Origin: Candidatus Hopanoidivoransaceae bacterium
Lineage (GTDB): Bacteria; Actinomycetota; Acidimicrobiia; Acidimicrobiales; Hopanoidiivorantaceae
Length of the DNA: 64,000 bases
NCBI GenBank assembly: GCA_965204495.1
Contig: OZ241989.1
Span: forward strand, 1,184,312 to 1,248,311
Direction of reading: 5' to 3'
Below, piece by piece: positions 1 through 64,000 of the stretch. How positions within the stretch are numbered: position 1 is the first letter of the stretch; each line of letters opens with the position of its first letter. A program made the translations under genes and the position numbers. Below the pieces are notes generated by a model. That model was not told the DNA's origin, ran no database searches, and saw nothing but the letters and a program-made list of their open reading frames with translations.

Positions 1-3000
1 GGCACAACAAAGCTAGTGCTGCCTTGATTAGCGGCGGCGGTCACTTCAAAGCTGCAGCTAGAACCCGTGTGGGTAACAGAAGCAAGCCTGCTGGCGTTGA
101 TGCCGGTGGCGTCGCCGCACGAGATCGTGTAGCTGCCGTCTGTGGCGTAGCTGCTTACATCTACAGTCCTAGCCGTGCTTACGGGGATGACTATGCCCGA
201 AGGCGCGCTGTAGGTGATAGTAGAAGCAGCCCCGATGGTAACAGACACCTGCCCGTCCAATGTGTGCCCGCCTGCGGAGCTATACGGGATCGTGAAGGTG
301 GCAGCGCCCGTCATGCCAGCCACAGGCGTAATGGTGAAGTCGCAGCCATGCCGGACTATGTGCCGGATTATGTGGTCTATGCTGGCGTGAATGCTTCTGG
401 CGTCAGCGCAGGCGATCGTGTAGCTGCCGTCTGCGACATAGCTGGAAGCGTCTATAGTCAAAGTGCGGTTGTGGCCCACCGTCAAAGCGTTCGCCCCCAC
501 GGGAGCGGTGTAGACGATAGTGGAAGCCGGCCCGACCGTGATATCGAAGACTTGGTTCAGCACATGCCCGCCAGCAGAGCGATAAGGCACAGTGAAGGTC
601 GCATGGCCCTGCTGCGACTGCGTCAGAGTGCTGATCGGGTTGATGGTGTAGCCGCAGCCGTTGCCGGCAGAACTCCTCGTCACCGATGTCAGCTTCGTGC
701 TGTCCACGCCGGTAGCGTCTAGGCAAGAAATCGTGTAGTTCCCGTCCCTCACATAATCCGAAGCGTCAATCACACGGGTGCGGTTGATGCCGACCTGCAA
801 GGCGGGATCAGGGGCGGTGAAGACGATGGCAGAAGGCTGGCCTATGGTCACAGAAACTGTGCCCGTGGATGCGGCTCCGCCGTCTGAAGTAAACGGCACT
901 ATGAAAGTGGCCGTTCCCAAGCTGGCTGTGGTGAGGGGCGCAGCGGCGAACACACAGGGCATGTTCGCAGCGTCCGGGCGGGTAACCGATGAGAACCTGG
1001 AATGGATGTTGGTCGCATCGCCGCAAGTCACGGTGTAGCTCCCGTCAGTAGCCGCGCTGGAGAGATCCACGCTCAAAGTCCTGTTCCGCCCCACTGTCAG
1101 ACCAGCAGGAGCAGTGTAAGCAATGGTGCTGTCGGGGCCGATATTCACCGTGAAAGTCCCAGAAGCCGTAGCACCGCCGGTAGAGGTGAATGCCACAGCA
1201 AAAGTAGCGTCGCCCTGCGAGCCCACAGCCAGAGTATCAACAGGATCGACAGTGAAAGAACACCGGCTGCCAACGGAGGATCGGGTGACCGTCATCTTGT
1301 TCGCATCCACCCCCGTAGCATCCGCGCAAGACACCGTATAAGCAGCGTTCTCGCCGCTCACAGCAGCCAGAGCGTCAATCGCCAGCGTGCGGTTGCGGCC
1401 TATCTTCAACCCTGTGGGCGGCGTGAAGGTCAAAGCAGAGTCGGGGCCGATATTGACAGTGATGGTGCGGGTTATGATGTGTCCGCCGGTGGAAGTAAAC
1501 ACCACAGAGAAAGTCGTGGTGCCTTGGTCGGCCGGGGCGAGGGCATCGACGGGGTCTATGGTGTAGGTGCAGGTATTGGCAGTGCGGGTAACCGAGGTCA
1601 GTTTGGTGTTGTCCACGCCTGTGGCGTCAGCGCAGGAAATGGTGTAGCTGCCGTCAGATGCATAGCTGGAAGCGTCAATCTCCAAAGTCAAGTTCCGCCC
1701 TATCCTCAAAGTTCCAGGAGAGCTGTAGCTGATAGTAGAAGCCGCCCCCACCGTGATGGAGATATTGCCGTTGGCCGTGTCGCCGCCGTCTGAAGTGTAG
1801 GGGATGGTGAAGGTGGCTGTGCCCTGCGTGGAAGTAGGCGTGATGGTGTAGCCGCAGCCGTTCCCGCTGGTATCGCGAACCACAGAAGTCAGAGCCACAG
1901 TGCCCGTTGTCGGCACATCGGCTGCGGTGTTGGTGGCTGTGCCGCAAGAGATGGTGTAGCCGCCGTCAGCCGCGTAGTCCAAAGCATCTATGGCCAGGGT
2001 GCGGTTCGTGCCTACTGTCAGACCTGTGGGAGCGTTGAAGACGATGCTGGAGGCTGCGCCCACATCCAAAGTCAAAGTGCTAGTAAGAGTTGCGCCGCCG
2101 GATGAGCTATACGGAATAGAAATGTCGGCGGTCTGCCCAGGGGTGGCCCCGGCGGTTACCGGAATGCGACAGCCGTCCTGGGTGCCCAGGGTGATGTCGG
2201 GATCGCTCTCGGTGATTGCGCCGCAAGAAATCGTGTAGCTGCCGTCTGTGGCGTAAGAACTCACATCTATGGTGCGGGTTCTGCTGGCAGCTATAGCAGG
2301 ATGAGAAGCCGGCGCCATGAAAGTTATTTCAGAGTCGGGGCCGATATTGACCGTGATAGTGCGGGTTATGGTATGACTGCCTGTGGAAGTGAAGGTGATA
2401 GCAAAGGTAGTGTTGCCTTGGTTGGCCGGCGTTAAGGCGTCGACGGGGTCTATCGTGAAGGTGCAGGTATTAGCCGTGCGGGACACAGCCGTCTTGGAAG
2501 TGTCCACTCCAGCGGCATCCGAGCAGGAAATCGTGTAGCTGCTGCCAGATGTCTCTGCTACATAGCCGGAAGCGTCAATCTCCAAAGTCCGGTTCCGCCC
2601 CACTGTCAAAGTTCCAGGGCTGCTATATGTGATAGTGCTGTCGGGGCCGATATTGACAGTGAATGTGCCAGAAGCGGTAGCTCCGCCTGTGGAGGTGAAA
2701 GCCACAGCAAAGGTAGTGTCGCCCTGTGAGCCGGCAGCCAGAGTATCCACAGGATCAACAGTGAAAGAACAGCTGCTGCCAGTATGCGAAACAGTCATCT
2801 TGGTGGCATCCACGCCCGTGGCGTCAGCGCAATTTATAGAATACTCGCTGTTCTCGCCGCTGATGGCCGCCGCAGCGTCAATCACCAGCGTGCGGTTGCG
2901 CCCCAGGGTGAAAGTGCTGGGAGCGGTGAAAGTCACACTGCTGTCGGGGCCGACCTTCACAGAAATCGTCCCAGTAGCTGTGGCACCGCCGCTGGATGTA

Positions 3001-6000
3001 TAAGGCACGGTGAAAGTAGCGTTTGTAGCCTGCAGCGTAGAACTCAGGCTGCTTACCGGCGTAACAGTAAATGAGCAGCTGCTGCGGGTAACCGATGCGA
3101 GCCTGGTGCTGTCTATGCTGGTGGCGTCCCCGCAGGTGATCGTATAGCCGCTGCCGCTGGTCTCGCTCGCATAGCTAGCAGCATCAACCACCAGAGTCTG
3201 GTTGCGGCCCACCAGCAGCCTGCCCGCGCCAGTCGTGGGCGGGGCGTTGAAAGTGATCGCCGAGTTCAGCCCCACATTGACTGTTATCGTCCTGTCTATG
3301 CTGTGGCCGCCGGTGGAAGTGAAAGTCACGACAAAGGTGGCAGTACCTGTTGATGCTGAATTGAGCGGGTCTATGTTATAGGTGCAGGTGTTAGCCGTGC
3401 GACCGACCGAAGAAAGCCTTGAATGGATATTGCGGGCATCGGAGCACGAAATCGTCCAGGTATTGCTGGCTTCCGTTACATAACCCGAAGCGTCAATCTC
3501 CAAAGTCAAGTTCCGGCCTATGAGCAGACTGCCCGCCCCGGTAGCAGGCGGAATGTTAGCGGTGATAGTGGAATCCGGCCCGATGTTGATGGTGTAAGTC
3601 CCAGAAGCGGTGGCTCCGCCTGTGGAGGTGTATGCCACCGTGAAAGTAGTGTCGCCCTGCGAGCCCACAGCCAGAGTATCCACAGGATCAACAGTGAAAG
3701 AGCACCCATCGCCAGAAGAGCTGCGAGTGACCGTCATCCTGTTGGCATCCACGCCGGTAGCGTCAGCGCAAGTCACCGTGTAGGCAGCATTCTCGCCGCT
3801 CACAGCAGCCAGAGCGTCAATCACCAATGTCCGGTTGCGCCCCAGTGTGAAAGTGCTGGGAGCAGTGAAAGTCAAAGCAGAATCAGGGCCGATACTCACC
3901 GTGACGATGCCGTTCCTGCTATGGCCGCCCTCAGAGGTGAAGGGGACAGTGAAAGTAGTGTCGCCTTGGTTGCCCGGCGTCAAAGCATCAACGGGATCAA
4001 TCGTGAAAGTGCAGCTATTGGCCGTGCGAGTAACCGCCATCTTGTTGGCATCCACGCCCGTAGCGTCGCCGCAAGAGATCGTGTAGCTGCCGTCAGATGC
4101 ATAGCTGGAAGCGTCAATCTCCAAAGTCAGATTCCGCCCCACCCGCAGCCTGCCGGCTCCCGTAGTAGGCGGAGCGTTGTAGCTAATAGTAGAAGCCGCT
4201 CCCACTTCTATGGAGATATTCGCGTTCGTGGAGTCGCCGCCGTCCGATGTGAGCGGGACAGTAAAGGTAGCAGTGCCCTGCGTGGATGTAGGCGTAATGG
4301 TGTAGCCGCAGCCGTTCCCGCTGGAGTCGCGCACCACCGAAGCCAAAGCGACGGTGCCCGTGGTGGGCGCATCGGCTGCGGTGTTGGTGGCTGTGCCGCA
4401 GGTGATGGTGTAGCCGCTGTCCGAGGCGTAGTCCAGCACATTGATGGTCTGGGTGCGGTTGGTGCCGACTTTGAGATTCGTTGGGGCTGTGAAAGTGATG
4501 CTGGAGGCTGCGCCCACATCCAGGGTCAAGGTGCCTGTGGTGGTGTGCCCGCCTGACGAGCGATAGGGGATGGAGATGTCGGCGGTCTGCCCAGAGACCG
4601 ACCCGGCGATTATCGGAATGCGGCAGCCGTCTTGGGTGCCCAAAGAGATGTCGGGGTCGCTCTCGGTGATAGTGCCGCAAGAGATCGTGTAGCTGCCGTC
4701 TGTGGCGTAAGAACTCACATCTATAGTGCGGGTTCTGCTGGCAGCCACAGCAGGATTAGAAGCTGGAGCTGCGAAGACGATGGTGCTGTCGGGGCCGACA
4801 TTGACGGTGAGGGTGCGGGTTATTTCGTGTCCGCCGTCAGAAGTAAAAGTAATGGTAAAGGTGGCGTTGCCTTGCTGGGCCGGTGTCAAGGTGGTGATAG
4901 GCGTGATGGTGTAGGAACAGGTGTTGGCAGTGCGAGCAACGGAAGTGAGCTTGGTGCTGTCAATAGCTGTAGCGTCAGAGCAGGTGATGGTGTGGCCGCT
5001 GCCCGATACTTCAGACACATAATCCGAAGCGTCAATAGCCCGAGTGCGGTTCCGCCCCACAGTCAGGGTTCCGGGGCTGTTCCAGGTGATGGTGCTGTCG
5101 GGGCCGATGTTGACGGTGAATGTGCCAGTAGCCGTAGCACCGCCCGATGAAGTGAGAGGCACAGAAAAGGTAGTGTCGCCCTGGTTGGCCGGGGAGAGCG
5201 AATTCACAGGGTCAACGGTGAAGACGCAGCCTGTGCCAGTGGAGGATCGGGTGACCGCCATCTTGCTGGCATCTACTCCAGTGGCGTCGCCGCAAGTGAT
5301 GGTGTTGTTGCTGTCGGCTTCTGTGGCATGGGTCAGAGCGTTTATCTCCAAAGTGCGGTTCCGGCCGACCTTCAGCCCGGTGGGAGCGGTGAAGGTGAGG
5401 GTGCTGTCGGGGCCGATGTTGACGGTCACGACTCCGTTCGCGGTGGCTCTGCCGTCAGAGGAGAACGGAACAGTAAAGGTAGCGTTGCCCTGCAGGGATG
5501 AACTCAGGGTGCTGATCGGGGTGATAGTAAAAGAACAGGTGTTGGCTGTGCGGGAAACAGAAGTCAGCCTCGTGCTGTCAATGCTGGTGGCGTCCCCGCA
5601 GGTGATCGTGTAGCCGCCGTCTGAGGCATAGTCCGAGGCGTTTATGGTCAAAGTCTGGTTCCGCCCGACCGTAAGATCTGTAGGAGCATTGTAGGTTATG
5701 GAGCTGTCGGGGCCGATATTGACAGTGAAAACCCCAGTAGCCGTAGCACCGCCCGATGAAGTAAACGCCACAGAAAAAGTAGTGTCGCCCTGCGAGCCTG
5801 TGGCCAGGGTGTTCTCCGGATCCACCGTGAAGGTGCAGCTGTTAGCCGCGCGGGTAACAGTCATCTTCGTGGCATCCACCCCGGTAGCGTCGCTGCAAGT
5901 AATGGTGTAGCTGCCGTCTGAGGCATAGCTGGAAGCGTCAATCTCCAAAGTCTGGTTCCGCCCCACTTTCAACGCCGACGGCGCGTTGAAGCTAATGGAA

Positions 6001-7895
6001 GAAGCCGCTCCGACCGTCAAAGTCACCGCCCCCGACTCTGAATGGCCGCCCGAAGAGACATAAGGAACAGTGAAACCGCTAGCACCCGCAGTGCCCGTGA
6101 GAGTAATGGTGTAACTGCAGCTCCCGGCAGAAGCCTGCTCTACGGTGCTGATTTCAGTGGTGTCAATGCTGGTAGCGGCCCCGCAGGTAACCGTGTAAGC
6201 CATGTTCTCGGTTATATAGTCCAGCGCATTGATAGTCAGCGTCAGCAAGTTGCTGCCCTGCGTCAGCTGAGGATCGTTAAAGGTGATAGTAGAAGCAGGC
6301 CCCACCGTGATATTGACAACGCCGTCAACGCTGTGGCCGCCTTCGGAGGTGTAAGGCACCGTGAAGCTAGCCGCGCCCTCCACAGCCGTAGGCGTGATAG
6401 TAAACATACAGCCGCTGCGCGACACCGACATGAGCTCAGTAGTGTCAATGCTGGTAGCCTCCCCGCAAGAAATCGCATAGCCGCTGTGAGACTCGCTCAC
6501 ATAATCCGAAGCGTCAATCACACGGGTGCGGTTCGTGCCCAGCTGCAAGCCAGTAGGCCCCTCGTAGGTGATAGTGGAAGGCGGGCCCACCTCAATGCTG
6601 ATAGTGCCGTTCTCCGTGTCGCCGCCGCTGGAAGTGTAAGGCACAACGAAACTGGCAGAACCCTCCGTGCTCGTAGGCGTGATAGTAAACTCGCACCCGC
6701 TGCGCGACACCGACATGATCTCAGTGGTGTCAATACTGGTAGCCTCCCCGCAAGTGATCGTATAGCTAGCATCTGTCTCGGTTACATAGTCCAAGGCATC
6801 GATCACCTGTGTGCGGTTCGTGCCCACCTTCAACCCCGAAGGCGCATTGAAAGTGATGTTGGACGCAGGGATGACTTGAACGGACACGCTCTGGGTAGAA
6901 GTAGCACCCCCAGAAGAGATATAAGGCACCGAAATGGTGGCGGTTCCTGAGGTAGAGCCAGCGGTGATAGGGATGCTGCAGCCGTTCTGAGTGCCTAGGC
7001 TTATCAGAGCAGACGACTCGGTGATTGTCCCGCAAGTAATCGTGTAGGTGCCGTCAGAAGCATAAGCGCCCACATCAAGCGTGAGAGTGCCGCTAGGTAA
7101 GACAGTCGGGGTAGGCGAAGGCGCGTTAAAAACAATTGTAGAAGCCGGGCCCACCTGCAAACCGATGCGGCCGTTCACCGTGCCGCCGCCCGTGGAAGTA
7201 TAGGGCACAGTGAAGCCGGATGCCCCCTGAACATTCTTAGGCGTTACAGTAAACACGCAGCCGTTGCGCGTTACCGTAGAAATCTCAGTGGTGTCAATGC
7301 TGGTAGCGTTCCCGCAAGAAATCCTAAAATGAGAATGAGTCTCACTCGCATAGAGCGCAGCATTGATATCAAGAGTCCGGTTCGTGGCCACCGACAAACC
7401 AGAAGGCGCAGTGAAAGTAAGATTAGGAGCTGGCCTGACATTGATCACCAACCTACCGCTATAGGTACATTGAAATGTGCCCTGATTGCAGATTTGGAGA
7501 CCTGTATAGCTTTCGCGTCCTGCAGTTGCGGTAGCTCTAGCTGTGACTGTGTAAGCACAGCCATTGCGAGAAATAGAAGAAAACTTGCTTGTAGAGCTAA
7601 GTGTAATATTAGGGCAAGCGGGCGTGCCGGTAGAAGTTATGTATCGGTTTAGATCAAAAGTCGCAGATGTCCCTGCTGTGATCCAAAAGTCATTCAGGTT
7701 GGTATTTGATCCACCAGTTCTGTAAAACCATCGAAAGGTTTGAGCTTCTGCCGGGCTGGATGTGGCCACCGAAACGGCGAACAATGATGCTCCGATCAGA
7801 GCCACCGAGACGAGTGCTACGACAATTTTGCGAAGAGCACGAGGGAGCCAGCCGTGCGTCGCACGGGGGGGGGTGGTCTTAGGCAGCGACTTCAT
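1..7895 (-). CDS. Giant secreted/cell-surface repeat protein, N-terminal >2,600 aa (C-terminus lies beyond position 1)
   Basis: Absent from the ORF track, presumably because it has no stop in the window. None of the listed minus-strand ORFs between 1 and 7895 uses this frame. ATG at 7895 has GAGG 8-11 nt upstream. Hand translation gives MKSLPKTTPPRATHGWLPRALRKIVVALVSVALIGASLFAVSVATSSPAEA (signal-peptide-like), then ~100-aa modules of the type VGRNRTL.IDAS.YASDGSYTI.CGDATG.D....C.FT..P....QG.ATF.V.[FY]TS.GG. The plus-strand ORFs listed here are Arg/Gly/Ala-rich antisense shadows. Confidence 0.8.
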   Translation of the reverse strand, partial: MKSLPKTTPPRATHGWLPRALRKIVVALVSVALIGASLFAVSVATSSPAEAQTFRWFYRTGGSNTNLNDFWITAGTSATFDLNRYITSTGTPACPNITLSSTSKFSSISRNGCAYTVTARATATAGRESYTGLQICNQGTFQCTYSGRLVINVRPAPNLTFTAPSGLSVATNRTLDINAALYASETHSHFRISCGNATSIDTTEISTVTRNGCVFTVTPKNVQGASGFTVPYTSTGGGTVNGRIGLQVGPASTIVFNAPSPTPTVLPSGTLTLDVGAYASDGTYTITCGTITESSALISLGTQNGCSIPITAGSTSGTATISVPYISSGGATSTQSVSVQVIPASNITFNAPSGLKVGTNRTQVIDALDYVTETDASYTITCGEATSIDTTEIMSVSRSGCEFTITPTSTEGSASFVVPYTSSGGDTENGTISIEVGPPSTITYEGPTGLQLGTNRTRVIDASDYVSESHSGYAISCGEATSIDTTELMSVSRSGCMFTITPTAVEGAASFTVPYTSEGGHSVDGVVNITVGPASTITFNDPQLTQGSNLLTLTINALDYITENMAYTVTCGAATSIDTTEISTVEQASAGSCSYTITLTGTAGASGFTVPYVSSGGHSESGAVTLTVGAASSISFNAPSALKVGRNQTLEIDASSYASDGSYTITCSDATGVDATKMTVTRAANSCTFTVDPENTLATGSQGDTTFSVAFTSSGGATATGVFTVNIGPDSSITYNAPTDLTVGRNQTLTINASDYASDGGYTITCGDATSIDSTRLTSVSRTANTCSFTITPISTLSSSLQGNATFTVPFSSDGRATANGVVTVNIGPDSTLTFTAPTGLKVGRNRTLEINALTHATEADSNNTITCGDATGVDASKMAVTRSSTGTGCVFTVDPVNSLSPANQGDTTFSVPLTSSGGATATGTFTVNIGPDSTITWNSPGTLTVGRNRTRAIDASDYVSEVSGSGHTITCSDATAIDSTKLTSVARTANTCSYTITPITTLTPAQQGNATFTITFTSDGGHEITRTLTVNVGPDSTIVFAAPASNPAVAASRTRTIDVSSYATDGSYTISCGTITESDPDISLGTQDGCRIPIIAGSVSGQTADISIPYRSSGGHTTTGTLTLDVGAASSITFTAPTNLKVGTNRTQTINVLDYASDSGYTITCGTATNTAADAPTTGTVALASVVRDSSGNGCGYTITPTSTQGTATFTVPLTSDGGDSTNANISIEVGAASTISYNAPPTTGAGRLRVGRNLTLEIDASSYASDGSYTISCGDATGVDANKMAVTRTANSCTFTIDPVDALTPGNQGDTTFTVPFTSEGGHSRNGIVTVSIGPDSALTFTAPSTFTLGRNRTLVIDALAAVSGENAAYTVTCADATGVDANRMTVTRSSSGDGCSFTVDPVDTLAVGSQGDTTFTVAYTSTGGATASGTYTINIGPDSTITANIPPATGAGSLLIGRNLTLEIDASGYVTEASNTWTISCSDARNIHSRLSSVGRTANTCTYNIDPLNSASTGTATFVVTFTSTGGHSIDRTITVNVGLNSAITFNAPPTTGAGRLLVGRNQTLVVDAASYASETSGSGYTITCGDATSIDSTRLASVTRSSCSFTVTPVSSLSSTLQATNATFTVPYTSSGGATATGTISVKVGPDSSVTFTAPSTFTLGRNRTLVIDAAAAISGENSEYSINCADATGVDATKMTVSHTGSSCSFTVDPVDTLAAGSQGDTTFAVAFTSTGGATASGTFTVNIGPDSTITYSSPGTLTVGRNRTLEIDASGYVAETSGSSYTISCSDAAGVDTSKTAVSRTANTCTFTIDPVDALTPANQGNTTFAITFTSTGSHTITRTITVNIGPDSEITFMAPASHPAIAASRTRTIDVSSYATDGSYTISCGAITESDPDITLGTQDGCRIPVTAGATPGQTADISIPYSSSGGATLTSTLTLDVGAASSIVFNAPTGLTVGTNRTLAIDALDYAADGGYTISCGTATNTAADVPTTGTVALTSVVRDTSGNGCGYTITPTSTQGTATFTIPYTSDGGDTANGNISITVGAASTISYSSPGTLRIGRNLTLEIDASSYASDGSYTISCADATGVDNTKLTSVTRTANTCTYTIDPVDALAPADQGTTTFSVVFTSTGGHIITRTITVNIGPDSALTFTPPTGLKIGRNRTLAIDALAAVSGENAAYTVSCADATGVDANKMTVTRSSVGSRCSFTVDPVDTLAVGSQGDATFAVAFTSTGGATASGTFTVNIGPDSTIAYTAPAGLTVGRNRTLSVDLSSAATDGSYTVTCGDATNIHSRFSSVTRPDAANMPCVFAAAPLTTASLGTATFIVPFTSDGGAASTGTVSVTIGQPSAIVFTAPDPALQVGINRTRVIDASDYVRDGNYTISCLDATGVDSTKLTSVTRSSAGNGCGYTINPISTLTQSQQGHATFTVPYRSAGGHVLNQVFDITVGPASTIVYTAPVGANALTVGHNRTLTIDASSYVADGSYTIACADARSIHASIDHIIRHIVRHGCDFTITPVAGMTGAATFTIPYSSAGGHTLDGQVSVTIGAASTITYSAPSGIVIPVSTARTVDVSSYATDGSYTISCGDATGINASRLASVTHTGSSCSFEVTAAANQGSTSFVV
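100..7330 (-). repeat. Tandem ~300-nt coding modules with a ~2.45-kb higher-order repeat
   Basis: The plus-strand motif GTGTAGCTGCCGTC recurs about every 290-310 nt (for example at ~125, 420, 1035, 1640, 2230, 4085, 4685). The stretch 1633-1960 is nearly identical to 4081-4440, and 2225-2300 to 4677-4750 (offset ~2450 nt). Confidence 0.85.
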
Positions 7896-7955
7896 TTTGG
7901 CCTCACGCAGAGAGAGCTGTGCATAGCACGGGGGGGGGTGTCGTAGACGACTTTT
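7861..7955. repeat. Pair of ~30-33-nt G9-containing direct repeats (period 65)
   Basis: 7861-7893 GCACGGGGGGGGGTGGTCTTAGGCAGCGACTTC versus 7926-7955 GCACGGGGGGGGGTGTCGTAGACGACTTT. The first copy encodes codons 2-12 of the giant gene and the second lies in its 5' UTR. Confidence 0.75.
7865..7873 (-). repeat. Homopolymeric C9 tract (coding strand) in codons 8-11 of the giant gene
   Basis: Plus strand reads GCAC-G9-TGG. On the coding strand this is ACC ACC CCC CCC CGT, in frame with ATG 7895. Confidence 0.9.
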
Positions 7956-7984
7956 TCCTATAGGGGTTTAATTTCATATAAGGT

Positions 7985-7993
7985 ATTGTAGCA
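7985..7993 (-). promoter_or_regulatory. Candidate extended -10 (TGCTACAAT) for the giant gene
   Basis: The reverse complement of 7985-7993 is TGCTACAAT, ~90 nt upstream of ATG 7895. The same 9-mer occurs in the CRISPR leader. Confidence 0.4.
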
Positions 7994-8031
7994 AGCAAGT
8001 GGATTATTGCAAGTCATGTGTCTGATTTGGT

Positions 8032-8817
8032 TCATGTGTCTGATTTGGTTGCTTTGATGATTTCCAAGAACGCTTTGCCTTCCAGCAACAGGGCATTGCT
8101 GATTTCTGCGTGTCGCCAAGCCATAGCAGTTCGTTTCACTGCTACGGCAGAGTGCATGTTCTTCTCAGCGATGGCTGTTGCGGCTGCGATGGCATCTTCC
8201 AGAAATGTCTCGGACACTTTGAACACCAGACCCATCTCTCTGGCTTCCTGAGCCCCTACCCATTCGGAGCTCAGCAGCAGCCACATGGCGTTCTGCCATC
8301 CGAGCAGCTGCGGCAGCAGCCAAGTGGATGCCGCCTCCGCCCCCACTCCCAGAGAGGTGAAGGGACATTTGAAGCGCGCCTGAGGCGAAGCGAATGCGAG
8401 GTCGGCGAACCCCAGCATGGTAGTTCCCAGCCCCACGGCTGCCCCGTTCACCGCCATCACCAGCGGTTTAGGGAAGCACTGCAGGGCTTGCAGCAGCTTC
8501 CAAGAATCGCCAGCTTCAGCATTGCCGGTTGCCTCGTCGCTTGCCTCGCTGCCTGCTTTATCGCTTGCCTCGCTGCTTGATGCCTCGTCTGGCAGCCCGC
8601 CCGTCAATGATGCCAGTTCTTTGAGGTCTATCCCCGCGCTGAAAGCTTTGCCCTCTCCTGTCAGCACCACTGCGCCTACGCTGCTGTCCTCGGCGGCGTC
8701 GCCAAGAGCGGCGTTCACCTCGTTGCGCAAGGCGTGATTAAAAGCGTTGCTGGCTTCGGGGCGACAAAATATCAGCACCTTCACCCGCCCTTTGGTCTGT
8801 GTCTTCAGCAAGCTCAT
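8032..8817 (-). CDS. Enoyl-CoA hydratase/isomerase (crotonase) family protein
   Basis: The track ORF is 8032..8835. The internal ATG at 8817 is preferred because AGGAG lies 6 nt upstream. Crotonase-type sequence VKVLIFCRPEASNAFN...VVLTGEGKAFSAGIDLKEL. It contains an acidic Ser/Ala-rich insert. Confidence 0.8.
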   Translation of the reverse strand: MSLLKTQTKGRVKVLIFCRPEASNAFNHALRNEVNAALGDAAEDSSVGAVVLTGEGKAFSAGIDLKELASLTGGLPDEASSSEASDKAGSEASDEATGNAEAGDSWKLLQALQCFPKPLVMAVNGAAVGLGTTMLGFADLAFASPQARFKCPFTSLGVGAEAASTWLLPQLLGWQNAMWLLLSSEWVGAQEAREMGLVFKVSETFLEDAIAAATAIAEKNMHSAVAVKRTAMAWRHAEISNALLLEGKAFLEIIKATKSDT

Positions 8818-8876
8818 GGGTTCTCCTGTCTGCATCGTTTCTGCTGGGATGTGCGCCGCGCACCGTTCTGCCTAAT

Positions 8877-8985
8877 CGCAAGTTTAACTCGGGAGTGTGA
8901 GAGCATCAGCACAGCCAGGCAGAACCGAACTCTCACCGCCCGAACTAGCGCAAGTTTAACTCGGGAGTGTGAGAGCATCAGCACA
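8877..8985. repeat. Perfect 37-nt direct repeat flanking a 35-nt unrelated segment (72-nt period)
   Basis: CGCAAGTTTAACTCGGGAGTGTGAGAGCATCAGCACA occurs at 8877-8913 and 8949-8985. The intervening 8914-8948 is GCCAGGCAGAACCGAACTCTCACCGCCCGAACTAG. Confidence 0.9.
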
Positions 8986-9017
8986 AGCACTGCTTCGGGT
9001 GGCTAGTATCGCAAGGA

Positions 9018-9953
9018 ATGGAGACTTCCAGCACCGCCGCTCTCGCTTCGCAGAATTCTGGCTCGCTAGCTCTGGAAGTTGAAGACATCTCGGTTGTGTA
9101 TCAACGCTCCATCAAAGCCCTGCAGGGCGTGAGCCTCAAGGTGCCGGAGGGCGAGGTCGTGGCGATTTTGGGCGCCAACGGCGCAGGCAAGACTACCTTG
9201 CTCCGCACCATCAGCGGACTGCTGGGCTTTCACGGCGGGGCTGTTGCTTCGGGGTCGTATCGCCTGTGGGGGCGACCAGCCGAAAAGCTAGCCCCGCAGA
9301 CGATAGTGAGGCGGGGCTTGGCACAGGTAATGGAAGGCAGGCGCATCTTGGCGCAGCTTACAGTGGAAGAAAACCTTGACTTGGGCGCCATCTCGGTGAC
9401 TAAGAAAGAAGTCCGAGAGGCTAAGCCTCCAATCGTGGAAGAAAACCTTGACCCAGGCGCCATCTCGGTGCGCAGCCGCCGCGATACTGCCGACCGCAAG
9501 CACCCTCGGCTGTGGCCGATCAATTTGCTGCGTGAGAGCGTGCGCAGCCGCCGCGACACTGCCGCCCGCAAGCACAGCTTGTTCGAGCAGTTTCCACAGC
9601 TGAGCGACCGCCGGCATTCGGTGGCGGGCTATCTCTCTGGCGGGGAGCAGCAGATGCTCGCTATCGCCAGAGCGTTGATGAGCGATCCGCGCTTCATCAT
9701 TTTGGACGAGCCTTCGCTCGGCTTGGCCCCGATAATCGCCCATCAGATCGCCGACATCATCTCTGAGATAGCCGCCGGCGGCACGACGGTGCTGCTGGTG
9801 GAGCAGAACGCGGCTATGGCCCTTGCGCTGTGCCGCTATGCCTATGTGTTCCAGACGGGCAAGGTTGCGAAGGAGGGCACGGCTGAAGAGCTGCTGGACG
9901 ACCCATACATGCAAGAGCTTTATCTGGGGCTTGCCGGGGCAGACGCAGCATGA
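9018..9953 (+). CDS. livF: Branched-chain amino acid ABC transporter ATP-binding protein (LivF type) with two 24-aa insertions
   Basis: Walker A GANGAGKTTLL, signature LSGGEQQMLAIARAL, Walker B FIILDEPSLGLAP. Its stop overlaps the next gene's start (ATGA). Confidence 0.85.
   Translation: METSSTAALASQNSGSLALEVEDISVVYQRSIKALQGVSLKVPEGEVVAILGANGAGKTTLLRTISGLLGFHGGAVASGSYRLWGRPAEKLAPQTIVRRGLAQVMEGRRILAQLTVEENLDLGAISVTKKEVREAKPPIVEENLDPGAISVRSRRDTADRKHPRLWPINLLRESVRSRRDTAARKHSLFEQFPQLSDRRHSVAGYLSGGEQQMLAIARALMSDPRFIILDEPSLGLAPIIAHQIADIISEIAAGGTTVLLVEQNAAMALALCRYAYVFQTGKVAKEGTAEELLDDPYMQELYLGLAGADAA
9363..9575 (+). repeat. Two adjacent units of 36-nt duplication plus 36-nt insert inside livF
   Basis: A1 9363-9398 and A2 9435-9470 are 33/36 identical. 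B1 9468-9503 and B2 9540-9575 are 34/36 identical. The inserts 9399-9434 and 9504-9539 are unrelated to the flanks. Confidence 0.9.
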
Positions 9954-10834
9954 CTGAAGCAACTGCTGTCAAAGATTCGGCGTCTGCTGCGGGCCAATCG
10001 CAATCTGCTGCCAGCAGATCTGATGCTGAACTTCGCGGGGCAGAACTCAGCGAGGCAGAACCGCGCGGAGCAGAACTTCGCATAGAAAATGTGAGCTTCG
10101 GAGTGGGCGGCATCTCTATCTTGGAAGATGTCAGCCTCACGGTGCGGCCCGGCGAGCTGATGGGAATCATCGGGCCGAACGGAGCGGGCAAGTCTTCGCT
10201 GTTCAACTGCATCAGCGGCATATATGTGCCGACCGTCGGGCGCATCGCGTTGGATGGGCAGCCGCTCACAGGGCTGCGACCTGTGGCAGTCGCTCGCCGA
10301 GGCGTTGCCCGCACATTCCAAAATCTCGCGCTTTTTGACAACCTGAATGTCGCCGACAATCTCATGCTGGGCCGCCACCGTCTTATGCGCACGGGTTTCG
10401 CAACGGGTGCAGTGTGGTTCGGGCGGGCACGGCGGGAGGAAGCGATCCATCGCCAGGCTTGTGCTGAGCTTGTGGAACTGCTCGGCTTGGGAGCATCAGC
10501 GCATCTGCCTGTGGGGCTGCTGCCGTACGGGGCGCAGAAGCGAGTGGAGCTAGGGCGAGCTTTGGCGTCTTCTCCCGATGTGCTGCTGCTGGACGAGCCA
10601 GTGGCGGGGATGAACACGGAAGAGACCGAGCAGATGTCGGCGATCCTGCGAAACATCCACCAGCAGCTGGACATCACGATAGTGCTAGTGGAACACGATG
10701 TGCACATGGTGGTGGGCCTGGCCGAGCGCATCTGCGCGATCAACTTCGGCCAAGTGGTGACAGTGGACGAGCCGCAAGCCGTGGTGTCGCACCCGACGGT
10801 CGTGGAAGCCTATTTAGGGTCGGAGTGGTCGTAA
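9950..10834 (+). CDS. livG: Branched-chain amino acid ABC transporter ATP-binding protein (LivG type)
   Basis: Walker A GPNGAGKSSLFN, Walker B LLLDEPVAGMN. LivG-like C-terminus HPTVVEAYLG. Confidence 0.85.
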   Translation: MTEATAVKDSASAAGQSQSAASRSDAELRGAELSEAEPRGAELRIENVSFGVGGISILEDVSLTVRPGELMGIIGPNGAGKSSLFNCISGIYVPTVGRIALDGQPLTGLRPVAVARRGVARTFQNLALFDNLNVADNLMLGRHRLMRTGFATGAVWFGRARREEAIHRQACAELVELLGLGASAHLPVGLLPYGAQKRVELGRALASSPDVLLLDEPVAGMNTEETEQMSAILRNIHQQLDITIVLVEHDVHMVVGLAERICAINFGQVVTVDEPQAVVSHPTVVEAYLGSEWS

Positions 10835-11838
10835 TGAAAGACACCAGATCGCCACTCCACGACACTCTCGTCTATACCGCATGGACGCTCGGCGCGCTCG
10901 CAGCGGTCTTGCTCATCGTGTCTTTGGCCGACGGCGGCGACGGGCGGGAGAAGTTCCTGCAGCTGCTGGTTGGCGGCATCGCCTTGGGGAGCATCTATGC
11001 GCTCTTGTCGTTCGGCTTCGTTATCGTCTATAAAGCCACAGGCGTGTTCAACTTGGCGCAAGGCGGTTTCGTGCTGCTCGGCACATATCTGGCGTATCAG
11101 TTCTACACCGACTGGGGCTGGATGTTCGGGCTGGCTCTGGCGGCTGCCGTGCTCGCGATGGCAGCTATCGGGGCAGGCATAGAGCGGGCCGTGATGCGCA
11201 AAATGCTCACCAAGCCCACCTTCACAGCCATAATGGTGACGCTCGCCATCCTCATCGTGATAGAGCAGATCACTCGCAGCATCTGGAATTCGCCGGGTCT
11301 GGTGCTTGCCGCTCCCTGGGGCACAGGGCGCATTCAGCCCGGCGGCGTGACCATCCGATATCTGGATTTCTGGACGGTCGGCTTCACCTTCGTGCTGCTC
11401 GGGGCTTTCTTCTTGTTTTTCCGCTACACCCGCATCGGCTTGGGGATGCGAGCCACGGCTTTTGACAGAGAGGTAGCCTCGGCGCAAGGCGTGCGGGTGG
11501 GCTTGTCGTTCGCGCTTTCTTGGGCGATTGCCGCTGCCGTGGCGACCGTGGCCGGCGTTCTGCTCACGAGCCGCAGCGGGGGCGCGCTCACCCCTGCCAT
11601 CAGCTTTGTGGCCCTGCGGGCTTTCCCGGCGATGATCCTAGGCGGGCTGGATTCCGCAGGCGGAGCTGTGGCAGGCGGCGTGATAATAGGCGTGGCCGAA
11701 GTGATGGTGCAAGGCTATGTGGATGTGGACTGGCTTGGGGAGAGCTTTGAGACGGTGGTGCCGTATCTAGTAATGCTGCCGATCCTGCTATGGCGCCCCT
11801 CCGGTCTTTTCGGCACAAGAGCAGTGGAGCGGGTTTAG
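10834..11838 (+). CDS. livH: Branched-chain amino acid ABC transporter permease (LivH type)
   Basis: The track ORF starts at GTG 10825. ATG 10834 shares one base (A 10834) with the livG TAA stop (10832-10834) and has GGAG ~8 nt upstream. Multi-pass membrane protein in operon context. Confidence 0.8.
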   Translation: MKDTRSPLHDTLVYTAWTLGALAAVLLIVSLADGGDGREKFLQLLVGGIALGSIYALLSFGFVIVYKATGVFNLAQGGFVLLGTYLAYQFYTDWGWMFGLALAAAVLAMAAIGAGIERAVMRKMLTKPTFTAIMVTLAILIVIEQITRSIWNSPGLVLAAPWGTGRIQPGGVTIRYLDFWTVGFTFVLLGAFFLFFRYTRIGLGMRATAFDREVASAQGVRVGLSFALSWAIAAAVATVAGVLLTSRSGGALTPAISFVALRAFPAMILGGLDSAGGAVAGGVIIGVAEVMVQGYVDVDWLGESFETVVPYLVMLPILLWRPSGLFGTRAVERV

Positions 11839-11855
11839 GGGATTGGAAGATTGAG

Positions 11856-13079
11856 ATGAATACAATAACCCGACTTTTGAGACGAGGGTTCGGAGGCAAC
11901 AGCGTGCCCAGCCAACCTCGCTCAAGCTCAGCCAACTCCCCAGAAAAGCCGCCTGCTGGCTCTTCAAGTCTGTCTTCTGCTGCATCCCCACCGCGATTCC
12001 TCCCAGGCTGGGATGCCAGGGCCGCTGTCTTCGCAATCGTGGTTTTGATCGCGCTGCTGCCAGTGCTCTTGGACAGCCCGTTCTGGATGAATGTGCTGGT
12101 CACCGCCGGTGCTTATTCTGCCGCAGCCATCGGTTTGAATATCCTCACGGGCTACACAGGGCAAGTCTCGCTCGGACACGCAGCGTTCTTGACCATCGGC
12201 GGCTACGCAGCAGGATACTTCGGCGCATCGCAAGGCTGGACGCTGATTCTATGGCTGGGAATGGCTGCAGTGTGCGGAGCGATAGTCGGCGGGGTGGTCG
12301 GCCCGTTCGCCCTGCGGGTGAAAGGCGACTATCTGGTGGTGGTGAGCTTGGCTTTGCTGTTCATCACCTCCCATGTGGTGGAAAACTGGGATAGCGTCAC
12401 CGGCGGGCACGACGGCATTTCAGTGAGCAAAGCTTCACTGGCTTTCGGCCCCATCAACTTCGGCGACCTGCGTCTGTTCGGCAGGGAATTCAGCCGAGAG
12501 GAGGGCTTGTTCTATCTCGCTTGGCTGCTCGTGGGCATTTTTGCCGTGATCGCACGCAACATCATGCGGTCTCGCCCCGGACGAGCCCTGCAAGCCGTAC
12601 GCGACCGCGACACCGCCGCCGAAGTCTTAGGCGTAAGCAGCGCCCGCTACAAGATCGCCGCTTTCGTGCTCTCCAGCGCCATGGCAGCCACCGCAGGCGG
12701 AGTGATAGCCGTAGCGCAAAGATTCCTAACCCCGAACGAGCCGCTAGCCGAGCTTTTCATCTCCATCCAGTTCGTAGCCATAATAGTGGTAGGAGGCGTG
12801 GCGACCATCTACGGCTCCGTGCTAGGAGCAGTGCTGCTGGTAGCCCTCCCAGAAGTCATCAAAGAATACACCCACTGGTTTGACTTCACAGTCCCGCTTT
12901 TTGACCGACCCCTAGTGTCGTCCTCAGGCTTGGATCAAGGCTTGTTCAACCCCGGTTCATTCAGCAACCTGCTCTTCGGATTGCTGCTAGTAGGCTTCCT
13001 GCTGCTCTGGCCCAGGGGTATCGCAGGCTGGCTACAATCGCTCCGCGCCCTCCTGCGCACACTATCGCTTCGCCGCTAA
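11856..13079 (+). CDS. livM: Branched-chain amino acid ABC transporter permease (LivM type)
   Basis: The track ORF is 11790..13079. ATG 11856 (MNTITRLL) avoids a long overlap with livH. Polytopic; LivM-like motif GQVSLGHAAF. Confidence 0.75.
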   Translation: MNTITRLLRRGFGGNSVPSQPRSSSANSPEKPPAGSSSLSSAASPPRFLPGWDARAAVFAIVVLIALLPVLLDSPFWMNVLVTAGAYSAAAIGLNILTGYTGQVSLGHAAFLTIGGYAAGYFGASQGWTLILWLGMAAVCGAIVGGVVGPFALRVKGDYLVVVSLALLFITSHVVENWDSVTGGHDGISVSKASLAFGPINFGDLRLFGREFSREEGLFYLAWLLVGIFAVIARNIMRSRPGRALQAVRDRDTAAEVLGVSSARYKIAAFVLSSAMAATAGGVIAVAQRFLTPNEPLAELFISIQFVAIIVVGGVATIYGSVLGAVLLVALPEVIKEYTHWFDFTVPLFDRPLVSSSGLDQGLFNPGSFSNLLFGLLLVGFLLLWPRGIAGWLQSLRALLRTLSLRR

Positions 13080-13080
13080 T

Positions 13081-13911
13081 TCAATTTGTGGCTGTCTCTG
13101 AAATTTGTACTGCTGATGGCCTGCCCAGTGTGCCATCCCAGATGTAAGCGATGAAACGACCTGAAGCGGAAAGTGTGTATTGCGTGTTTTCTTCTCTAGT
13201 TATGGTGATATTTATTGGATTGCAGATAACCGCAATGGCTGAAAAGTCTCCATGCACTAGTACATTTTCAGGCAAGTGTTGGTTTAGAATGGGCAAACCG
13301 ACATAATCCAGCTTTTCTCGCAATTTTGCGGCAGTTTTCGGATGGCACATCAAAAGCATATTGCTTGAAGTTGTGTTGTCTGTTGCTAGGTGTTCAAGAT
13401 TCAGTACTCTTTCATAGGAAGCATATTGGTTCCAAAATTTTTCAGTCAGTTCTTTGTTGCATCTTCTGGCATACAGTGGCAGCAGTCTGTTGAAAACCGT
13501 GTGTTCCGTCATAGTAGCCATTGTGTGGTCAGAGAACGGAACGCTGTCGGGTCGTTTCCAAGGTGTGGCCTGTAACCCTATACTTAGTTCAGCGGCTACT
13601 GTTGCTTCTCTGAATTGAATATCTGGAATGGGCAGTCCATGATAAAGATGCTCGCGAGCATCAGATATGACGGGCTGGCGGAACCCTGGCTGCTTCAATT
13701 CGCCTTCTAAATCTTTGACGCAGAAAGCTGATACTCTCGCCCAGAGAGGAGCCTCTTTCCTCATTCGATGCCGCACGCGAGACAGTGTTTTTGGATTGCA
13801 ATCCAAAGACATGAATGTTTTTGTAGACGGCTGACTGTCTTTTGGAGCAAACAGGTGTCGTCCTGTCCACTCTAGGGTATAAGACACAAAGGGGATCTCC
13901 GTTGATGTCAT
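13081..13911 (-). CDS. Hypothetical protein (276 aa), translationally coupled partner of the upstream AAA+ ATPase
   Basis: Its ATG overlaps the ATPase stop (ATGA at 13908-13911), with AAGGAG just upstream. AT-richer than the flanks. I recognise no motif. Confidence 0.6.
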   Translation of the reverse strand: MTSTEIPFVSYTLEWTGRHLFAPKDSQPSTKTFMSLDCNPKTLSRVRHRMRKEAPLWARVSAFCVKDLEGELKQPGFRQPVISDAREHLYHGLPIPDIQFREATVAAELSIGLQATPWKRPDSVPFSDHTMATMTEHTVFNRLLPLYARRCNKELTEKFWNQYASYERVLNLEHLATDNTTSSNMLLMCHPKTAAKLREKLDYVGLPILNQHLPENVLVHGDFSAIAVICNPINITITREENTQYTLSASGRFIAYIWDGTLGRPSAVQISETATN

Positions 13912-15395
13912 GTGCTTACTCCTTGTTGCAGCAGATAATTTTGCCTGACTTCCATTGCCAGCATAAAATGGCTTAAGGGCACGGACTTGATTTCGCTATG
14001 GTGATCAACGGGCGCATCGGGAGTTACCACATAAGTATTCCCCGCCAACTGGTTGTATCCGCTTTTTGACAGCAGTTTTTTTACTCCCTGCAGTTTGCGC
14101 ATTTTATTTGTATAGCTGCTGCCGACCTCTATTGCCAAAGGGGTGCCGCCCCGTTCTTCTTCCAAAACGAAATCTATCTCGCAGCCTTTGTCACGCAGAT
14201 GGGAAAGCTTAGCTCTGCCGAGCGTAAGTTTCACAAGTCCGTTCAAAGAAGCGGCGACCATGTTCTCAGCAGACCATCCTCGTTCGCTGTCGCGCATCTG
14301 TTCTGGAGTTCTAAAGCTCAAAGCTGCCGGAACAGAGTTGTCATAGAAAAAAACTTTTTTCTTTCGCTTCGGGCCTGAATAATTTGGCAGTAAGAACAGC
14401 AGCATTGCATCATCAAGTGCAGCAAAATATCTGTCTAGCGTGGTTTCTGCCATGCTGATATCTGGGTTTTTCGCCCATTCTTTTCTGACAACTTCCCGTC
14501 CAGGATGCTCTGCTGCTAGACGCAATATAGCAGAAGCTTTAATCGGGTTGGATATTTTAGAGTACTCTTCGATGTCCCGTTGAAGTATTTGGGTGATAAT
14601 CTGTCTGATGTGTCCGTGCCTTTCAACCATGAACTCTGCCTTTTCTCCATCATTCATCATTGGGCGAGGATACAAATTTTCTGGACACCCTCCTGTAGAT
14701 GCTAGATCCCAAAAATATTCCTGCAGAAGTTTGTCATTAAAGTCTGGAGCAATATGCTTAATTATTTCCCTCAACGGCTTGTCAGCAATTTGAAAAAAAT
14801 CTGGAAACGGCAGCGAACTGCGCACAAGATTTGCGGCTTCTTGCATCTGAGATGGAAGCAAATAATATTCAGATGCTCTGCCAGCCCAGCTTTCTATCAT
14901 TCCCCTGTTCAGTGCTGATGAAGAGCCTGATGTGCATACTATTCTGAACGGATACAGGGCTGGTTCATCATATGCCCGTTTCAGCGTTTTGTTCCACCCT
15001 CCTGAATACACTATTTCGTCCAGCAGAAGAAAACAAGGTTCTTTTTCTGAGGCGCCAGTGATAGATTTGATTCCCTCCAGAAGTTCGTGCAGTCTAATGC
15101 CTGTAAAAACATCGTCATCCAGAGACAAAAAGACTAGTTTTTCAGGTTGGCACCTTTGTTCTGTGACTGCTCGTTTGGCTAGATGCTTAAGGACTGTGGT
15201 CTTGCCTACCCTTCTGGGCCCCAGAATGACTTTGTGGCAGGCTCTTTGAGATATTGGCGTGGTGGTGATTTCTCGCCACAGCATCTGCGCTAGGGTCCGT
15301 TCTTCGCATGTATTCGCTTGGCTGTGAAAGCGGCCTGCGTCTGCCATCCAAGGGCTGTTCGCTTGGATGATGCGTCTAAGAAGTTCGATGTCCAT
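13908..15395 (-). CDS. AAA+ ATPase of the COG1373 type (AAA_14 plus DUF4143-like C-terminal region)
   Basis: Walker A GPRRVGKTT and Walker B LLLDEIVY. The track start 15413 is TTG. ATG 15395 (MDIELLRR) is preferred because TGCTATAAT ends 6 nt upstream, implying a leaderless transcript. Confidence 0.75.
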   Translation of the reverse strand: MDIELLRRIIQANSPWMADAGRFHSQANTCEERTLAQMLWREITTTPISQRACHKVILGPRRVGKTTVLKHLAKRAVTEQRCQPEKLVFLSLDDDVFTGIRLHELLEGIKSITGASEKEPCFLLLDEIVYSGGWNKTLKRAYDEPALYPFRIVCTSGSSSALNRGMIESWAGRASEYYLLPSQMQEAANLVRSSLPFPDFFQIADKPLREIIKHIAPDFNDKLLQEYFWDLASTGGCPENLYPRPMMNDGEKAEFMVERHGHIRQIITQILQRDIEEYSKISNPIKASAILRLAAEHPGREVVRKEWAKNPDISMAETTLDRYFAALDDAMLLFLLPNYSGPKRKKKVFFYDNSVPAALSFRTPEQMRDSERGWSAENMVAASLNGLVKLTLGRAKLSHLRDKGCEIDFVLEEERGGTPLAIEVGSSYTNKMRKLQGVKKLLSKSGYNQLAGNTYVVTPDAPVDHHSEIKSVPLSHFMLAMEVRQNYLLQQGVST

Positions 15396-15401
15396 GTGTC
15401 T

Positions 15402-15410
15402 ATTATAGCA
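15402..15410 (-). promoter_or_regulatory. Extended -10 TGCTATAAT of the ATPase cassette (leaderless start)
   Basis: The reverse complement of 15402-15410 is TGCTATAAT, 6 nt before ATG 15395. The palindrome CTATATCTT-N4-AAGATATAG lies at ~15432-15453 upstream. Confidence 0.55.
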
Positions 15411-15551
15411 CAAATTGGCAAAATGTGGTATTTAAATGCTATATCTTCTGCAAAGATATAGTATCAAGGGTGATATTTTGACAAAAGCTAGTCTTCATCC
15501 TCATGGCGAAGCCGAATTATGCGTTGCTTGGGCTTAGGCCGTTCTGGGATT

Positions 15552-16709
15552 TTAGAGCCTCTCCAAGATTGTCACATTGGCTTGGCCGCCGCCTTCGCAC
15601 ATGGTTTGTAGGCCGTAGCGGCCGCCTGCGCGTTCTAGTTCGTGGAGGAGGGTGGTCATCAGGCGGGCTCCGGTGCAGCCTAGGGGGTGGCCTAGCGATA
15701 CTGCGCCGCCGTTCACATTTACTTTTTCGTGGGGCACATCGCATTCTTTCATCCATGCCAGCACTACCGAAGCGAAAGCCTCGTTGCATTCAAAGAGGTC
15801 TATGTCGTCTATCGCCATGCCGCTTTTTTCCAGAGCGTATTTGGTGGCGGGGATCGGGCCGGTCAGCATGATCACAGGGTCTGTGCCGCGCACCGACATG
15901 TGCTGAATGCGGGCCATCGGCTTGAGGCTGTGATCTTTGACTGCTTTCTCCGAGGCGATCAGCAGGGCGGCCGCGCCGTCTGAAATCTGGCTTGACACGG
16001 CTGCGGTGAGGCGGCCGCCTTCTATGAGGGGCTGCAGCTGCGACATTTTTTCCAGCGATGTGTCGCGGCGGGGGCCTTCGTCGGCAGCTAGGCCGTTGAT
16101 GGGGATGATTTGGGTTTCAAAGCGGCCTTCGTCTGTGGCGCGGATGGCTCGCTGATGGCTGGCGAACGCGAACTCTTCCATGTCTTCGCGGGTGATTTCC
16201 CAGCGGCGGGCGATCTCTTCGGCGCCCCAGAACTGCGACACTTCGGCGGTGCCGTAGCGCGCCACCCAGCCTTTTGAGCCGTGAAACGGGCTTTCGTCTT
16301 CCACGCCTATATGTTCGGCGACCGTCATAGCCGAGCCGATGGGAATCATAGACATGTTCTGCACGCCGCCTGCCACCACGAGGTCGTTCACTTCTGCCAT
16401 CACGGCCTGGGCTGCGAAATGCACGGCCTGCTGACCCGAACCGCACTGGCGATCTATGGTGGTGCCCGGTATCTCTTCTGGCAGCCCGGCCACCAGCCAG
16501 CAGGTGCGCCCGATGTCGCCCGCTTGGGGGCCGATGGCGTCCACGCAGCCCCACATCACATCGTCAATGGCTGTTGGGTCTACATCGGTGCGGTCTAGGA
16601 GTTCCTTGATGGGGATGGCACCTAGGTCGGCTGGGTGCATGTGCGATAAGCCGCCGCCTCGTCTTCCGACCGGCGTGCGGACAGCGTCTATGATGTATGC
16701 TTCGTTCAT
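15552..16709 (-). CDS. Acetyl-CoA C-acyltransferase (thiolase)
   Basis: Active-site region QCGSGQQAV and C-terminal NVNGGAVSLGHPLGCTGARL...CEGGGQANV. Confidence 0.9.
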   Translation of the reverse strand: MNEAYIIDAVRTPVGRRGGGLSHMHPADLGAIPIKELLDRTDVDPTAIDDVMWGCVDAIGPQAGDIGRTCWLVAGLPEEIPGTTIDRQCGSGQQAVHFAAQAVMAEVNDLVVAGGVQNMSMIPIGSAMTVAEHIGVEDESPFHGSKGWVARYGTAEVSQFWGAEEIARRWEITREDMEEFAFASHQRAIRATDEGRFETQIIPINGLAADEGPRRDTSLEKMSQLQPLIEGGRLTAAVSSQISDGAAALLIASEKAVKDHSLKPMARIQHMSVRGTDPVIMLTGPIPATKYALEKSGMAIDDIDLFECNEAFASVVLAWMKECDVPHEKVNVNGGAVSLGHPLGCTGARLMTTLLHELERAGGRYGLQTMCEGGGQANVTILERL

Positions 16710-16751
16710 AAATTCATTATGCCTTGAAATAACCGCTAAGTTCAGAAGCAG

Positions 16752-18209
16752 ATGGGCGAAAGAATTGGCTCAGTGGAATACAGCCATGTTGACGCTGAGT
16801 ATTTCCAGAGACGCAGGCTGAAGCGGCACGCCGGCATTTGGTCGCTCTGGGCTCTTGGGGTGGGGGCGGTCATCTCCGGGGATTTCTTCGGGTGGAACTT
16901 CGGGCTTTCAGTCGGCGGGTTCGGCGGACTCTTGGTGGCTACAGGCATTGTCGCTCTAATGTATCTGGGAATTTGCTATTCCATAGCCGAGATGTCGCCA
17001 GCCATGCCGCACACGGGCGGGGCGTATTCTTTTGCCAGAACCTCAATGGGGCCTTGGGGCGGATATGTGACGGGGCTGGCTGAGAGCATTGAATACATAC
17101 TCACCCCTGCGGTCATAGTGGTGGGCATCGGCAGCTATGTCGGCCTTGCGATAGACGACATTTTCGGCGTGGATGTGCCTGCCCCTATATGGTGGCTGGT
17201 GTTCTACGGCATCTTCGTGGGCATAAACATCGCCGGCGTGGTTGCGACTTTCAGATTCACGATTTTCATCACATTTCTGGCTCTGGGCATCTTGCTCGTC
17301 TTCTGGATCGGGGCAATCCCGAATTTCAGCTGGAGCTTGGCCACCGACATTCAGCCAGAAGGCGGCAACTCGCGATTTTTGCCGTTCGGGTGGATAGGCG
17401 TGGCCGAGGCTATGCCCTTTGCCATCTGGTTTTATCTGGCCATAGAGCAGATTCCGCTGGCTGCGGAAGAGTCGCGCAATCCCAGCCGAGACATGCCCAA
17501 AGCTTTGCGCTGGGGGATTTTGACGCTGATTCTGGCTTCGGTTCTGACGCTGTTTTTGAATTCGGGCATTGAGCCTGGGGCTGGCGAGGTCGGCGAGAGC
17601 GAAGAGCCGTTGTTTCTGGCTTTCAGAGCTATTTTCGGAAGCGGCGTGGGCACTTCGGTTTTGGCTTTGGCGGCTGTTGCTGGCTTGGTTGCCAGTTTCC
17701 ATACGATTATCTATGCCTACGGGCGCAAGATATATTCGCTTGCGAGGGCTGGCTACTATCCTCGCCGTCTTTCTGAAACTCATCCCAAAACGCAGACTCC
17801 GCACTGGGCGCTGATAGCGGGGGCTGTTATCGGGTATTTGGTGGCGCTTTTGATTGAGTTCAGCGATGACTGGTTCGGAGAAGATGTGCGAGTGGGGGCT
17901 GTGCTGCTGAACATGGCGGTTTTCGGCGCGGTGATCTCCTATGCGATGCAGATGGCTTCTTTTGTGATTCTGCGGCGCAGGTTCGCAGCGATTGAACGCC
18001 CTTATGTGAGCCCTGTGGGCAGTGCTGGCGCGATCGTGGCTGGCGTGATCGCCTTGGCCACTCTTGTGTTCTTGTTTTTGAACTCCGATTATCGCTTGGG
18101 GGTTTACGGCTGCGCCATCTGGTTCGCTGTGGGGCTGGCGGTTTTTGCTGTGAGCGGGCGCAAGCGTCTGGTTCGGTCGCCTGAAGAGGAGTTTGCTTTA
18201 TCTCAGTGA
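16752..18209 (+). CDS. APC-family amino acid/ethanolamine-type permease
   Basis: 485 aa, ~12 hydrophobic segments. The N-terminus LKRHAGIWSLWALGVGAVISGDFFGWNFG resembles ethanolamine/amino-acid permeases. Confidence 0.75.
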   Translation: MGERIGSVEYSHVDAEYFQRRRLKRHAGIWSLWALGVGAVISGDFFGWNFGLSVGGFGGLLVATGIVALMYLGICYSIAEMSPAMPHTGGAYSFARTSMGPWGGYVTGLAESIEYILTPAVIVVGIGSYVGLAIDDIFGVDVPAPIWWLVFYGIFVGINIAGVVATFRFTIFITFLALGILLVFWIGAIPNFSWSLATDIQPEGGNSRFLPFGWIGVAEAMPFAIWFYLAIEQIPLAAEESRNPSRDMPKALRWGILTLILASVLTLFLNSGIEPGAGEVGESEEPLFLAFRAIFGSGVGTSVLALAAVAGLVASFHTIIYAYGRKIYSLARAGYYPRRLSETHPKTQTPHWALIAGAVIGYLVALLIEFSDDWFGEDVRVGAVLLNMAVFGAVISYAMQMASFVILRRRFAAIERPYVSPVGSAGAIVAGVIALATLVFLFLNSDYRLGVYGCAIWFAVGLAVFAVSGRKRLVRSPEEEFALSQ

Positions 18210-18288
18210 CATTTGCTGTGACATTTGCAGGGGCACTCGCAGTGACACTCGCATTGACATTTGCAGGGGCACTTGCAGCGACACAATT
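18205..18288 (+). repeat. 12-nt tandem repeat (AGTGACATTTGC-like, 6-7 copies; 36-nt super-period) starting on the permease stop codon
   Basis: AGTGACATTTGC TGTGACATTTGC AGGGGCACTCGC AGTGACACTCGC ATTGACATTTGC AGGGGCACTTGC AGCGACAC... The TGA at 18207-18209 is inside the first unit. Confidence 0.85.
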
Positions 18289-18399
18289 CGCCGCCGCATA
18301 ATGGCTAGACTTTGTTGCTAAGCTATTGCCAAGCAAAAATTGTCTGGCAGATAAACCGCTATTCAGAAATCTCAGAAAAGTTCACCTGAAAGGACACCC

Positions 18400-19806
18400 A
18401 TGAAACGCACACGCACTTTCGGCATTCTTGTCGCAGCAGTTATCAGCAGTTTGGCTTTGTTCGCCGCAGCTTGCGGCAACGATGACGATGATGCCGATAC
18501 TACCACAACCACTGCGCCGTCTGACACTGCCGCTCCTATGACTTCCGCAGCCCCAGAAACCACTGATGCGCCTTCTGGCACCGATGCTCCCGAGCCGACA
18601 GCGGCACCGCAGGCCACTACCGCAGCTCCGCCTACCACTGCCGGGCCGCCTGAGTCGACCATCGGCTTCGACGGCAGCACCATCACGCTCGGCTATCTCA
18701 CCGATGAGAGCGGAAGTCTCGCCATCGTAGGCACCCCGCTCAAAGAAGGCGCCGAAGTTTATTGGGAGTGGGTGAATCAGAACGAAGGCGGCGTGGCAGG
18801 CCAATACCCGGTCGAGCTGCTCGTGGCGGACACAAACGATAGTCCATCGCAGACCATCACCGAATATCAGCGCATCAAGGACGATGTGGTGATGTTCGCC
18901 GAGGTGCTTTCCACTCCGCCCACGCAAGCTCTGCTTGAGTTCCTTCAGGAAGACAACATCGTGGCCGTGCCCGGCTCGCTGGCCGGAGCATGGGCCGGCG
19001 AAGCCGTCTTGCTGCCGAACGGCGCAGCTTACGAATACGAGATGATCAACCTCGTGCAATGGTATTTGGAAGAGTCGGATCTGGCATCGGATAGCGATGT
19101 GCACTGCGCCGTGTATGTGGATGACAAATACGGCAATGACTCTATGCGCGGCGTGAACTACGCAACCGAGCAGTTGGGAATTGATTTGGCAGAAACCCAG
19201 ACCATCAACCGGGGCGACACCGACTTCACTGCGCAAGTCTCGGCCATGAACGATGCTGGCTGCACCGTCGTGTATGCGGTTACCGTGCCGACCGAGCAGA
19301 ACGGCATGTTGGCCCAAGCTGACGCCATAGACTTCAACCCCGTTTGGCTGGGCGCGCTGCCTTCATACCTCAACTTGTTCGCAGCCGGTCGTCCCGAGCT
19401 TTACACCAACTTCTATGTGGCTTTGGACTCTCCGAACCTCAACGACACTTCAGTGCCCGCCATGGCGGATTTCATAAACAGGTTTGAAGATATCAACGGC
19501 GGCTCGCCCAACACCTTCCACCTGTCGGGCTATTTCCAATCGGTAGCCGTTCATGCTCTGCTGGATAAGGCAGTGGAACTGGGCGATCTGAGCCGTGACG
19601 GAATAGCCGCAGCAATGGCGCAACTAGGCGAAGTAGACAACGCCGGGCTTGCCGCCGAGAACTATGTGTATGGACTGCCCGCAGACCGCGTGCCCACCAG
19701 CGCGACTCGCATCTTCAAATTTGACCGCGATCAGCCCCCCAACTTCCTAAACGAAGTCCAAATCTACGATTCGCCCCTGAACGAGAGCTTTGACTTAGTG
19801 GGCTAG
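18400..19806 (+). CDS. ABC transporter substrate-binding lipoprotein (Liv/PBP1 type)
   Basis: Lipobox LFAAAC, Thr/Pro/Ala-rich linker, and a size and sequence style typical of branched-chain amino acid binding proteins. Confidence 0.7.
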   Translation: MKRTRTFGILVAAVISSLALFAAACGNDDDDADTTTTTAPSDTAAPMTSAAPETTDAPSGTDAPEPTAAPQATTAAPPTTAGPPESTIGFDGSTITLGYLTDESGSLAIVGTPLKEGAEVYWEWVNQNEGGVAGQYPVELLVADTNDSPSQTITEYQRIKDDVVMFAEVLSTPPTQALLEFLQEDNIVAVPGSLAGAWAGEAVLLPNGAAYEYEMINLVQWYLEESDLASDSDVHCAVYVDDKYGNDSMRGVNYATEQLGIDLAETQTINRGDTDFTAQVSAMNDAGCTVVYAVTVPTEQNGMLAQADAIDFNPVWLGALPSYLNLFAAGRPELYTNFYVALDSPNLNDTSVPAMADFINRFEDINGGSPNTFHLSGYFQSVAVHALLDKAVELGDLSRDGIAAAMAQLGEVDNAGLAAENYVYGLPADRVPTSATRIFKFDRDQPPNFLNEVQIYDSPLNESFDLVG

Positions 19807-19854
19807 CGGGCTAGCGAGGCTGGCGAGATTGCCTAGCCCTAGTCTCCGAGCGCC

Positions 19855-20640
19855 CTAATCTCCGAGCGAAGTCAGGATGTTTGCGAACTCCTGCCGTTCG
19901 GCATCTGTGAGGGCGGCGTAGTCGTTGGCGGTTAGGCGGTTCGTTTCTGCTTCTATTTGCTGACGCCTTTCCTTTAGGTGCGAGACATCGGGGAAGGGCG
20001 GCTGCCATTGGAACATCTGAGCTATGCCTTCGCCTCCCGGGCTCGACAGGATGGCTTCTAGCGGGGTCATGCCGTCTGAGAGGATGGCTACGGAGTGGCG
20101 GGCGAAGCGCAGCTCTCGCAGCAGATGCAGCATGTGCGCTGCTCGGGCGGGGGTGTCGGAGGGGCGATCGACCGAACGCCAGCCGCAGAAGAGCGGGGCC
20201 GCAGTAGGGGATGCGGCATCTGCGATTTTGGCTGCCAGCTCGCAGAAGCGGGCAAGCTCTGGGGTGTCTTCCAGGTTGGCGCGACCCCAGTCGTGGCAGG
20301 CGGGAGCGTAGTAGTGGTGAGCGGTGGGTATTGGATTGACATGTTTGACAGTCTCGTTCCACATGGTGCTCAGCGGCTCTGGGGCGACGACCACAGCGGC
20401 AGCTGCAACCTGTTCTCCATCCGTATTGCCCATCACGCCGAAGCGTCCTGCTATATAGCTGGCCATTCCGTCTAGGGGAGCTTGGCCTTCGGGGGGCGGT
20501 TCGCATCCTTCGGTGAAGACATCGCCTTGGGTGGCTCCTACTTCGGCTGCTTTGGCGAAAGTGGCCATGTCCAACATGAACTTTCCGCCCCAGTTGCGTA
20601 TCGGGTCGCCTGTGGCTTCTGCGCATTGAAGTGGGGTCAT
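19855..20640 (-). CDS. Conserved hypothetical protein (261 aa)
   Basis: Clean ORF with AAGGAG upstream of ATG 20640. No motif I can name with confidence. Confidence 0.55.
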   Translation of the reverse strand: MTPLQCAEATGDPIRNWGGKFMLDMATFAKAAEVGATQGDVFTEGCEPPPEGQAPLDGMASYIAGRFGVMGNTDGEQVAAAAVVVAPEPLSTMWNETVKHVNPIPTAHHYYAPACHDWGRANLEDTPELARFCELAAKIADAASPTAAPLFCGWRSVDRPSDTPARAAHMLHLLRELRFARHSVAILSDGMTPLEAILSSPGGEGIAQMFQWQPPFPDVSHLKERRQQIEAETNRLTANDYAALTDAERQEFANILTSLGD

Positions 20641-20682
20641 CTTTTGCTCCTTTGAGTTGAGTGTTTATGCGATTTTTGGGGT

Positions 20683-20845
20683 GTTTTCTATTGATTTATT
20701 GCTGCTGATAGGTGTTTCTAGTGACTTTCTGCTGCTGATAGCTGTTTCTAGCGATCTTCTGAGGCTAGTGATTTTCTGGTGCTAGTGATCTTCTCGGGCT
20801 AGATAGGTGTTGCTAGTGATTTTCTGGGGCTAGTGATCTTCTGGG
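20683..20845. repeat. Tandem array of 16-30-nt units derived from the 3' end plus stop codon of the SDR gene
   Basis: Read on the minus strand: CCAGAAGATCACTAG (the last codons PEDH plus stop of the SDR gene), followed by CCAGAAAATCACTAGC, CGAGAAGATCACTAGC, CCAGAAAATCACTAGC, TCAGAAGATCGCTAG and more. Confidence 0.85.
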
Positions 20846-21696
20846 ACGAAGCGAACTTCGTCTGAAGAAAGAAATCCCAGATCTTTGGCGATTTCTTGGG
20901 CTAGCACTATTTTCAAGGGGTCGTGCGCTTGGAGGCCGTCTTCTGCGATCCACGCGATTGCTTTGCCCACTGGGTCAGGCGGCGCGCCGCCCATCTCGTG
21001 CACCAAACGCAGCCTTGAACCAGCTGCACTCACCCGCTCGGTGAAGACCACACCGGGATCGACGCTCAGCACTTGAATGCCTTGCCCCTCGTGTTCTTGA
21101 GCCAAGCAGGGGGCTAGTCGGTTGAGCCCCGCCTTGGTAGCGGAGTAAATCAAGCCGGATGCGCCGTCTTCTGAGAGGCGTAATGCTCTGCTGTGGCTGG
21201 CCTGCGAAGAAAGGTTGATGATGACTCCGCCCTTGGGCTGGCCGTTTTCGCCAGGCTCAGACATTATCTGCAGAGCCCGCTGGGTGATAAGAAGCTGGGC
21301 GGTGAGGTTGCACCAGATGCGCTTTATGATGTGTTCTGGGTCGACGGTTGTGAAGAGGTCGGTGTTGCTCGGCCCCACATAGATGGCGTTGTTCACCAGC
21401 ACATCCAGCCTGCCCCAGCGTTCGTATACCGTGTCTACAGCCGGCGCCAGAGTTTCTTCTTCCAGCAAGTCCAAGCGCACTCCCAAGCTCTGCTGCCCGC
21501 AGGCGCGAATGGCTTCTTCGGTTTCGCTCAAGCTGCCGGGCAGCACGGCTCCGGTTTCGGGTGCAATGGCAGACGGGTCTCCGGGGTTTATGGTGCGGGC
21601 TGTGACCGCCACATCAAAGCCTCGCTCCGCCAGAGCGACTGCAGTCGCCTTGCCGATGCCTCGGCTAGCCCCCGTAACGAGTGCGACTTTCGGCAC
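20830..21696 (-). CDS. SDR-family oxidoreductase
   Basis: N-terminal VALVTGASRGIGKATAVALAERGFDV; YxxxK-type region SATKAGL. Confidence 0.85.
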   Translation of the reverse strand: MPKVALVTGASRGIGKATAVALAERGFDVAVTARTINPGDPSAIAPETGAVLPGSLSETEEAIRACGQQSLGVRLDLLEEETLAPAVDTVYERWGRLDVLVNNAIYVGPSNTDLFTTVDPEHIIKRIWCNLTAQLLITQRALQIMSEPGENGQPKGGVIINLSSQASHSRALRLSEDGASGLIYSATKAGLNRLAPCLAQEHEGQGIQVLSVDPGVVFTERVSAAGSRLRLVHEMGGAPPDPVGKAIAWIAEDGLQAHDPLKIVLAQEIAKDLGFLSSDEVRFVPEDH

Positions 21697-23490
21697 TTAT
21701 CGCCTGCCTCTGATGAGACCGCCGGGGCGTGCGCCTGTGTCGATTCCGTTGCGCCGCACCACTTCTCCGCCGGCGACAGTCGCCACATAGCCTTCTGTGT
21801 CTTGCAGCAGGCGGCGGCCGTTGGCGGGCAGGTCGTAGGCCATGCGGGGCGCACGAAGGGTGAGACGGTCGTGGTCTATCACATTGATGTCGGCTCGCTT
21901 GCCGACTTCCAGAGTGCCTCGGTCGCCCAAGCCGAACAACTCGGCCGTGTCGTGGGTCTGCTTGCGCACCACCCATTCCAGCGGAAGCTGTTCGCCACGG
22001 GTGCGGTCTCTCGTCCAGTGGGTGATCATGTAGGTGGGGATGGAGGCGTCGCAGATCATTCCGCAGTGCGCTCCGCCGTCGCTCAGCCCCGACACCGACT
22101 GCGGATGCGTGAGCTGCTCGCGGATCACATCGTGATTGCCGTGGAAGTAGTTGAAGAGCGGTAGCAGCAGCAAGGCGTGCCCGTCTTGTTCGCAGAACAG
22201 GTCGTATGCCATTTCAACTGGCGAAACCCCGGCGGCTTCGGCTATGGCTGCTACCGTCTGGCTGGTGTCCGGCTCGTAGTTGGGCGGGTCGCCGAGCACA
22301 TAGATTTTGCCGAGCTGCTCCATGATCATTGAGCCCATGGAGTCGAACAGCTGAGCGGGATCGGCCGGGAGGTCTTCCTCGCCGAGGATTTGCGCTTTGA
22401 CTTTGGGGTCGAGCATTCTCGCCACTCGCTCCTCCACAGGCAGGTCGGCCAGCGAGATATATGTGGGCCGCTTGGCGAAAATATGATGCGTCTGCAGCCC
22501 CACGAGCAAGCCGAACGGACGGGCGGCCACCTGCGGAAAGACCTGCGCCCCTTCGTCCAAAGCCCGAAGCGACTCTTCCATCATGTCTCGCCACAGGTCT
22601 GGCTGGGCTTGGACTTCCAAGAGAGCGAAAGTTACAGGGCAGCCGACTTCTGCCGAGAGCCGCCTCATCCAGCTCATCTCTTTGGGGGGAGCGATCAAGT
22701 CCAGCCCTGCGGCACCTGCTGGAGCAAGCTCAAACACGCCGCCTCCGCCTGCCGCAAGCCCCCGCCCGAGACCGAAAAGCTCGTCTTCGGCGGCGAAAGT
22801 GCCGGGCACGGGTTCGCCGTCTATGGCTCTGTGGCCGATGGTGCGGCTGGTTGAGACGCCGAGCGCGCCCGCTTCTATTGCTTCGCGCACGATGTCGGAC
22901 ATTTCTCTGATGTCGTCTGAGTTGGCAGGCTCGTTCTTGGCGCCTCGGTCGCCCATCACATAGCCCCGCACCGACCCGTGAGCAATCTGCGTGCCCACAT
23001 CTATGGCGAGCTTGCGGTCGTCCAGCACATCCAGATACTCGGGAAATGTCTCCCACCCCCAAGTGATGCCTTCCGAGAGGGCTGCGCCGGGGATGTCTTC
23101 CACGCCTTCCATGAGACCGATGAGCCAGTCTTCCTTGCCGGGCCGCACGGGGGCGAAGCCGACCCCGCAGTTGCCCATCACGACCGTAGTCACGCCGTGC
23201 TGCGAGGAAGGCTCCAAGAGATCGTCCCAAGTGACTTGCCCGTCGTAATGCGTATGGACATCCACGAAGCCGGGGGTCACGACCATGCCGCGTGCGTCCA
23301 TAACCTCACGAGCCGCCGCCGAGCCGTTCACGCTGGCATCCGGCCCAGCAGCAGCCTCAGATAGGGCTGCGCCAGGTTCGCGCCGAGCGACATCCACGAT
23401 CTTCCCGTTCTTCACAGCAATATCGCCGAAAAAGCGATCTCCGCCCGTCCCGTCCACCACCGTCCCGTTGGCAATCAGCAAGTCATACAT
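21697..23490 (-). CDS. N-acyl-D-amino-acid deacylase (D-aminoacylase) family amidohydrolase
   Basis: YDLLIANGTVVDGTG...GFVDVHTHYDGQ metal-binding motif; ~600 aa. Confidence 0.8.
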   Translation of the reverse strand: MYDLLIANGTVVDGTGGDRFFGDIAVKNGKIVDVARREPGAALSEAAAGPDASVNGSAAAREVMDARGMVVTPGFVDVHTHYDGQVTWDDLLEPSSQHGVTTVVMGNCGVGFAPVRPGKEDWLIGLMEGVEDIPGAALSEGITWGWETFPEYLDVLDDRKLAIDVGTQIAHGSVRGYVMGDRGAKNEPANSDDIREMSDIVREAIEAGALGVSTSRTIGHRAIDGEPVPGTFAAEDELFGLGRGLAAGGGGVFELAPAGAAGLDLIAPPKEMSWMRRLSAEVGCPVTFALLEVQAQPDLWRDMMEESLRALDEGAQVFPQVAARPFGLLVGLQTHHIFAKRPTYISLADLPVEERVARMLDPKVKAQILGEEDLPADPAQLFDSMGSMIMEQLGKIYVLGDPPNYEPDTSQTVAAIAEAAGVSPVEMAYDLFCEQDGHALLLLPLFNYFHGNHDVIREQLTHPQSVSGLSDGGAHCGMICDASIPTYMITHWTRDRTRGEQLPLEWVVRKQTHDTAELFGLGDRGTLEVGKRADINVIDHDRLTLRAPRMAYDLPANGRRLLQDTEGYVATVAGGEVVRRNGIDTGARPGGLIRGRR

Positions 23491-23753
23491 GGTTGTGCTC
23501 CTTCATTTGGCTGGAATGCTAGATTTTGGCTGTCTTGGGCGCCGGGCTGGCCTCTGGTTTGCTTGTGCGTCTAGCTTGGTTGTCGTCTAGCTGGCTTGTG
23601 CGCCCTGTGCCTATGCTATCAGAGCCTACGACAGGCATTGCCTGTTCTCACCGCCTGTTCTGCCGCAAGGCCAACTTCTAGCCGACTGCGACTGGCATAG
23701 CAAGATATGGCAATCGCAGTCGGGGCGGGGGGCTGTGATATCTGCCGAAGCGT

Positions 23754-23761
23754 TGTATAAT
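23754..23761 (+). promoter_or_regulatory. Candidate extended -10 (TGTATAAT) for the DUF433 cassette
   Basis: TGTATAAT lies ~25 nt upstream of ATG 23787. A 10-bp inverted repeat CCGACTGCGA/TCGCAGTCGG lies at 23682-23691 and 23714-23723. Confidence 0.45.
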
Positions 23762-23786
23762 AATTGCAAGCGTGAAAGGAGTTTTT

Positions 23787-24005
23787 ATGTTGGCAACATC
23801 TGGTCTGGTGCGTCGCGATCCTTCAGTTTTGGGCGGGTTGGCTACCTTCCCTGAAGTGCGTGTGCATGCGGACGCTCTATTCATTGAATTATCGGCTGGA
23901 GGCACGATCGCCAGTTTCTGTGACCACTACCCTTCCGTATCAGAACGAGAGGCTGTGGCTTTGCTGCGCGCTAGAGCAGAAGAGGTAGTTGGGCTAGAAA
24001 TGTGA
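23787..24005 (+). CDS. DUF433-like small protein (putative antitoxin)
   Basis: The track ORF starts at GTG 23772. ATG 23787 has AAAGGAG 6 nt upstream. RRDPSVLGGLATFPEVRVHADALFIELSAGGTIASFCDHYPSVSEREAVALL matches my memory of the DUF433 pattern. Confidence 0.6.
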   Translation: MLATSGLVRRDPSVLGGLATFPEVRVHADALFIELSAGGTIASFCDHYPSVSEREAVALLRARAEEVVGLEM

Positions 24006-24436
24006 CTGCCGATCTGATACCAGTTCTCTTGGATAACTGCATGTCGTTTTACCTGTCTGACATGTTCGAGCATCCGATGCGCGCTTACCACCCGAAACTG
24101 CTTGACAAGGAACACCCCGGCCGCTGGGATTTCAAGTGGGCGAAATTGTTAAACGGAGACCTTGCTGAAAAAGCGCGTTCCGAATTGAAAGTCAAGGTTA
24201 TTCTCACGGTGGACGGAGGCTTCCATCAGCAAATGAAGGAAGACCCTTACAGAGTTGCCATTATCCGTTTAGAACGAGCAAAACCTGGCTACAGCGAAAC
24301 TGAATTGCATAGGGAGTTGCTGGCCAGATGGATTTTGCCTGCTTTGCACCACGAAATTGCTCCAGGTGTGTACGATTGCGATTCAGAGTATGGTCTTAGA
24401 ATGCTTTTTGATCAAGACGGGGGTACCGTGAGATGA
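24002..24436 (+). CDS. PIN-like/DUF5615-like protein (putative toxin), 144 aa
   Basis: Its GTG start overlaps the upstream stop. VLLDNCMS... and VILTVDGGF resemble the acidic motifs of DUF5615-type partners of DUF433. The assignment is tentative. Confidence 0.45.
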   Translation: MTADLIPVLLDNCMSFYLSDMFEHPMRAYHPKLLDKEHPGRWDFKWAKLLNGDLAEKARSELKVKVILTVDGGFHQQMKEDPYRVAIIRLERAKPGYSETELHRELLARWILPALHHEIAPGVYDCDSEYGLRMLFDQDGGTVR

Positions 24437-24612
24437 GCGAGCATCCTGTTCTCGACGAGAACGGCTATTTTTTCGGCACTTCAGCGTCCATGCACGAACT
24501 GATAGAGACATGGGCGAACGGCGGCACAACGGAAGATTTTTTGAGCCAGCATCAAGATGTATCCATGGAGCATATTCTGTCGTTTGTGGCTGAATTGATG
24601 TACGACCGATAG
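24433..24612 (+). CDS. Second small DUF433-like protein (59 aa; below the ORF-track size cut-off)
   Basis: Its ATG overlaps the upstream stop (ATGA). Hand translation: MSEHPVLDENGYFFGTSASMHELIETWANGGTTEDFLSQHQDVSMEHILSFVAELMYDR. Confidence 0.45.
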   Translation: MSEHPVLDENGYFFGTSASMHELIETWANGGTTEDFLSQHQDVSMEHILSFVAELMYDR

Positions 24613-24702
24613 AGCAGTCTGCTTGGCAGGCGCACAGACAGGTCGCTGACGGTAAAATCCCCGAAGCAGCCCAGATACATTGATATAAAGCCACTATCCG
24701 AA

Positions 24703-26424
24703 ATGATAGATTTCTTTGTTGTGAGACACGCAAAATTGGTTTTGACGGCTGCTTTTGCGGCTGTTTTGGGGCTGGTCGGTTCGGCTTGTTCGTTGGGCGG
24801 CGACGACAGCGGCCCTGGGTCGACAACGGCTGCGGCTGCTAACGCTGTCACGACCACAGAGGTTGCTTCTTCTGTGCCGCCCGTGACCGCCACGACATCT
24901 ACTGCCGCTCCGGGCACTGAGAAGGTAGAGCCTGTGCCGAGTGTTGCTCCGTCTGCGACTTCGGGTTCTGCTGAGGTTGCGCCTTCGGCATCGTCTTCTG
25001 ATTCTGCGCCGCAGGGAACTTCCGAAACACCGGGCAGCACAACGACAACTACCGCGACCGTTTCTGCAACCACAACCACCGTTACTACGACAACTTCTGC
25101 TGCGCCGCCGACAACCACTACCTCTACGACCACCACAACAACAACGACTACCACGACCATTCCTTCCGCAGACGATTTGCGTGTTCAGGTTCTGAACAGC
25201 TCTGGGATTAGCGGTGCTGCTGGGAGGCTGACCGCAAGGCTGGAAGAAGCCGGCTGGGATATGCTGCCTGCGGGTAATGCGCCTCGCCGGTATGCTGCGT
25301 CGGCTGTGTATTACAGCCACGATGTGCTGGAAGACCGGGCGGCTGAGATCGCTGTGGACACCGGCGTGAGCGGGATTGTTTCTCTGGCGATGCCGTCTCC
25401 TGCGCCGTTTGTTGTAGAGGGCGCGGATGTGTATGTGGTGGTGCTGATAGGCGCAGACGATTTGGGGGGTTCTCTGCGTCCGCCTGCGCAGGCTTCTAGT
25501 TTGCGGCCCCAGCAGCGCAACGACATTCAACTCCCTCTGCCCGACAGCACCCCACGTGACAGGTATGTGCCGGGGCTCGCTGACATCAACATCTACTCCC
25601 AGATAAACGATCAGGGGTCGCGTGATTTGCAAGCGAAGCTAGAGGAGGTTTCCATATATCTCCGCTACATCGGCAACTACCAGCCCTATGTCGGCGCGAC
25701 AGCCGAGCTAAGAGACACGCAAGGAACATTCCGCGAAACAGCCAAGCTGTTAGAAGACGCCCTCGCGTGGCTAGGTTTCACACCCCAGAACGTCTGCGGA
25801 GCGCCAGCAGGCTATTCTTTCACGGATTTGTTGCAGCCGACACGGGAATGGTCGGACGAATTCAAAGTCCACAGAGGCGACGCCATCTTCACAACAGACA
25901 GGCTTTTGGAACTCCACGGTGGCGAACGCATAAACCCCGAAGAGAACCTCGGCTTCTACATCCGTGAAGCCGTGCAGACTTCCTATGACGCTTTGCGGCT
26001 ATACGAACTCCTAGACGAGACAGAAGCCCCGCAAATGATACTCTGCCGCGCATGGAAACTCCCAGAAGGAGAAATCCCGGAAGGAGCCAACGCCTACTGG
26101 TACGCCCTGCTGACACCAGGCATACAACCCCGCGAATCCCTCCTCTCGCAGGGAACATACCATGTGAAAGAAATCTCCAGGAACGGGAACATGGCTTATG
26201 TTCTAATCTGCCACCCGACACTCGGATCCAGATATGTTGACCTGGCTTGGCGGGACGCAGGCTATAGAGCAGAAACCGTAGGGGGATTGCGGAACAATGG
26301 ATGCCAAGCCAATTTTGAAAGAAGAGGATACATCGCAGACTACGAACCCGAAGAAACAATAACCTTCACCTTCGGCGAGAGATTGTTTTCCGCGGCAGAC
26401 CTTCAAAGTTTCCCCAGAAGCTAA
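24703..26424 (+). CDS. Secreted lipoprotein with Thr-rich linker, LytR_C-like domain and an uncharacterised ~300-aa C-terminal domain
   Basis: Lipobox LVGSAC and a poly-Thr tract. LRVQVLNSSGISGAAGRLTARLEEAGW resembles LytR_C. The C-terminal domain is shared with 27156..28601. Confidence 0.7.
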   Translation: MIDFFVVRHAKLVLTAAFAAVLGLVGSACSLGGDDSGPGSTTAAAANAVTTTEVASSVPPVTATTSTAAPGTEKVEPVPSVAPSATSGSAEVAPSASSSDSAPQGTSETPGSTTTTTATVSATTTTVTTTTSAAPPTTTTSTTTTTTTTTTTIPSADDLRVQVLNSSGISGAAGRLTARLEEAGWDMLPAGNAPRRYAASAVYYSHDVLEDRAAEIAVDTGVSGIVSLAMPSPAPFVVEGADVYVVVLIGADDLGGSLRPPAQASSLRPQQRNDIQLPLPDSTPRDRYVPGLADINIYSQINDQGSRDLQAKLEEVSIYLRYIGNYQPYVGATAELRDTQGTFRETAKLLEDALAWLGFTPQNVCGAPAGYSFTDLLQPTREWSDEFKVHRGDAIFTTDRLLELHGGERINPEENLGFYIREAVQTSYDALRLYELLDETEAPQMILCRAWKLPEGEIPEGANAYWYALLTPGIQPRESLLSQGTYHVKEISRNGNMAYVLICHPTLGSRYVDLAWRDAGYRAETVGGLRNNGCQANFERRGYIADYEPEETITFTFGERLFSAADLQSFPRS

Positions 26425-26429
26425 CTGAA

Positions 26430-26740
26430 ATGTTCAGTTAACCCACTCAACCATGTCGAACTCGCGATCTGCGATCACATTGTCGTGAGCTTCGCTCAGT
26501 TCGTCAAACTTGGTAAGCACCCAGTGCTCTATTTTTCCTGACAAACCTTTCGTCTTCCCCCTCAACAGTAACGAACCTTCCAGTTATTTTGTTCGTTCCC
26601 CATTCCACCCGATACAAACGCCTGCCTCGCCTACCGATGTGCATGTGGCGGTTGCTTTTCTCCGGCGGATCCGGATGGCTTATCTCTTTTGTCACATAGG
26701 CCTTGTAGGCTCTGGGGATACTGTCGCAGATGCACGCCAC
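26430..26740 (-). pseudogene. Possible frameshifted small gene downstream of the DUF2442-like gene
   Basis: ORF 26504..26740 ends at ..RKNRALGAYQV. Shifting frame at the A-run (GGAAAAATAGAG, ~26520) continues as GKIEHWVLTKFDELSEAHDNVIADREFDMVEWVN up to the stop at ~26430. Confidence 0.25.
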
Positions 26741-26743
26741 GGT

Positions 26744-27073
26744 TCAGATAATGCTGGGGCGGCTCGCGAAAATAGATTCTGAAACGCTGGAAACCCACTT
26801 CTCGTAGGGCATCTCTACGAGTTCTTCTGCGCACAGGTCGGGTGAGATGTGGCTGTTTTCTCCCCAGCATGGGATCCCGTCATCCACCCTCCAATGGTTG
26901 AAGCCTTGTGTGTCCCATTTGTCGCAGGGATGGCCTGTCCAGTCGGACATGTCTACCACGCCTGAGCGCTCGTCGTCGAACCACACATAAAGCTGTCTGC
27001 CCGTGGGTGCTGCCTCCACCGCGGTCACGGAAGGCAGGCGGACTGATCGGGCTGCGTTTGTTTTCGTTTTCAT
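26744..27073 (-). CDS. DUF2442-like small protein
   Basis: VTAVEAAPTGRQLYVWFDDERSGVVDMSDW...WRVDDGIPCWGENSHISPDLCAEEL fits my memory of the DUF2442 pattern. Confidence 0.5.
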   Translation of the reverse strand: MKTKTNAARSVRLPSVTAVEAAPTGRQLYVWFDDERSGVVDMSDWTGHPCDKWDTQGFNHWRVDDGIPCWGENSHISPDLCAEELVEMPYEKWVSSVSESIFASRPSII

Positions 27074-27155
27074 GGTTTATAGCATAGCGCAAGCTGGCTG
27101 TTTCCATGTTTTCCCGATGTTCCCCTCTGGGCAGGGGCAGTAAAATAGAGTCTCT

Positions 27156-28601
27156 ATGGGCAATTTCAGCTTGTTCAGGCTTTTACGGTGCGCTCTGCTG
27201 TCGGCAGTCGGTCTGGCGGCTGCTTTTGCGGCTGTTTTGGGGCTGGTCGGTGCTGGCTGTTCTTCGGGTGGCGACAGCGGCCCTGAGACGGCTACGACTG
27301 AGGCTGCGGTTGGGGGTATTGCGACCGCCGAGACCGTTGCGCGGCCCGATACCACTGACACGACAACGACTGCCGCACCTGCCGATCCTGGCACTGGGCA
27401 GGCAGAGCCTGTGCCGAGTGCTGGGACTGCGGGTTCCGTTGAGCCTGCTCCCCCAACTTCTGGTTCTGCTGAGGCTGTGCCTTCGGTATCGTCTTCGGGT
27501 TCTGTGCCGCCGGGGGCTTCCGAACTTCCGAGCAGCACCACCACAACAACCACCACCACTACTGCCGCGACCGCTTCTACTAGCACGACCACTACCTCTA
27601 CGACCACAACTACGACCACAACCACAACAACGACTATTCCCTCCGCAGACGACCTCGGCGGTTCTCTGCGCCCGCCCGCACGAGCTTCTAGTTTGCGACC
27701 CCGACAGGACAACAACACCCAACTTCCCCTGCCCGCCAGCACACCGAGGGACCGCTATGTTCCGGGCCTCGCGGACATCAACATCTACTCCCAAACAAAC
27801 GATCAGGGCAGCCTCGATTTGCAAGCCAAACTCGAAGAGCTGTCCATATATCTCCGCTACATCGGAAACTACCAGCCCTACACCGGAGCCACAGCCTCCC
27901 TAAGAGACACACAAGGAACCTTCCGCGAAGCAGCCAAGCTGCTCGAAGATACTTTGCTGTGGCTAGGATTCACACCCCAAAATGTTTGCGGGGCGCCAGC
28001 AGGCTATTCTTTCACGGATCTGCTGCAGCCGACACGGGAATGGTCAGACGAATTCAAAACCTATAGCGGCGACGCTATTTTCACAACGGAGAGGTTGTTG
28101 GAGTTGCATGGCGGCGAGAGGATAAACCCAGAAGCCAACCTAGAGTTCTATATTCGCCAAGCAGTACAAACAGCGCATGACGCTTTGCGTCTGCCGGAAC
28201 TTTTAGACGAAACCGAAGCTCCGCAGCTCATCTTGTGCCGCGCTTTTCTAGCGCCATCTGGCGAGGTGCCAGAATTTGCTAACGGAGCATGGTATGCGCT
28301 TCTAACACCAGGTATACAGCCGCGAGAGTCGCTGCTGTCGCAAGGCACATATCATGTCAAAGAAATATCGCGAAACGGAAATTTTGCTTATCTTGTGGTA
28401 TGTCATCCGACGATAGGCGCGCGGTTTGTCGCGTTGCATTGGCGCGAAGCAGGCTATAGAGCCGAAGTTGTGGAGGACATCAGAACTAGTGGTTGCCAAG
28501 CAGCATTCGAAGAATTTGACGCTGAACCTGAAAGCATAGAGTTCAGCTTCGGCGAACGGTCGTTCTCGGCTTCAGACCTTCAAAGCTTCCCCCGAGGCTG
28601 A
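27156..28601 (+). CDS. Paralogous secreted lipoprotein (same C-terminal domain as 24703..26424, lacks the LytR_C segment)
   Basis: Lipobox LVGAGC and a poly-Thr linker. Long near-identical stretches with the paralogue, for example RDRYVPGLADINIYSQ, GFTPQNVCGAPAGYSFTDLLQPTREWSDEFK and WYALLTPGIQPRESLLSQGTYHVKEISRNGN. Confidence 0.7.
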   Translation: MGNFSLFRLLRCALLSAVGLAAAFAAVLGLVGAGCSSGGDSGPETATTEAAVGGIATAETVARPDTTDTTTTAAPADPGTGQAEPVPSAGTAGSVEPAPPTSGSAEAVPSVSSSGSVPPGASELPSSTTTTTTTTTAATASTSTTTTSTTTTTTTTTTTTIPSADDLGGSLRPPARASSLRPRQDNNTQLPLPASTPRDRYVPGLADINIYSQTNDQGSLDLQAKLEELSIYLRYIGNYQPYTGATASLRDTQGTFREAAKLLEDTLLWLGFTPQNVCGAPAGYSFTDLLQPTREWSDEFKTYSGDAIFTTERLLELHGGERINPEANLEFYIRQAVQTAHDALRLPELLDETEAPQLILCRAFLAPSGEVPEFANGAWYALLTPGIQPRESLLSQGTYHVKEISRNGNFAYLVVCHPTIGARFVALHWREAGYRAEVVEDIRTSGCQAAFEEFDAEPESIEFSFGERSFSASDLQSFPRG

Positions 28602-28895
28602 GTTTGCGTTTTGGGTTTTGTAGTTGGGTGTAGCAGTCATGGCAAAAAAGTCTTTGCGTCCGCTGTCTCGGGTTTAGGTTTTGAAGCAGCAAAGGATTAC
28701 TTTTTGCCGTAGCATTTATTTTCTTCTGCGTTTCCTATCGCGTGCTCTTTGCTGAGATTTGGGCATGTATCGGCAGACAAACCCCGAAGGCGGCACATCA
28801 AACCGCCAGGCCGTTCCGCCGCTCGGTCAGCACCTTCTTCGCATCCTCGGCATCCAACCAAAACTCGTTTTTCCAAACGATGTCTCCCCAGGCAT

Positions 28896-30167
28896 TCAGC
28901 CGCCCTCGGGCGGGATGTTGTGGGTTGCGATGTAGTCGGCGAATAGGTTGGCGGCTTCTTCGGGGGTGTAGCCGAAGTCGGTCAGGGTGTAGGAGTGGCG
29001 GCCGTGCTTGCCTTGGGGGTTGTCGTCTAGCCAGGTTTGCATGGCTCGGCGCGTTTCGTCTGTCAATTTCCAGCCGAGCCATTCGTATATTTGCTCGGCG
29101 GTTCGCATCGGGTTTTGCATCATGTCGGCGTAGAGGATGTTTAGGAAGCGATCGGGGCGGGCGGCTTGGGCTTCTGCCATTCGGCCGACTATCATCTGCC
29201 AGACTTCCAGCCAGCGGGTGCGGATGTAGGATGCCCAGTCGTGGTCGCTGGTGTATCCGGTGAAGGTGGTGATGAGGTTGAGGACGGAACCGAATGAGGT
29301 AGCTGGGTCGCGGTGGGTGAGGATGATGCGGGCATCGGGGTAGGCGGCGAAGACTTCGGGCAGGGCGATGCTGTGGTGGGGCGACTTCAGCATCCAGCGG
29401 CCGGGGGCTTCGCTTTGGAGCACCTGCAGGGCGATTTTGTGGTAGCTGTAGCCATCGTGCTGGGGCTGGCTGGGATACCATTCGCCGTAGCTGGGGAGAT
29501 TCCAAAGTGTTTCGTAGAGCATGGATCGGCAGGCTTGGGCTAGCAGGGTGACGCATTCTGTGGGGCCGTTGGGGGCTTCCCAGTGGATGGTTTTCATCTC
29601 GGGGCGGGCTTCGGAGAGGTATTCCTGATTTTGCTCCATTGCTTGGATGCGGGGGTCGGCGTGGAAGGTTTCGGTGCGGGGTGGCGGCATCGGGTTGGCG
29701 GCTTCCCAGCCCATGAGCGAGCGAGTGGCTGGGTCTTGATCCAGCAGGTAGCTGAGCAGGGTTGTGCCCGTGCGACCGTGGCCGGTGATGAAGACTGGGG
29801 AGACGACCGGCGAGGCGAGAATGTCGGGATGGCGGCGTGCCCAGTCCAGCACTAAAAGGCGGTTGCGGAGGTAGCTGACTAGCTGCATCTCCAGCATGAA
29901 TTCGCCTGTCGGATTGAGACGCGATTCTGTTGTGGCGGAGTGGAGGAGGGTGTCTAGGGCTTCTTGCCAGGGGGCGTGGGATGGGGGCGGTTTGGGCGCG
30001 CTGGTTGGGGGAGTGCTGTCGGGGGGCGGGCTGGTTGGTTGGGTGTTGGTTGGGGGCGGGCTGTCTGGAAGCGCGTTGGCTGGAAGCGAGCTGTCTGGCA
30101 GGTCAAAGTCGGTTAGACCTGCTTGTTCGGTGGCTTGCGAAATGAGTGATTCGGCTGTTAATGGCAT
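28896..30167 (-). CDS. Sulfotransferase-family protein
   Basis: PAPS-binding-type loop FITGHGRTGTTLLSYLL. The N-terminus carries Pro/Ser/Thr-rich micro-repeats. Confidence 0.7.
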   Translation of the reverse strand: MPLTAESLISQATEQAGLTDFDLPDSSLPANALPDSPPPTNTQPTSPPPDSTPPTSAPKPPPSHAPWQEALDTLLHSATTESRLNPTGEFMLEMQLVSYLRNRLLVLDWARRHPDILASPVVSPVFITGHGRTGTTLLSYLLDQDPATRSLMGWEAANPMPPPRTETFHADPRIQAMEQNQEYLSEARPEMKTIHWEAPNGPTECVTLLAQACRSMLYETLWNLPSYGEWYPSQPQHDGYSYHKIALQVLQSEAPGRWMLKSPHHSIALPEVFAAYPDARIILTHRDPATSFGSVLNLITTFTGYTSDHDWASYIRTRWLEVWQMIVGRMAEAQAARPDRFLNILYADMMQNPMRTAEQIYEWLGWKLTDETRRAMQTWLDDNPQGKHGRHSYTLTDFGYTPEEAANLFADYIATHNIPPEGG

Positions 30168-30223
30168 GAGTTTTACTTTAGGTTTATGCGATGCTTGTCG
30201 TAGGGCTTGCTAATCTCAAATTT

Positions 30224-30838
30224 ATGGAACAGCAAAACACAGCCACAGACGAGACATCAGCAAGCCAAACTCCCGCGAGCGAAATGCCCGCCAGCGAAAC
30301 GCCCGCGAGCCAAACGCACAACCGCAATGGCGAGGCGATGAAGGGGCGGTTAGAAGCCATCTGGATCAAGCGAGCGCACAAGGGGTCGATGGACGCAGTG
30401 TCGGAGGCAGAGCTTGTAGAAGGGCAGGGCTTGAAAAACAACGCCGACCAAGGCGGCAGGCGACAGGTGACGATTTTGTCCAAGGAGCGGTGGGAGGAGG
30501 CTGTTGCTGGGCTTGGAGATGGCAAGTCGGGCGAAGAATCGCACGGGGAGTCGGATGCCTCTGGCTTTGCCGTCGATCCCAAAGATCGCCGTGCCAACCT
30601 GTTCGTTTCAGGCTTGAATCTGCAAGAGACCAGAGGCTGGACGCTCGCAGTCGGCGGGCATCGCATGGTCATCGCAGGCGAAACCAGGCCTTGCGCCTTC
30701 ATGGACGACATCTGCGATGGCCTGCAAGACGCCCTGCGACCCAACTGGGGCGGCGGCGCCTACGCCCAAGTGCTAGAAGGCGGTGCTATCTCTATTGGCG
30801 ACGAGGTAACCCTCATTCCGCCTTCTGAAGGCAACTGA
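30224..30838 (+). CDS. MOSC domain protein
   Basis: The track ORF is 30191..30838; ATG 30224 (MEQQNT) is chosen. RLEAIWIKRAHKGSMD...ETRPCAFMDD...GDEVTLIP is typical of MOSC. The N-terminus has 18-nt repeats (ASQTPASEMPASETPASQT). Confidence 0.7.
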   Translation: MEQQNTATDETSASQTPASEMPASETPASQTHNRNGEAMKGRLEAIWIKRAHKGSMDAVSEAELVEGQGLKNNADQGGRRQVTILSKERWEEAVAGLGDGKSGEESHGESDASGFAVDPKDRRANLFVSGLNLQETRGWTLAVGGHRMVIAGETRPCAFMDDICDGLQDALRPNWGGGAYAQVLEGGAISIGDEVTLIPPSEGN

Positions 30839-30906
30839 ATTTGCGATTTGCCGATTTCCGCTATTCGAAAATCAAGAAAGAAGACAATCCGAGTTAGGAG
30901 AAAGAG

Positions 30907-31887
30907 ATGCCAAACTTTGAAATTCGCTATGACTTTCGGTGTCCGCCGGGCATTTGCCCTGTGGAGCCTGCCGATCTTTACGAGGCTGCATTGGAGCAGT
31001 GCGAGTGGGCTGAGTCGCTGGGCTTCAGCAGGGTTACCATTTCCGAGCATCACGGGGCAGACGACGGCTATCTTCCTTCGATGGTGGCTATGGGGTCGGC
31101 TATCGCGGCTCGCACTTCAAAGATGCGCATTCGGTTAGGGGCTATCATCGTTTCGCTTCACGATCCGTTGCGCCTTGCCGAAGACTTGGCGGTGCTGGAC
31201 AACATCAGCCGTGGGCGGCTGGAGGTCGTCATCGCTAACGGCTATGTGCCTTCGGAGTTCGCCATGTTTGATGTGAAGCTCTCGGATCGGGTAAAACTCG
31301 TGACCGAGGCGGTTGAAGCCATCAAAAGCGCTTGGACGGGCGAGCCGTTTGATTACAGAGGTCGCACGGTGCGGGTCACGCCCAGGCCTTGTCAAGAACC
31401 TCGCCCGCCCATAGTTCTGGGCGGCGCTTCAGAAGGGGCTGCCCGGCGAGCCGCCCGCATCGCTGACGATTTCATGCCCACGATGCCGAAATTCTGGGAT
31501 TTCTATCGCGACGAGCTTCAAAAACAAGGCAAGCCCGATCCGGGGCCGATGATGCAGGGGGCCAACATGTATCTGCATGTAACGGAAGATGCGGAGCGCA
31601 CTTGGGAGCAAATCGCCCCTCACGCCCTTCACGAGATGAACTCCTACGGGCAATGGGCTGCCGAAGCCGAGTCGGCAACGGGCTATCAACCAGTGGATGA
31701 CATAGAAATGCTGAAAGGCATAGGAATGCACAAGATTTTGACGCCTGCAGAGACGGTGGAGCTTGTGAACTCTACGCCAGATGACGGGGCCGTGCTGTTC
31801 CACCCGCTTATGGGAGGGCTAGACCCTGAGATCGCCTGGGAGAATTTGCGTTTGTTCGAGTCGGAGGTTCTGCCTCGTGTGAGGTAG
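30907..31887 (+). CDS. LLM-class (luciferase-like) flavin-dependent oxidoreductase
   Basis: 326 aa. VTISEHHGADDGYLPS...LGGASEGAARRAARIADDF is typical of this family. Confidence 0.7.
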   Translation: MPNFEIRYDFRCPPGICPVEPADLYEAALEQCEWAESLGFSRVTISEHHGADDGYLPSMVAMGSAIAARTSKMRIRLGAIIVSLHDPLRLAEDLAVLDNISRGRLEVVIANGYVPSEFAMFDVKLSDRVKLVTEAVEAIKSAWTGEPFDYRGRTVRVTPRPCQEPRPPIVLGGASEGAARRAARIADDFMPTMPKFWDFYRDELQKQGKPDPGPMMQGANMYLHVTEDAERTWEQIAPHALHEMNSYGQWAAEAESATGYQPVDDIEMLKGIGMHKILTPAETVELVNSTPDDGAVLFHPLMGGLDPEIAWENLRLFESEVLPRVR

Positions 31888-32006
31888 AGATCGCGGATTG
31901 GTTGGCGAGGGTTTGAGAGCTTTCTAGCGCAGACCTGGGTTCGCTTGGGTGCTCTGATTCAAGGGGGTAGGCTTTGAAGGAATTAGAAATTAGCAGCGGA
32001 GATTGT

Positions 32007-33242
32007 TTATTCCACCACCCCGCGCTCTGCCAAGTCGTCATAGTCGTCTCTGCCGATTTCGGCTAGGAGGGCTTTTGTGTCGCGGCCGTGATGGGGGGCA
32101 TCGGTTGCCGGGGTTGTAGGGGTGTTTTCAAATGTCGCAGGGTGGCGAGCTTGGACTACTCGCCCTGCCACAGGATGGTCGGCCTCCACGAAAAATCCTG
32201 TGGCAGCCAGCTGCTCTAGAGAAGGCACATCGCCGGGGGCCACTGCAGGGCCGGCGGGAACATCGTGGGCGTCCAGCCGGGCGCAAGCTTCGGCCACAGT
32301 TAGTTTCCTGAGAGCTTCATAGCACCGCTGCCAAGTTTCAGGAGTGATGCCCATTCGGGTTTCGGCCTCGGCTGTTTCGGCTTCGGAGGTGCCAGCCTCT
32401 CGGGCACCCGCCTCATCAGTGTCTTCGTTATTCTCTTGGGCTACTTCCAAAGCTGTGCACATTCCTGTGAACTGATCCGGCATGGCAGCCACGATATAAA
32501 TCCAGCCGTCCGAGCATTCCAAGGGTTTCACATGCGCCCCAGGGTTTGACACCTGAAATCCGTCATAGTCCGCCAAGGCTTCTCGCCCCGTTCCGTCCAC
32601 CCACAAAAAAGCCACGGACGACTGCAGCAGCGGCACATGCACAAGCTGCCCGCCGGCTCCTCTGTCTCTGGCTGCCAAGGCTGCGAGCGCGGCTTGGCTG
32701 GCGAAAAGTGCGGTGAGTTTGTCGGAGGCGGTGTGACGAAGGTTGTGGGGTTTGCCGGTTTCTTCATCGGCTTCAATCATCGCCAATCCCGAAAGTCCTT
32801 GGATTACTCCGTCATAGGCTGGTCGGTCGCTCCAAGGGCCTGCTGGCCCGTAACCCGAGATGGCTACCAAGATGATGTCTTCCTTTTGCGCTTTCAGGTC
32901 TTCGTAGCCGATGCCTAGGCGGTCGGCCACGCCGGGGCGGAAGTTTTGGAAAACGATGTCGGCGGAGCGCACGAACTCCAAAGCAATTGCCAGGCCTTCA
33001 GTGTCTTTCAAATTGACGGCAGCCGCCCGCTTGGTTCGGTTCGCAGCCAGATACGGCCCCGAAACCGAAGCAATAGACGGCCCGATGTAGCGGAGCACAT
33101 CGCCGAAGCCGAGCGGTTCGAGCTTGACCACATCGGCGCCCAAGTCGCCCAGCATTCCTGCGGCTAGCGGCCCGGCCAGAGCGGTGGAGAAATCCACCAC
33201 CCGCACACCGCTGAGCGGGCCGCCTCTGCTGGTTTGAGACAT
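32007..33242 (-). CDS. CoA-transferase family III (CaiB/BaiF type)
   Basis: GPLSGVRVVDFSTALAGPLAAGMLGDLGADVVKLEP. It contains an acidic Glu/Ala/Thr micro-repeat insert. Confidence 0.85.
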   Translation of the reverse strand: MSQTSRGGPLSGVRVVDFSTALAGPLAAGMLGDLGADVVKLEPLGFGDVLRYIGPSIASVSGPYLAANRTKRAAAVNLKDTEGLAIALEFVRSADIVFQNFRPGVADRLGIGYEDLKAQKEDIILVAISGYGPAGPWSDRPAYDGVIQGLSGLAMIEADEETGKPHNLRHTASDKLTALFASQAALAALAARDRGAGGQLVHVPLLQSSVAFLWVDGTGREALADYDGFQVSNPGAHVKPLECSDGWIYIVAAMPDQFTGMCTALEVAQENNEDTDEAGAREAGTSEAETAEAETRMGITPETWQRCYEALRKLTVAEACARLDAHDVPAGPAVAPGDVPSLEQLAATGFFVEADHPVAGRVVQARHPATFENTPTTPATDAPHHGRDTKALLAEIGRDDYDDLAERGVVE

Positions 33243-33249
33243 TTGCGGT

Positions 33250-33675
33250 CTATCTGAAACCTTGGGCGATGTGCTCGTGCCACCAGGCGGGAGCGTTGTC
33301 GGTGAGGTTGGGCAGGTGGGAATAGTCGTGCCAGCGGGTGATCATGCCGTCATGCACTTCCATGACCGAGGTGAAGGGGTGGTCTATGACTTCGCCCGTG
33401 TGGAACACCCATGTCTCGGTGTGCTCGGTCACGACGATGTCGCCCTCGGCGATGAAGTGCTTGGGGAAGTGCCAATAGTTCTCCAGAGGTTCAATGCCCA
33501 GCTTGAGGCGGGCTATTATCTCGCCCGGGCCGGTTGCGCCTAGGGCGTCTAGCCCCACATCGGTGTAGTGGGAATCTTCGGTGAAGAAAGTCGCCATTTT
33601 CTCCCAGTCGCGGCGAAAATGCGCATCCCAGTAGCGTTCCACGACTTGCTTGTTGCGAGCTTCGTGCGTTCCCAT
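33250..33675 (-). CDS. SnoaL-like/NTF2-fold protein (limonene-epoxide-hydrolase-like)
   Basis: 141 aa. The N-terminus NKQVVERYWDAHFRRDWEKMATFF is typical of SnoaL-like proteins. Confidence 0.6.
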   Translation of the reverse strand: MGTHEARNKQVVERYWDAHFRRDWEKMATFFTEDSHYTDVGLDALGATGPGEIIARLKLGIEPLENYWHFPKHFIAEGDIVVTEHTETWVFHTGEVIDHPFTSVMEVHDGMITRWHDYSHLPNLTDNAPAWWHEHIAQGFR

Positions 33676-33807
33676 CTTGGTCTCCTTTAGTTTTGTCTGC
33701 GCTGCTTGGTTTTGCCTTGGTGTCTAGCTTTGGCAGTGTCTAGCTCTGGGATTGATTTTCAAGTTATCCACCTGTATTTTGCGCGCTTAATTTGTGCGCG
33801 TTTCAGC

Positions 33808-35928
33808 TTAGTTGATGCGCCGCCGTGCCAGCCGCAGGGAATTTCCTACCACGCAAAGAGACGACAAGCTCATCGCTCCCGCAGCTGCCACGGGAGGCAT
33901 CACGCCGGCTGCTGCCAGCGGAAGCAGAGCCGCGTTGTAGATGCAAGCCCAAACCAGATTGGCCAAGATGGTGGAAGAAGTCTTGCGGGCGATCTGTATG
34001 GCTTTGACCGATTTGCGAAAATCGCCGCCGATAACGGTGATGTCGCTGGCTTCGGCGGCCACATCTGCTCCGTCCGACAGGGCTATTCCCACATCGGCTT
34101 TGGCTAATGCCGCAGCATCGTTCACACCGTCGCCGATCATGGCGACTGTGCTGCCTGCTTCTTGCAGGCGGTTCACTTCGGCGAGTTTGTCTTGGGGGAG
34201 GCATTCGGCGATAACTCTGTCGGGCTTTACCTGTTCGGCCACATGCTGTGCACTTGCTTCCGAATCGCCGGTCGCCATTATCACCGAGATGCCGAGCGAC
34301 TGCATGTCTGCGACCGATTGGTTCGCCTCGTCGCGCAGCTCGTCGGCGCAGATGATGAGACCTTTGGCTTGGGGGAGTTGGGCAACGCTGCCCCAGCCCA
34401 CGAAGACGCTCGCAAAACCTTTGGCGGCAGCGGAACTCGCGGCCTCGTCTAGGCGGTCGGGAATTTCCGAAAATAAACTGCGAGCTCCCAAAGCTGCTTT
34501 GCTGCCGTCTTTGAATTCGGCTAGAACGCCTGCTCCAGGAGTTTCCTTTAAGTCGCGGAACTCTATGGAAGATTCGCGTTCTCTGGCGATTGCCTGCGAA
34601 AGAGGATGAAGCGATTGCTGAGCAAGGGCTGATGCTATTTCGAGCAGTTCAGTTTGAGTTGCATCTCTTTTTTGCGCTGTATTTCTTGTTTGTTCTGTGT
34701 CTCCTTCTTGCGCTGTGTCTGCCTCGTGCGCTGTGCCTGCTTCGTTGTTAAGGCCTGCTTCTTGGGTCAGATTTTTTCCTCGCAGCAGCCCGTCCGTGAA
34801 ATCGTCTACCACGATCTGCCGAACGGACGGGCGGCCGTGGGTGAGCGTGCCAGTCTTGTCTATGACGGCGGTGTCGAGACGGCGAACCGCTTCCCACACA
34901 TTGCCGCTTCTGATGATGATGCCTTCTCTGGCAGCCCGCCCGACACCCGCCACGATAGCTGTGGGGGTTGCCAAGCCCAGAGCGCACGGGCAGGCCACCA
35001 CCAGCACGGCAACTCCAGCGGCGATGCCTGTGGCGGCGCTTTCGCCAGCCAGCATCCAGCCGATGAAAGCGATAGCGGCGGCAGCTATTACCGCCGGAAC
35101 GAAGACCGCACTGGCACGATCCACCAGCCGTTGCACGGGGGCGCGAGACTGCTCGGCTTCTTCCAGCAGCCGCATGATTTGGGCGTGGGCTGTTTCGGCA
35201 CCCACCCGCCGGGCTTCCACCGTAAGGAGACCGGTGGTGTTCAGCGTGGCTCCTGTGACTTCATCGCCGGGCTGCACCGCTTCTGGGATCGGCTCGCCGG
35301 TGAGGAACGACTTGTCTATGGCGGAGTGCCCTGATAACACCACTCCGTCTGCGGCTATGCGTTCGCCCGGTCGCACCACGAAGCGCATTCCTACGGCGAG
35401 GTCTTCAATCGGAATGTCGGTGCCGTGTTCTAGGCGTGCTGTGGTGACGCTGAGCTTGGCGAGCGAGGCGACCGCATCTTGCGATCTGGCTTGGGCGCGG
35501 CTTTCCAGCCATCCCCCCAGCCGCACGAAGACGATGATCGTGGAAGCCATCGTGAAGTGGATGTCGCCGCTGGTGTCTGTTGTCGTCACCGACATCGACC
35601 AGATCCAGGCCACCAGCACACCCAGCGATATGAGCGTGTTCATATTGGGGGAGCGGGCCAGGGTGCTCGTCCAGCCGTCTCGCAGGATCGGCCATCCCAC
35701 TCCCCACACCACTATTGTTGAGAGCGCGCTCAAAAGCCATTCTTGATTGAGCGGAGAAGAGTCGGGCAGCAGCCAGACGACCCAGCCGAAAGCTGCCGCC
35801 AACGCCCCGAACAGCAGGATCAGCCCGTCTAGACGGGTAGAGGCGGCTGGGGTGTGGCAAGAGGGGGTAGGAGAGTGGCAGGATACCCTCTCTGTGGCTA
35901 AAGCCCGTTCATCGTATGTCAAAGACAT
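33808..35928 (-). CDS. copA: Heavy-metal (Cu+-type) translocating P1B-type ATPase without an obvious N-terminal metal-binding domain
   Basis: CPC (VVACPCALGLATP), DKTGTLT, GDGVNDAAAL, and the YN and MSLSS transmembrane motifs. A low-complexity insert follows DKTGTLT. Confidence 0.85.
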   Translation of the reverse strand: MSLTYDERALATERVSCHSPTPSCHTPAASTRLDGLILLFGALAAAFGWVVWLLPDSSPLNQEWLLSALSTIVVWGVGWPILRDGWTSTLARSPNMNTLISLGVLVAWIWSMSVTTTDTSGDIHFTMASTIIVFVRLGGWLESRAQARSQDAVASLAKLSVTTARLEHGTDIPIEDLAVGMRFVVRPGERIAADGVVLSGHSAIDKSFLTGEPIPEAVQPGDEVTGATLNTTGLLTVEARRVGAETAHAQIMRLLEEAEQSRAPVQRLVDRASAVFVPAVIAAAAIAFIGWMLAGESAATGIAAGVAVLVVACPCALGLATPTAIVAGVGRAAREGIIIRSGNVWEAVRRLDTAVIDKTGTLTHGRPSVRQIVVDDFTDGLLRGKNLTQEAGLNNEAGTAHEADTAQEGDTEQTRNTAQKRDATQTELLEIASALAQQSLHPLSQAIARERESSIEFRDLKETPGAGVLAEFKDGSKAALGARSLFSEIPDRLDEAASSAAAKGFASVFVGWGSVAQLPQAKGLIICADELRDEANQSVADMQSLGISVIMATGDSEASAQHVAEQVKPDRVIAECLPQDKLAEVNRLQEAGSTVAMIGDGVNDAAALAKADVGIALSDGADVAAEASDITVIGGDFRKSVKAIQIARKTSSTILANLVWACIYNAALLPLAAAGVMPPVAAAGAMSLSSLCVVGNSLRLARRRIN

Positions 35929-36004
35929 GAGATAACAAAATTCTACTTCGGATGCTGAGCTTCTCTGGCACGCAAGCCTGTGGAAAACTAAGCTCTATTG
36001 TCAT

Positions 36005-37819
36005 ATGACATCAAATGCAGCAGATTCAATGTCTGAGCCGGCAGTGTCTGAGCCGGCTGTGCCGGATTCACTGGCAGTGTCGGACTCACTGTCAGTAGTG
36101 GCGTCGGAGACCGCAATGTCGCCGTCGGAAACCGCTGTCTCATTCGCAGACGAGCTCGACCCGCCCGAACTGGTGCCGGCCAGAATGCTCACGCAGTTTC
36201 TCTACTGCTCAAGGCTGTTCTATCTGGAGTGGGTGAATCAGCAATGGGACGACAATGCCCACACCGCTCAAGGCGAATATGTCCATCGGGCTGTGGACAG
36301 GATAGGCGGTGCCGCGCCGGCAGCAGACGATGACAATCCGTTTTTGGAGGCGAGGTCTCTGAAGCTGTCGTCTGAGAAGCTCGGTCTGGTGGCTGTGGTC
36401 GACTTGGTGGAAGGCAAAGGCGGCGAAGTTCATCCTGTGGATTACAAGAAAGCCAAACTGCCCGGCGATTTGGCATTGCAAACCTGGGAGTCGCACAGGG
36501 CGCAGCTTTGCGTGGCAGGGTTGCTGCTGCGAGAGGCAGGCTATGTGTGCACCAGCGGCAGCATCTACTATGCCGGCAGCAAGCGCAGGGTGGAGGTGCA
36601 TTTTGACGACGAGCTGGTAGACCAGACGATGTCGGCTCTGGAGGAACTGCGCGAAACGGCCACTCTGCCCGAAGCCCCGCCTCCGTTGGTGGACAGCCCC
36701 AAATGCCCCGACTGCTCGCTGGTGGGGATATGCCTGCCTGATGAAGTCAATCTTTTGGCAGAGATTTCCAAGCATCCGCCTCGCCGCTTGGTGCCTCGCG
36801 ATCCTCAGTCTCGCCCTGTTTATGTGGCTGAGCAGGGGGCGAGAGTGGGCAAGGCCAAAGGTCGGCTGCAAATCAAAAAAGACAGGGAAGTCATCCAAGA
36901 GGTGCGCTTGCTGGATGTCTCGCAGCTTTGTCTCTATGGCAATGTGCAGGTGTCTTCGCAGTGCGTTCGCGAGCTTTTGGGCAGGGATGTGCCGATCTGC
37001 TGGTTCAGCTTCGGCGGATGGTTCGCTGGCATGGCAACGGGTTTGCCTGCCAAGCATGTGGAGCTGCGGCGGCGACAGGTTGGCCGTTCTAGCGTGGGCA
37101 GAATGGACATCTCCAAAGCCATCGTGCGCTCCAAGATTTTGAACTCCCGCACTTTGCTGCGCAGAAATTTCAAAGGGGGCGATGAAGCTGTGCACCAGCG
37201 GACGCTGGCATCGCTCAAATATCTTGGGAAGGTGGCGGGCAGGGCTTCTACGGTCGCTGAGCTCATGGGCGTTGAGGGCGCGGCCGCACGGGATTATTTC
37301 CAAGCTTTCAACTCTATGCTCCGTGAAGAGCACGGCTTGCCCGGGCGTCCGTTTTCGTTTGAGGGGCGCAATCGCCGTCCGCCGTTGGATCCGATCAACT
37401 GTCTTTTGTCTTATTGCTATTCGCTGCTGACTAAGGAGTTGACGGTCGTGGCTCATGCTGTGGGGTTTGACCCTTACATCGGCTTTTTCCATAAGCCTCG
37501 GTTCGGGCGGCCTGCTCTGGCTTTGGATTTGGCCGAGGAGTTTCGCCCGTTGGTGGCGGATTCTGTTGTGATCACTTTGATCAACAATGACGAAATCAGA
37601 GCTTCGGATTTCGTGGTTCGCTCGGAAGGGGTTGCGCTCACCGATGCAGGCAAGAAGAAAGTCTTGGGGGCTTACGAGCGGCGTTTGGATGTGGAAATCA
37701 CCCATCCCGTGTTTGACTACAAGATCACATATCGCCGTGTTTTCGAGCTTCAAGCCCGTCTGCTGGCTGCCACGCTTTTGGACGAAGTGGCGGAATACAC
37801 GCCGTTTGCGACTCGGTGA
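36005..37819 (+). CDS. cas1: Cas4-Cas1 fusion protein (type I-G adaptation)
   Basis: N-terminal Cas4 features: LYCSRLFYLEW, DYKK, CPDCSLVGIC. The C-terminal ~330 aa is Cas1-like: VYVAEQGARVGKAKGRLQIKK...EGAAARDYF...NCLLSYCYSLL. Confidence 0.85.
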   Translation: MTSNAADSMSEPAVSEPAVPDSLAVSDSLSVVASETAMSPSETAVSFADELDPPELVPARMLTQFLYCSRLFYLEWVNQQWDDNAHTAQGEYVHRAVDRIGGAAPAADDDNPFLEARSLKLSSEKLGLVAVVDLVEGKGGEVHPVDYKKAKLPGDLALQTWESHRAQLCVAGLLLREAGYVCTSGSIYYAGSKRRVEVHFDDELVDQTMSALEELRETATLPEAPPPLVDSPKCPDCSLVGICLPDEVNLLAEISKHPPRRLVPRDPQSRPVYVAEQGARVGKAKGRLQIKKDREVIQEVRLLDVSQLCLYGNVQVSSQCVRELLGRDVPICWFSFGGWFAGMATGLPAKHVELRRRQVGRSSVGRMDISKAIVRSKILNSRTLLRRNFKGGDEAVHQRTLASLKYLGKVAGRASTVAELMGVEGAAARDYFQAFNSMLREEHGLPGRPFSFEGRNRRPPLDPINCLLSYCYSLLTKELTVVAHAVGFDPYIGFFHKPRFGRPALALDLAEEFRPLVADSVVITLINNDEIRASDFVVRSEGVALTDAGKKKVLGAYERRLDVEITHPVFDYKITYRRVFELQARLLAATLLDEVAEYTPFATR

Positions 37820-37942
37820 GACTGTCAATGAAACCCAGCTACTGCTTTAAAAGTCTGAACCGAGAACACGCGTCATTTTCAACTAGTGAAACTGTCAACT
37901 AGGTAAAACTGCCAACCCGATGAAATTCTCAATCCGCTAGCA
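37820..37942 (+). repeat. Five copies of a ~17-nt CTGTCAAC...GAAA-type unit between cas4/cas1 and the binding-protein gene
   Basis: GACTGTCAATGAAA (right after the cas4/1 stop), TTTTCAACTAGTGAAA, CTGTCAACTAGGTAAAA, CTGCCAACCCGATGAAA and TTCTCAATCCGCTAGCA. Confidence 0.6.
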
Positions 37943-37944
37943 TT

Positions 37945-39204
37945 ATGTTGATGAAATTCGTTATTTGTAAATCACTTGCTGCAGGCATAGCAATCCTGTC
38001 TGCTCTGTCGCTTTTTGCGGCTGCTTGCGGAGGCGATGATGGCAATGGCGGAGACGCGGATGCCGTGTCTGGCAGTGTCTTGAAGCTCGGCTACATCCTG
38101 CCTCAAACCGGCAGCTTGGCTTATTTGACAGATGCTATGGAAAACGGTGCGGCATTGGCAGTGGAGGAAGTCAATCGGGAGGGTATTCAAGAGATAGAGA
38201 TGGTAGCCGGCGACTCTGGCACCAATGCCGATGTAGCCAACAACACGGCCGACAGCCATATTGCCGAGGGCGTGCAGGGCATTGTCGGTGCGGGGGCATC
38301 GGCTGTTTCATTGGCAATCATCGACAAAATCACCGGCGTGGGGCTTCCGATGATCTCGCCGTCTAACACCTCTCCAGCTTTCACCGCCTATGACGACAGC
38401 GAGCTTTATTTCCGCACAATCGCTTCGGATGTGCTGCAAAGCAGGGTGATCGCCGACCTTATCGCCGAGGACGGCGCACGCCGAGTGGCCATCATGTATC
38501 GTGCCGATGCCTACGGAAAGGCTTTGGCTGACGCTTCCGAGCAAGGTCTTATCGCCAACGGCGTGGAATCCGCAGGCAAGTTCGCTTTGGATCCCGAAGG
38601 CAGCACCTTCACATCTGAGGTGCAGGAGGTTGCGGCATCGGGGGCCGATGCTGTGATTTTGATTGCGTTTCGCGAAGGCGGGCGGATCATCGCCGAGATG
38701 ATTGAGGCTGAAATCGGGCCAGGCGACATCGCTCTGTATGTGACGGCTGGTTTGGCTGTAGCCGATCTATGGGAGTTGGTCAATCCAGAAGATCGTTCGG
38801 CGGTGCAGGGAATACGAGGGACGCGCACCGGCGAGAGCGAGTCGGCTGAGCGGACTTTCAGAGATCGCTTTGCGGAATTCGCGCCTGGCGTGGATGATGC
38901 TTATGCTCCCGAAGCCTACGATGCGGTGGTGATCTATGCCTTGGCTGCTTTGGCGGCGGGAAGCAATCAGGCATCGGATTTTGCGTCTGAAATCAATGGC
39001 GTGACTCGTGGGGGCACAAAGTGCTCGCTGTATGCAGATTGCGCCGAGCTGGTGATGGCGGGTGAAGACATTGATTACGAAGGCGCGGCTGGTTCGCTGG
39101 ATTTCGTGGATGCCGGCGAGCCGAGCGTAGCGACTTTTGACATTTTGGAGTTTGATGCCGAGGGTGAAATCGTGGTGCTTTCGTCTAGGACGCTTCGGGG
39201 TTAG
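37945..39204 (+). CDS. ABC transporter substrate-binding lipoprotein (Liv/PBP1 type) located between cas4/cas1 and cas2
   Basis: Lipobox LFAAAC. LKLGYILPQTGSLAYL...GIVGAGASAVSLAI resembles branched-chain amino acid binding proteins. Confidence 0.75.
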   Translation: MLMKFVICKSLAAGIAILSALSLFAAACGGDDGNGGDADAVSGSVLKLGYILPQTGSLAYLTDAMENGAALAVEEVNREGIQEIEMVAGDSGTNADVANNTADSHIAEGVQGIVGAGASAVSLAIIDKITGVGLPMISPSNTSPAFTAYDDSELYFRTIASDVLQSRVIADLIAEDGARRVAIMYRADAYGKALADASEQGLIANGVESAGKFALDPEGSTFTSEVQEVAASGADAVILIAFREGGRIIAEMIEAEIGPGDIALYVTAGLAVADLWELVNPEDRSAVQGIRGTRTGESESAERTFRDRFAEFAPGVDDAYAPEAYDAVVIYALAALAAGSNQASDFASEINGVTRGGTKCSLYADCAELVMAGEDIDYEGAAGSLDFVDAGEPSVATFDILEFDAEGEIVVLSSRTLRG

Positions 39205-39226
39205 GATGCTTCGGGGTTAGGACGCG
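39186..39226 (+). repeat. 16-nt unit TAGGAYGCTTCGGGGT x2.5 spanning the stop codon of the binding-protein gene
   Basis: TAGGACGCTTCGGGGT (coding) TAGGATGCTTCGGGGT TAGGACGCG. The true stop TAG is at 39202-39204. Confidence 0.85.
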
Positions 39227-39389
39227 CGGCTGATTCCTGTGTTTCGTGTTTCTGTGGCATGGTCTTGGCAGCTGGTTGGGAAATTCAGTCTTGATGAACT
39301 TCACGCTTGTTCGCAGCACTCTTTCTGGTGTCTCGCCGGGTTTGAAAGTCTGATTGGCAAGCCTGTGCGGTTCTGAGTGAGGGAGATAT

Positions 39390-39686
39390 ATGAGTCGGAA
39401 TACCTATCTGGTCGCCTACGACATTTGCGGCGATGAAAAGCGTTTGCGGAAAATCCACCAATGCATGTGCGGGTATGGCTACTCTCTGCAATACTCGGTG
39501 TTCTTGTGCTCGCTGGATCAGGTTGAGCTGATCGACCTGAAGATGGATGTGAGCGAAATCATGAACCACAGAGACGACAGCGTAATGATCGTGTCACTAG
39601 GCCCCTCAGAAACGGCGGTGGAAAGTCATTTTGAATTCATGGGAGTCACCCCACCGAAATTTGACGAGGGAGCGGTCATCGTCTAG
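39390..39686 (+). CDS. cas2: Cas2
   Basis: 98 aa, YLVAYDICGDEKRLRKIHQCMCGYGYSLQYSVFLC. GAGGGA RBS. Immediately upstream of the leader and array. Confidence 0.85.
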   Translation: MSRNTYLVAYDICGDEKRLRKIHQCMCGYGYSLQYSVFLCSLDQVELIDLKMDVSEIMNHRDDSVMIVSLGPSETAVESHFEFMGVTPPKFDEGAVIV

Positions 39687-39968
39687 TTGGTTGCGCTGGT
39701 GGCGGTTGTCCGAGCATCTACAGCAGACAAAAAGATTCGCAGTCGATTCTGAAATAGCAAAGATATTTCTTGAGGGGGATGGGGGGTTCGAGGGGTTCCT
39801 GCGAGAGGTCGTGTGGCAACACCATCCCCAGCCACCTCTCGTGCCCTGCTACAATAACCCCAAAGAGGGGCATCCGAACCTTGGCAATCTATTCCCCAAA
39901 CAAAAAATCCCCACCCACTCGCAATCGGCCAATTCTCCCCAAGCCAATTGCGCCCAACAAAGTGAGTG
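39687..39968 (+). promoter_or_regulatory. CRISPR leader with candidate extended -10 TGCTACAAT at 39847-39855
   Basis: Non-coding stretch between cas2 and the first repeat. TGCTACAAT lies ~113 nt before repeat 1. The ORFs listed here are repeat or leader artefacts. Confidence 0.55.
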
Positions 39969-42363
39969 CTATCGGGGGGCAGTCCGCCCCCCCTTCATTG
40001 AAGCTGAGAAACTACATGATGAGCTTCGGGGAGGCTTATCTATCGGGGGGCAGTCCGCCCCCCCTTCATTGAAGCAGACCGCCTGATTACTTGCATCGTC
40101 ATTCTGAACCCCCTATCGGGGGGCAGTCCGCCCCCCCTTCATTGAAGCTCGCCGTGGTCTGTCGTCTCTACATGGACTGGCACTCTATCGGGGGGCAGTC
40201 CGCCCCCCCTTCATTGAAGCGCTTGACAATATGCGAACGCTGGAGGCGCACATCCTATCGGGGGGCAGTCCGCCCCCCCTTCATTGAAGCCACTCGGTTG
40301 AGAGATGAGACTGGTGCGGAGGCTTTCTATCGGGGGGCAGTCCGCCCCCCCTTCATTGAAGCTCAGCCATACAAACAGCCTAGCAGATAAGTTCCCTCTA
40401 TCGGGGGGCAGTCCGCCCCCCCTTCATTGAAGCCGCATGTCTTGGGCTGGTCGTTGATGACCCTGATTGCTATCGGGGGGCAGTCCGCCCCCCCTTCATT
40501 GAAGCAGGAACACGCCGAGCGCAGTAGCAGCGATGAAGCCCCTATCGGGGGGCAGTCCGCCCCCCCTTCATTGAAGCGAAGAATATGAGATGAGGTCTCT
40601 GCTGGATGGCTCCCTATCGGGGGGCAGTCCGCCCCCCCTTCATTGAAGCCGCTCTTGCGCTGTGCGCATCAGCGAGTTGAGCGTGCTATCGGGGGGCAGT
40701 CCGCCCCCCCTTCATTGAAGCAGCGGCATCTACACCACCAGCCAAGCCAAACCCTGCTATCGGGGGGCAGTCCGCCCCCCCTTCATTGAAGCTAGCTGGC
40801 AGCTATCAGCCTGCCCGCAACCTTCTGCTATCGGGGGGCAGTCCGCCCCCCCTTCATTGAAGCCTGGCAGAGCAAGGAGTTGCCAGACATGCATGCTGCT
40901 ATCGGGGGGCAGTCCGCCCCCCCTTCATTGAAGCGGCAGCGATGGCTGACGGCATCGCCTGCCTCGGCAGCTATCGGGGGGCAGTCCGCCCCCCCTTCAT
41001 TGAAGCTCGTGGATTGCTGATCCTATTGTTGCTAGCACGAGCTATCGGGGGGCAGTCCGCCCCCCCTTCATTGAAGCATTCAGTGTCGGCACAGAAAAAG
41101 TCGCAAGTTCGGCTATCGGGGGGCAGTCCGCCCCCCCTTCATTGAAGCTCTGGTGAAGAAGCCAGCGATACCACCATCTTCAACTATCGGGGGGCAGTCC
41201 GCCCCCCCTTCATTGAAGCCGCAGCGTCTTCTTCACTTGAGCGTCCGATAGGTATCTATCGGGGGGCAGTCCGCCCCCCCTTCATTGAAGCGGCTGGGGA
41301 CACCTCCACAGCGCAACAGCCTCTATCTATCGGGGGGCAGTCCGCCCCCCCTTCATTGAAGCATCAGGACACCTTTGCCATTGCCTCCATCGCCGTCTAT
41401 CGGGGGGCAGTCCGCCCCCCCTTCATTGAAGCAAGACCCTGAGAGTTTTGAATCTGAGAGGTTTTTACTATCGGGGGGCAGTCCGCCCCCCCTTCATTGA
41501 AGCTTATCAGGCAGGCTTCACGGGGCAGCTAGCCCCGTCTATCGGGGGGCAGTCCGCCCCCCCTTCATTGAAGCAGAGTGAAACAAGCTAGTTCCATTTT
41601 GGCACGAAAACTATCGGGGGGCAGTCCGCCCCCCCTTCATTGAAGCGGACTTGTTAAATGCGGATGATGAGCTTGTGGCGGCCTATCGGGGGGCAGTCCG
41701 CCCCCCCTTCATTGAAGCTGGCGGTCTCTCATCCCGCCGCAAGCCATAAACGAACTATCGGGGGGCAGTCCGCCCCCCCTTCATTGAAGTCTGCGCCTTT
41801 GTAGCCTGTGCCTGCCACGACAGACCTATCGGGGGGCAGTCCGCCCCCCCTTCATTGAAGTGATATTGTGTCATTCTCAGTCTCGTGTTTGTGGTGGCTA
41901 TCGGGGGGCAGTCCGCCCCCCCTTCATTGAAGTTCTACCAGTTCTGAGGTTATTTTGGTGACGGCTGACTATCGGGGGGCAGTCCGCCCCCCCTTCATTG
42001 AAGTTTGGCAATACTTTGAGGCTCTGCCCGCTCAGGTGGACTATCGGGGGGCAGTCCGCCCCCCCTTCATTGAAGTGCCTATCTGGGTAGCGTTCGTATG
42101 AGTCACCTGCGCCTATCGGGGGGCAGTCCGCCCCCCCTTCATTGAAGTGCAGTCCACGCGATCACTCCAATAGTGATTCCTATGCTATCGGGGGGCAGTC
42201 CGCCCCCCCTTCATTGAAGTGCTTCACACGCACTAGCAGCCTACGCCCGACTCACCTATCGGGGGGCAGTCCGCCCCCCCTTCATTGAAGTTATTCCATC
42301 TCCACCTGATACAAAAGCCCAGAGCGCCTATCGGGGGGCAGTCCGCCCCCCCTTCATTGAAGC
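39969..42363 (+). CRISPR. CRISPR array: 34 repeats of 36 nt and 33 spacers of 34-37 nt
   Basis: The repeat is CTATCGGGGGGCAGTCCGCCCCCCCTTCATTGAAGC. It contains a 7-bp stem GGGGGGC/GCCCCCC with a 5-nt loop, followed by an 11-nt tail ending ATTGAAGC. I located every repeat start by hand from 39969 to 42328. Repeats 26-33 end in T instead of C. Confidence 0.97.
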
Positions 42364-42391
42364 GGGGGGTAGGCGATTTTTGGCTGGTGTT

Positions 42392-44062
42392 TTAGAAATC
42401 TAGGTCTGGGGCGGGTTCTAGTTGTCCTGCTGACAGGGGGGTTTCTGCTTCGCTTTCTGTGAGGAACACCACGTCGCCGTCTATGAATTGTGGTCGTAGG
42501 GGGTCTTTTCTGTGATACAAATTGCAGGGCTCTAGCACTCTGTAATTTTTGCCCTTGGTCACACCGCCTCTCAAAATCATCTCTTGGACTGATTGAGCGT
42601 TCACAGCCAGCAAGAAAACAGCCAATGGCAATTCACCGATGCCTAGAGGGTGATGTTCGGGGCGAACCACAGGGCTGCGTGGTGTCACCATGTATGAGTT
42701 TCCCCTGAATTTTTCTTTCTCTTCTACAAGTTTTTTTAATCCCTTCAGATGATGATCCTTTGAGTTTCCTACTTCAAACGCCAAGGGATCCTCTGTCTCT
42801 CCGCCGAAAATGAAATCTACCTCATATGTTTCTCTTAGGCGCCAATATTCCAGAGTCATCCAACTGTTCTCTGCCAGCTCTTTTAATGCCGCTCCCGCCG
42901 CATTTTCCAGCACATGGCCTTTCTTTGGGAGATCTTCCAGCCCTGATGTCCCCATTCTCCTAACGGCCGAAGGAACGGCTGGGTCAAAGAAGCAGTATTT
43001 CTGGTTGCCAGCCTTCCGCATCGGTGCGTCGGAATAGGCGTCTAGTCGGAAGAGAATGTTCGCATTCTCCAAATGGGAGAGATATGTGCTTGTTGTTTTT
43101 CCCTGAGCTTCGCCCAGCTGTTTGCCAATCTTGGCAACTGTGGTCTGCTTGCCGAGCAGACCCGCGACAGAATGCATTACGGCCTCAAGAGTTTTCCGAT
43201 CTCTGACATCATGGAAGGCAACTATGTCTTTGTCAACCGCCCTGCCTACTACCTCTTTGAGGTATCCATGATCCCGTCTGACCGCTGCTCTGAGGCTCGG
43301 GTTATGCGTGGAATGGTCATATCCAGTGATGCACACGGGGTATCCGCCTGTGATGAGGTATCTGTCCAGAGCAGTCGCTACCTGCTCGGGAACGGGCGAG
43401 ACCTGCGGGATTGATTGAAGCCGTGCTCGCAAAGATGGATATCCTGTTCTGCACCATTTTGGAATGATGCTGGCATCGCCGAAAACAAATTCGCACCATT
43501 CCATGAAATTGCAAGCCATCAAGCGATATTCTGCCCAGCGGTCTGGGCCGCTTTCTGGTTTGCGCTTGTCGTTATTGGCAAGGATCATCCCAGAACTGGA
43601 AGACGCTAAAACTCTGATGGGTCTGTTTTGAGCGAGAAGATTTTTTAGCCACAGGTCCCAGTCGTCGCTTGCTCCTATCTCGTCCAAGAACAGAAAAATC
43701 GGCTCATCGATGCTGGCATCGGGGCACAGCAGCAACAAGGCATCTGCTATCGCCCCTAGATTTTCCATCTGAAGCTCCGGGTGATCCAGTTCCACGAAAA
43801 AGATGCGCTCTCTGGGTATTCCCTTGTCTAGCAAGCTGTCAATAGACTGCCAAAGCAGCGTGGTTTTGCCAGACCTGCGGGGGCCCAGCACAAGATGGTA
43901 GCATCGCGGGTCGTCTCGGATGAGGGTGTCGGGCAGAACTCGCATCATGTGCCTGTGCTTGGGCAGGGATTTCTCCGTCAGCTCGGACGAGTCTGTTTTC
44001 CACCCGTTCTGATCCTCGAGTATTTCTTGGAAGCGGGGTATGTCTATGTATTGAAATGCCAT
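42392..44062 (-). CDS. AAA+ ATPase of the COG1373 type (AAA_14 plus DUF4143-like), second copy
   Basis: Walker A GPRRSGKTT and Walker B FLFLDEIGASDDW. The track start is 44098; ATG 44062 (MAFQYIDI) has GGAGG 7 nt upstream. AT-richer than the array and the cas4/1 region. Confidence 0.75.
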   Translation of the reverse strand: MAFQYIDIPRFQEILEDQNGWKTDSSELTEKSLPKHRHMMRVLPDTLIRDDPRCYHLVLGPRRSGKTTLLWQSIDSLLDKGIPRERIFFVELDHPELQMENLGAIADALLLLCPDASIDEPIFLFLDEIGASDDWDLWLKNLLAQNRPIRVLASSSSGMILANNDKRKPESGPDRWAEYRLMACNFMEWCEFVFGDASIIPKWCRTGYPSLRARLQSIPQVSPVPEQVATALDRYLITGGYPVCITGYDHSTHNPSLRAAVRRDHGYLKEVVGRAVDKDIVAFHDVRDRKTLEAVMHSVAGLLGKQTTVAKIGKQLGEAQGKTTSTYLSHLENANILFRLDAYSDAPMRKAGNQKYCFFDPAVPSAVRRMGTSGLEDLPKKGHVLENAAGAALKELAENSWMTLEYWRLRETYEVDFIFGGETEDPLAFEVGNSKDHHLKGLKKLVEEKEKFRGNSYMVTPRSPVVRPEHHPLGIGELPLAVFLLAVNAQSVQEMILRGGVTKGKNYRVLEPCNLYHRKDPLRPQFIDGDVVFLTESEAETPLSAGQLEPAPDLDF

Positions 44063-44411
44063 CGTTCTACCTCCGTTATCTGAATTATGTATCTGCATTA
44101 TACATGTTTTTCAGTTATATGACAACCTATTTTGTTGATGATTTTGCCATATATTGGAGATTGATAGCATTTTCTAGGATTTTAAGGCTTATAGAACTGG
44201 AAATCTTGGAATATCTAGAATATAGATATCCAAATTCCAAGAAGCTAGATTTGTCCATCACAGACGGAATTAGCTTGCCTAATTCGCTTCTGCTATGTTT
44301 GTGCCGGCGCAGGCGAGTGAAGTGGTCGGCGTGTCAGTGATTGTGCCGTATGTGACCTGCCGAGAGCACGGCATCGATTATCTCTGCGGTTAGTGCTTTC
44401 ACCGCGCCGGC

Positions 44412-44447
44412 TTTCGGGGGGCGGTCCGCCTACCTTAATTTGAAGCT
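44412..44447 (+). repeat. Degenerate CRISPR repeat (28/36 identical to the array repeat)
   Basis: CTTTCGGGGGGCGGTCCGCCTACCTTAATTTGAAGC versus CTATCGGGGGGCAGTCCGCCCCCCCTTCATTGAAGC. A weaker repeat-like stretch begins 72 nt later (~44484-44523). Confidence 0.75.
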
Positions 44448-44495
44448 GGTTTGGCTGCTACTACCGCAGGGCTACTGGATCTGTTTCTGGGGTAG

Positions 44496-44729
44496 TCAAC
44501 TGCTCCCTTCCCCAATTTGGCCTTCCACTTGGTCATTGAGCAGATCCATTTTGGATTTGACTTCGTGGTTCCAGCAAGAGTAGCGCCTCATTCTGAGCGT
44601 GATTGTCTCTTCGGAGCGATCAGGGTCTGGTTTAACGCAATCAATTTCCGACGTGACAAACATGATGCTCAAGATGACGATGAGTAGGAAAAGGATGGTG
44701 GATGAAATGCTTACAACGAGTTTGAACAT
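44496..44729 (-). CDS. Small membrane protein (77 aa), hypothetical
   Basis: N-terminal hydrophobic helix MFKLVVSISSTILFLLIVILSIMFV, with AAGAAAGG upstream. Its 3' end overlaps repeat-like sequence, so it is uncertain. Confidence 0.35.
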   Translation of the reverse strand: MFKLVVSISSTILFLLIVILSIMFVTSEIDCVKPDPDRSEETITLRMRRYSCWNHEVKSKMDLLNDQVEGQIGEGSS

Positions 44730-44863
44730 GATAGTGCCTTTCTTGTGATGGTTGGATTAGGGGATCTTGGTGTTTGTCGAAGTGTTGTCGCACCCGCTGC
44801 GGTCAATCCGCTAATTGCGGTGCGACTTCTTTGCCCATGAACAATGGCTGCCAACATGTCGGG

Positions 44864-44991
44864 GCGGTGATGGTGATGTGTCGCAACCCACCTTGTTTCT
44901 CGAGCGGGCCGCAGGTGCAGTCGGCTACTGGTGCTGCGCGGTGATGGCGATGTGTCGCTACCTACCCTTCGGGGGGGGGGGCGATTTGAAG
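44864..44991 (+). repeat. ~32-nt direct repeat pair (period 74) ending in a G11 tract plus GATTTGAAGT (CRISPR-repeat-like 3' end)
   Basis: GCGGTGATGGTGATGTGTCGCAACCCACCTT at 44864 and GCGGTGATGGCGATGTGTCGCTACCTACCCTT at 44938, followed by C-G11-CGATTTGAAGT. CTTAAATTGAAGC occurs at ~45058-45070. Confidence 0.6.
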
Positions 44992-45090
44992 TGACAAGGC
45001 GGGATTAGTTTGGATTAATTCATTCTAGTTAATTTTGGGAGGGTTCGTCAAGCTTGTCTTAAATTGAAGCCAGATGGTTTGCGCTGAGAA

Positions 45091-45198
45091 GTTGCTATAT
45101 TCTATCAAAATCTGGTGTGGGGCAAATTACAAGTCATCGCCGTTGTCGGCCGAAATAAGATGTTGCTATATTCTATCAAAATTCGGTATGGCGCATAT
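45091..45198 (+). repeat. AT-rich 37-nt direct repeat pair with 71-nt period (two-repeat mini-array-like)
   Basis: GTTGCTATATTCTATCAAAATCTGGTGTGGGGCAAAT at 45091 and GTTGCTATATTCTATCAAAATTCGGTATGGCGCATAT at 45162. They are 32/37 identical and the first 21 nt are perfect. Confidence 0.7.
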
Positions 45199-45222
45199 AA
45201 GAGCTCCTTTGTGCCCCAGCTC

Positions 45223-46659
45223 TTAGTGGGCTGTTTCTACGGCATTGGAGATGCCAGTTCGCGGGAACGAAGGGGACCCCGTTTCGAGGGCTCTTTTTCT
45301 TCCTTTTGCTCTAGGTGTTTTAAGCTGTTTCTTGAAAAAAATGTCTGCTAGGTCGCAGTATATGGTTTCTATACTTGAATACATCTCTATCAATTCTCCA
45401 AATTCTTCATCAATTTTCGCGAGTTCTTCCATTTTTGAAATTAGAGACTTAATGCTAGAGCAGATGCTTTGAATAATTTGAAAACACTCTTCCATAAGTT
45501 CTTCATCAGTTGTTGATTGAACTAGGAACACCATGCTGTTATTTCGCATGTTGAGTTTCACAAAGCTGGGCTCATCCAAATCTTCATTTTCAAAGAGATT
45601 GATGTCTTGACAAATATCTGAGAAAGCCAAAGTTTCTATAATAAAATCTACGATGCCACTTAATATTTCAGCAGATTGACAAATAAATGTTCCAGTATTT
45701 TCTAAAGTATCCGACTCATCGAGAAATAAATCGGATCCATTGCCAACATAATTTTCTGTAAACCAAGTTGGGAAGTTGTCTAATCTAGTTTGCAAATTTG
45801 CAATTTGCAAGCAAAAATTGTCATATTCATCTACGCATTCTTCCAATGACTCAAGAACTTGATCAAATTCGCCTTGTGTCGGCCTAATATCGCTCAGACG
45901 AAAGTTTGCTTGATTCCACGAAAATTCAATAGAGAATATTCCCCCAAAATCTTCTATGTTCCAGATTTCAGAGCAGCGTTCCAAAGCTTCTTGAGCATAA
46001 TTCAAGAATTGCGATGAATCAGAAGCGAAGCACATTATTTGTCTTATATCAGACCAAAGAGAACTGAAGTACGCTACTTCTGCCTCACTAAGTTGTGTTT
46101 GCAAAATAGTGAAGTTGTCGCAGACTTTACTAAATTCTGGTGAGCACTCAGATACCACAATATTAGTTTCTATACCATCTGCACAAGTTTTTGTTGTTTC
46201 AATATACTCCAGTAGTGCCTTGTTGACCTCAGATGATAAATCAACAGGCAGAGTTTCTAACTCATCAGACAACTGGGTGATTTGCTGTTGGGTCAGCCAT
46301 TCGGGAGCAGGCGAATTGCGGGCCTCTGGCGAGAGCAGAGATAGCAAAAATTTGATGAGCTGGGTGTCTGGATCATCTGGTGCTGATTCATCTCCTGATA
46401 ATTGGGATGCCCTTTCTGCGAGGATATCTTCTGCTGTAGGTGTCTCGCTAGGAAGTGTCGGAGTGTTAGAAGTCGAAGTTGCTGGGGACGTGGTGGTGCT
46501 TGAAACGGCAGAGGTGCTTGGTTGCGTGGTAGGCGAAGAAGGAGCAGATTGGTTTTCGGTTGCTACAGGCTTGGAGGCATCCGCGCATCCAGCCAAGAGC
46601 AGACAGACTGCCAGCACACCCAAGACAGAACGACTCAGCGATGGAAGGGTGGAAGGCAC
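45223..46659 (-). CDS. Acidic Cys-rich lipoprotein (478 aa), function unknown
   Basis: Lipobox LLLAGC and a Ser/Thr/Pro linker, then repeated E.C-x7-10-C helical-looking segments (ECSPEFSKVC, ERCSEIW, EECVDEYDNFC, EECFQIIQSIC). Markedly AT-rich. Confidence 0.65.
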   Translation of the reverse strand: MPSTLPSLSRSVLGVLAVCLLLAGCADASKPVATENQSAPSSPTTQPSTSAVSSTTTSPATSTSNTPTLPSETPTAEDILAERASQLSGDESAPDDPDTQLIKFLLSLLSPEARNSPAPEWLTQQQITQLSDELETLPVDLSSEVNKALLEYIETTKTCADGIETNIVVSECSPEFSKVCDNFTILQTQLSEAEVAYFSSLWSDIRQIMCFASDSSQFLNYAQEALERCSEIWNIEDFGGIFSIEFSWNQANFRLSDIRPTQGEFDQVLESLEECVDEYDNFCLQIANLQTRLDNFPTWFTENYVGNGSDLFLDESDTLENTGTFICQSAEILSGIVDFIIETLAFSDICQDINLFENEDLDEPSFVKLNMRNNSMVFLVQSTTDEELMEECFQIIQSICSSIKSLISKMEELAKIDEEFGELIEMYSSIETIYCDLADIFFKKQLKTPRAKGRKRALETGSPSFPRTGISNAVETAH

Positions 46660-46789
46660 GAATTGTCAGGTTAGTCGGAGCGCGCCATCTTTGAGCGGGA
46701 CTACTTTCTGAGCACAAAATGAAGGGGCGACACATCTGTGCAGCCCTTCATGAGCATTTGCGCAGATTTGATGGTCTGCGGGGGTGGTG

Positions 46790-47212
46790 TCAGGCTGCCA
46801 CTTTTACTTCCACTTGGCGGGGTGCTTCGGGCACTACCAGCGGGACGGTGACAGTCAGCACGCCGAATTTGCTTTCGGCTGAGGGTTGGGCTGAGTCGGC
46901 GTCTTCGGGGAGACGGATGCGGAACTCTGCGTTGTCGCTGGTTCCCCATGCTCCTACCGGGACGAAATTCTTGGGCTCTTCGTCTGCGGAGTCGTTTTCG
47001 TGCTTCTCGTCTGTGATGGCCACGAGAAGTTGGTGATCAGCGATGCTGACTGCGATCCTTGCTGGATCAACGCCTGGGAGGGCGAAACGATACTCCAGCC
47101 TGTCTGGGAAGCGGGTGGCCGATGGCCGGGGCAGCTCCCTTCGGGCTGTGAGAACCCCATTGGATGGGGACTTGAAGAAGATGTCGAAAAGGTCATCCAT
47201 TTGCCTGAGCAT
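46790..47212 (-). CDS. Hsp20/alpha-crystallin family small heat-shock protein
   Basis: The track ORF extends to 47287. ATG 47212 (MLRQMDDLFD) has AAAGGA ~9 nt upstream. ACD-like C-terminus AEFRIRLPEDAD...KFGVLTVTVP. Confidence 0.8.
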   Translation of the reverse strand: MLRQMDDLFDIFFKSPSNGVLTARRELPRPSATRFPDRLEYRFALPGVDPARIAVSIADHQLLVAITDEKHENDSADEEPKNFVPVGAWGTSDNAEFRIRLPEDADSAQPSAESKFGVLTVTVPLVVPEAPRQVEVKVAA

Positions 47213-47293
47213 TGTTCTATCCTTTCTGTTCGGTGCTTTGCTCTTAAAGCTGTACAACGCAAACAGGGAGGGATTTATTCCAAGCATTTGGAA

Positions 47294-47310
47294 GCGGAAT
47301 TCAATTCCGC
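47294..47310. promoter_or_regulatory. Perfect 17-nt palindrome GCGGAATTCAATTCCGC upstream of hsp20 (candidate operator)
   Basis: 8-bp arms around a single central base. The loop is too short for an RNA hairpin, so a dimeric DNA-binding site is more likely. It lies between the cas8u-like stop and the hsp20 start. Confidence 0.4.
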
Positions 47311-47362
47311 GAAAATGTGATGACAGTCCTGGATCACAGGGCTTCAGACAAAAAAGATAGCA

Positions 47363-48294
47363 CTAATTGCTATTGGCTGTCCGCCAGATTATTTGGGGTG
47401 GACTGAAGGTGCCATAGCCACCTTGATCTGAGCGCAGTATCTGCGATTGCAGAATTCGGGATATTCCCCATGATGGATAGAAGTGGCTACGATTTTCTGG
47501 TGTTAAGCTGGTGGCTTGTGCGAGGAGGGCAATCACGGTTCCAAATCCTGCGGGGCGAATCCAAAGAGGCCAAGTATATTTTCCCTGTTTCCAACCACCT
47601 GAGCAACCAAGTGTTAAGGTTCTCTTGCCGTCTTGCCTTGAAAATACTGGATGTCTGCTAAACCCTAAAATTGCTAGAGCTTCGGGACCAGGATTTGTGT
47701 ATTTGTCGGTAGTGGATGGGTTGGAGGCTGATAAGGCGTAAACACGGTCGTCAACTATATCCCACATTAATGATTCTTTTTTGCTTTGATATGGCCAAGG
47801 GCCAATAAGACCTTCGGTTATATCGTCTTCAGTTGCGGAAGTAAGAATTTCTTGTGCCATGCTAAGAAATTTTTGTTGGCCTGCTGTGAAGTAGAGATCG
47901 TTTGGTTTGGCTATATTATTGTTGTCATAGCTTCCTTCGGCTATCAATGCTGTGGCAAATTCGCTACCAATTTGTCCAACTGACGACATGAGGTATTCTC
48001 TAACCGTTTCATCAGAGAACTTGGCTTTTTCTTTTTCTGCTTTTGTCCCAAGCTTTGGAGCCAGAGCAGGGCTTTTTGCCCATTTGGGGAAGACTGCCAT
48101 TGCTTGATCTACTATTTTTTCCACTGGGTAAGCCTCGCTGACGATGGCATGGGGGATGACATCGTTTGACCACCAGAGCTTGGGTTGGTCGGGCTCGTCG
48201 GCGAAGAGGACTTGGACACCTAGGGCGGCAAAGAAGCCTAGGGGGTTGGTGCCGTCTAGTCCGGTCAGGTGAATGCCTTCGTATGCTTGGGTCA

Positions 48295-48295
<1 letters not shown>
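47363..48295 (-). CDS. Short Cas8u-family (Csb3/Csx17-like) putative large subunit
   Basis: The ATG at 48295 overlaps the cas3 TGA. The N-terminal LTGLDGTNPLGFFAALGVQVLFADE resembles the PLG..LKALGV..L motif I recall at Csx17/Cas8u N-termini. Last gene of the effector operon. Confidence 0.5.
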
Positions 48296-52777
<4,482 letters not shown>

Positions 52778-52780
52778 GGC

Positions 52781-54013
52781 TTACTCCGCTTCTGGCTTTT
52801 CGGTTTTGGCTGCTTTTCGGCTTTTCGCCAATAGCTCAATCAGCTTCGGGGAGGGTTCTAGCCGTATCTCGGATGTCTCCCAGCCGATGCCAGCCTTTTC
52901 CGCCTCCTCAGCAGCCCGCTTCAGAATGTCGGATGCGACCGATCTGTTGATGTCCACAACAGTGGGGGCTGAGCCATCCCGTGCTACAAGTTCCAAAGTT
53001 TGGGTTTCAGTCGGAATCAGAAGACATCTGGAGCGAAGGTCGTAGTCGTGCTCATATAGATAAGCGGCGGCTGCTACGCCGAGTGCTGCGATGGCGGTCT
53101 GAGCCGCCGCTTCTTTGGCGCGGTCGCGTCCTCCGAAACGAAGCTTCCTCAAGGCTGCTAGCGAAATCACAGTAGTTTGGACTGCCCCTGAGATGGTCAC
53201 GCCGCCCGACAGAGAATCTATAGAGGGTGCGATGTTGCCGTGGTTGATTTCTGAGGGTCTGCCTATGACTTTGGGCTTGCCTTTTTCTTTGGCAGCTTCG
53301 TCTTCGTTGACGGTCCAGACTTGGGCAGGGTCTGCATGCTCGTAGATGAGATCTTCGGCTGACAATTTTTCAATCGCGAGAGGATCCAGCCGGCTGCCTA
53401 CTTTCTTGCCGACCTGCACATCCAAGCCGATGATCTCTGAGACATAGGCTCGCTGGAATTTCGACCCCAACCCGCCCTTCGGCCCTGTGCTGTCCCAAAC
53501 TCCGAACAGCAGGGCTGTGGGCGAATACCGATATAGGGCGGTGGCGTCTCGTGGGGTGGCGTTGGTTATCTGCTGTCCGACATCAGACAGGCGGAACAGA
53601 GTGCCGTCCAGCAGGCTGTCGCGGAAGATGGCATCGGCTATCCTGTGCGGAGCTTCAAGGGCTGTGAGCTTGCCGATTTCGCTCAAGTCTTCCTCGTCGC
53701 TCTTGGCATCTGAAAAATCCACATATGGAACGGGAAACGCTAGATCGCCGTCCAGCCAGCCTTCCAGCAGGGCTTCTTCGGCTCGGTTGGCCTGAGACGC
53801 TACCGAGTCCAACAGCACGGTTTCCACTTCTTTGTCGTTGATTTGGCGCGTCTCCACAGCGTATTTGTGGTCGGCTCGGCCGTCAACGGCGTATGAGGGC
53901 GGAAACACCTTGTCTTCGGTTCCGCCAGCAGGTGCCAGCGACAGACGAGACCGCAAAGCTACGGCACCTCCCGCTGTGGCTTCTGAAAGCTGTTCAAAAG
54001 TGAGTTCGGTCAT
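52781..54013 (-). CDS. csb1: Csb1 (Cas7u, type I-G)
   Basis: The track start 54073 is TTG. ATG 54013 (MTELTFEQL) has AAGGAG 7 nt upstream. LAPAGGTEDKVFPPSYA...VLLDSVASQANRAEEAL matches my memory of Csb1. Confidence 0.8.
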   Translation of the reverse strand: MTELTFEQLSEATAGGAVALRSRLSLAPAGGTEDKVFPPSYAVDGRADHKYAVETRQINDKEVETVLLDSVASQANRAEEALLEGWLDGDLAFPVPYVDFSDAKSDEEDLSEIGKLTALEAPHRIADAIFRDSLLDGTLFRLSDVGQQITNATPRDATALYRYSPTALLFGVWDSTGPKGGLGSKFQRAYVSEIIGLDVQVGKKVGSRLDPLAIEKLSAEDLIYEHADPAQVWTVNEDEAAKEKGKPKVIGRPSEINHGNIAPSIDSLSGGVTISGAVQTTVISLAALRKLRFGGRDRAKEAAAQTAIAALGVAAAAYLYEHDYDLRSRCLLIPTETQTLELVARDGSAPTVVDINRSVASDILKRAAEEAEKAGIGWETSEIRLEPSPKLIELLAKSRKAAKTEKPEAE

Positions 54014-54084
54014 GATTTTCTCCTTGATGGCTTGTCTGTGTTTTGGGTGTTCTGCTGTTGGGTAGGGTGTCAAATCGCAATTGC

Positions 54085-54190
54085 CAATACACTAGCAGGG
54101 GGGTGTGATGAGCATCGCTGGATCGGCTTGCTAGGGGCTGAATTTCATCAACGACAAGACTAGCGGGGGGGTGTGATGGGTATCGTGGCG
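54085..54190 (+). repeat. Pair of ~36-nt G-run direct repeats (period ~68-70) upstream of csb1
   Basis: CAATACACTAGCAGGGGGGTGTGATGAGCATCGCTGG and CAAGACTAGCGGGGGGGTGTGATGGGTATCGTGGCG. Each reads on the minus strand as CATCACACCCC..GCTAGT, a -10-like element. Confidence 0.7.
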
Positions 54191-54270
54191 ACAGGCAATC
54201 CCGTGTCCCAAGCTCACCCCGAAAAAAGCGCAAGGCTGTTTTGCAGCACCTGCGTGTTATATCTCTGGGT

Positions 54271-54738
54271 ATGGCAACCACAGCAGATTCACAGAAGTTC
54301 GCCTCCTTGCGGGAGCACGAGGAGCGGCGGGTAAACGAGACGGGTGTTTTGCGGGCGGCTAATGACCGCATGATTGCCTATTTGATGAACATCAGCATCG
54401 CCATGTGCTTGGGCTATGCCTTCAGGGGCGATCTCTCTCTGCTCTCGGGGCTGGAGATCGCTGCGCTGCTGGTGGTGCTGCTGGCTGGGGCGGCGCCAAG
54501 TGCTGTTTTCTTCTTCACGGAGAGGCCGAGGGAGGATGTGGGCTTGACAAAGAGGCACTTGATGATGGAGCAGCATAAGATTGAGATAGCAAGGTATTTT
54601 GCGGTGGGTGCACAGCGAGAGAATGCTGAAAATAATTTGAAGCTGGCTAGACGCTGGAGGAGAATATGTCTTTTGCTATGGGGCGCAGCAATGATTGCGG
54701 CTATACTGCTAGTAGCCGTCAATGCAGCAGTCAACTAG
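54271..54738 (+). CDS. Small three-TM membrane protein, hypothetical
   Basis: The track ORF starts at 54241; ATG 54271 (MATTADSQKF) is equally possible. Three hydrophobic segments separated by a charged helix. Confidence 0.5.
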   Translation: MATTADSQKFASLREHEERRVNETGVLRAANDRMIAYLMNISIAMCLGYAFRGDLSLLSGLEIAALLVVLLAGAAPSAVFFFTERPREDVGLTKRHLMMEQHKIEIARYFAVGAQRENAENNLKLARRWRRICLLLWGAAMIAAILLVAVNAAVN

Positions 54739-54753
54739 GAAGGAGCGAACATC

Positions 54754-54954
54754 ATGGGCAGATTCATCGACAGAATCTTGATCAGAATCATGGACAGAAC
54801 CGCTCCTGAAGAGCCTGAGGAGGAGCAAGACATAGAAGCTCTGCGTGAGCGCAAGCTCGAAATTCTGAAATCCGCAGGATTGGACACCTCTTATGCCACT
54901 GACGATATCCTTGACGCTTTTGATATCATCAAGCGGCCATTCCATCTCAGGTAG
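54754..54954 (+). CDS. Small acidic protein (66 aa), hypothetical
   Basis: ATG with GGAAGGAG upstream, 15 nt after the preceding gene. No recognisable motif. Confidence 0.4.
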   Translation: MGRFIDRILIRIMDRTAPEEPEEEQDIEALRERKLEILKSAGLDTSYATDDILDAFDIIKRPFHLR

Positions 54955-55009
54955 ACCTCACGGTACATAGTAGGGTGTGCCTGTGATACCGCAGAATGCC
55001 CATCACGCC

Positions 55010-55036
55010 ATGCTCATCACACCCCTTGGCTACAAT
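55010..55036 (+). promoter_or_regulatory. arsC promoter: ATGCTCATCACACCCC core plus TACAAT -10, leaderless start
   Basis: TACAAT at 55031-55036 ends 7 nt before ATG 55044. The 16-nt core is the exact reverse complement of 54100-54115 upstream of csb1. Confidence 0.5.
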
Positions 55037-55043
55037 CTGGGTT

Positions 55044-55409
55044 ATGACTGACAAGACCGACATCACCGTTTATCACAATCCGAAGTGCGGGACTTCTCGC
55101 AGCGTGCTGGCTTTGCTGGAAAACCACGGCGTGGAGCATGAGACCGTCCTGTATATGGACGACAAGCTCAGCCATGACAACTTTGAGAGCATCCTCGCCA
55201 TGCTCACCGACCCGCCTACCATGCTCATTCGCCGTGACCCCCGGTTCAAGGAGCTGGGCATCTCAGAAGGCGAGGTGCAGACACGGGCGCAGGTGCTGCG
55301 AATGCTCGGCAAGCATCCTGAGCTCATGCAGCGGCCGATCGTCGTGACGGGCGGCAAGGCGTGCATCTCCCGCCCGGCAGAAAAAGCTGCCGAGTTTCTG
55401 GGGATCTAG
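55044..55409 (+). CDS. arsC: Arsenate reductase (glutaredoxin-coupled ArsC family)
   Basis: ITVYHNPKCGTSRSVLALLE...LMQRPIV is the typical ArsC/Spx-fold pattern. The start is chosen at MTDKTD. Confidence 0.8.
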   Translation: MTDKTDITVYHNPKCGTSRSVLALLENHGVEHETVLYMDDKLSHDNFESILAMLTDPPTMLIRRDPRFKELGISEGEVQTRAQVLRMLGKHPELMQRPIVVTGGKACISRPAEKAAEFLGI

Positions 55410-56026
55410 CAATTCAGTCTTACCAACTCGCCTCGCCTTGGGGCGACATTGCTCCGCTTTGGCGGCGGGTTGTGGCGCGGGCCACAGACCTATTGGTTGT
55501 GTTCTTTATTGAGTTTGTGCTGGTGGTGGTGCAGGTGTTTTGGTTTATGGACGATGTGTCGGACAGCGTGCAGCCTGAACCTTGGGGGAGGTCGTTCATG
55601 GCGACTGTCATCTTCGTCGGGATTTATGCCATCTACGAAGTGCTCTTCCACACCAGAGCCAATGGGCAGACGCCGGGGAAGCTCTTGCTTAAGGTGAAGG
55701 TGGTGCGGGCGGCTGACGGCGAGGCGCCTCGGTGGTGGCAGTCGGCAGTCAGGTGGCCGCTGGTCGGCGTGGCTTTTCCGCTGCTGTTCGCCCCCAACTT
55801 GGGATTTCCGAATTTCTTGTGGCTTGTCGGGATAGCTCTGGCTCCAGGCATCACAGCCATCTTCAGCAAAAATCGCAGAGGCATCCACGACCTGCTCGCC
55901 GCCACGATAGCCGTCTCGCACGAGCCGACCGAAGAAGAAAAACGCCAAGATCAACAAATCCGAGACAGGGCACGGGAGCGGCGAGAGAAATACAGCATCT
56001 GGCGATTGTGGAGCGACAGAAGTTAA
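55361..56026 (+). CDS. RDD-family membrane protein (start uncertain)
   Basis: WRRVVARATDLLVV...RRGIHDLLAATIAV is the RDD pattern. The track ORF overlaps the arsC 3' end, so the true start is probably an internal GTG. Confidence 0.6.
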   Translation: MHLPPGRKSCRVSGDLAIQSYQLASPWGDIAPLWRRVVARATDLLVVFFIEFVLVVVQVFWFMDDVSDSVQPEPWGRSFMATVIFVGIYAIYEVLFHTRANGQTPGKLLLKVKVVRAADGEAPRWWQSAVRWPLVGVAFPLLFAPNLGFPNFLWLVGIALAPGITAIFSKNRRGIHDLLAATIAVSHEPTEEEKRQDQQIRDRARERREKYSIWRLWSDRS

Positions 56027-56061
56027 ACAAACCGCCTCTTGCATCCACTACCATCTATCCA

Positions 56062-57399
56062 ATGACTATGACAGCCTCGCCTGATGCAGCCCAGATGACT
56101 GGCAACGCTGCGACGGGCAACGCTATGACTGACTACGCCACGCCAGACTTCTCAGCACCCGGCTCAGCAGGCTCGGCGACCGCAGACCTCTTAACTCCGT
56201 CCCGCAACTCCACCCTGCTGGATGTCCGCGACCTCCGCACTCATTTCACCACCGACCGAGGCGAGCTCAGAGCCGTGGACGGCGTGTCTTTCTCGCTAGA
56301 ACACGGGCGCACTATCGGCATCGTGGGGGAATCCGGCTCTGGCAAGTCGGTCACCGTCCGCTCCATCATGAACATCCTGCCTCGCAATGTGGGGCTGCAG
56401 GCGGGCGAAGTCTCGTTTGAAGGCGAAGACATCCAAAATCTCACCGGCCCCGAAGCCAAGCACTTCTGGGGCGTCAAGATGTCGATGATTTTCCAAGACC
56501 CGATGACCTCGCTCAACCCTGTGGTGAAGGTCGGAAGACAGATCACCGAATCGCTCCGCTATCACCTCAAGATGTCGCGCCCCGAAGCCACCGCCCGTGC
56601 CCTTGAACTGCTTGACCTCGTCGGCATTCCCGAAGCTCGCCGCCGCCTCTCCGAATATCCGCATCAGCTTTCGGGCGGGATGTGCCAGCGGATCACCATC
56701 GCCATCGCCCTCGCCTGCCATCCGAAGCTGCTCATCGCCGACGAGCCGACCACCGCCTTGGATGTGACCGTCCAAAAGCAGATACTAGACCTGCTCGACC
56801 GCCTTCAGACAGACCAGCAGATGGCGATGATCCTCATCACTCACGACCTCGGCGTGGTCGCGGGCCGAGCCGACGAAATCGCCGTGATGTATGCCGGGCG
56901 CATCGTGGAAAAGGCAGCCACCACCGACCTCTTCGCCAGTATGCGCCACCCCTACACCCAAGCCCTGTTTGAATCCATCCCCAAGATTGAGCACCGCAGC
57001 CACACCCGCCTGCGAGCCATCAGCGGCCAGCCGCCCGACATGACCGACCTCCCCGAAGGCTGCAGCTTCTCGCCCCGATGCCGCTACGCCCAAGAACGCT
57101 GCCTCACCGAAAAGCCCCCGCTGGAAACCGACCCCATCAACACCAACCGCAGCTATGCCTGCTTCTACCCCGTCAACACCCCAGCAGGCGAGGAAGCCTT
57201 GGCGATAAACATCAAAAGCGGCAAAAGCGCGGCTGGGTTGGACATGAGCAAAGAAGGACTGGAGGGCAATGGGGTTGCTGAAGGCGGATTGGGGAGCGTA
57301 AGCGGGTTGGGGAGTGGATATGGAAAGATGGCTGGAATGGAGAGTGAAGGTGGTATGGAAAAGAAGGGCGAAGAGGGACTGGAAGGAAGAGAAAACTAA
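56062..57399 (+). CDS. Peptide/nickel-type ABC transporter ATP-binding protein (OppD/DppD type) with Gly/Glu-rich C-terminal tail
   Basis: The track ORF starts at 55732, which is an upstream extension. ATG 56062. [23 protein letters not shown], and the C-terminal CxxC oligopeptide-ATPase motif region. Confidence 0.8.
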
Positions 57400-58439
57400 T
57401 GGCAGGCACAGGCAAAGCGCATCTGGCTAACGGCTTGGCTAACGGCGCTATGGGCGGCAACACCGCGCCCCCAGACGACATAATTCTCACAGTAGAAGAC
57501 CTCGTCGTAGAGTTCCCTGCCGCAGGCGGGCAGAAAGTCCATGCCGTCTCTGGCATCAGCTTTGATGTGCGAGAAGGCGAAACCCTCGGCCTGGTCGGCG
57601 AATCGGGCTGCGGCAAATCCACCACAGGCCGAGCCGTCATGCAGCTAGAACAAGCCGCCGCTGGCAAAGTCGTCTTTGACGGCACCGACCTCACGAACCT
57701 CTCAGGCGAAGAGATGCGGCGAATGCGCACCCGCATGCAGATGATCTTCCAAGACCCGATCTCCTCCCTCAACCCCCGCCGCAAAGTCAAAGACATCGTG
57801 CGCGAAGGTCTCTCAATCTGGCACCAAAATCAAAAAGGCCTCTCCTCCGAGCGGGTAGACGACATCCTCCGCAGCGTCGGCCTCAGCCCCGAGATGGTCG
57901 GCAATCGCCGTTCGCACGAATTCTCAGGCGGGCAGTGCCAGCGCATCTGCGTGGCCCGTGCGCTCGTCTTAGACCCGAAGATCATCATCTGCGACGAACC
58001 GGTCTCGGCTCTGGATGTCTCCGTCCAAGCGCAGATACTCAACCTGCTGGAAGACATGAAAGCTCGCTACGGCCTCACCCTCATTTTCATCGCGCACGAC
58101 CTCGCCGTTGTCAAGAACATCAGCGACCGAGTGTGCGTGATGTATCTGGGCAAGATGTGCGAAATCGGCCCGTCCGATGACCTCTACGAGCAGCCCCTCC
58201 ACCCCTACACCGAAGCCCTGCTCCAATCCATCCCGCATCCCGACCCCACGCACGCCGTCTCAGACGATGCCTTGGAAGGCGACCTGCCATCGCCCATCAA
58301 CCCCCCGTCGGGCTGTCGCTTCCGCACCCGCTGCCCCCAAGCCGCCGACATCTGCGCCGAAGAAGAGCCGGAAATCCGCGAGATGGCCCCCCAGCACTAT
58401 GTCGCTTGCCACTTCCCGCTCGCGGCTGTGGCGGAGTGA
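57399..58439 (+). CDS. Peptide/nickel-type ABC transporter ATP-binding protein (OppF/DppF type)
   Basis: GESGCGKST, FSGGQCQRICVARAL, IICDEPVSALD. Confidence 0.85.
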   Translation: MAGTGKAHLANGLANGAMGGNTAPPDDIILTVEDLVVEFPAAGGQKVHAVSGISFDVREGETLGLVGESGCGKSTTGRAVMQLEQAAAGKVVFDGTDLTNLSGEEMRRMRTRMQMIFQDPISSLNPRRKVKDIVREGLSIWHQNQKGLSSERVDDILRSVGLSPEMVGNRRSHEFSGGQCQRICVARALVLDPKIIICDEPVSALDVSVQAQILNLLEDMKARYGLTLIFIAHDLAVVKNISDRVCVMYLGKMCEIGPSDDLYEQPLHPYTEALLQSIPHPDPTHAVSDDALEGDLPSPINPPSGCRFRTRCPQAADICAEEEPEIREMAPQHYVACHFPLAAVAE

Positions 58440-58562
58440 AGACGCAGTTTCTCAGCACGCCTTTAGAAAACCGACTAATATATTAGGAATACCAAATAAC
58501 GAGAAGAGCAACAACAAGCAAGACCCCAAGACAAATTCCCAACAAGAGTAAAGGAAGCCATC

Positions 58563-60353
58563 ATGCCAACAAGCAAGAAATCCATTCGCAGGAAGATAAT
58601 GGCAATCGTTGCTATCGTCTTCGCCCTAGCCCTAGTTGCATCAGCCTGCGGCAGCGACGACGATGACGATGCCGAAGACACAGGCCAGGTTGAGGTAACC
58701 ACGCCGACAACACAAGCCCCAGAGCCTCCAGCCGAGCCCGGCGAAGACCCCGAGCCCGGCGAAACGCAACCCCCGGCTACGCCTCCGCCCACCACCACGA
58801 CCGAAGCTCCTGAAGTGGCTACCGGCGGAGAGTGCACCGAAGACCTCAAGGGAGGCGAAATCACTTTCGGCGTGTTCTCTGAGACGGCAGGTCTTGACCC
58901 GACCGTTTCCACCGGCTCAGGCGTAACCGGCATGAACGAGCTGATGGCGATCTACGACATCCTGATCCGTTTGGACAGAAACACAGGCGAGTACATCCCC
59001 CATCTGGCTGAATCCTTGGAGCCAAACGATGATGCCACAGTCTGGACTCTTGGACTGCGTGAAGGCATAACCTTCGGCAACGGCGACCCGCTAAATGCCG
59101 ATGCTGTGATTGCCAGCATTGACCGGTTCAACAACACCGATCGCGCGCTCGGTCAGGGCAACCAGTCTGGAGCGTTCGTGTCGTACATTACCGAAATGGT
59201 CGCTGTAGACGACCTCACAGTCCGATTCACTCTGGATGAACCCTGGGGCACCTTCCCCTACACCCTTGCTGACGAGCCAGGCATGATCGTGAATGTGAAT
59301 GTTCTCAACAGCTTCTCAGACGAGGAAAATCCCATAGCTGCTTTCAGCAGAAATCCAGTGGGAGCAGGAGCTGGCCCATATGAGGTAGAGCGCTACGCCC
59401 CCGGTGAAGAAATAGTGCTTCGCGCCAAAGACGACTACTGGGGCGGCCCGGTCTGCATTGAGAAGATCACTTTCGTGCGCTTCGCCGGAGCGTCGGCCAC
59501 ATATGACGCCTTCCAGAATGACGATGTCCAGGTGGCCTTTTTGCGTGAGCCGAGGGCTATCTCTGAAGCCCGTGAAAACGGCGACGAAAATGCTCTGGTG
59601 TTCTTGCAGAACACCGGCGGGGTGATTCTGATCAACAACGGCGTACGGGGATCAACCCCGCCGACTGCCGATGTGCGCCTCCGCAGAGCTATTTTCTTAG
59701 CCACCGACACTGATGTCATGGATCAGCGAGCCAACGACGGCACTGGCTTGCCGGGCAAAACTCTGCTGTCTGAGAGGTCTTTCTACTATGATGCCGATCT
59801 TTTCCCAGAATTCCCGACGGATGCCGATGAAGCTCGCGCACTTGTGGAAGAAGTCAAAGCAGAAGGCAACTGGGACGGCACCATCCGCTTGCATTGCCAC
59901 AACGCTCCTAGCCGCGTAGACTGGGCGATCGCAGCAGAAGCCCTGCTTGAAAATGCGGGCTTTGATGTGGAAGTCATCAACGACGGCACCATTCAAGACC
60001 TGATCGGAGCGGTAATAATACAGGCCGACTACGACCTTGCCTGCTGGGGTTTCAACTTGGCAGACGACACTCCGTACATACCAGTTCTGCAGCACACCTG
60101 CACCTCGCGGTCTAATCGCACGGGATACTGCAGCGAAGACATGGATGCCGCCATCGCCAGCTTGCGCGCTGCCGGCACATACGCAGAGACACAGCGAGCA
60201 TTGGCCGACATCTGGGAGGAATGGCAAGAGACAGTGCCGAGCGTGTCTTATGAGACTATTGAAGAGTACATCCTCTTCAAGGACAACATAAGGGGAGTCA
60301 TCGGAACTCAGGCATCTGGCGTGCTGTTCCACGACGCATACATAGAGCAGTAG
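58563..60353 (+). CDS. ABC transporter substrate-binding lipoprotein (family 5, peptide/nickel type)
   Basis: Lipobox LVASAC and an acidic/Pro-rich linker. ~600 aa, inside a peptide-type ABC operon. Confidence 0.75.
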   Translation: MPTSKKSIRRKIMAIVAIVFALALVASACGSDDDDDAEDTGQVEVTTPTTQAPEPPAEPGEDPEPGETQPPATPPPTTTTEAPEVATGGECTEDLKGGEITFGVFSETAGLDPTVSTGSGVTGMNELMAIYDILIRLDRNTGEYIPHLAESLEPNDDATVWTLGLREGITFGNGDPLNADAVIASIDRFNNTDRALGQGNQSGAFVSYITEMVAVDDLTVRFTLDEPWGTFPYTLADEPGMIVNVNVLNSFSDEENPIAAFSRNPVGAGAGPYEVERYAPGEEIVLRAKDDYWGGPVCIEKITFVRFAGASATYDAFQNDDVQVAFLREPRAISEARENGDENALVFLQNTGGVILINNGVRGSTPPTADVRLRRAIFLATDTDVMDQRANDGTGLPGKTLLSERSFYYDADLFPEFPTDADEARALVEEVKAEGNWDGTIRLHCHNAPSRVDWAIAAEALLENAGFDVEVINDGTIQDLIGAVIIQADYDLACWGFNLADDTPYIPVLQHTCTSRSNRTGYCSEDMDAAIASLRAAGTYAETQRALADIWEEWQETVPSVSYETIEEYILFKDNIRGVIGTQASGVLFHDAYIEQ

Positions 60354-60372
60354 CTCACTGCCAGAGGATTAT

Positions 60373-60413
60373 CAGGTACCCGCCGCCGTAAAAGTGGCGG
60401 GTACCTGTCTTTT
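60373..60413 (+). terminator. Intrinsic terminator/attenuator hairpin after the binding-protein gene
   Basis: CAGGTACCCGCC-N11-GGCGGGTACCTG forms a perfect 12-bp stem, followed by TCTTTT. Confidence 0.7.
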
Positions 60414-60426
60414 GGGCAGGTAAATC

Positions 60427-61569
60427 ATGGCTCGGCTAGTCGCGCTGAAACTTCTCCGGCTAGTGCTGCTGATGTTCATCGTGACGGCAGCAGTTTTCGT
60501 GCTCATCAGCGTGGTGCCGGGCGACCCAGCGGTAGCTGTTCTCGGCTCGGAAGCCACACTTGCCGAATACGAGCGGGTCAGAGCAGAACTCAATCTGGAT
60601 GATCCCATTTGGGAGCGTTACGCGTCTTGGCTGGGCGATGCTGTTACAGGCGACCTTGGCAATCAGTTGACCAACCAAGCGTTCACTGTGGTCGAGCGCA
60701 TTCAGCAGACATTCCCCGTCACACTGGAAATAGCCTTGCTTTCCATGGTGATCGCCTTGCTGGTGTCAATACCGCTGGGCATATTCGCTGCGCTATATCA
60801 GGGCAGGATTTTTGACAGGTTTTCAAGCGGGACGGCTTTCGCAGCCATCGCCCTCCCCAGTTTTCTTTTAGGTTTGCTGTTGAAATTTTTTTTCGTGGAC
60901 AACGACCGGCAGGAAATCTCTAAAAACTTAGTGCTGGTGCTGATCCTGTTCGTTGCTGCCTGGCTGCTTTGGCGAGCTTTAGCGCAGCTGGTTGCAAGGG
61001 GCAGCCGAAAACAGAATTCTTCAACCGATTTTTCTTTGGCTGTCGTGGTTGTAGCAGTGGCTTTGGCATTTTATCTTTGGTGGCCTGACGACTTCAAGAG
61101 CGGAGGATTTGCTCGCCTCACTAGCGATGAAGGCCTTTTGGCCAACCTGAGAGACGCTCTTTTGCCAGCTCTGACGATAGCCATCACTGAAATAGCGGTG
61201 TTCATGCGCCTGCTGCGTTCCGACATTGCCTCAACGCTGCAGGAAGATTTCATTTTGGCGGCCAGAACCAGGGGATTGTCCCGCCAGCGCATCCTCTTTC
61301 GCCACGCTCTGCGCCCCTCGTCTTTTTCGCTTATCACGCTTGCGGGCGTGTCGTTCGGCCGTGCCATCGGCGGCACAGTCATCGTGGAGACTGTTTTCAA
61401 ACTGCCGGGAATGGGCACATTTATCGTAAATCAGGGGGTCAATTTGTCGGATTACAATGTGGTGCTAGGCGGGGTGGTCGTATTCACCACAGCCTTCATG
61501 CTGCTCAATACCGGCGTGGACATCGCCTATAACTACCTTGACCCGAGGATTCGCCGTGGCAGACGCTAA
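60427..61569 (+). CDS. ABC transporter permease (DppB/OppB type)
   Basis: N-terminal LLRLVLLMFIVTAAVFVLISVVPGDPA; polytopic. It has an extra hydrophobic insertion relative to typical length. Confidence 0.8.
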   Translation: MARLVALKLLRLVLLMFIVTAAVFVLISVVPGDPAVAVLGSEATLAEYERVRAELNLDDPIWERYASWLGDAVTGDLGNQLTNQAFTVVERIQQTFPVTLEIALLSMVIALLVSIPLGIFAALYQGRIFDRFSSGTAFAAIALPSFLLGLLLKFFFVDNDRQEISKNLVLVLILFVAAWLLWRALAQLVARGSRKQNSSTDFSLAVVVVAVALAFYLWWPDDFKSGGFARLTSDEGLLANLRDALLPALTIAITEIAVFMRLLRSDIASTLQEDFILAARTRGLSRQRILFRHALRPSSFSLITLAGVSFGRAIGGTVIVETVFKLPGMGTFIVNQGVNLSDYNVVLGGVVVFTTAFMLLNTGVDIAYNYLDPRIRRGRR

Positions 61570-62575
61570 ACCAGCGATGTTGTTTGTCGGCATTGCCGCC
61601 TTTCTGGCTGGCATTGCCTTGGTCGTGGTCGGCACAGCCGTCTTGACGGGCAGCGATGCGCTGATCAGAGGCATCTTGGCGATTCTGGGAATTGTGGTCG
61701 GCTACTTGGGGCTGAATGAGCTTGCCAAATCAATTTTCGGAGAGAAGTTTGACACAGGGCTGTGGCTGGCCATCTTCTGGTTCGCGATAGTCGTTCTGGC
61801 TGCTATTTTTGCCGACCTTTTGCCCCTGTCGGAATCACGAGACGCTTCCAAAACCATACTTTCTGGCACTCCCACTCTCAAGCGGCCCGACATTTTCTCA
61901 GCCAACCCTCTCGGCACGGATCGCCAAGCTCTGGACATTTTAGGCGGAGTGATCTATGGAGCCAGAGTGTCCCTTCAGGTGAGTCTCGGAGCGCTTGCGA
62001 TAGGCATAGCTGCGGGCGGCATCATCGGCGTCATTGCCGGCTATTTCAGCAGAAAGCTGGACACAGTCATCGGAGTCATCACCGACTCTATTCTTTCTGT
62101 ACCTCCGCTTATTCTGCTGTTGGTGCTGGTGACAGTCTTGGAACCGAGCCCCCTCAATATGTCGCTCACTTTGGCGGCGGTTGGCGTTCCGACTTATATC
62201 CGCCTGGCCAGGGCCAATACTTTGGTGTTCGCTCAGCGCGAGTTTGTGCTGGCGGCCCGAGCTATGGGGGCGAGCCGCAAGCGGATCGTGTTCCGAGAAC
62301 TGGTGCCCAATGTGGCTTTGCCGCTGCTCAGCTACGCTTTCATCATCGTGGCTGTGCTGATTGTGGCTGAGGCGTCTTTGAGCTTTTTGGGCATCGGCAT
62401 TCAGCGGCCCGAGCCTACTTGGGGCAACATGATCGCAGCAGGCCAAGACGATTTTGACAGGCACCCCCATTTGGTGTTCATACCCGGGATTGTGATGTTC
62501 TTGACGGTGTTCGCTCTCAATCGCATAGGCGAGAAAGCTCGCGAGCTGTGGGATCCGAGAGAGTCTAAGGTGTAG
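61538..62575 (+). CDS. ABC transporter permease (DppC/OppC type; start uncertain: 61538, 61556 or 61577)
   Basis: LAARAMGASRKRIVFRELVPNV permease signature. GTG 61556 has AGGA 6 nt upstream. Confidence 0.75.
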   Translation: MTRGFAVADAKPAMLFVGIAAFLAGIALVVVGTAVLTGSDALIRGILAILGIVVGYLGLNELAKSIFGEKFDTGLWLAIFWFAIVVLAAIFADLLPLSESRDASKTILSGTPTLKRPDIFSANPLGTDRQALDILGGVIYGARVSLQVSLGALAIGIAAGGIIGVIAGYFSRKLDTVIGVITDSILSVPPLILLLVLVTVLEPSPLNMSLTLAAVGVPTYIRLARANTLVFAQREFVLAARAMGASRKRIVFRELVPNVALPLLSYAFIIVAVLIVAEASLSFLGIGIQRPEPTWGNMIAAGQDDFDRHPHLVFIPGIVMFLTVFALNRIGEKARELWDPRESKV

Positions 62576-62633
62576 TTGCCAGCAGATAAATGCGAATATG
62601 CACCAGTGCTGAGAAGCGCAGGAAGGAGCGAAC

Positions 62634-63854
62634 ATGACAGCAGCGGCTGAAGCCACAGGCCCGATGGCGGGGGTGCGGGTGGTGGAACTAGGGGTGTGGG
62701 TGGCAGGGCCGGCGGCAGGGGGGATCTTGGCCGACTGGGGTGCTGATGTGATCAAGATAGAGCCGCCAGGGGGCGACCCTGCTCGGATTTTCGGGCAGAT
62801 GCTAGGGGGCGATTTGCCCACTAATCCGCCTTTTGAAATGGATAATCGGTCTAAGCGGTCTATCGTTTTGGACTTGGCTCAGGCTGAAGCGCGGGAGGTG
62901 GCTAAAGAGCTGATAGCTGGGGCCGATGTGTTCTTGACCAACTTGCGGCTGAGCGCGCTGGAACGCTTGGGCTTGGATTACGAGACTCTGAGCCGAGACC
63001 ATCCCGAGCTCATCTATTGCAGCATCACCGGCTACGGCACCGAAGGCCCCGATGCCGACCGCCCTGCCTATGACATCGCAGCTTTCTGGGCACGCTCGGG
63101 GATCGCCTCGGTGCTCACGCCCCCCGGCGGCAATCCGCCGTTTCAGCGGGGCGGGATGGGGGATCACTCTGTGGGATTGGCGGGCGCATCGGCTGTGTCG
63201 GCCGCGCTGTTTCATCGGGAGCGCACGGGCGAAGGTCAGTTCGTCTCCACTTCGCTCTTGCGCCAAGGCATCTACACCATCAGCTTTGATCTCAACTGCA
63301 AGCTGATGTGGGGCAACGAAATCCAAGTCGGCACCCGTGAAGGCATGGGCAACCCTTGCATCAACAACTATGTGGCAGGCGACGGCAAGCGGTTCTGGAT
63401 CGTAGGGCTGGAAGGCGAACGGCACTGGCCTCCCCTGGCCAGAGCTGTCGGCTACCCCGAATGGCTAGAAGACGACCGCTTCAGCAGCCCGTTGGGTCGC
63501 TTCCAGAACGCCCGCGAGCTTATCTCGCTCCTAGACGAGGTGTTCGCCACCAAAACCCTAGAAGAATGGTCTCAAATCTTCGCCACCGAAGAAGACTTCT
63601 TCTGGGCGCCAGTCAACACCCCCGACGACCTCCTAGCCGACCCGCAGTTCGGCCCATCAGGAGCAATGGTCGAAGTCCCCGACGGCGCCGGCGGCACCAA
63701 CATGATAGCCTCCCCCTGCGACTTCCACGGCTCCCCTTGGGCACCCCGCTCTGTAGCCCCAGAGTTAGGAGCCAACACCGAAGAAATCCTCAAAGAACTA
63801 GGCAAACCCCCCGCCGCCATCGCCGCCCTCCGAAAAGCTAGCGCAATCGGATAG
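62634..63854 (+). CDS. CoA-transferase family III (CaiB/BaiF type)
   Basis: GVRVVELGVWVAGPAAGGILADWGADVIKIEPPGGDP. Confidence 0.85.
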   Translation: MTAAAEATGPMAGVRVVELGVWVAGPAAGGILADWGADVIKIEPPGGDPARIFGQMLGGDLPTNPPFEMDNRSKRSIVLDLAQAEAREVAKELIAGADVFLTNLRLSALERLGLDYETLSRDHPELIYCSITGYGTEGPDADRPAYDIAAFWARSGIASVLTPPGGNPPFQRGGMGDHSVGLAGASAVSAALFHRERTGEGQFVSTSLLRQGIYTISFDLNCKLMWGNEIQVGTREGMGNPCINNYVAGDGKRFWIVGLEGERHWPPLARAVGYPEWLEDDRFSSPLGRFQNARELISLLDEVFATKTLEEWSQIFATEEDFFWAPVNTPDDLLADPQFGPSGAMVEVPDGAGGTNMIASPCDFHGSPWAPRSVAPELGANTEEILKELGKPPAAIAALRKASAIG

Positions 63855-63917
63855 AAAAGAAGGTTGTTCTGCTATTATGGGTGATGGTAATCCAACCGTA
63901 TGCGGAGAAAATGATAT

Positions 63918-64000
63918 ATGAACTTGACACTCATCGCTGTGGTGCACGAAGCAGAAGAAGGCGGTTTTTGGGCTGAGATTCCCAGTCTTCCCGGCTGCTA
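63918..64000 (+). CDS. HicB-like antitoxin family protein, N-terminal fragment (runs off the window)
   Basis: Hand translation MNLTLIAVVHEAEEGGFWAEIPSLPGC matches the UPF0150/HicB N-terminal pattern. Confidence 0.45.
   Translation, partial: MNLTLIAVVHEAEEGGFWAEIPSLPGC

Follow-up and report, generated by a model that had tools for sequence, protein, structure and literature searches.

To our knowledge, almost nothing is known about the transcription or regulation of type I-G CRISPR-Cas operons, and for Acidimicrobiia we know of nothing at all. The consensus of the PafBC-dependent 'hybrid' promoters (RecA-NDp) of Actinobacteria, reportedly given in Gamulin 2004, is tTGTCRgtg-8nt-TAnnnT. The promoters served by PafBC have a canonical -10 and no -35; the protein contacts positions -28 to -23, where it recognises a GTC triplet, and the GTC guanines read by PafB are near-invariant (PMC8635444). 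SARP (AfsR-type) activators recognise direct repeats spaced 11 or 22 bp, the 3′ repeat lying 8 bp from the -10, and this 3′ element overlaps or replaces the -35 in a mode resembling sigma adaptation (PMC10936776). Control of defence systems by WYL-type regulators is known (PMC10693628). Off-target 'neo-CRISPR' spacer integration by Cas1-Cas2 was reportedly described by Nivala, Shipman and Church in 2018 (cited in PMC7054753 and in bioRxiv 10.1101/148544), the published events coming from E. coli type I-E with over-expressed Cas1-Cas2.

Here we analysed a 64-kb stretch of DNA (the window) in which a perfect 16-bp inverted repeat lies between a type I-G interference operon and an ArsC-family gene. 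We propose, with a probability of about 0.6, that the two arms are opposed copies of one promoter module read by a trans-acting protein. The module offers a precise, conserved and testable cis-element, RTCACAC placed 8 nt from an extended -10, and could serve as a handle on the regulator.

The cas-arsC locus and its inverted repeat

The interference operon was identified by family searches. It is separated from the ArsC-family gene by a cassette of two genes with a putative promoter of its own:

47363-54013, minus strand: type I-G interference operon
52781-54013, minus strand: csb1/cas7g
51131-52777, minus strand: csb2
48295-51144, minus strand: cas3g
47363-48355, minus strand: cas8g/Cas3-extension
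54241-54270, plus strand: putative cassette promoter, a conserved TTGCAGCACCTGCG palindrome with the TGT-extended -10 TATATC (54258-54263)
54271-54738, plus strand: cassette gene 1, 155 aa, predicted to have three transmembrane helices, with a hypervariable loop at residues of about 90-125
54754-54954, plus strand: cassette gene 2, a 66-aa acidic, helical protein
55044-55409, plus strand: ArsC-family gene with a glutaredoxin-type CGTSRS motif, scoring under the NCBIfam arsC cut-off

The left arm of the repeat, GGGGTGTGATGAGCAT, occupies positions 54100-54115 and reads ATGCTCATCACACCCC on the minus strand. Its exact reverse complement forms the right arm at 55010-55025 (plus strand), so the original prediction was exact in both coordinates and letters. 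The diverged third copy that it placed at about 54159-54190 was found as a 16-mer with two mismatches at 54168-54183 on the minus strand. These three are the only copies of the 16-mer at up to three mismatches in 64 kb, where 0.66 are expected. Perfect 16-bp inverted repeats spanning less than 2 kb occur twice in the window, the second being a palindrome at 13790, whereas forty simulations under a first-order Markov model averaged 0.125. The looser pattern CACACCCC-N0-4-GCTA has 3 matches in the window against 0.04 expected. A degenerate fourth copy had been overlooked, as had the fact that the cas-side copies together form a 27-nt direct repeat with a distance of 68 bp.

Architecture and conservation of the putative promoter module

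Each arm belongs to a longer module, (G)ATGCYC-RTCACAC-N8-TAnnnT, with no -35 box and usually with a TGn-extended -10. Around the cassette we identified the following elements:

54089-54116, minus strand: P1, the cas-facing module GATGCTC-ATCACAC-CCCCCTGC-TAGTGT (profile E = 1.6e-9), containing the left arm
54118-54156, minus strand: P1-P2 segment, not related to the sequences on either side and conserved in L004 and L005
54157-54184, minus strand: P2, the tandem copy GATACCC-ATCACAC-CCCCCCGC-TAGTCT (profile E = 6.9e-8), at the left edge of the cassette
54996-55009, plus strand: degenerate fourth copy ATGCCCATCACGCC (profile E = 0.52), abutting the arsC-facing module
55010-55036, plus strand: arsC-facing module ATGCTC-ATCACAC-CCCTTGGC-TACAAT (profile E = 4.3e-7), containing the right arm

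Both of the previously noticed -10-like hexamers are in place. On the cas side TAGTGT (54089-54094, minus strand) is TGC-extended and sits some 75 nt ahead of the csb1 ATG (54013), with P2 a further 68 bp upstream of P1. On the arsC side TACAAT (55031-55036) stops 7 nt short of the arsC ATG at 55044, from which we infer a leaderless arsC mRNA.

We compared the window with eight related loci (L001, L004, L005, L011, L012, L013, L029 and L030) from uncultured Acidimicrobiales-like bacteria. Within this in-group of nine, Cas7 is 83-99 % and ArsC 89-98 % identical. The cas-facing copy is present in all nine loci, and no block upstream of csb1 is better conserved; in the alignment of the cas upstream regions the sole long invariant blocks are TCACACCCC and TGCTA, and their flanks are barely alignable in L001 and L011. 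The distance from RTCACAC to TAnnnT is exactly 8 nt in 9/9 P1 copies, 4/4 arsC-facing copies and six of the seven P2 copies, and TGC precedes the -10 in every P1 copy (9/9). Columns T15, C16, A17, A19, C20, C22 and C23 of the module are invariant, and among the 17 distinct cas/arsC copies 11 have ATC and 6 have GTC as the triplet. Copies stranded between tandem cassettes keep the 8-nt TAnnnT rule in only one case of three, their -10 having decayed. A -10 that is kept where it faces a gene and decays when stranded would be expected if selection for promoter function acted on gene-facing copies alone.

The core pattern TCACAC-N8-TAnnnT has five matches in the window against 0.195 expected, all of them intergenic and facing a gene. 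A sigma-70 consensus scan returned no -35/-10 pair at the module sites, and Rfam had no match in the region or the whole window. Palindromes of the CRP, Rex or LexA type were rejected by eye, as the TGTGA half-site alone appears to be conserved. Searches in IMG/VR gave nine single matches for the 16-mer and six for ATCACACCCC-NN-TGCTA-NNN-T, all in unrelated contexts and at chance level. The pattern GATGCTC-N0-1-TCACAC-N8-TAnnnT had at least 120 unrelated single matches in metagenomes, and the sole double match (L063) is a large unrelated palindrome.

Based on this architecture, a non-palindromic element at about -33 to -21 would take the usual place of the -35 at a fixed 8 nt from the -10, and a trans-acting protein would read it in concert with the housekeeping sigma factor. 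This geometry agrees with that of 'sigma-adaptation' activators of Actinobacteria, for instance PafBC at its -26 element. It would be equally compatible with a repressor that blocks this position. P1 would drive the interference operon leftward and the opposed copy the ArsC-family gene rightward, whereas P2 and the further internal copies would be by-products of local duplication. No candidate regulator gene was found adjoining the locus.

The cassette and its distribution

What lies between the arms, 0.9 kb in length, is a cassette of two genes that is specific to this lineage and amplifies in tandem. It occupies a site that in more distant relatives is a plain intergenic region. Both predicted genes turned out to be real, with homologues at 74-95 % identity. 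All 37 homologue clusters of gene 1 belong to this lineage, and gene 2 lies downstream of gene 1 in every related locus. Pfam, NCBIfam, PADLOC and PHROGs contain no family for either protein, and the AF2 models are of low confidence (pLDDT 57 for gene 1 and 58 for gene 2). The cassette -10, TATATC, ends 7 nt ahead of the gene 1 ATG, and the cassette transcript is presumably leaderless as well. Conservation of the cassette promoter is at the DNA level, and over-called gene models render it as the pseudo-peptide 'LQHLRVISLG'. An N-terminal extension of gene 1, as in calls of 183-195 aa, would place the motif inside coding sequence if it were real; it was rejected, being unconserved as protein and out of frame in the window.

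The cassette lies on the arsC strand in 9/9 loci, and motif copies accompany each of its tandem duplications (L004 9993, L005 10857, L030 4993). In L005, L012 and L030 the cassette units carry the ATGCCCATCACGCC relic at their right end, also where their neighbour is a gene other than arsC. P2 was found in the window, L004, L005, L012, L013, L029 and L030; L011 has lost the core of P2, and L001 has no P2. The arsC-facing module is kept in the window, L001-3, L004 and L005 and deleted in L011, L013 and L029, where arsC begins 22-23 nt past cassette gene 2. L001 keeps both outward copies around 2.3 kb of partly different genes. L011 and L029 carry a second cassette copy between RDD and ABC genes, and no repeat was found at either end of it. 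In the outgroups L007 and L010 (Cas7 67-69 %, ArsC 62-69 %) the cas and arsC genes diverge directly from each other and the cassette is absent; the module has no significant match in their 77 kb. More distant relatives show a plain divergent cas-arsC intergenic region of 200-260 bp.

The original prediction offered outward-facing promoters, a duplicated module or a shared operator. The fixed 8-nt spacing, the conservation and a further copy 45 kb away fit this group of readings. What did not hold is an obligatory co-regulation of cas and arsC by a shared operator: the arsC-facing copy is missing in three in-group loci, so such co-regulation would be dispensable.

A second locus upstream of an enoyl-CoA hydratase gene

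The copy 45 kb from the cas promoter lies upstream of the enoyl-CoA hydratase gene at 8032-8835:

8877-8985, minus strand: related module; GTGCTGATGCTCTCACACTCCCGAGTTAAACTTGCG is present twice, as identical copies of 36/37 nt on either side of an unrelated insert of 35/36 nt (period 72)

Each of the two copies contains GATGCTC-TCACAC-TCCCGAGT-TAAACT, with CTC as the triplet. It differs from the cas module by a 1-nt indel and another N8. The pattern GATGCTC-N0-1-TCACAC has 3 matches in the window against 0.01 expected. A module copy at an unrelated gene so far away favours a trans-acting factor; in the 64-kb window this promoter is the only further locus in favour of a regulon. The ACAC-C9-GTGCTATGC reported near the giant gene is indeed present upstream of it (7924-7941, minus strand), but it is only a weak relative of the module, with a profile E of 6.8, a spacing of 12 nt instead of 8 and no GATGCTC.

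Possible off-target spacer integration

The window also carries a CRISPR array with 36-nt repeats and 33 spacers of 33-36 nt, together with adaptation genes:

36005-37819: cas4/cas1
39392-39688: cas2

The distance between P1 and P2 is 68 bp in the window, 68-70 in L004, L005 and L013, 82 in L012 and 91 in L029; in L030 it is 71 once a newer 72-bp unit is removed. Between 27 and 29 of the 36 nt in the duplicated P1/P2 block are still similar. Clean duplications of 36/37 nt around a 35/36-nt insert were found four times outside the array, at 8877-8985, 9363-9470, 9471-9578 and in L030 at 3674-3782. Among such structures, two are at motif-carrying promoters and one is in a coding region (+48 aa).

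The match of the tandem period to the CRISPR unit, together with the array geometry of the four clean structures, suggests off-target spacer integration. We tentatively consider that P2 was made by the host Cas4/1-Cas2 integrase inserting a spacer off-target, an origin that we hold to be possible but somewhat short of even odds. The segment at 54118-54156 would then be the inserted 'spacer', 31-32 nt long once the 36-nt duplicated blocks are trimmed. Motif-bearing promoters would be recurrent off-target sites (the ancestral P1/P2 pair, the newer 72-bp cas-promoter unit of L030 and the enoyl-CoA hydratase promoter), and the same integration would have put two in-frame 24-codon units into an ABC ATPase gene. 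The P1/P2 block begins like the leader-proximal end of the CRISPR repeat (CTAGCGGGGGG against CTATCGGGGGG, 10/11), a resemblance that was not seen in the clean events. Neither the four clean-unit inserts nor the P1-P2 segment had a match in phage and plasmid collections, the four insert cores had none in IMG/VR, and the array spacers showed no self-target in the promoter region or the window. If this origin is true, CRISPR adaptation can be seen in nature to remodel DNA other than CRISPR DNA: it lengthens proteins and makes second copies of promoters, the promoter of its own effector operon among them. It would also be rare natural evidence for a process hitherto shown mainly in engineered E. 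coli.

Alternative explanations

P1, P2, the arsC-facing copy and the internal copies all lie within 1-2 kb and have clearly spread by duplication, so their similarity could largely reflect common descent and not shared recognition. They might represent a core promoter without a dedicated factor, copied in tandem and inverted as the cassette region formed, with the conserved block being just what the RNA polymerase of this organism requires at that promoter. Copies that move with each tandem cassette duplication would be expected from such a history; the arsC copy is dispensable, and the arsC region resembles a fused, inverted P2+P1, ATGCCCATCACGCC followed by ATGCTCATCACACCCC. However, TCACACCCC is invariant while its flanks diverge, although sequence between -35 and -10 is normally unconstrained, and local duplication cannot account for a module with a different N8 and -10 situated 45 kb off. 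We regard a factor-less duplicated promoter as rather unlikely. The position of P1 and P2 has also to be considered in the light of CreR/CreA-like autoregulation by Cascade, where the motif would be a protospacer-like target for the I-G effector and the upstream copy a degenerate piece of a mini-array, its RNA directing the effector both to arsC and to the promoter of the effector genes themselves. P1 and P2 do repeat at the length of the CRISPR unit (68-71 bp), the block that they share opens with CTAGCGGGGGG, identical at 10 of 11 positions to the repeat start CTATCGGGGGG, and a lone degenerate repeat at 44411-44446 in the cas locus indicates that such relics exist here. Past these 11 nt, though, the block is unlike the repeat and has neither a hairpin nor the ATTGAAGC handle; local alignment of the CRISPR repeat with 54014-54270 and 54955-55043 recovered the 11-nt start only. 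Matches between the 33 spacers and the promoter region are no longer than 10-11 nt, and the enoyl-CoA hydratase copy and the strict -10 distance indicate RNA polymerase, not Cascade. We consider this kind of autoregulation very improbable.

The original prediction also considered the arms as ends of an inserted or invertible segment. They would then be terminal inverted repeats acting as recombination sites, at which the two-gene segment transposes or is inverted site-specifically, and would carry outward promoters like the ends of certain IS elements. The cassette is indeed absent from outgroups L007 and L010 and present at a second site in L011 and L029, its units in L005, L012 and L030 each have a minus-strand copy at their left end and a plus-strand relic at their right, and the arms share a terminal GGGG with the ends of the Tn3 family. 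The arm is identical to the Tn3 inverted repeat at 11/16 positions, but the similarity stops after these 16 nt. The outer flanks, ...CACTAGCAGG on the left and TTGGCTACAA on the right, are inverted (GCTA) and not direct, so they form no target-site duplication. No transposase or recombinase is encoded within 10 kb in any of the nine loci, where the cassette always has the same orientation, and the second-site copies are repeat-less at both ends. The right arm is gone in L011, L013 and L029 though the cassette stays, and in L001 both arms persist around different gene content. With no target-site duplication, recombinase, inversion or repeat-flanked second-site copy among the loci compared, transposon ends or an invertible switch are unsupported and in our view very unlikely; the repeat appears to behave as a regulatory motif.

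Comparison with known systems

The inverted repeat shares with IS/MITE ends and with fimS/hin switches that perfect short arms bracket a segment of about 1 kb and carry outward promoter-like sequences. It differs from them in having no transposase or recombinase, target duplication or alternative orientation, in that one arm is dispensable and in the repeat-less second-site copies. Similarly to CreR/CreTA, the tandem copies lie directly upstream of effector genes with a CRISPR-like period and an 11-nt repeat-like start, but neither a hairpin or handle of a psi-repeat nor any complementarity between guide and target was found. The four clean duplications resemble neo-CRISPR integration in the repeat-length duplication around a spacer-length insert, in the period of 72, equal to the array unit, and in the presence of cas4/cas1 and cas2. 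Unlike in the reported cases, the events here are fixed, natural and in a type I-G host, and a role of the integrase is suggested by their geometry.

Regarding the promoter module read by a trans-acting protein, its element ends 8 bp from the -10 as in SARP promoters, but it lacks direct repeats spaced 11 or 22 bp, the sole repeat being CATCAC at arsC with a 14-bp spacing. In its layout the module resembles PafBC promoters, although it reads YRTCACAC and not TGTCRGTG, and serves cas, arsC and enoyl-CoA hydratase genes instead of DNA-repair genes. The canonical PafBC motif TGTCRGTG-N8-TAnnnT had only chance-level matches in the window. The key G is replaced by A in 11/17 distinct copies, whereas the PafBC guanines are near-invariant, so PafBC itself is unlikely to be the reader. 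The general plan is nevertheless shared: like the hybrid promoters of PafBC (RecA-NDp, -26 element), the module has a non-palindromic element at about -28 to -21, TAnnnT and no -35, and it consists of an 8-mer, 8 nt and TAnnnT, with the position reckoned from the -10. When the -10 is set at -12 to -7, the RTC of the module falls at -27 to -25, the place of GTC in PafBC promoters.

Genomic context of the inverted repeat

The two opposed 16-bp copies (the arms) lie between a type I-G interference operon on the left and an ArsC-family gene on the right.

Features around the inverted repeat
36005-37819, plus strand: cas4/cas1
39392-39688, plus strand: cas2
39968-42363, plus strand: CRISPR array with 34 repeats (repeat 36 nt, spacers 33-36 nt)
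left of the arms, minus strand: type I-G interference operon, csb1/cas7g, csb2, cas3g and cas8g ('Cas3-extension')
52781-54013, minus strand: csb1/cas7g
55044-55409, right of the arms: ArsC-family gene, glutaredoxin-type
right of the arms, beyond the ArsC-family gene: RDD protein and oligopeptide ABC transporter

The CRISPR-Cas locus (36005-54013) is split and has an unusual order: cas4/1 and cas2 (plus strand), the array (plus strand), an AAA_14/DUF4143 ATPase (PADLOC PDC-S01), a 478-aa ORF, HSP20 and then cas8g-cas3g-csb2-csb1 on the minus strand, csb1 being the first gene of that operon. The closest named homologues of a thiolase encoded in the window are proteins of Acidimicrobiales MAGs with 74-77% identity, so the host probably belongs to an uncultured lineage of the Acidimicrobiia.

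As originally predicted, the 16-mer GGGGTGTGATGAGCAT at 54100-54115 has a perfect reverse complement at 55010-55025, and the diverged third copy, which has 2 mismatches, maps to the minus strand at 54168-54183. No further match with up to 3 mismatches was found in the 64-kb window. About 0.1 perfect 16-bp inverted repeats within 2 kb are expected per window of such composition, and the looser CACACCCC-N0-4-GCTA was observed three times against 0.04 expected. The two cas-facing copies, P1 nearest to csb1 and P2 upstream of it, form a direct repeat of 27 nt with a period of 68 bp, and the arsC-side arm is adjoined by a degenerate copy, ATGCCCATCACGCC, at 54996-55009. The inverted-repeat scan of the window also recovered a perfect 18-bp palindrome, TTTGGATTGCAATCCAAA, at 13790-13807.

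A conserved putative promoter module at cas and arsC

Using homologues of the 155-aa protein encoded between the arms, we recovered nine distinct loci for comparison. The arms are identical (16/16) in the window and L005, and differ at one position in L004 and at three in L001. Mapping all copies revealed a longer unit, (G)ATGCYC-RTCACAC-N8-TAnnnT, in which exactly 8 nt separate RTCACAC from the hexamer in all nine P1 copies, all four arsC copies and 6/7 P2 copies. The sole exception, the P2 of L005, departs from the nearly identical window sequence only in two extra C in the poly-C tract: C9 (9898-9913) vs C7 in the window (54161-54174), with Cas7 99% identical. This change moves the P2 spacing from 8 to 10 nt, which might switch P2 on or off.

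The hexamer of P1 is preceded by TGC in 9/9 copies, forming an extended -10, and no -35/-10 pair was detected at the module sites by consensus scan. In the alignment of csb1 upstream regions, the only long invariant blocks are TCACACCCC and TGCTA, and the flanks of L001 and L011 are nearly unalignable. Copies stranded between tandem cassettes have lost the hexamer in two of three cases, which fits selection restricted to gene-facing copies.

The arsC-side hexamer does end 7 nt before the ATG, and the same distance is seen at the cassette's own putative promoter (TGT-TATATC), so both transcripts are putatively leaderless. In Actinomycetota it is usual for mRNAs to be leaderless and for -35 boxes to be weak. 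The arsC-facing copy is absent from L011, L013 and L029. There, a stretch of about 35-60 bp that holds both motif and -10 is gone, and the arsC start lies 22-23 nt past the second cassette gene. Since the copy is retained in L001, which diverges most within the in-group (ArsC 89%), its absence is most simply read as a secondary deletion.

The two-gene cassette

The cassette between the arms encodes a protein of 155 aa with three predicted transmembrane helices (54271-54738) and an acidic protein of 66 aa (54754-54954). Neither had a family match in four libraries or gave a usable structure model. The 37 homologue clusters of the 155-aa protein are all 74-95% identical. The membrane protein is hypervariable in its loop and the small protein in its C-terminal half, resembling cognate toxin/immunity-type pairs.

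The cassette lies directly upstream of csb1 and divergent from it in 9/9 loci. It is present once in the window, twice in L004 (9290-10780), once plus a 5′-truncated copy in L005 (10000-11200) and in L030 (4170-6450) as units or remnants numbering up to four. These are tandem amplifications of 1-4 units, some of them 5′-truncated. L011 (6001-6783) and L029 (5001-5703) carry a second-site cassette between the RDD and ABC genes, and in L012 and L030 a giant gene replaces arsC as the right-hand neighbour. In the outgroups L007 and L010 (Cas7 67-69%, ArsC 62-69% identity), csb1 and arsC diverge directly across 200-260 bp without a cassette, which argues that the cassette is specific to its clade and occupies an old cas-arsC junction. 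In L008 and L009, arsC is preceded on its own strand by an I-G operon of canonical order.

A palindrome, GCAGCACCTGC (54242-54254), closely precedes the extended -10 of the cassette. It is kept in every cassette copy including the repeat-less second-site ones, with one base different in L011 (CTGT), and is therefore a candidate operator for the cassette.

Further copies in the window

Searching for RTCACAC-N8-TAnnnT with one mismatch allowed, we found two identical sites on the minus strand (8881-8901 and 8953-8973), each within GTGCTGATGCTCTCACACTCCCGAGTTAAACTTGCG, a sequence found in two copies ahead of an enoyl-CoA hydratase gene. The hydratase copy and P1 share GATGCTC(+/-A)TCACAC, the 8-nt spacing and TAnnnT, and differ in the N8 and the hexamer. 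GATGCTC-N0-1-TCACAC has three matches against 0.01 expected. TCACAC-N8-TAnnnT has five against 0.195 expected, all intergenic and gene-facing. At E < 0.001, a profile built from 18 distinct copies, the hydratase copy among them, matched these five sites and no others in the window. In 77 kb of outgroup loci the profile gave no significant match.

The sequence upstream of the giant gene, predicted to be similar, is not a copy of this module (profile E = 6.8, 12-nt spacing). The giant gene, on the minus strand, encodes a surface protein; its ATG is at 7895, and it extends past the window start. A 31-nt direct repeat (7845-7940, minus strand, 65 bp apart) holds two C9 tracts, one upstream of the gene and the other within the signal-peptide codons, which suggests slipped-strand phase variation.

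Repeat-insert-repeat structures outside the array

Two-copy direct repeats outside the array cluster at periods of 65-74 bp in the window. Four units, one of them in L030, are clean.

Clean repeat-insert-repeat units
8877-8985, minus strand: enoyl-CoA hydratase promoter segment, 37 identical nt duplicated (copies of 36-37 nt), insert of 35-36 nt, period 72
9363-9470, plus strand: 36 nt duplicated, 33/36 identical, 36-nt insert, period 72
9471-9578, plus strand: 36 nt duplicated, 31/36 identical, 36-nt insert, period 72
L030 3674-3782: cas promoter, 37 identical nt duplicated, 35-nt insert, period 72

In 4/4 units a block of repeat length is doubled around an unrelated insert of 35-36 nt, which is the geometry of the array. 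The two adjacent units at 9363-9578 are in frame in an ABC ATPase gene (9018-9953, plus strand) and add 48 residues relative to PDB 1ji0, query residues 131-187 facing residues 113-121 of chain 1ji0_A. A second strain (P0239) has both units in a frameshifted gene copy. The L030 unit is 72 bp long and strain-specific; it doubles the stretch around the P1 motif and is independent of the P1/P2 pair, which is older.

Tandem duplication fails to explain the clean units because the inserts occur unrepeated. We hypothesise that off-target spacer integration could account for them; such integration is described for E. coli Cas1-Cas2 by Nivala et al. 2018, as cited in PMC7054753 and in bioRxiv 10.1101/148544. 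The inserts had no match in phage, plasmid and IMG/VR collections. The P1/P2 pair may have arisen earlier in the same way, since its period (68-71 bp; 71 in L030 after removing the newer unit), its intervening segment unrelated to the flanks and the start of its duplicated block (CTAGCGGGGGG; the CRISPR repeat begins CTATCGGGGGG) all fit. A motif-bearing promoter is duplicated in three of five events with varying offsets.

A solitary degenerate CRISPR repeat, CTTTCGGGGGGCGGTCCGCCTACCTTAATTTGAAGC, lies at 44411-44446 (plus strand), 2 kb past the array and beyond the AAA_14/DUF4143 ATPase gene, and a second collapsed remnant (…TTCGGGGGGGGGGCGATTTGAAGT) at about 44960-44992. The sequence between them holds an ORF of 77 aa (44496-44729, minus strand) whose N-terminus is hydrophobic. 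Further two-copy direct repeats in the non-coding sequence from the ATPase gene to the 478-aa ORF (44860-44966, period 74; 45084-45198, period 71) could be decayed array units or more integration scars.

Nature of the module

The arms had also been proposed to be the ends of an inserted or invertible segment; we found transposon ends or an invertible switch unsupported. None of the nine loci has a recombinase nearby, a target duplication is lacking and the flanks are inverted, second-site cassette copies lack the repeats, and the cassette has a single orientation in nine loci. One arm is dispensable; in L001 both outward copies flank 2.3 kb whose genes are partly different. A Cascade-guided autoregulatory target is likewise unsupported, as any psi-repeat ends after 11 nt and a complementary spacer was not found. 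The proposal of a promoter or shared element draws its support from conservation.

With the hexamer set at -12 to -7, the conserved element of the module falls at about -33 to -21, with the RTC triplet at -27 to -25, where a factor working with the housekeeping sigma would read it. Such a trans factor is the best reading, given that the spacing is fixed, a -35 is lacking, the element is non-palindromic and the genes served are unrelated. A repressor at the same position as the proposed activator is also conceivable.

PafBC contacts a '-26 element' at -28 to -23, reading a GTC triplet, at promoters whose -10 is canonical and which lack a -35 (PMC8635444). The module resembles these in element position and the missing -35, but its triplet is ATC in 11/17 copies and its 3′ half is different, so that by sequence it is not a PafBC site. 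SARP activators also stop 8 bp short of the -10 (PMC10936776), a spacing that the module shares, although it does not contain SARP-type repeats.
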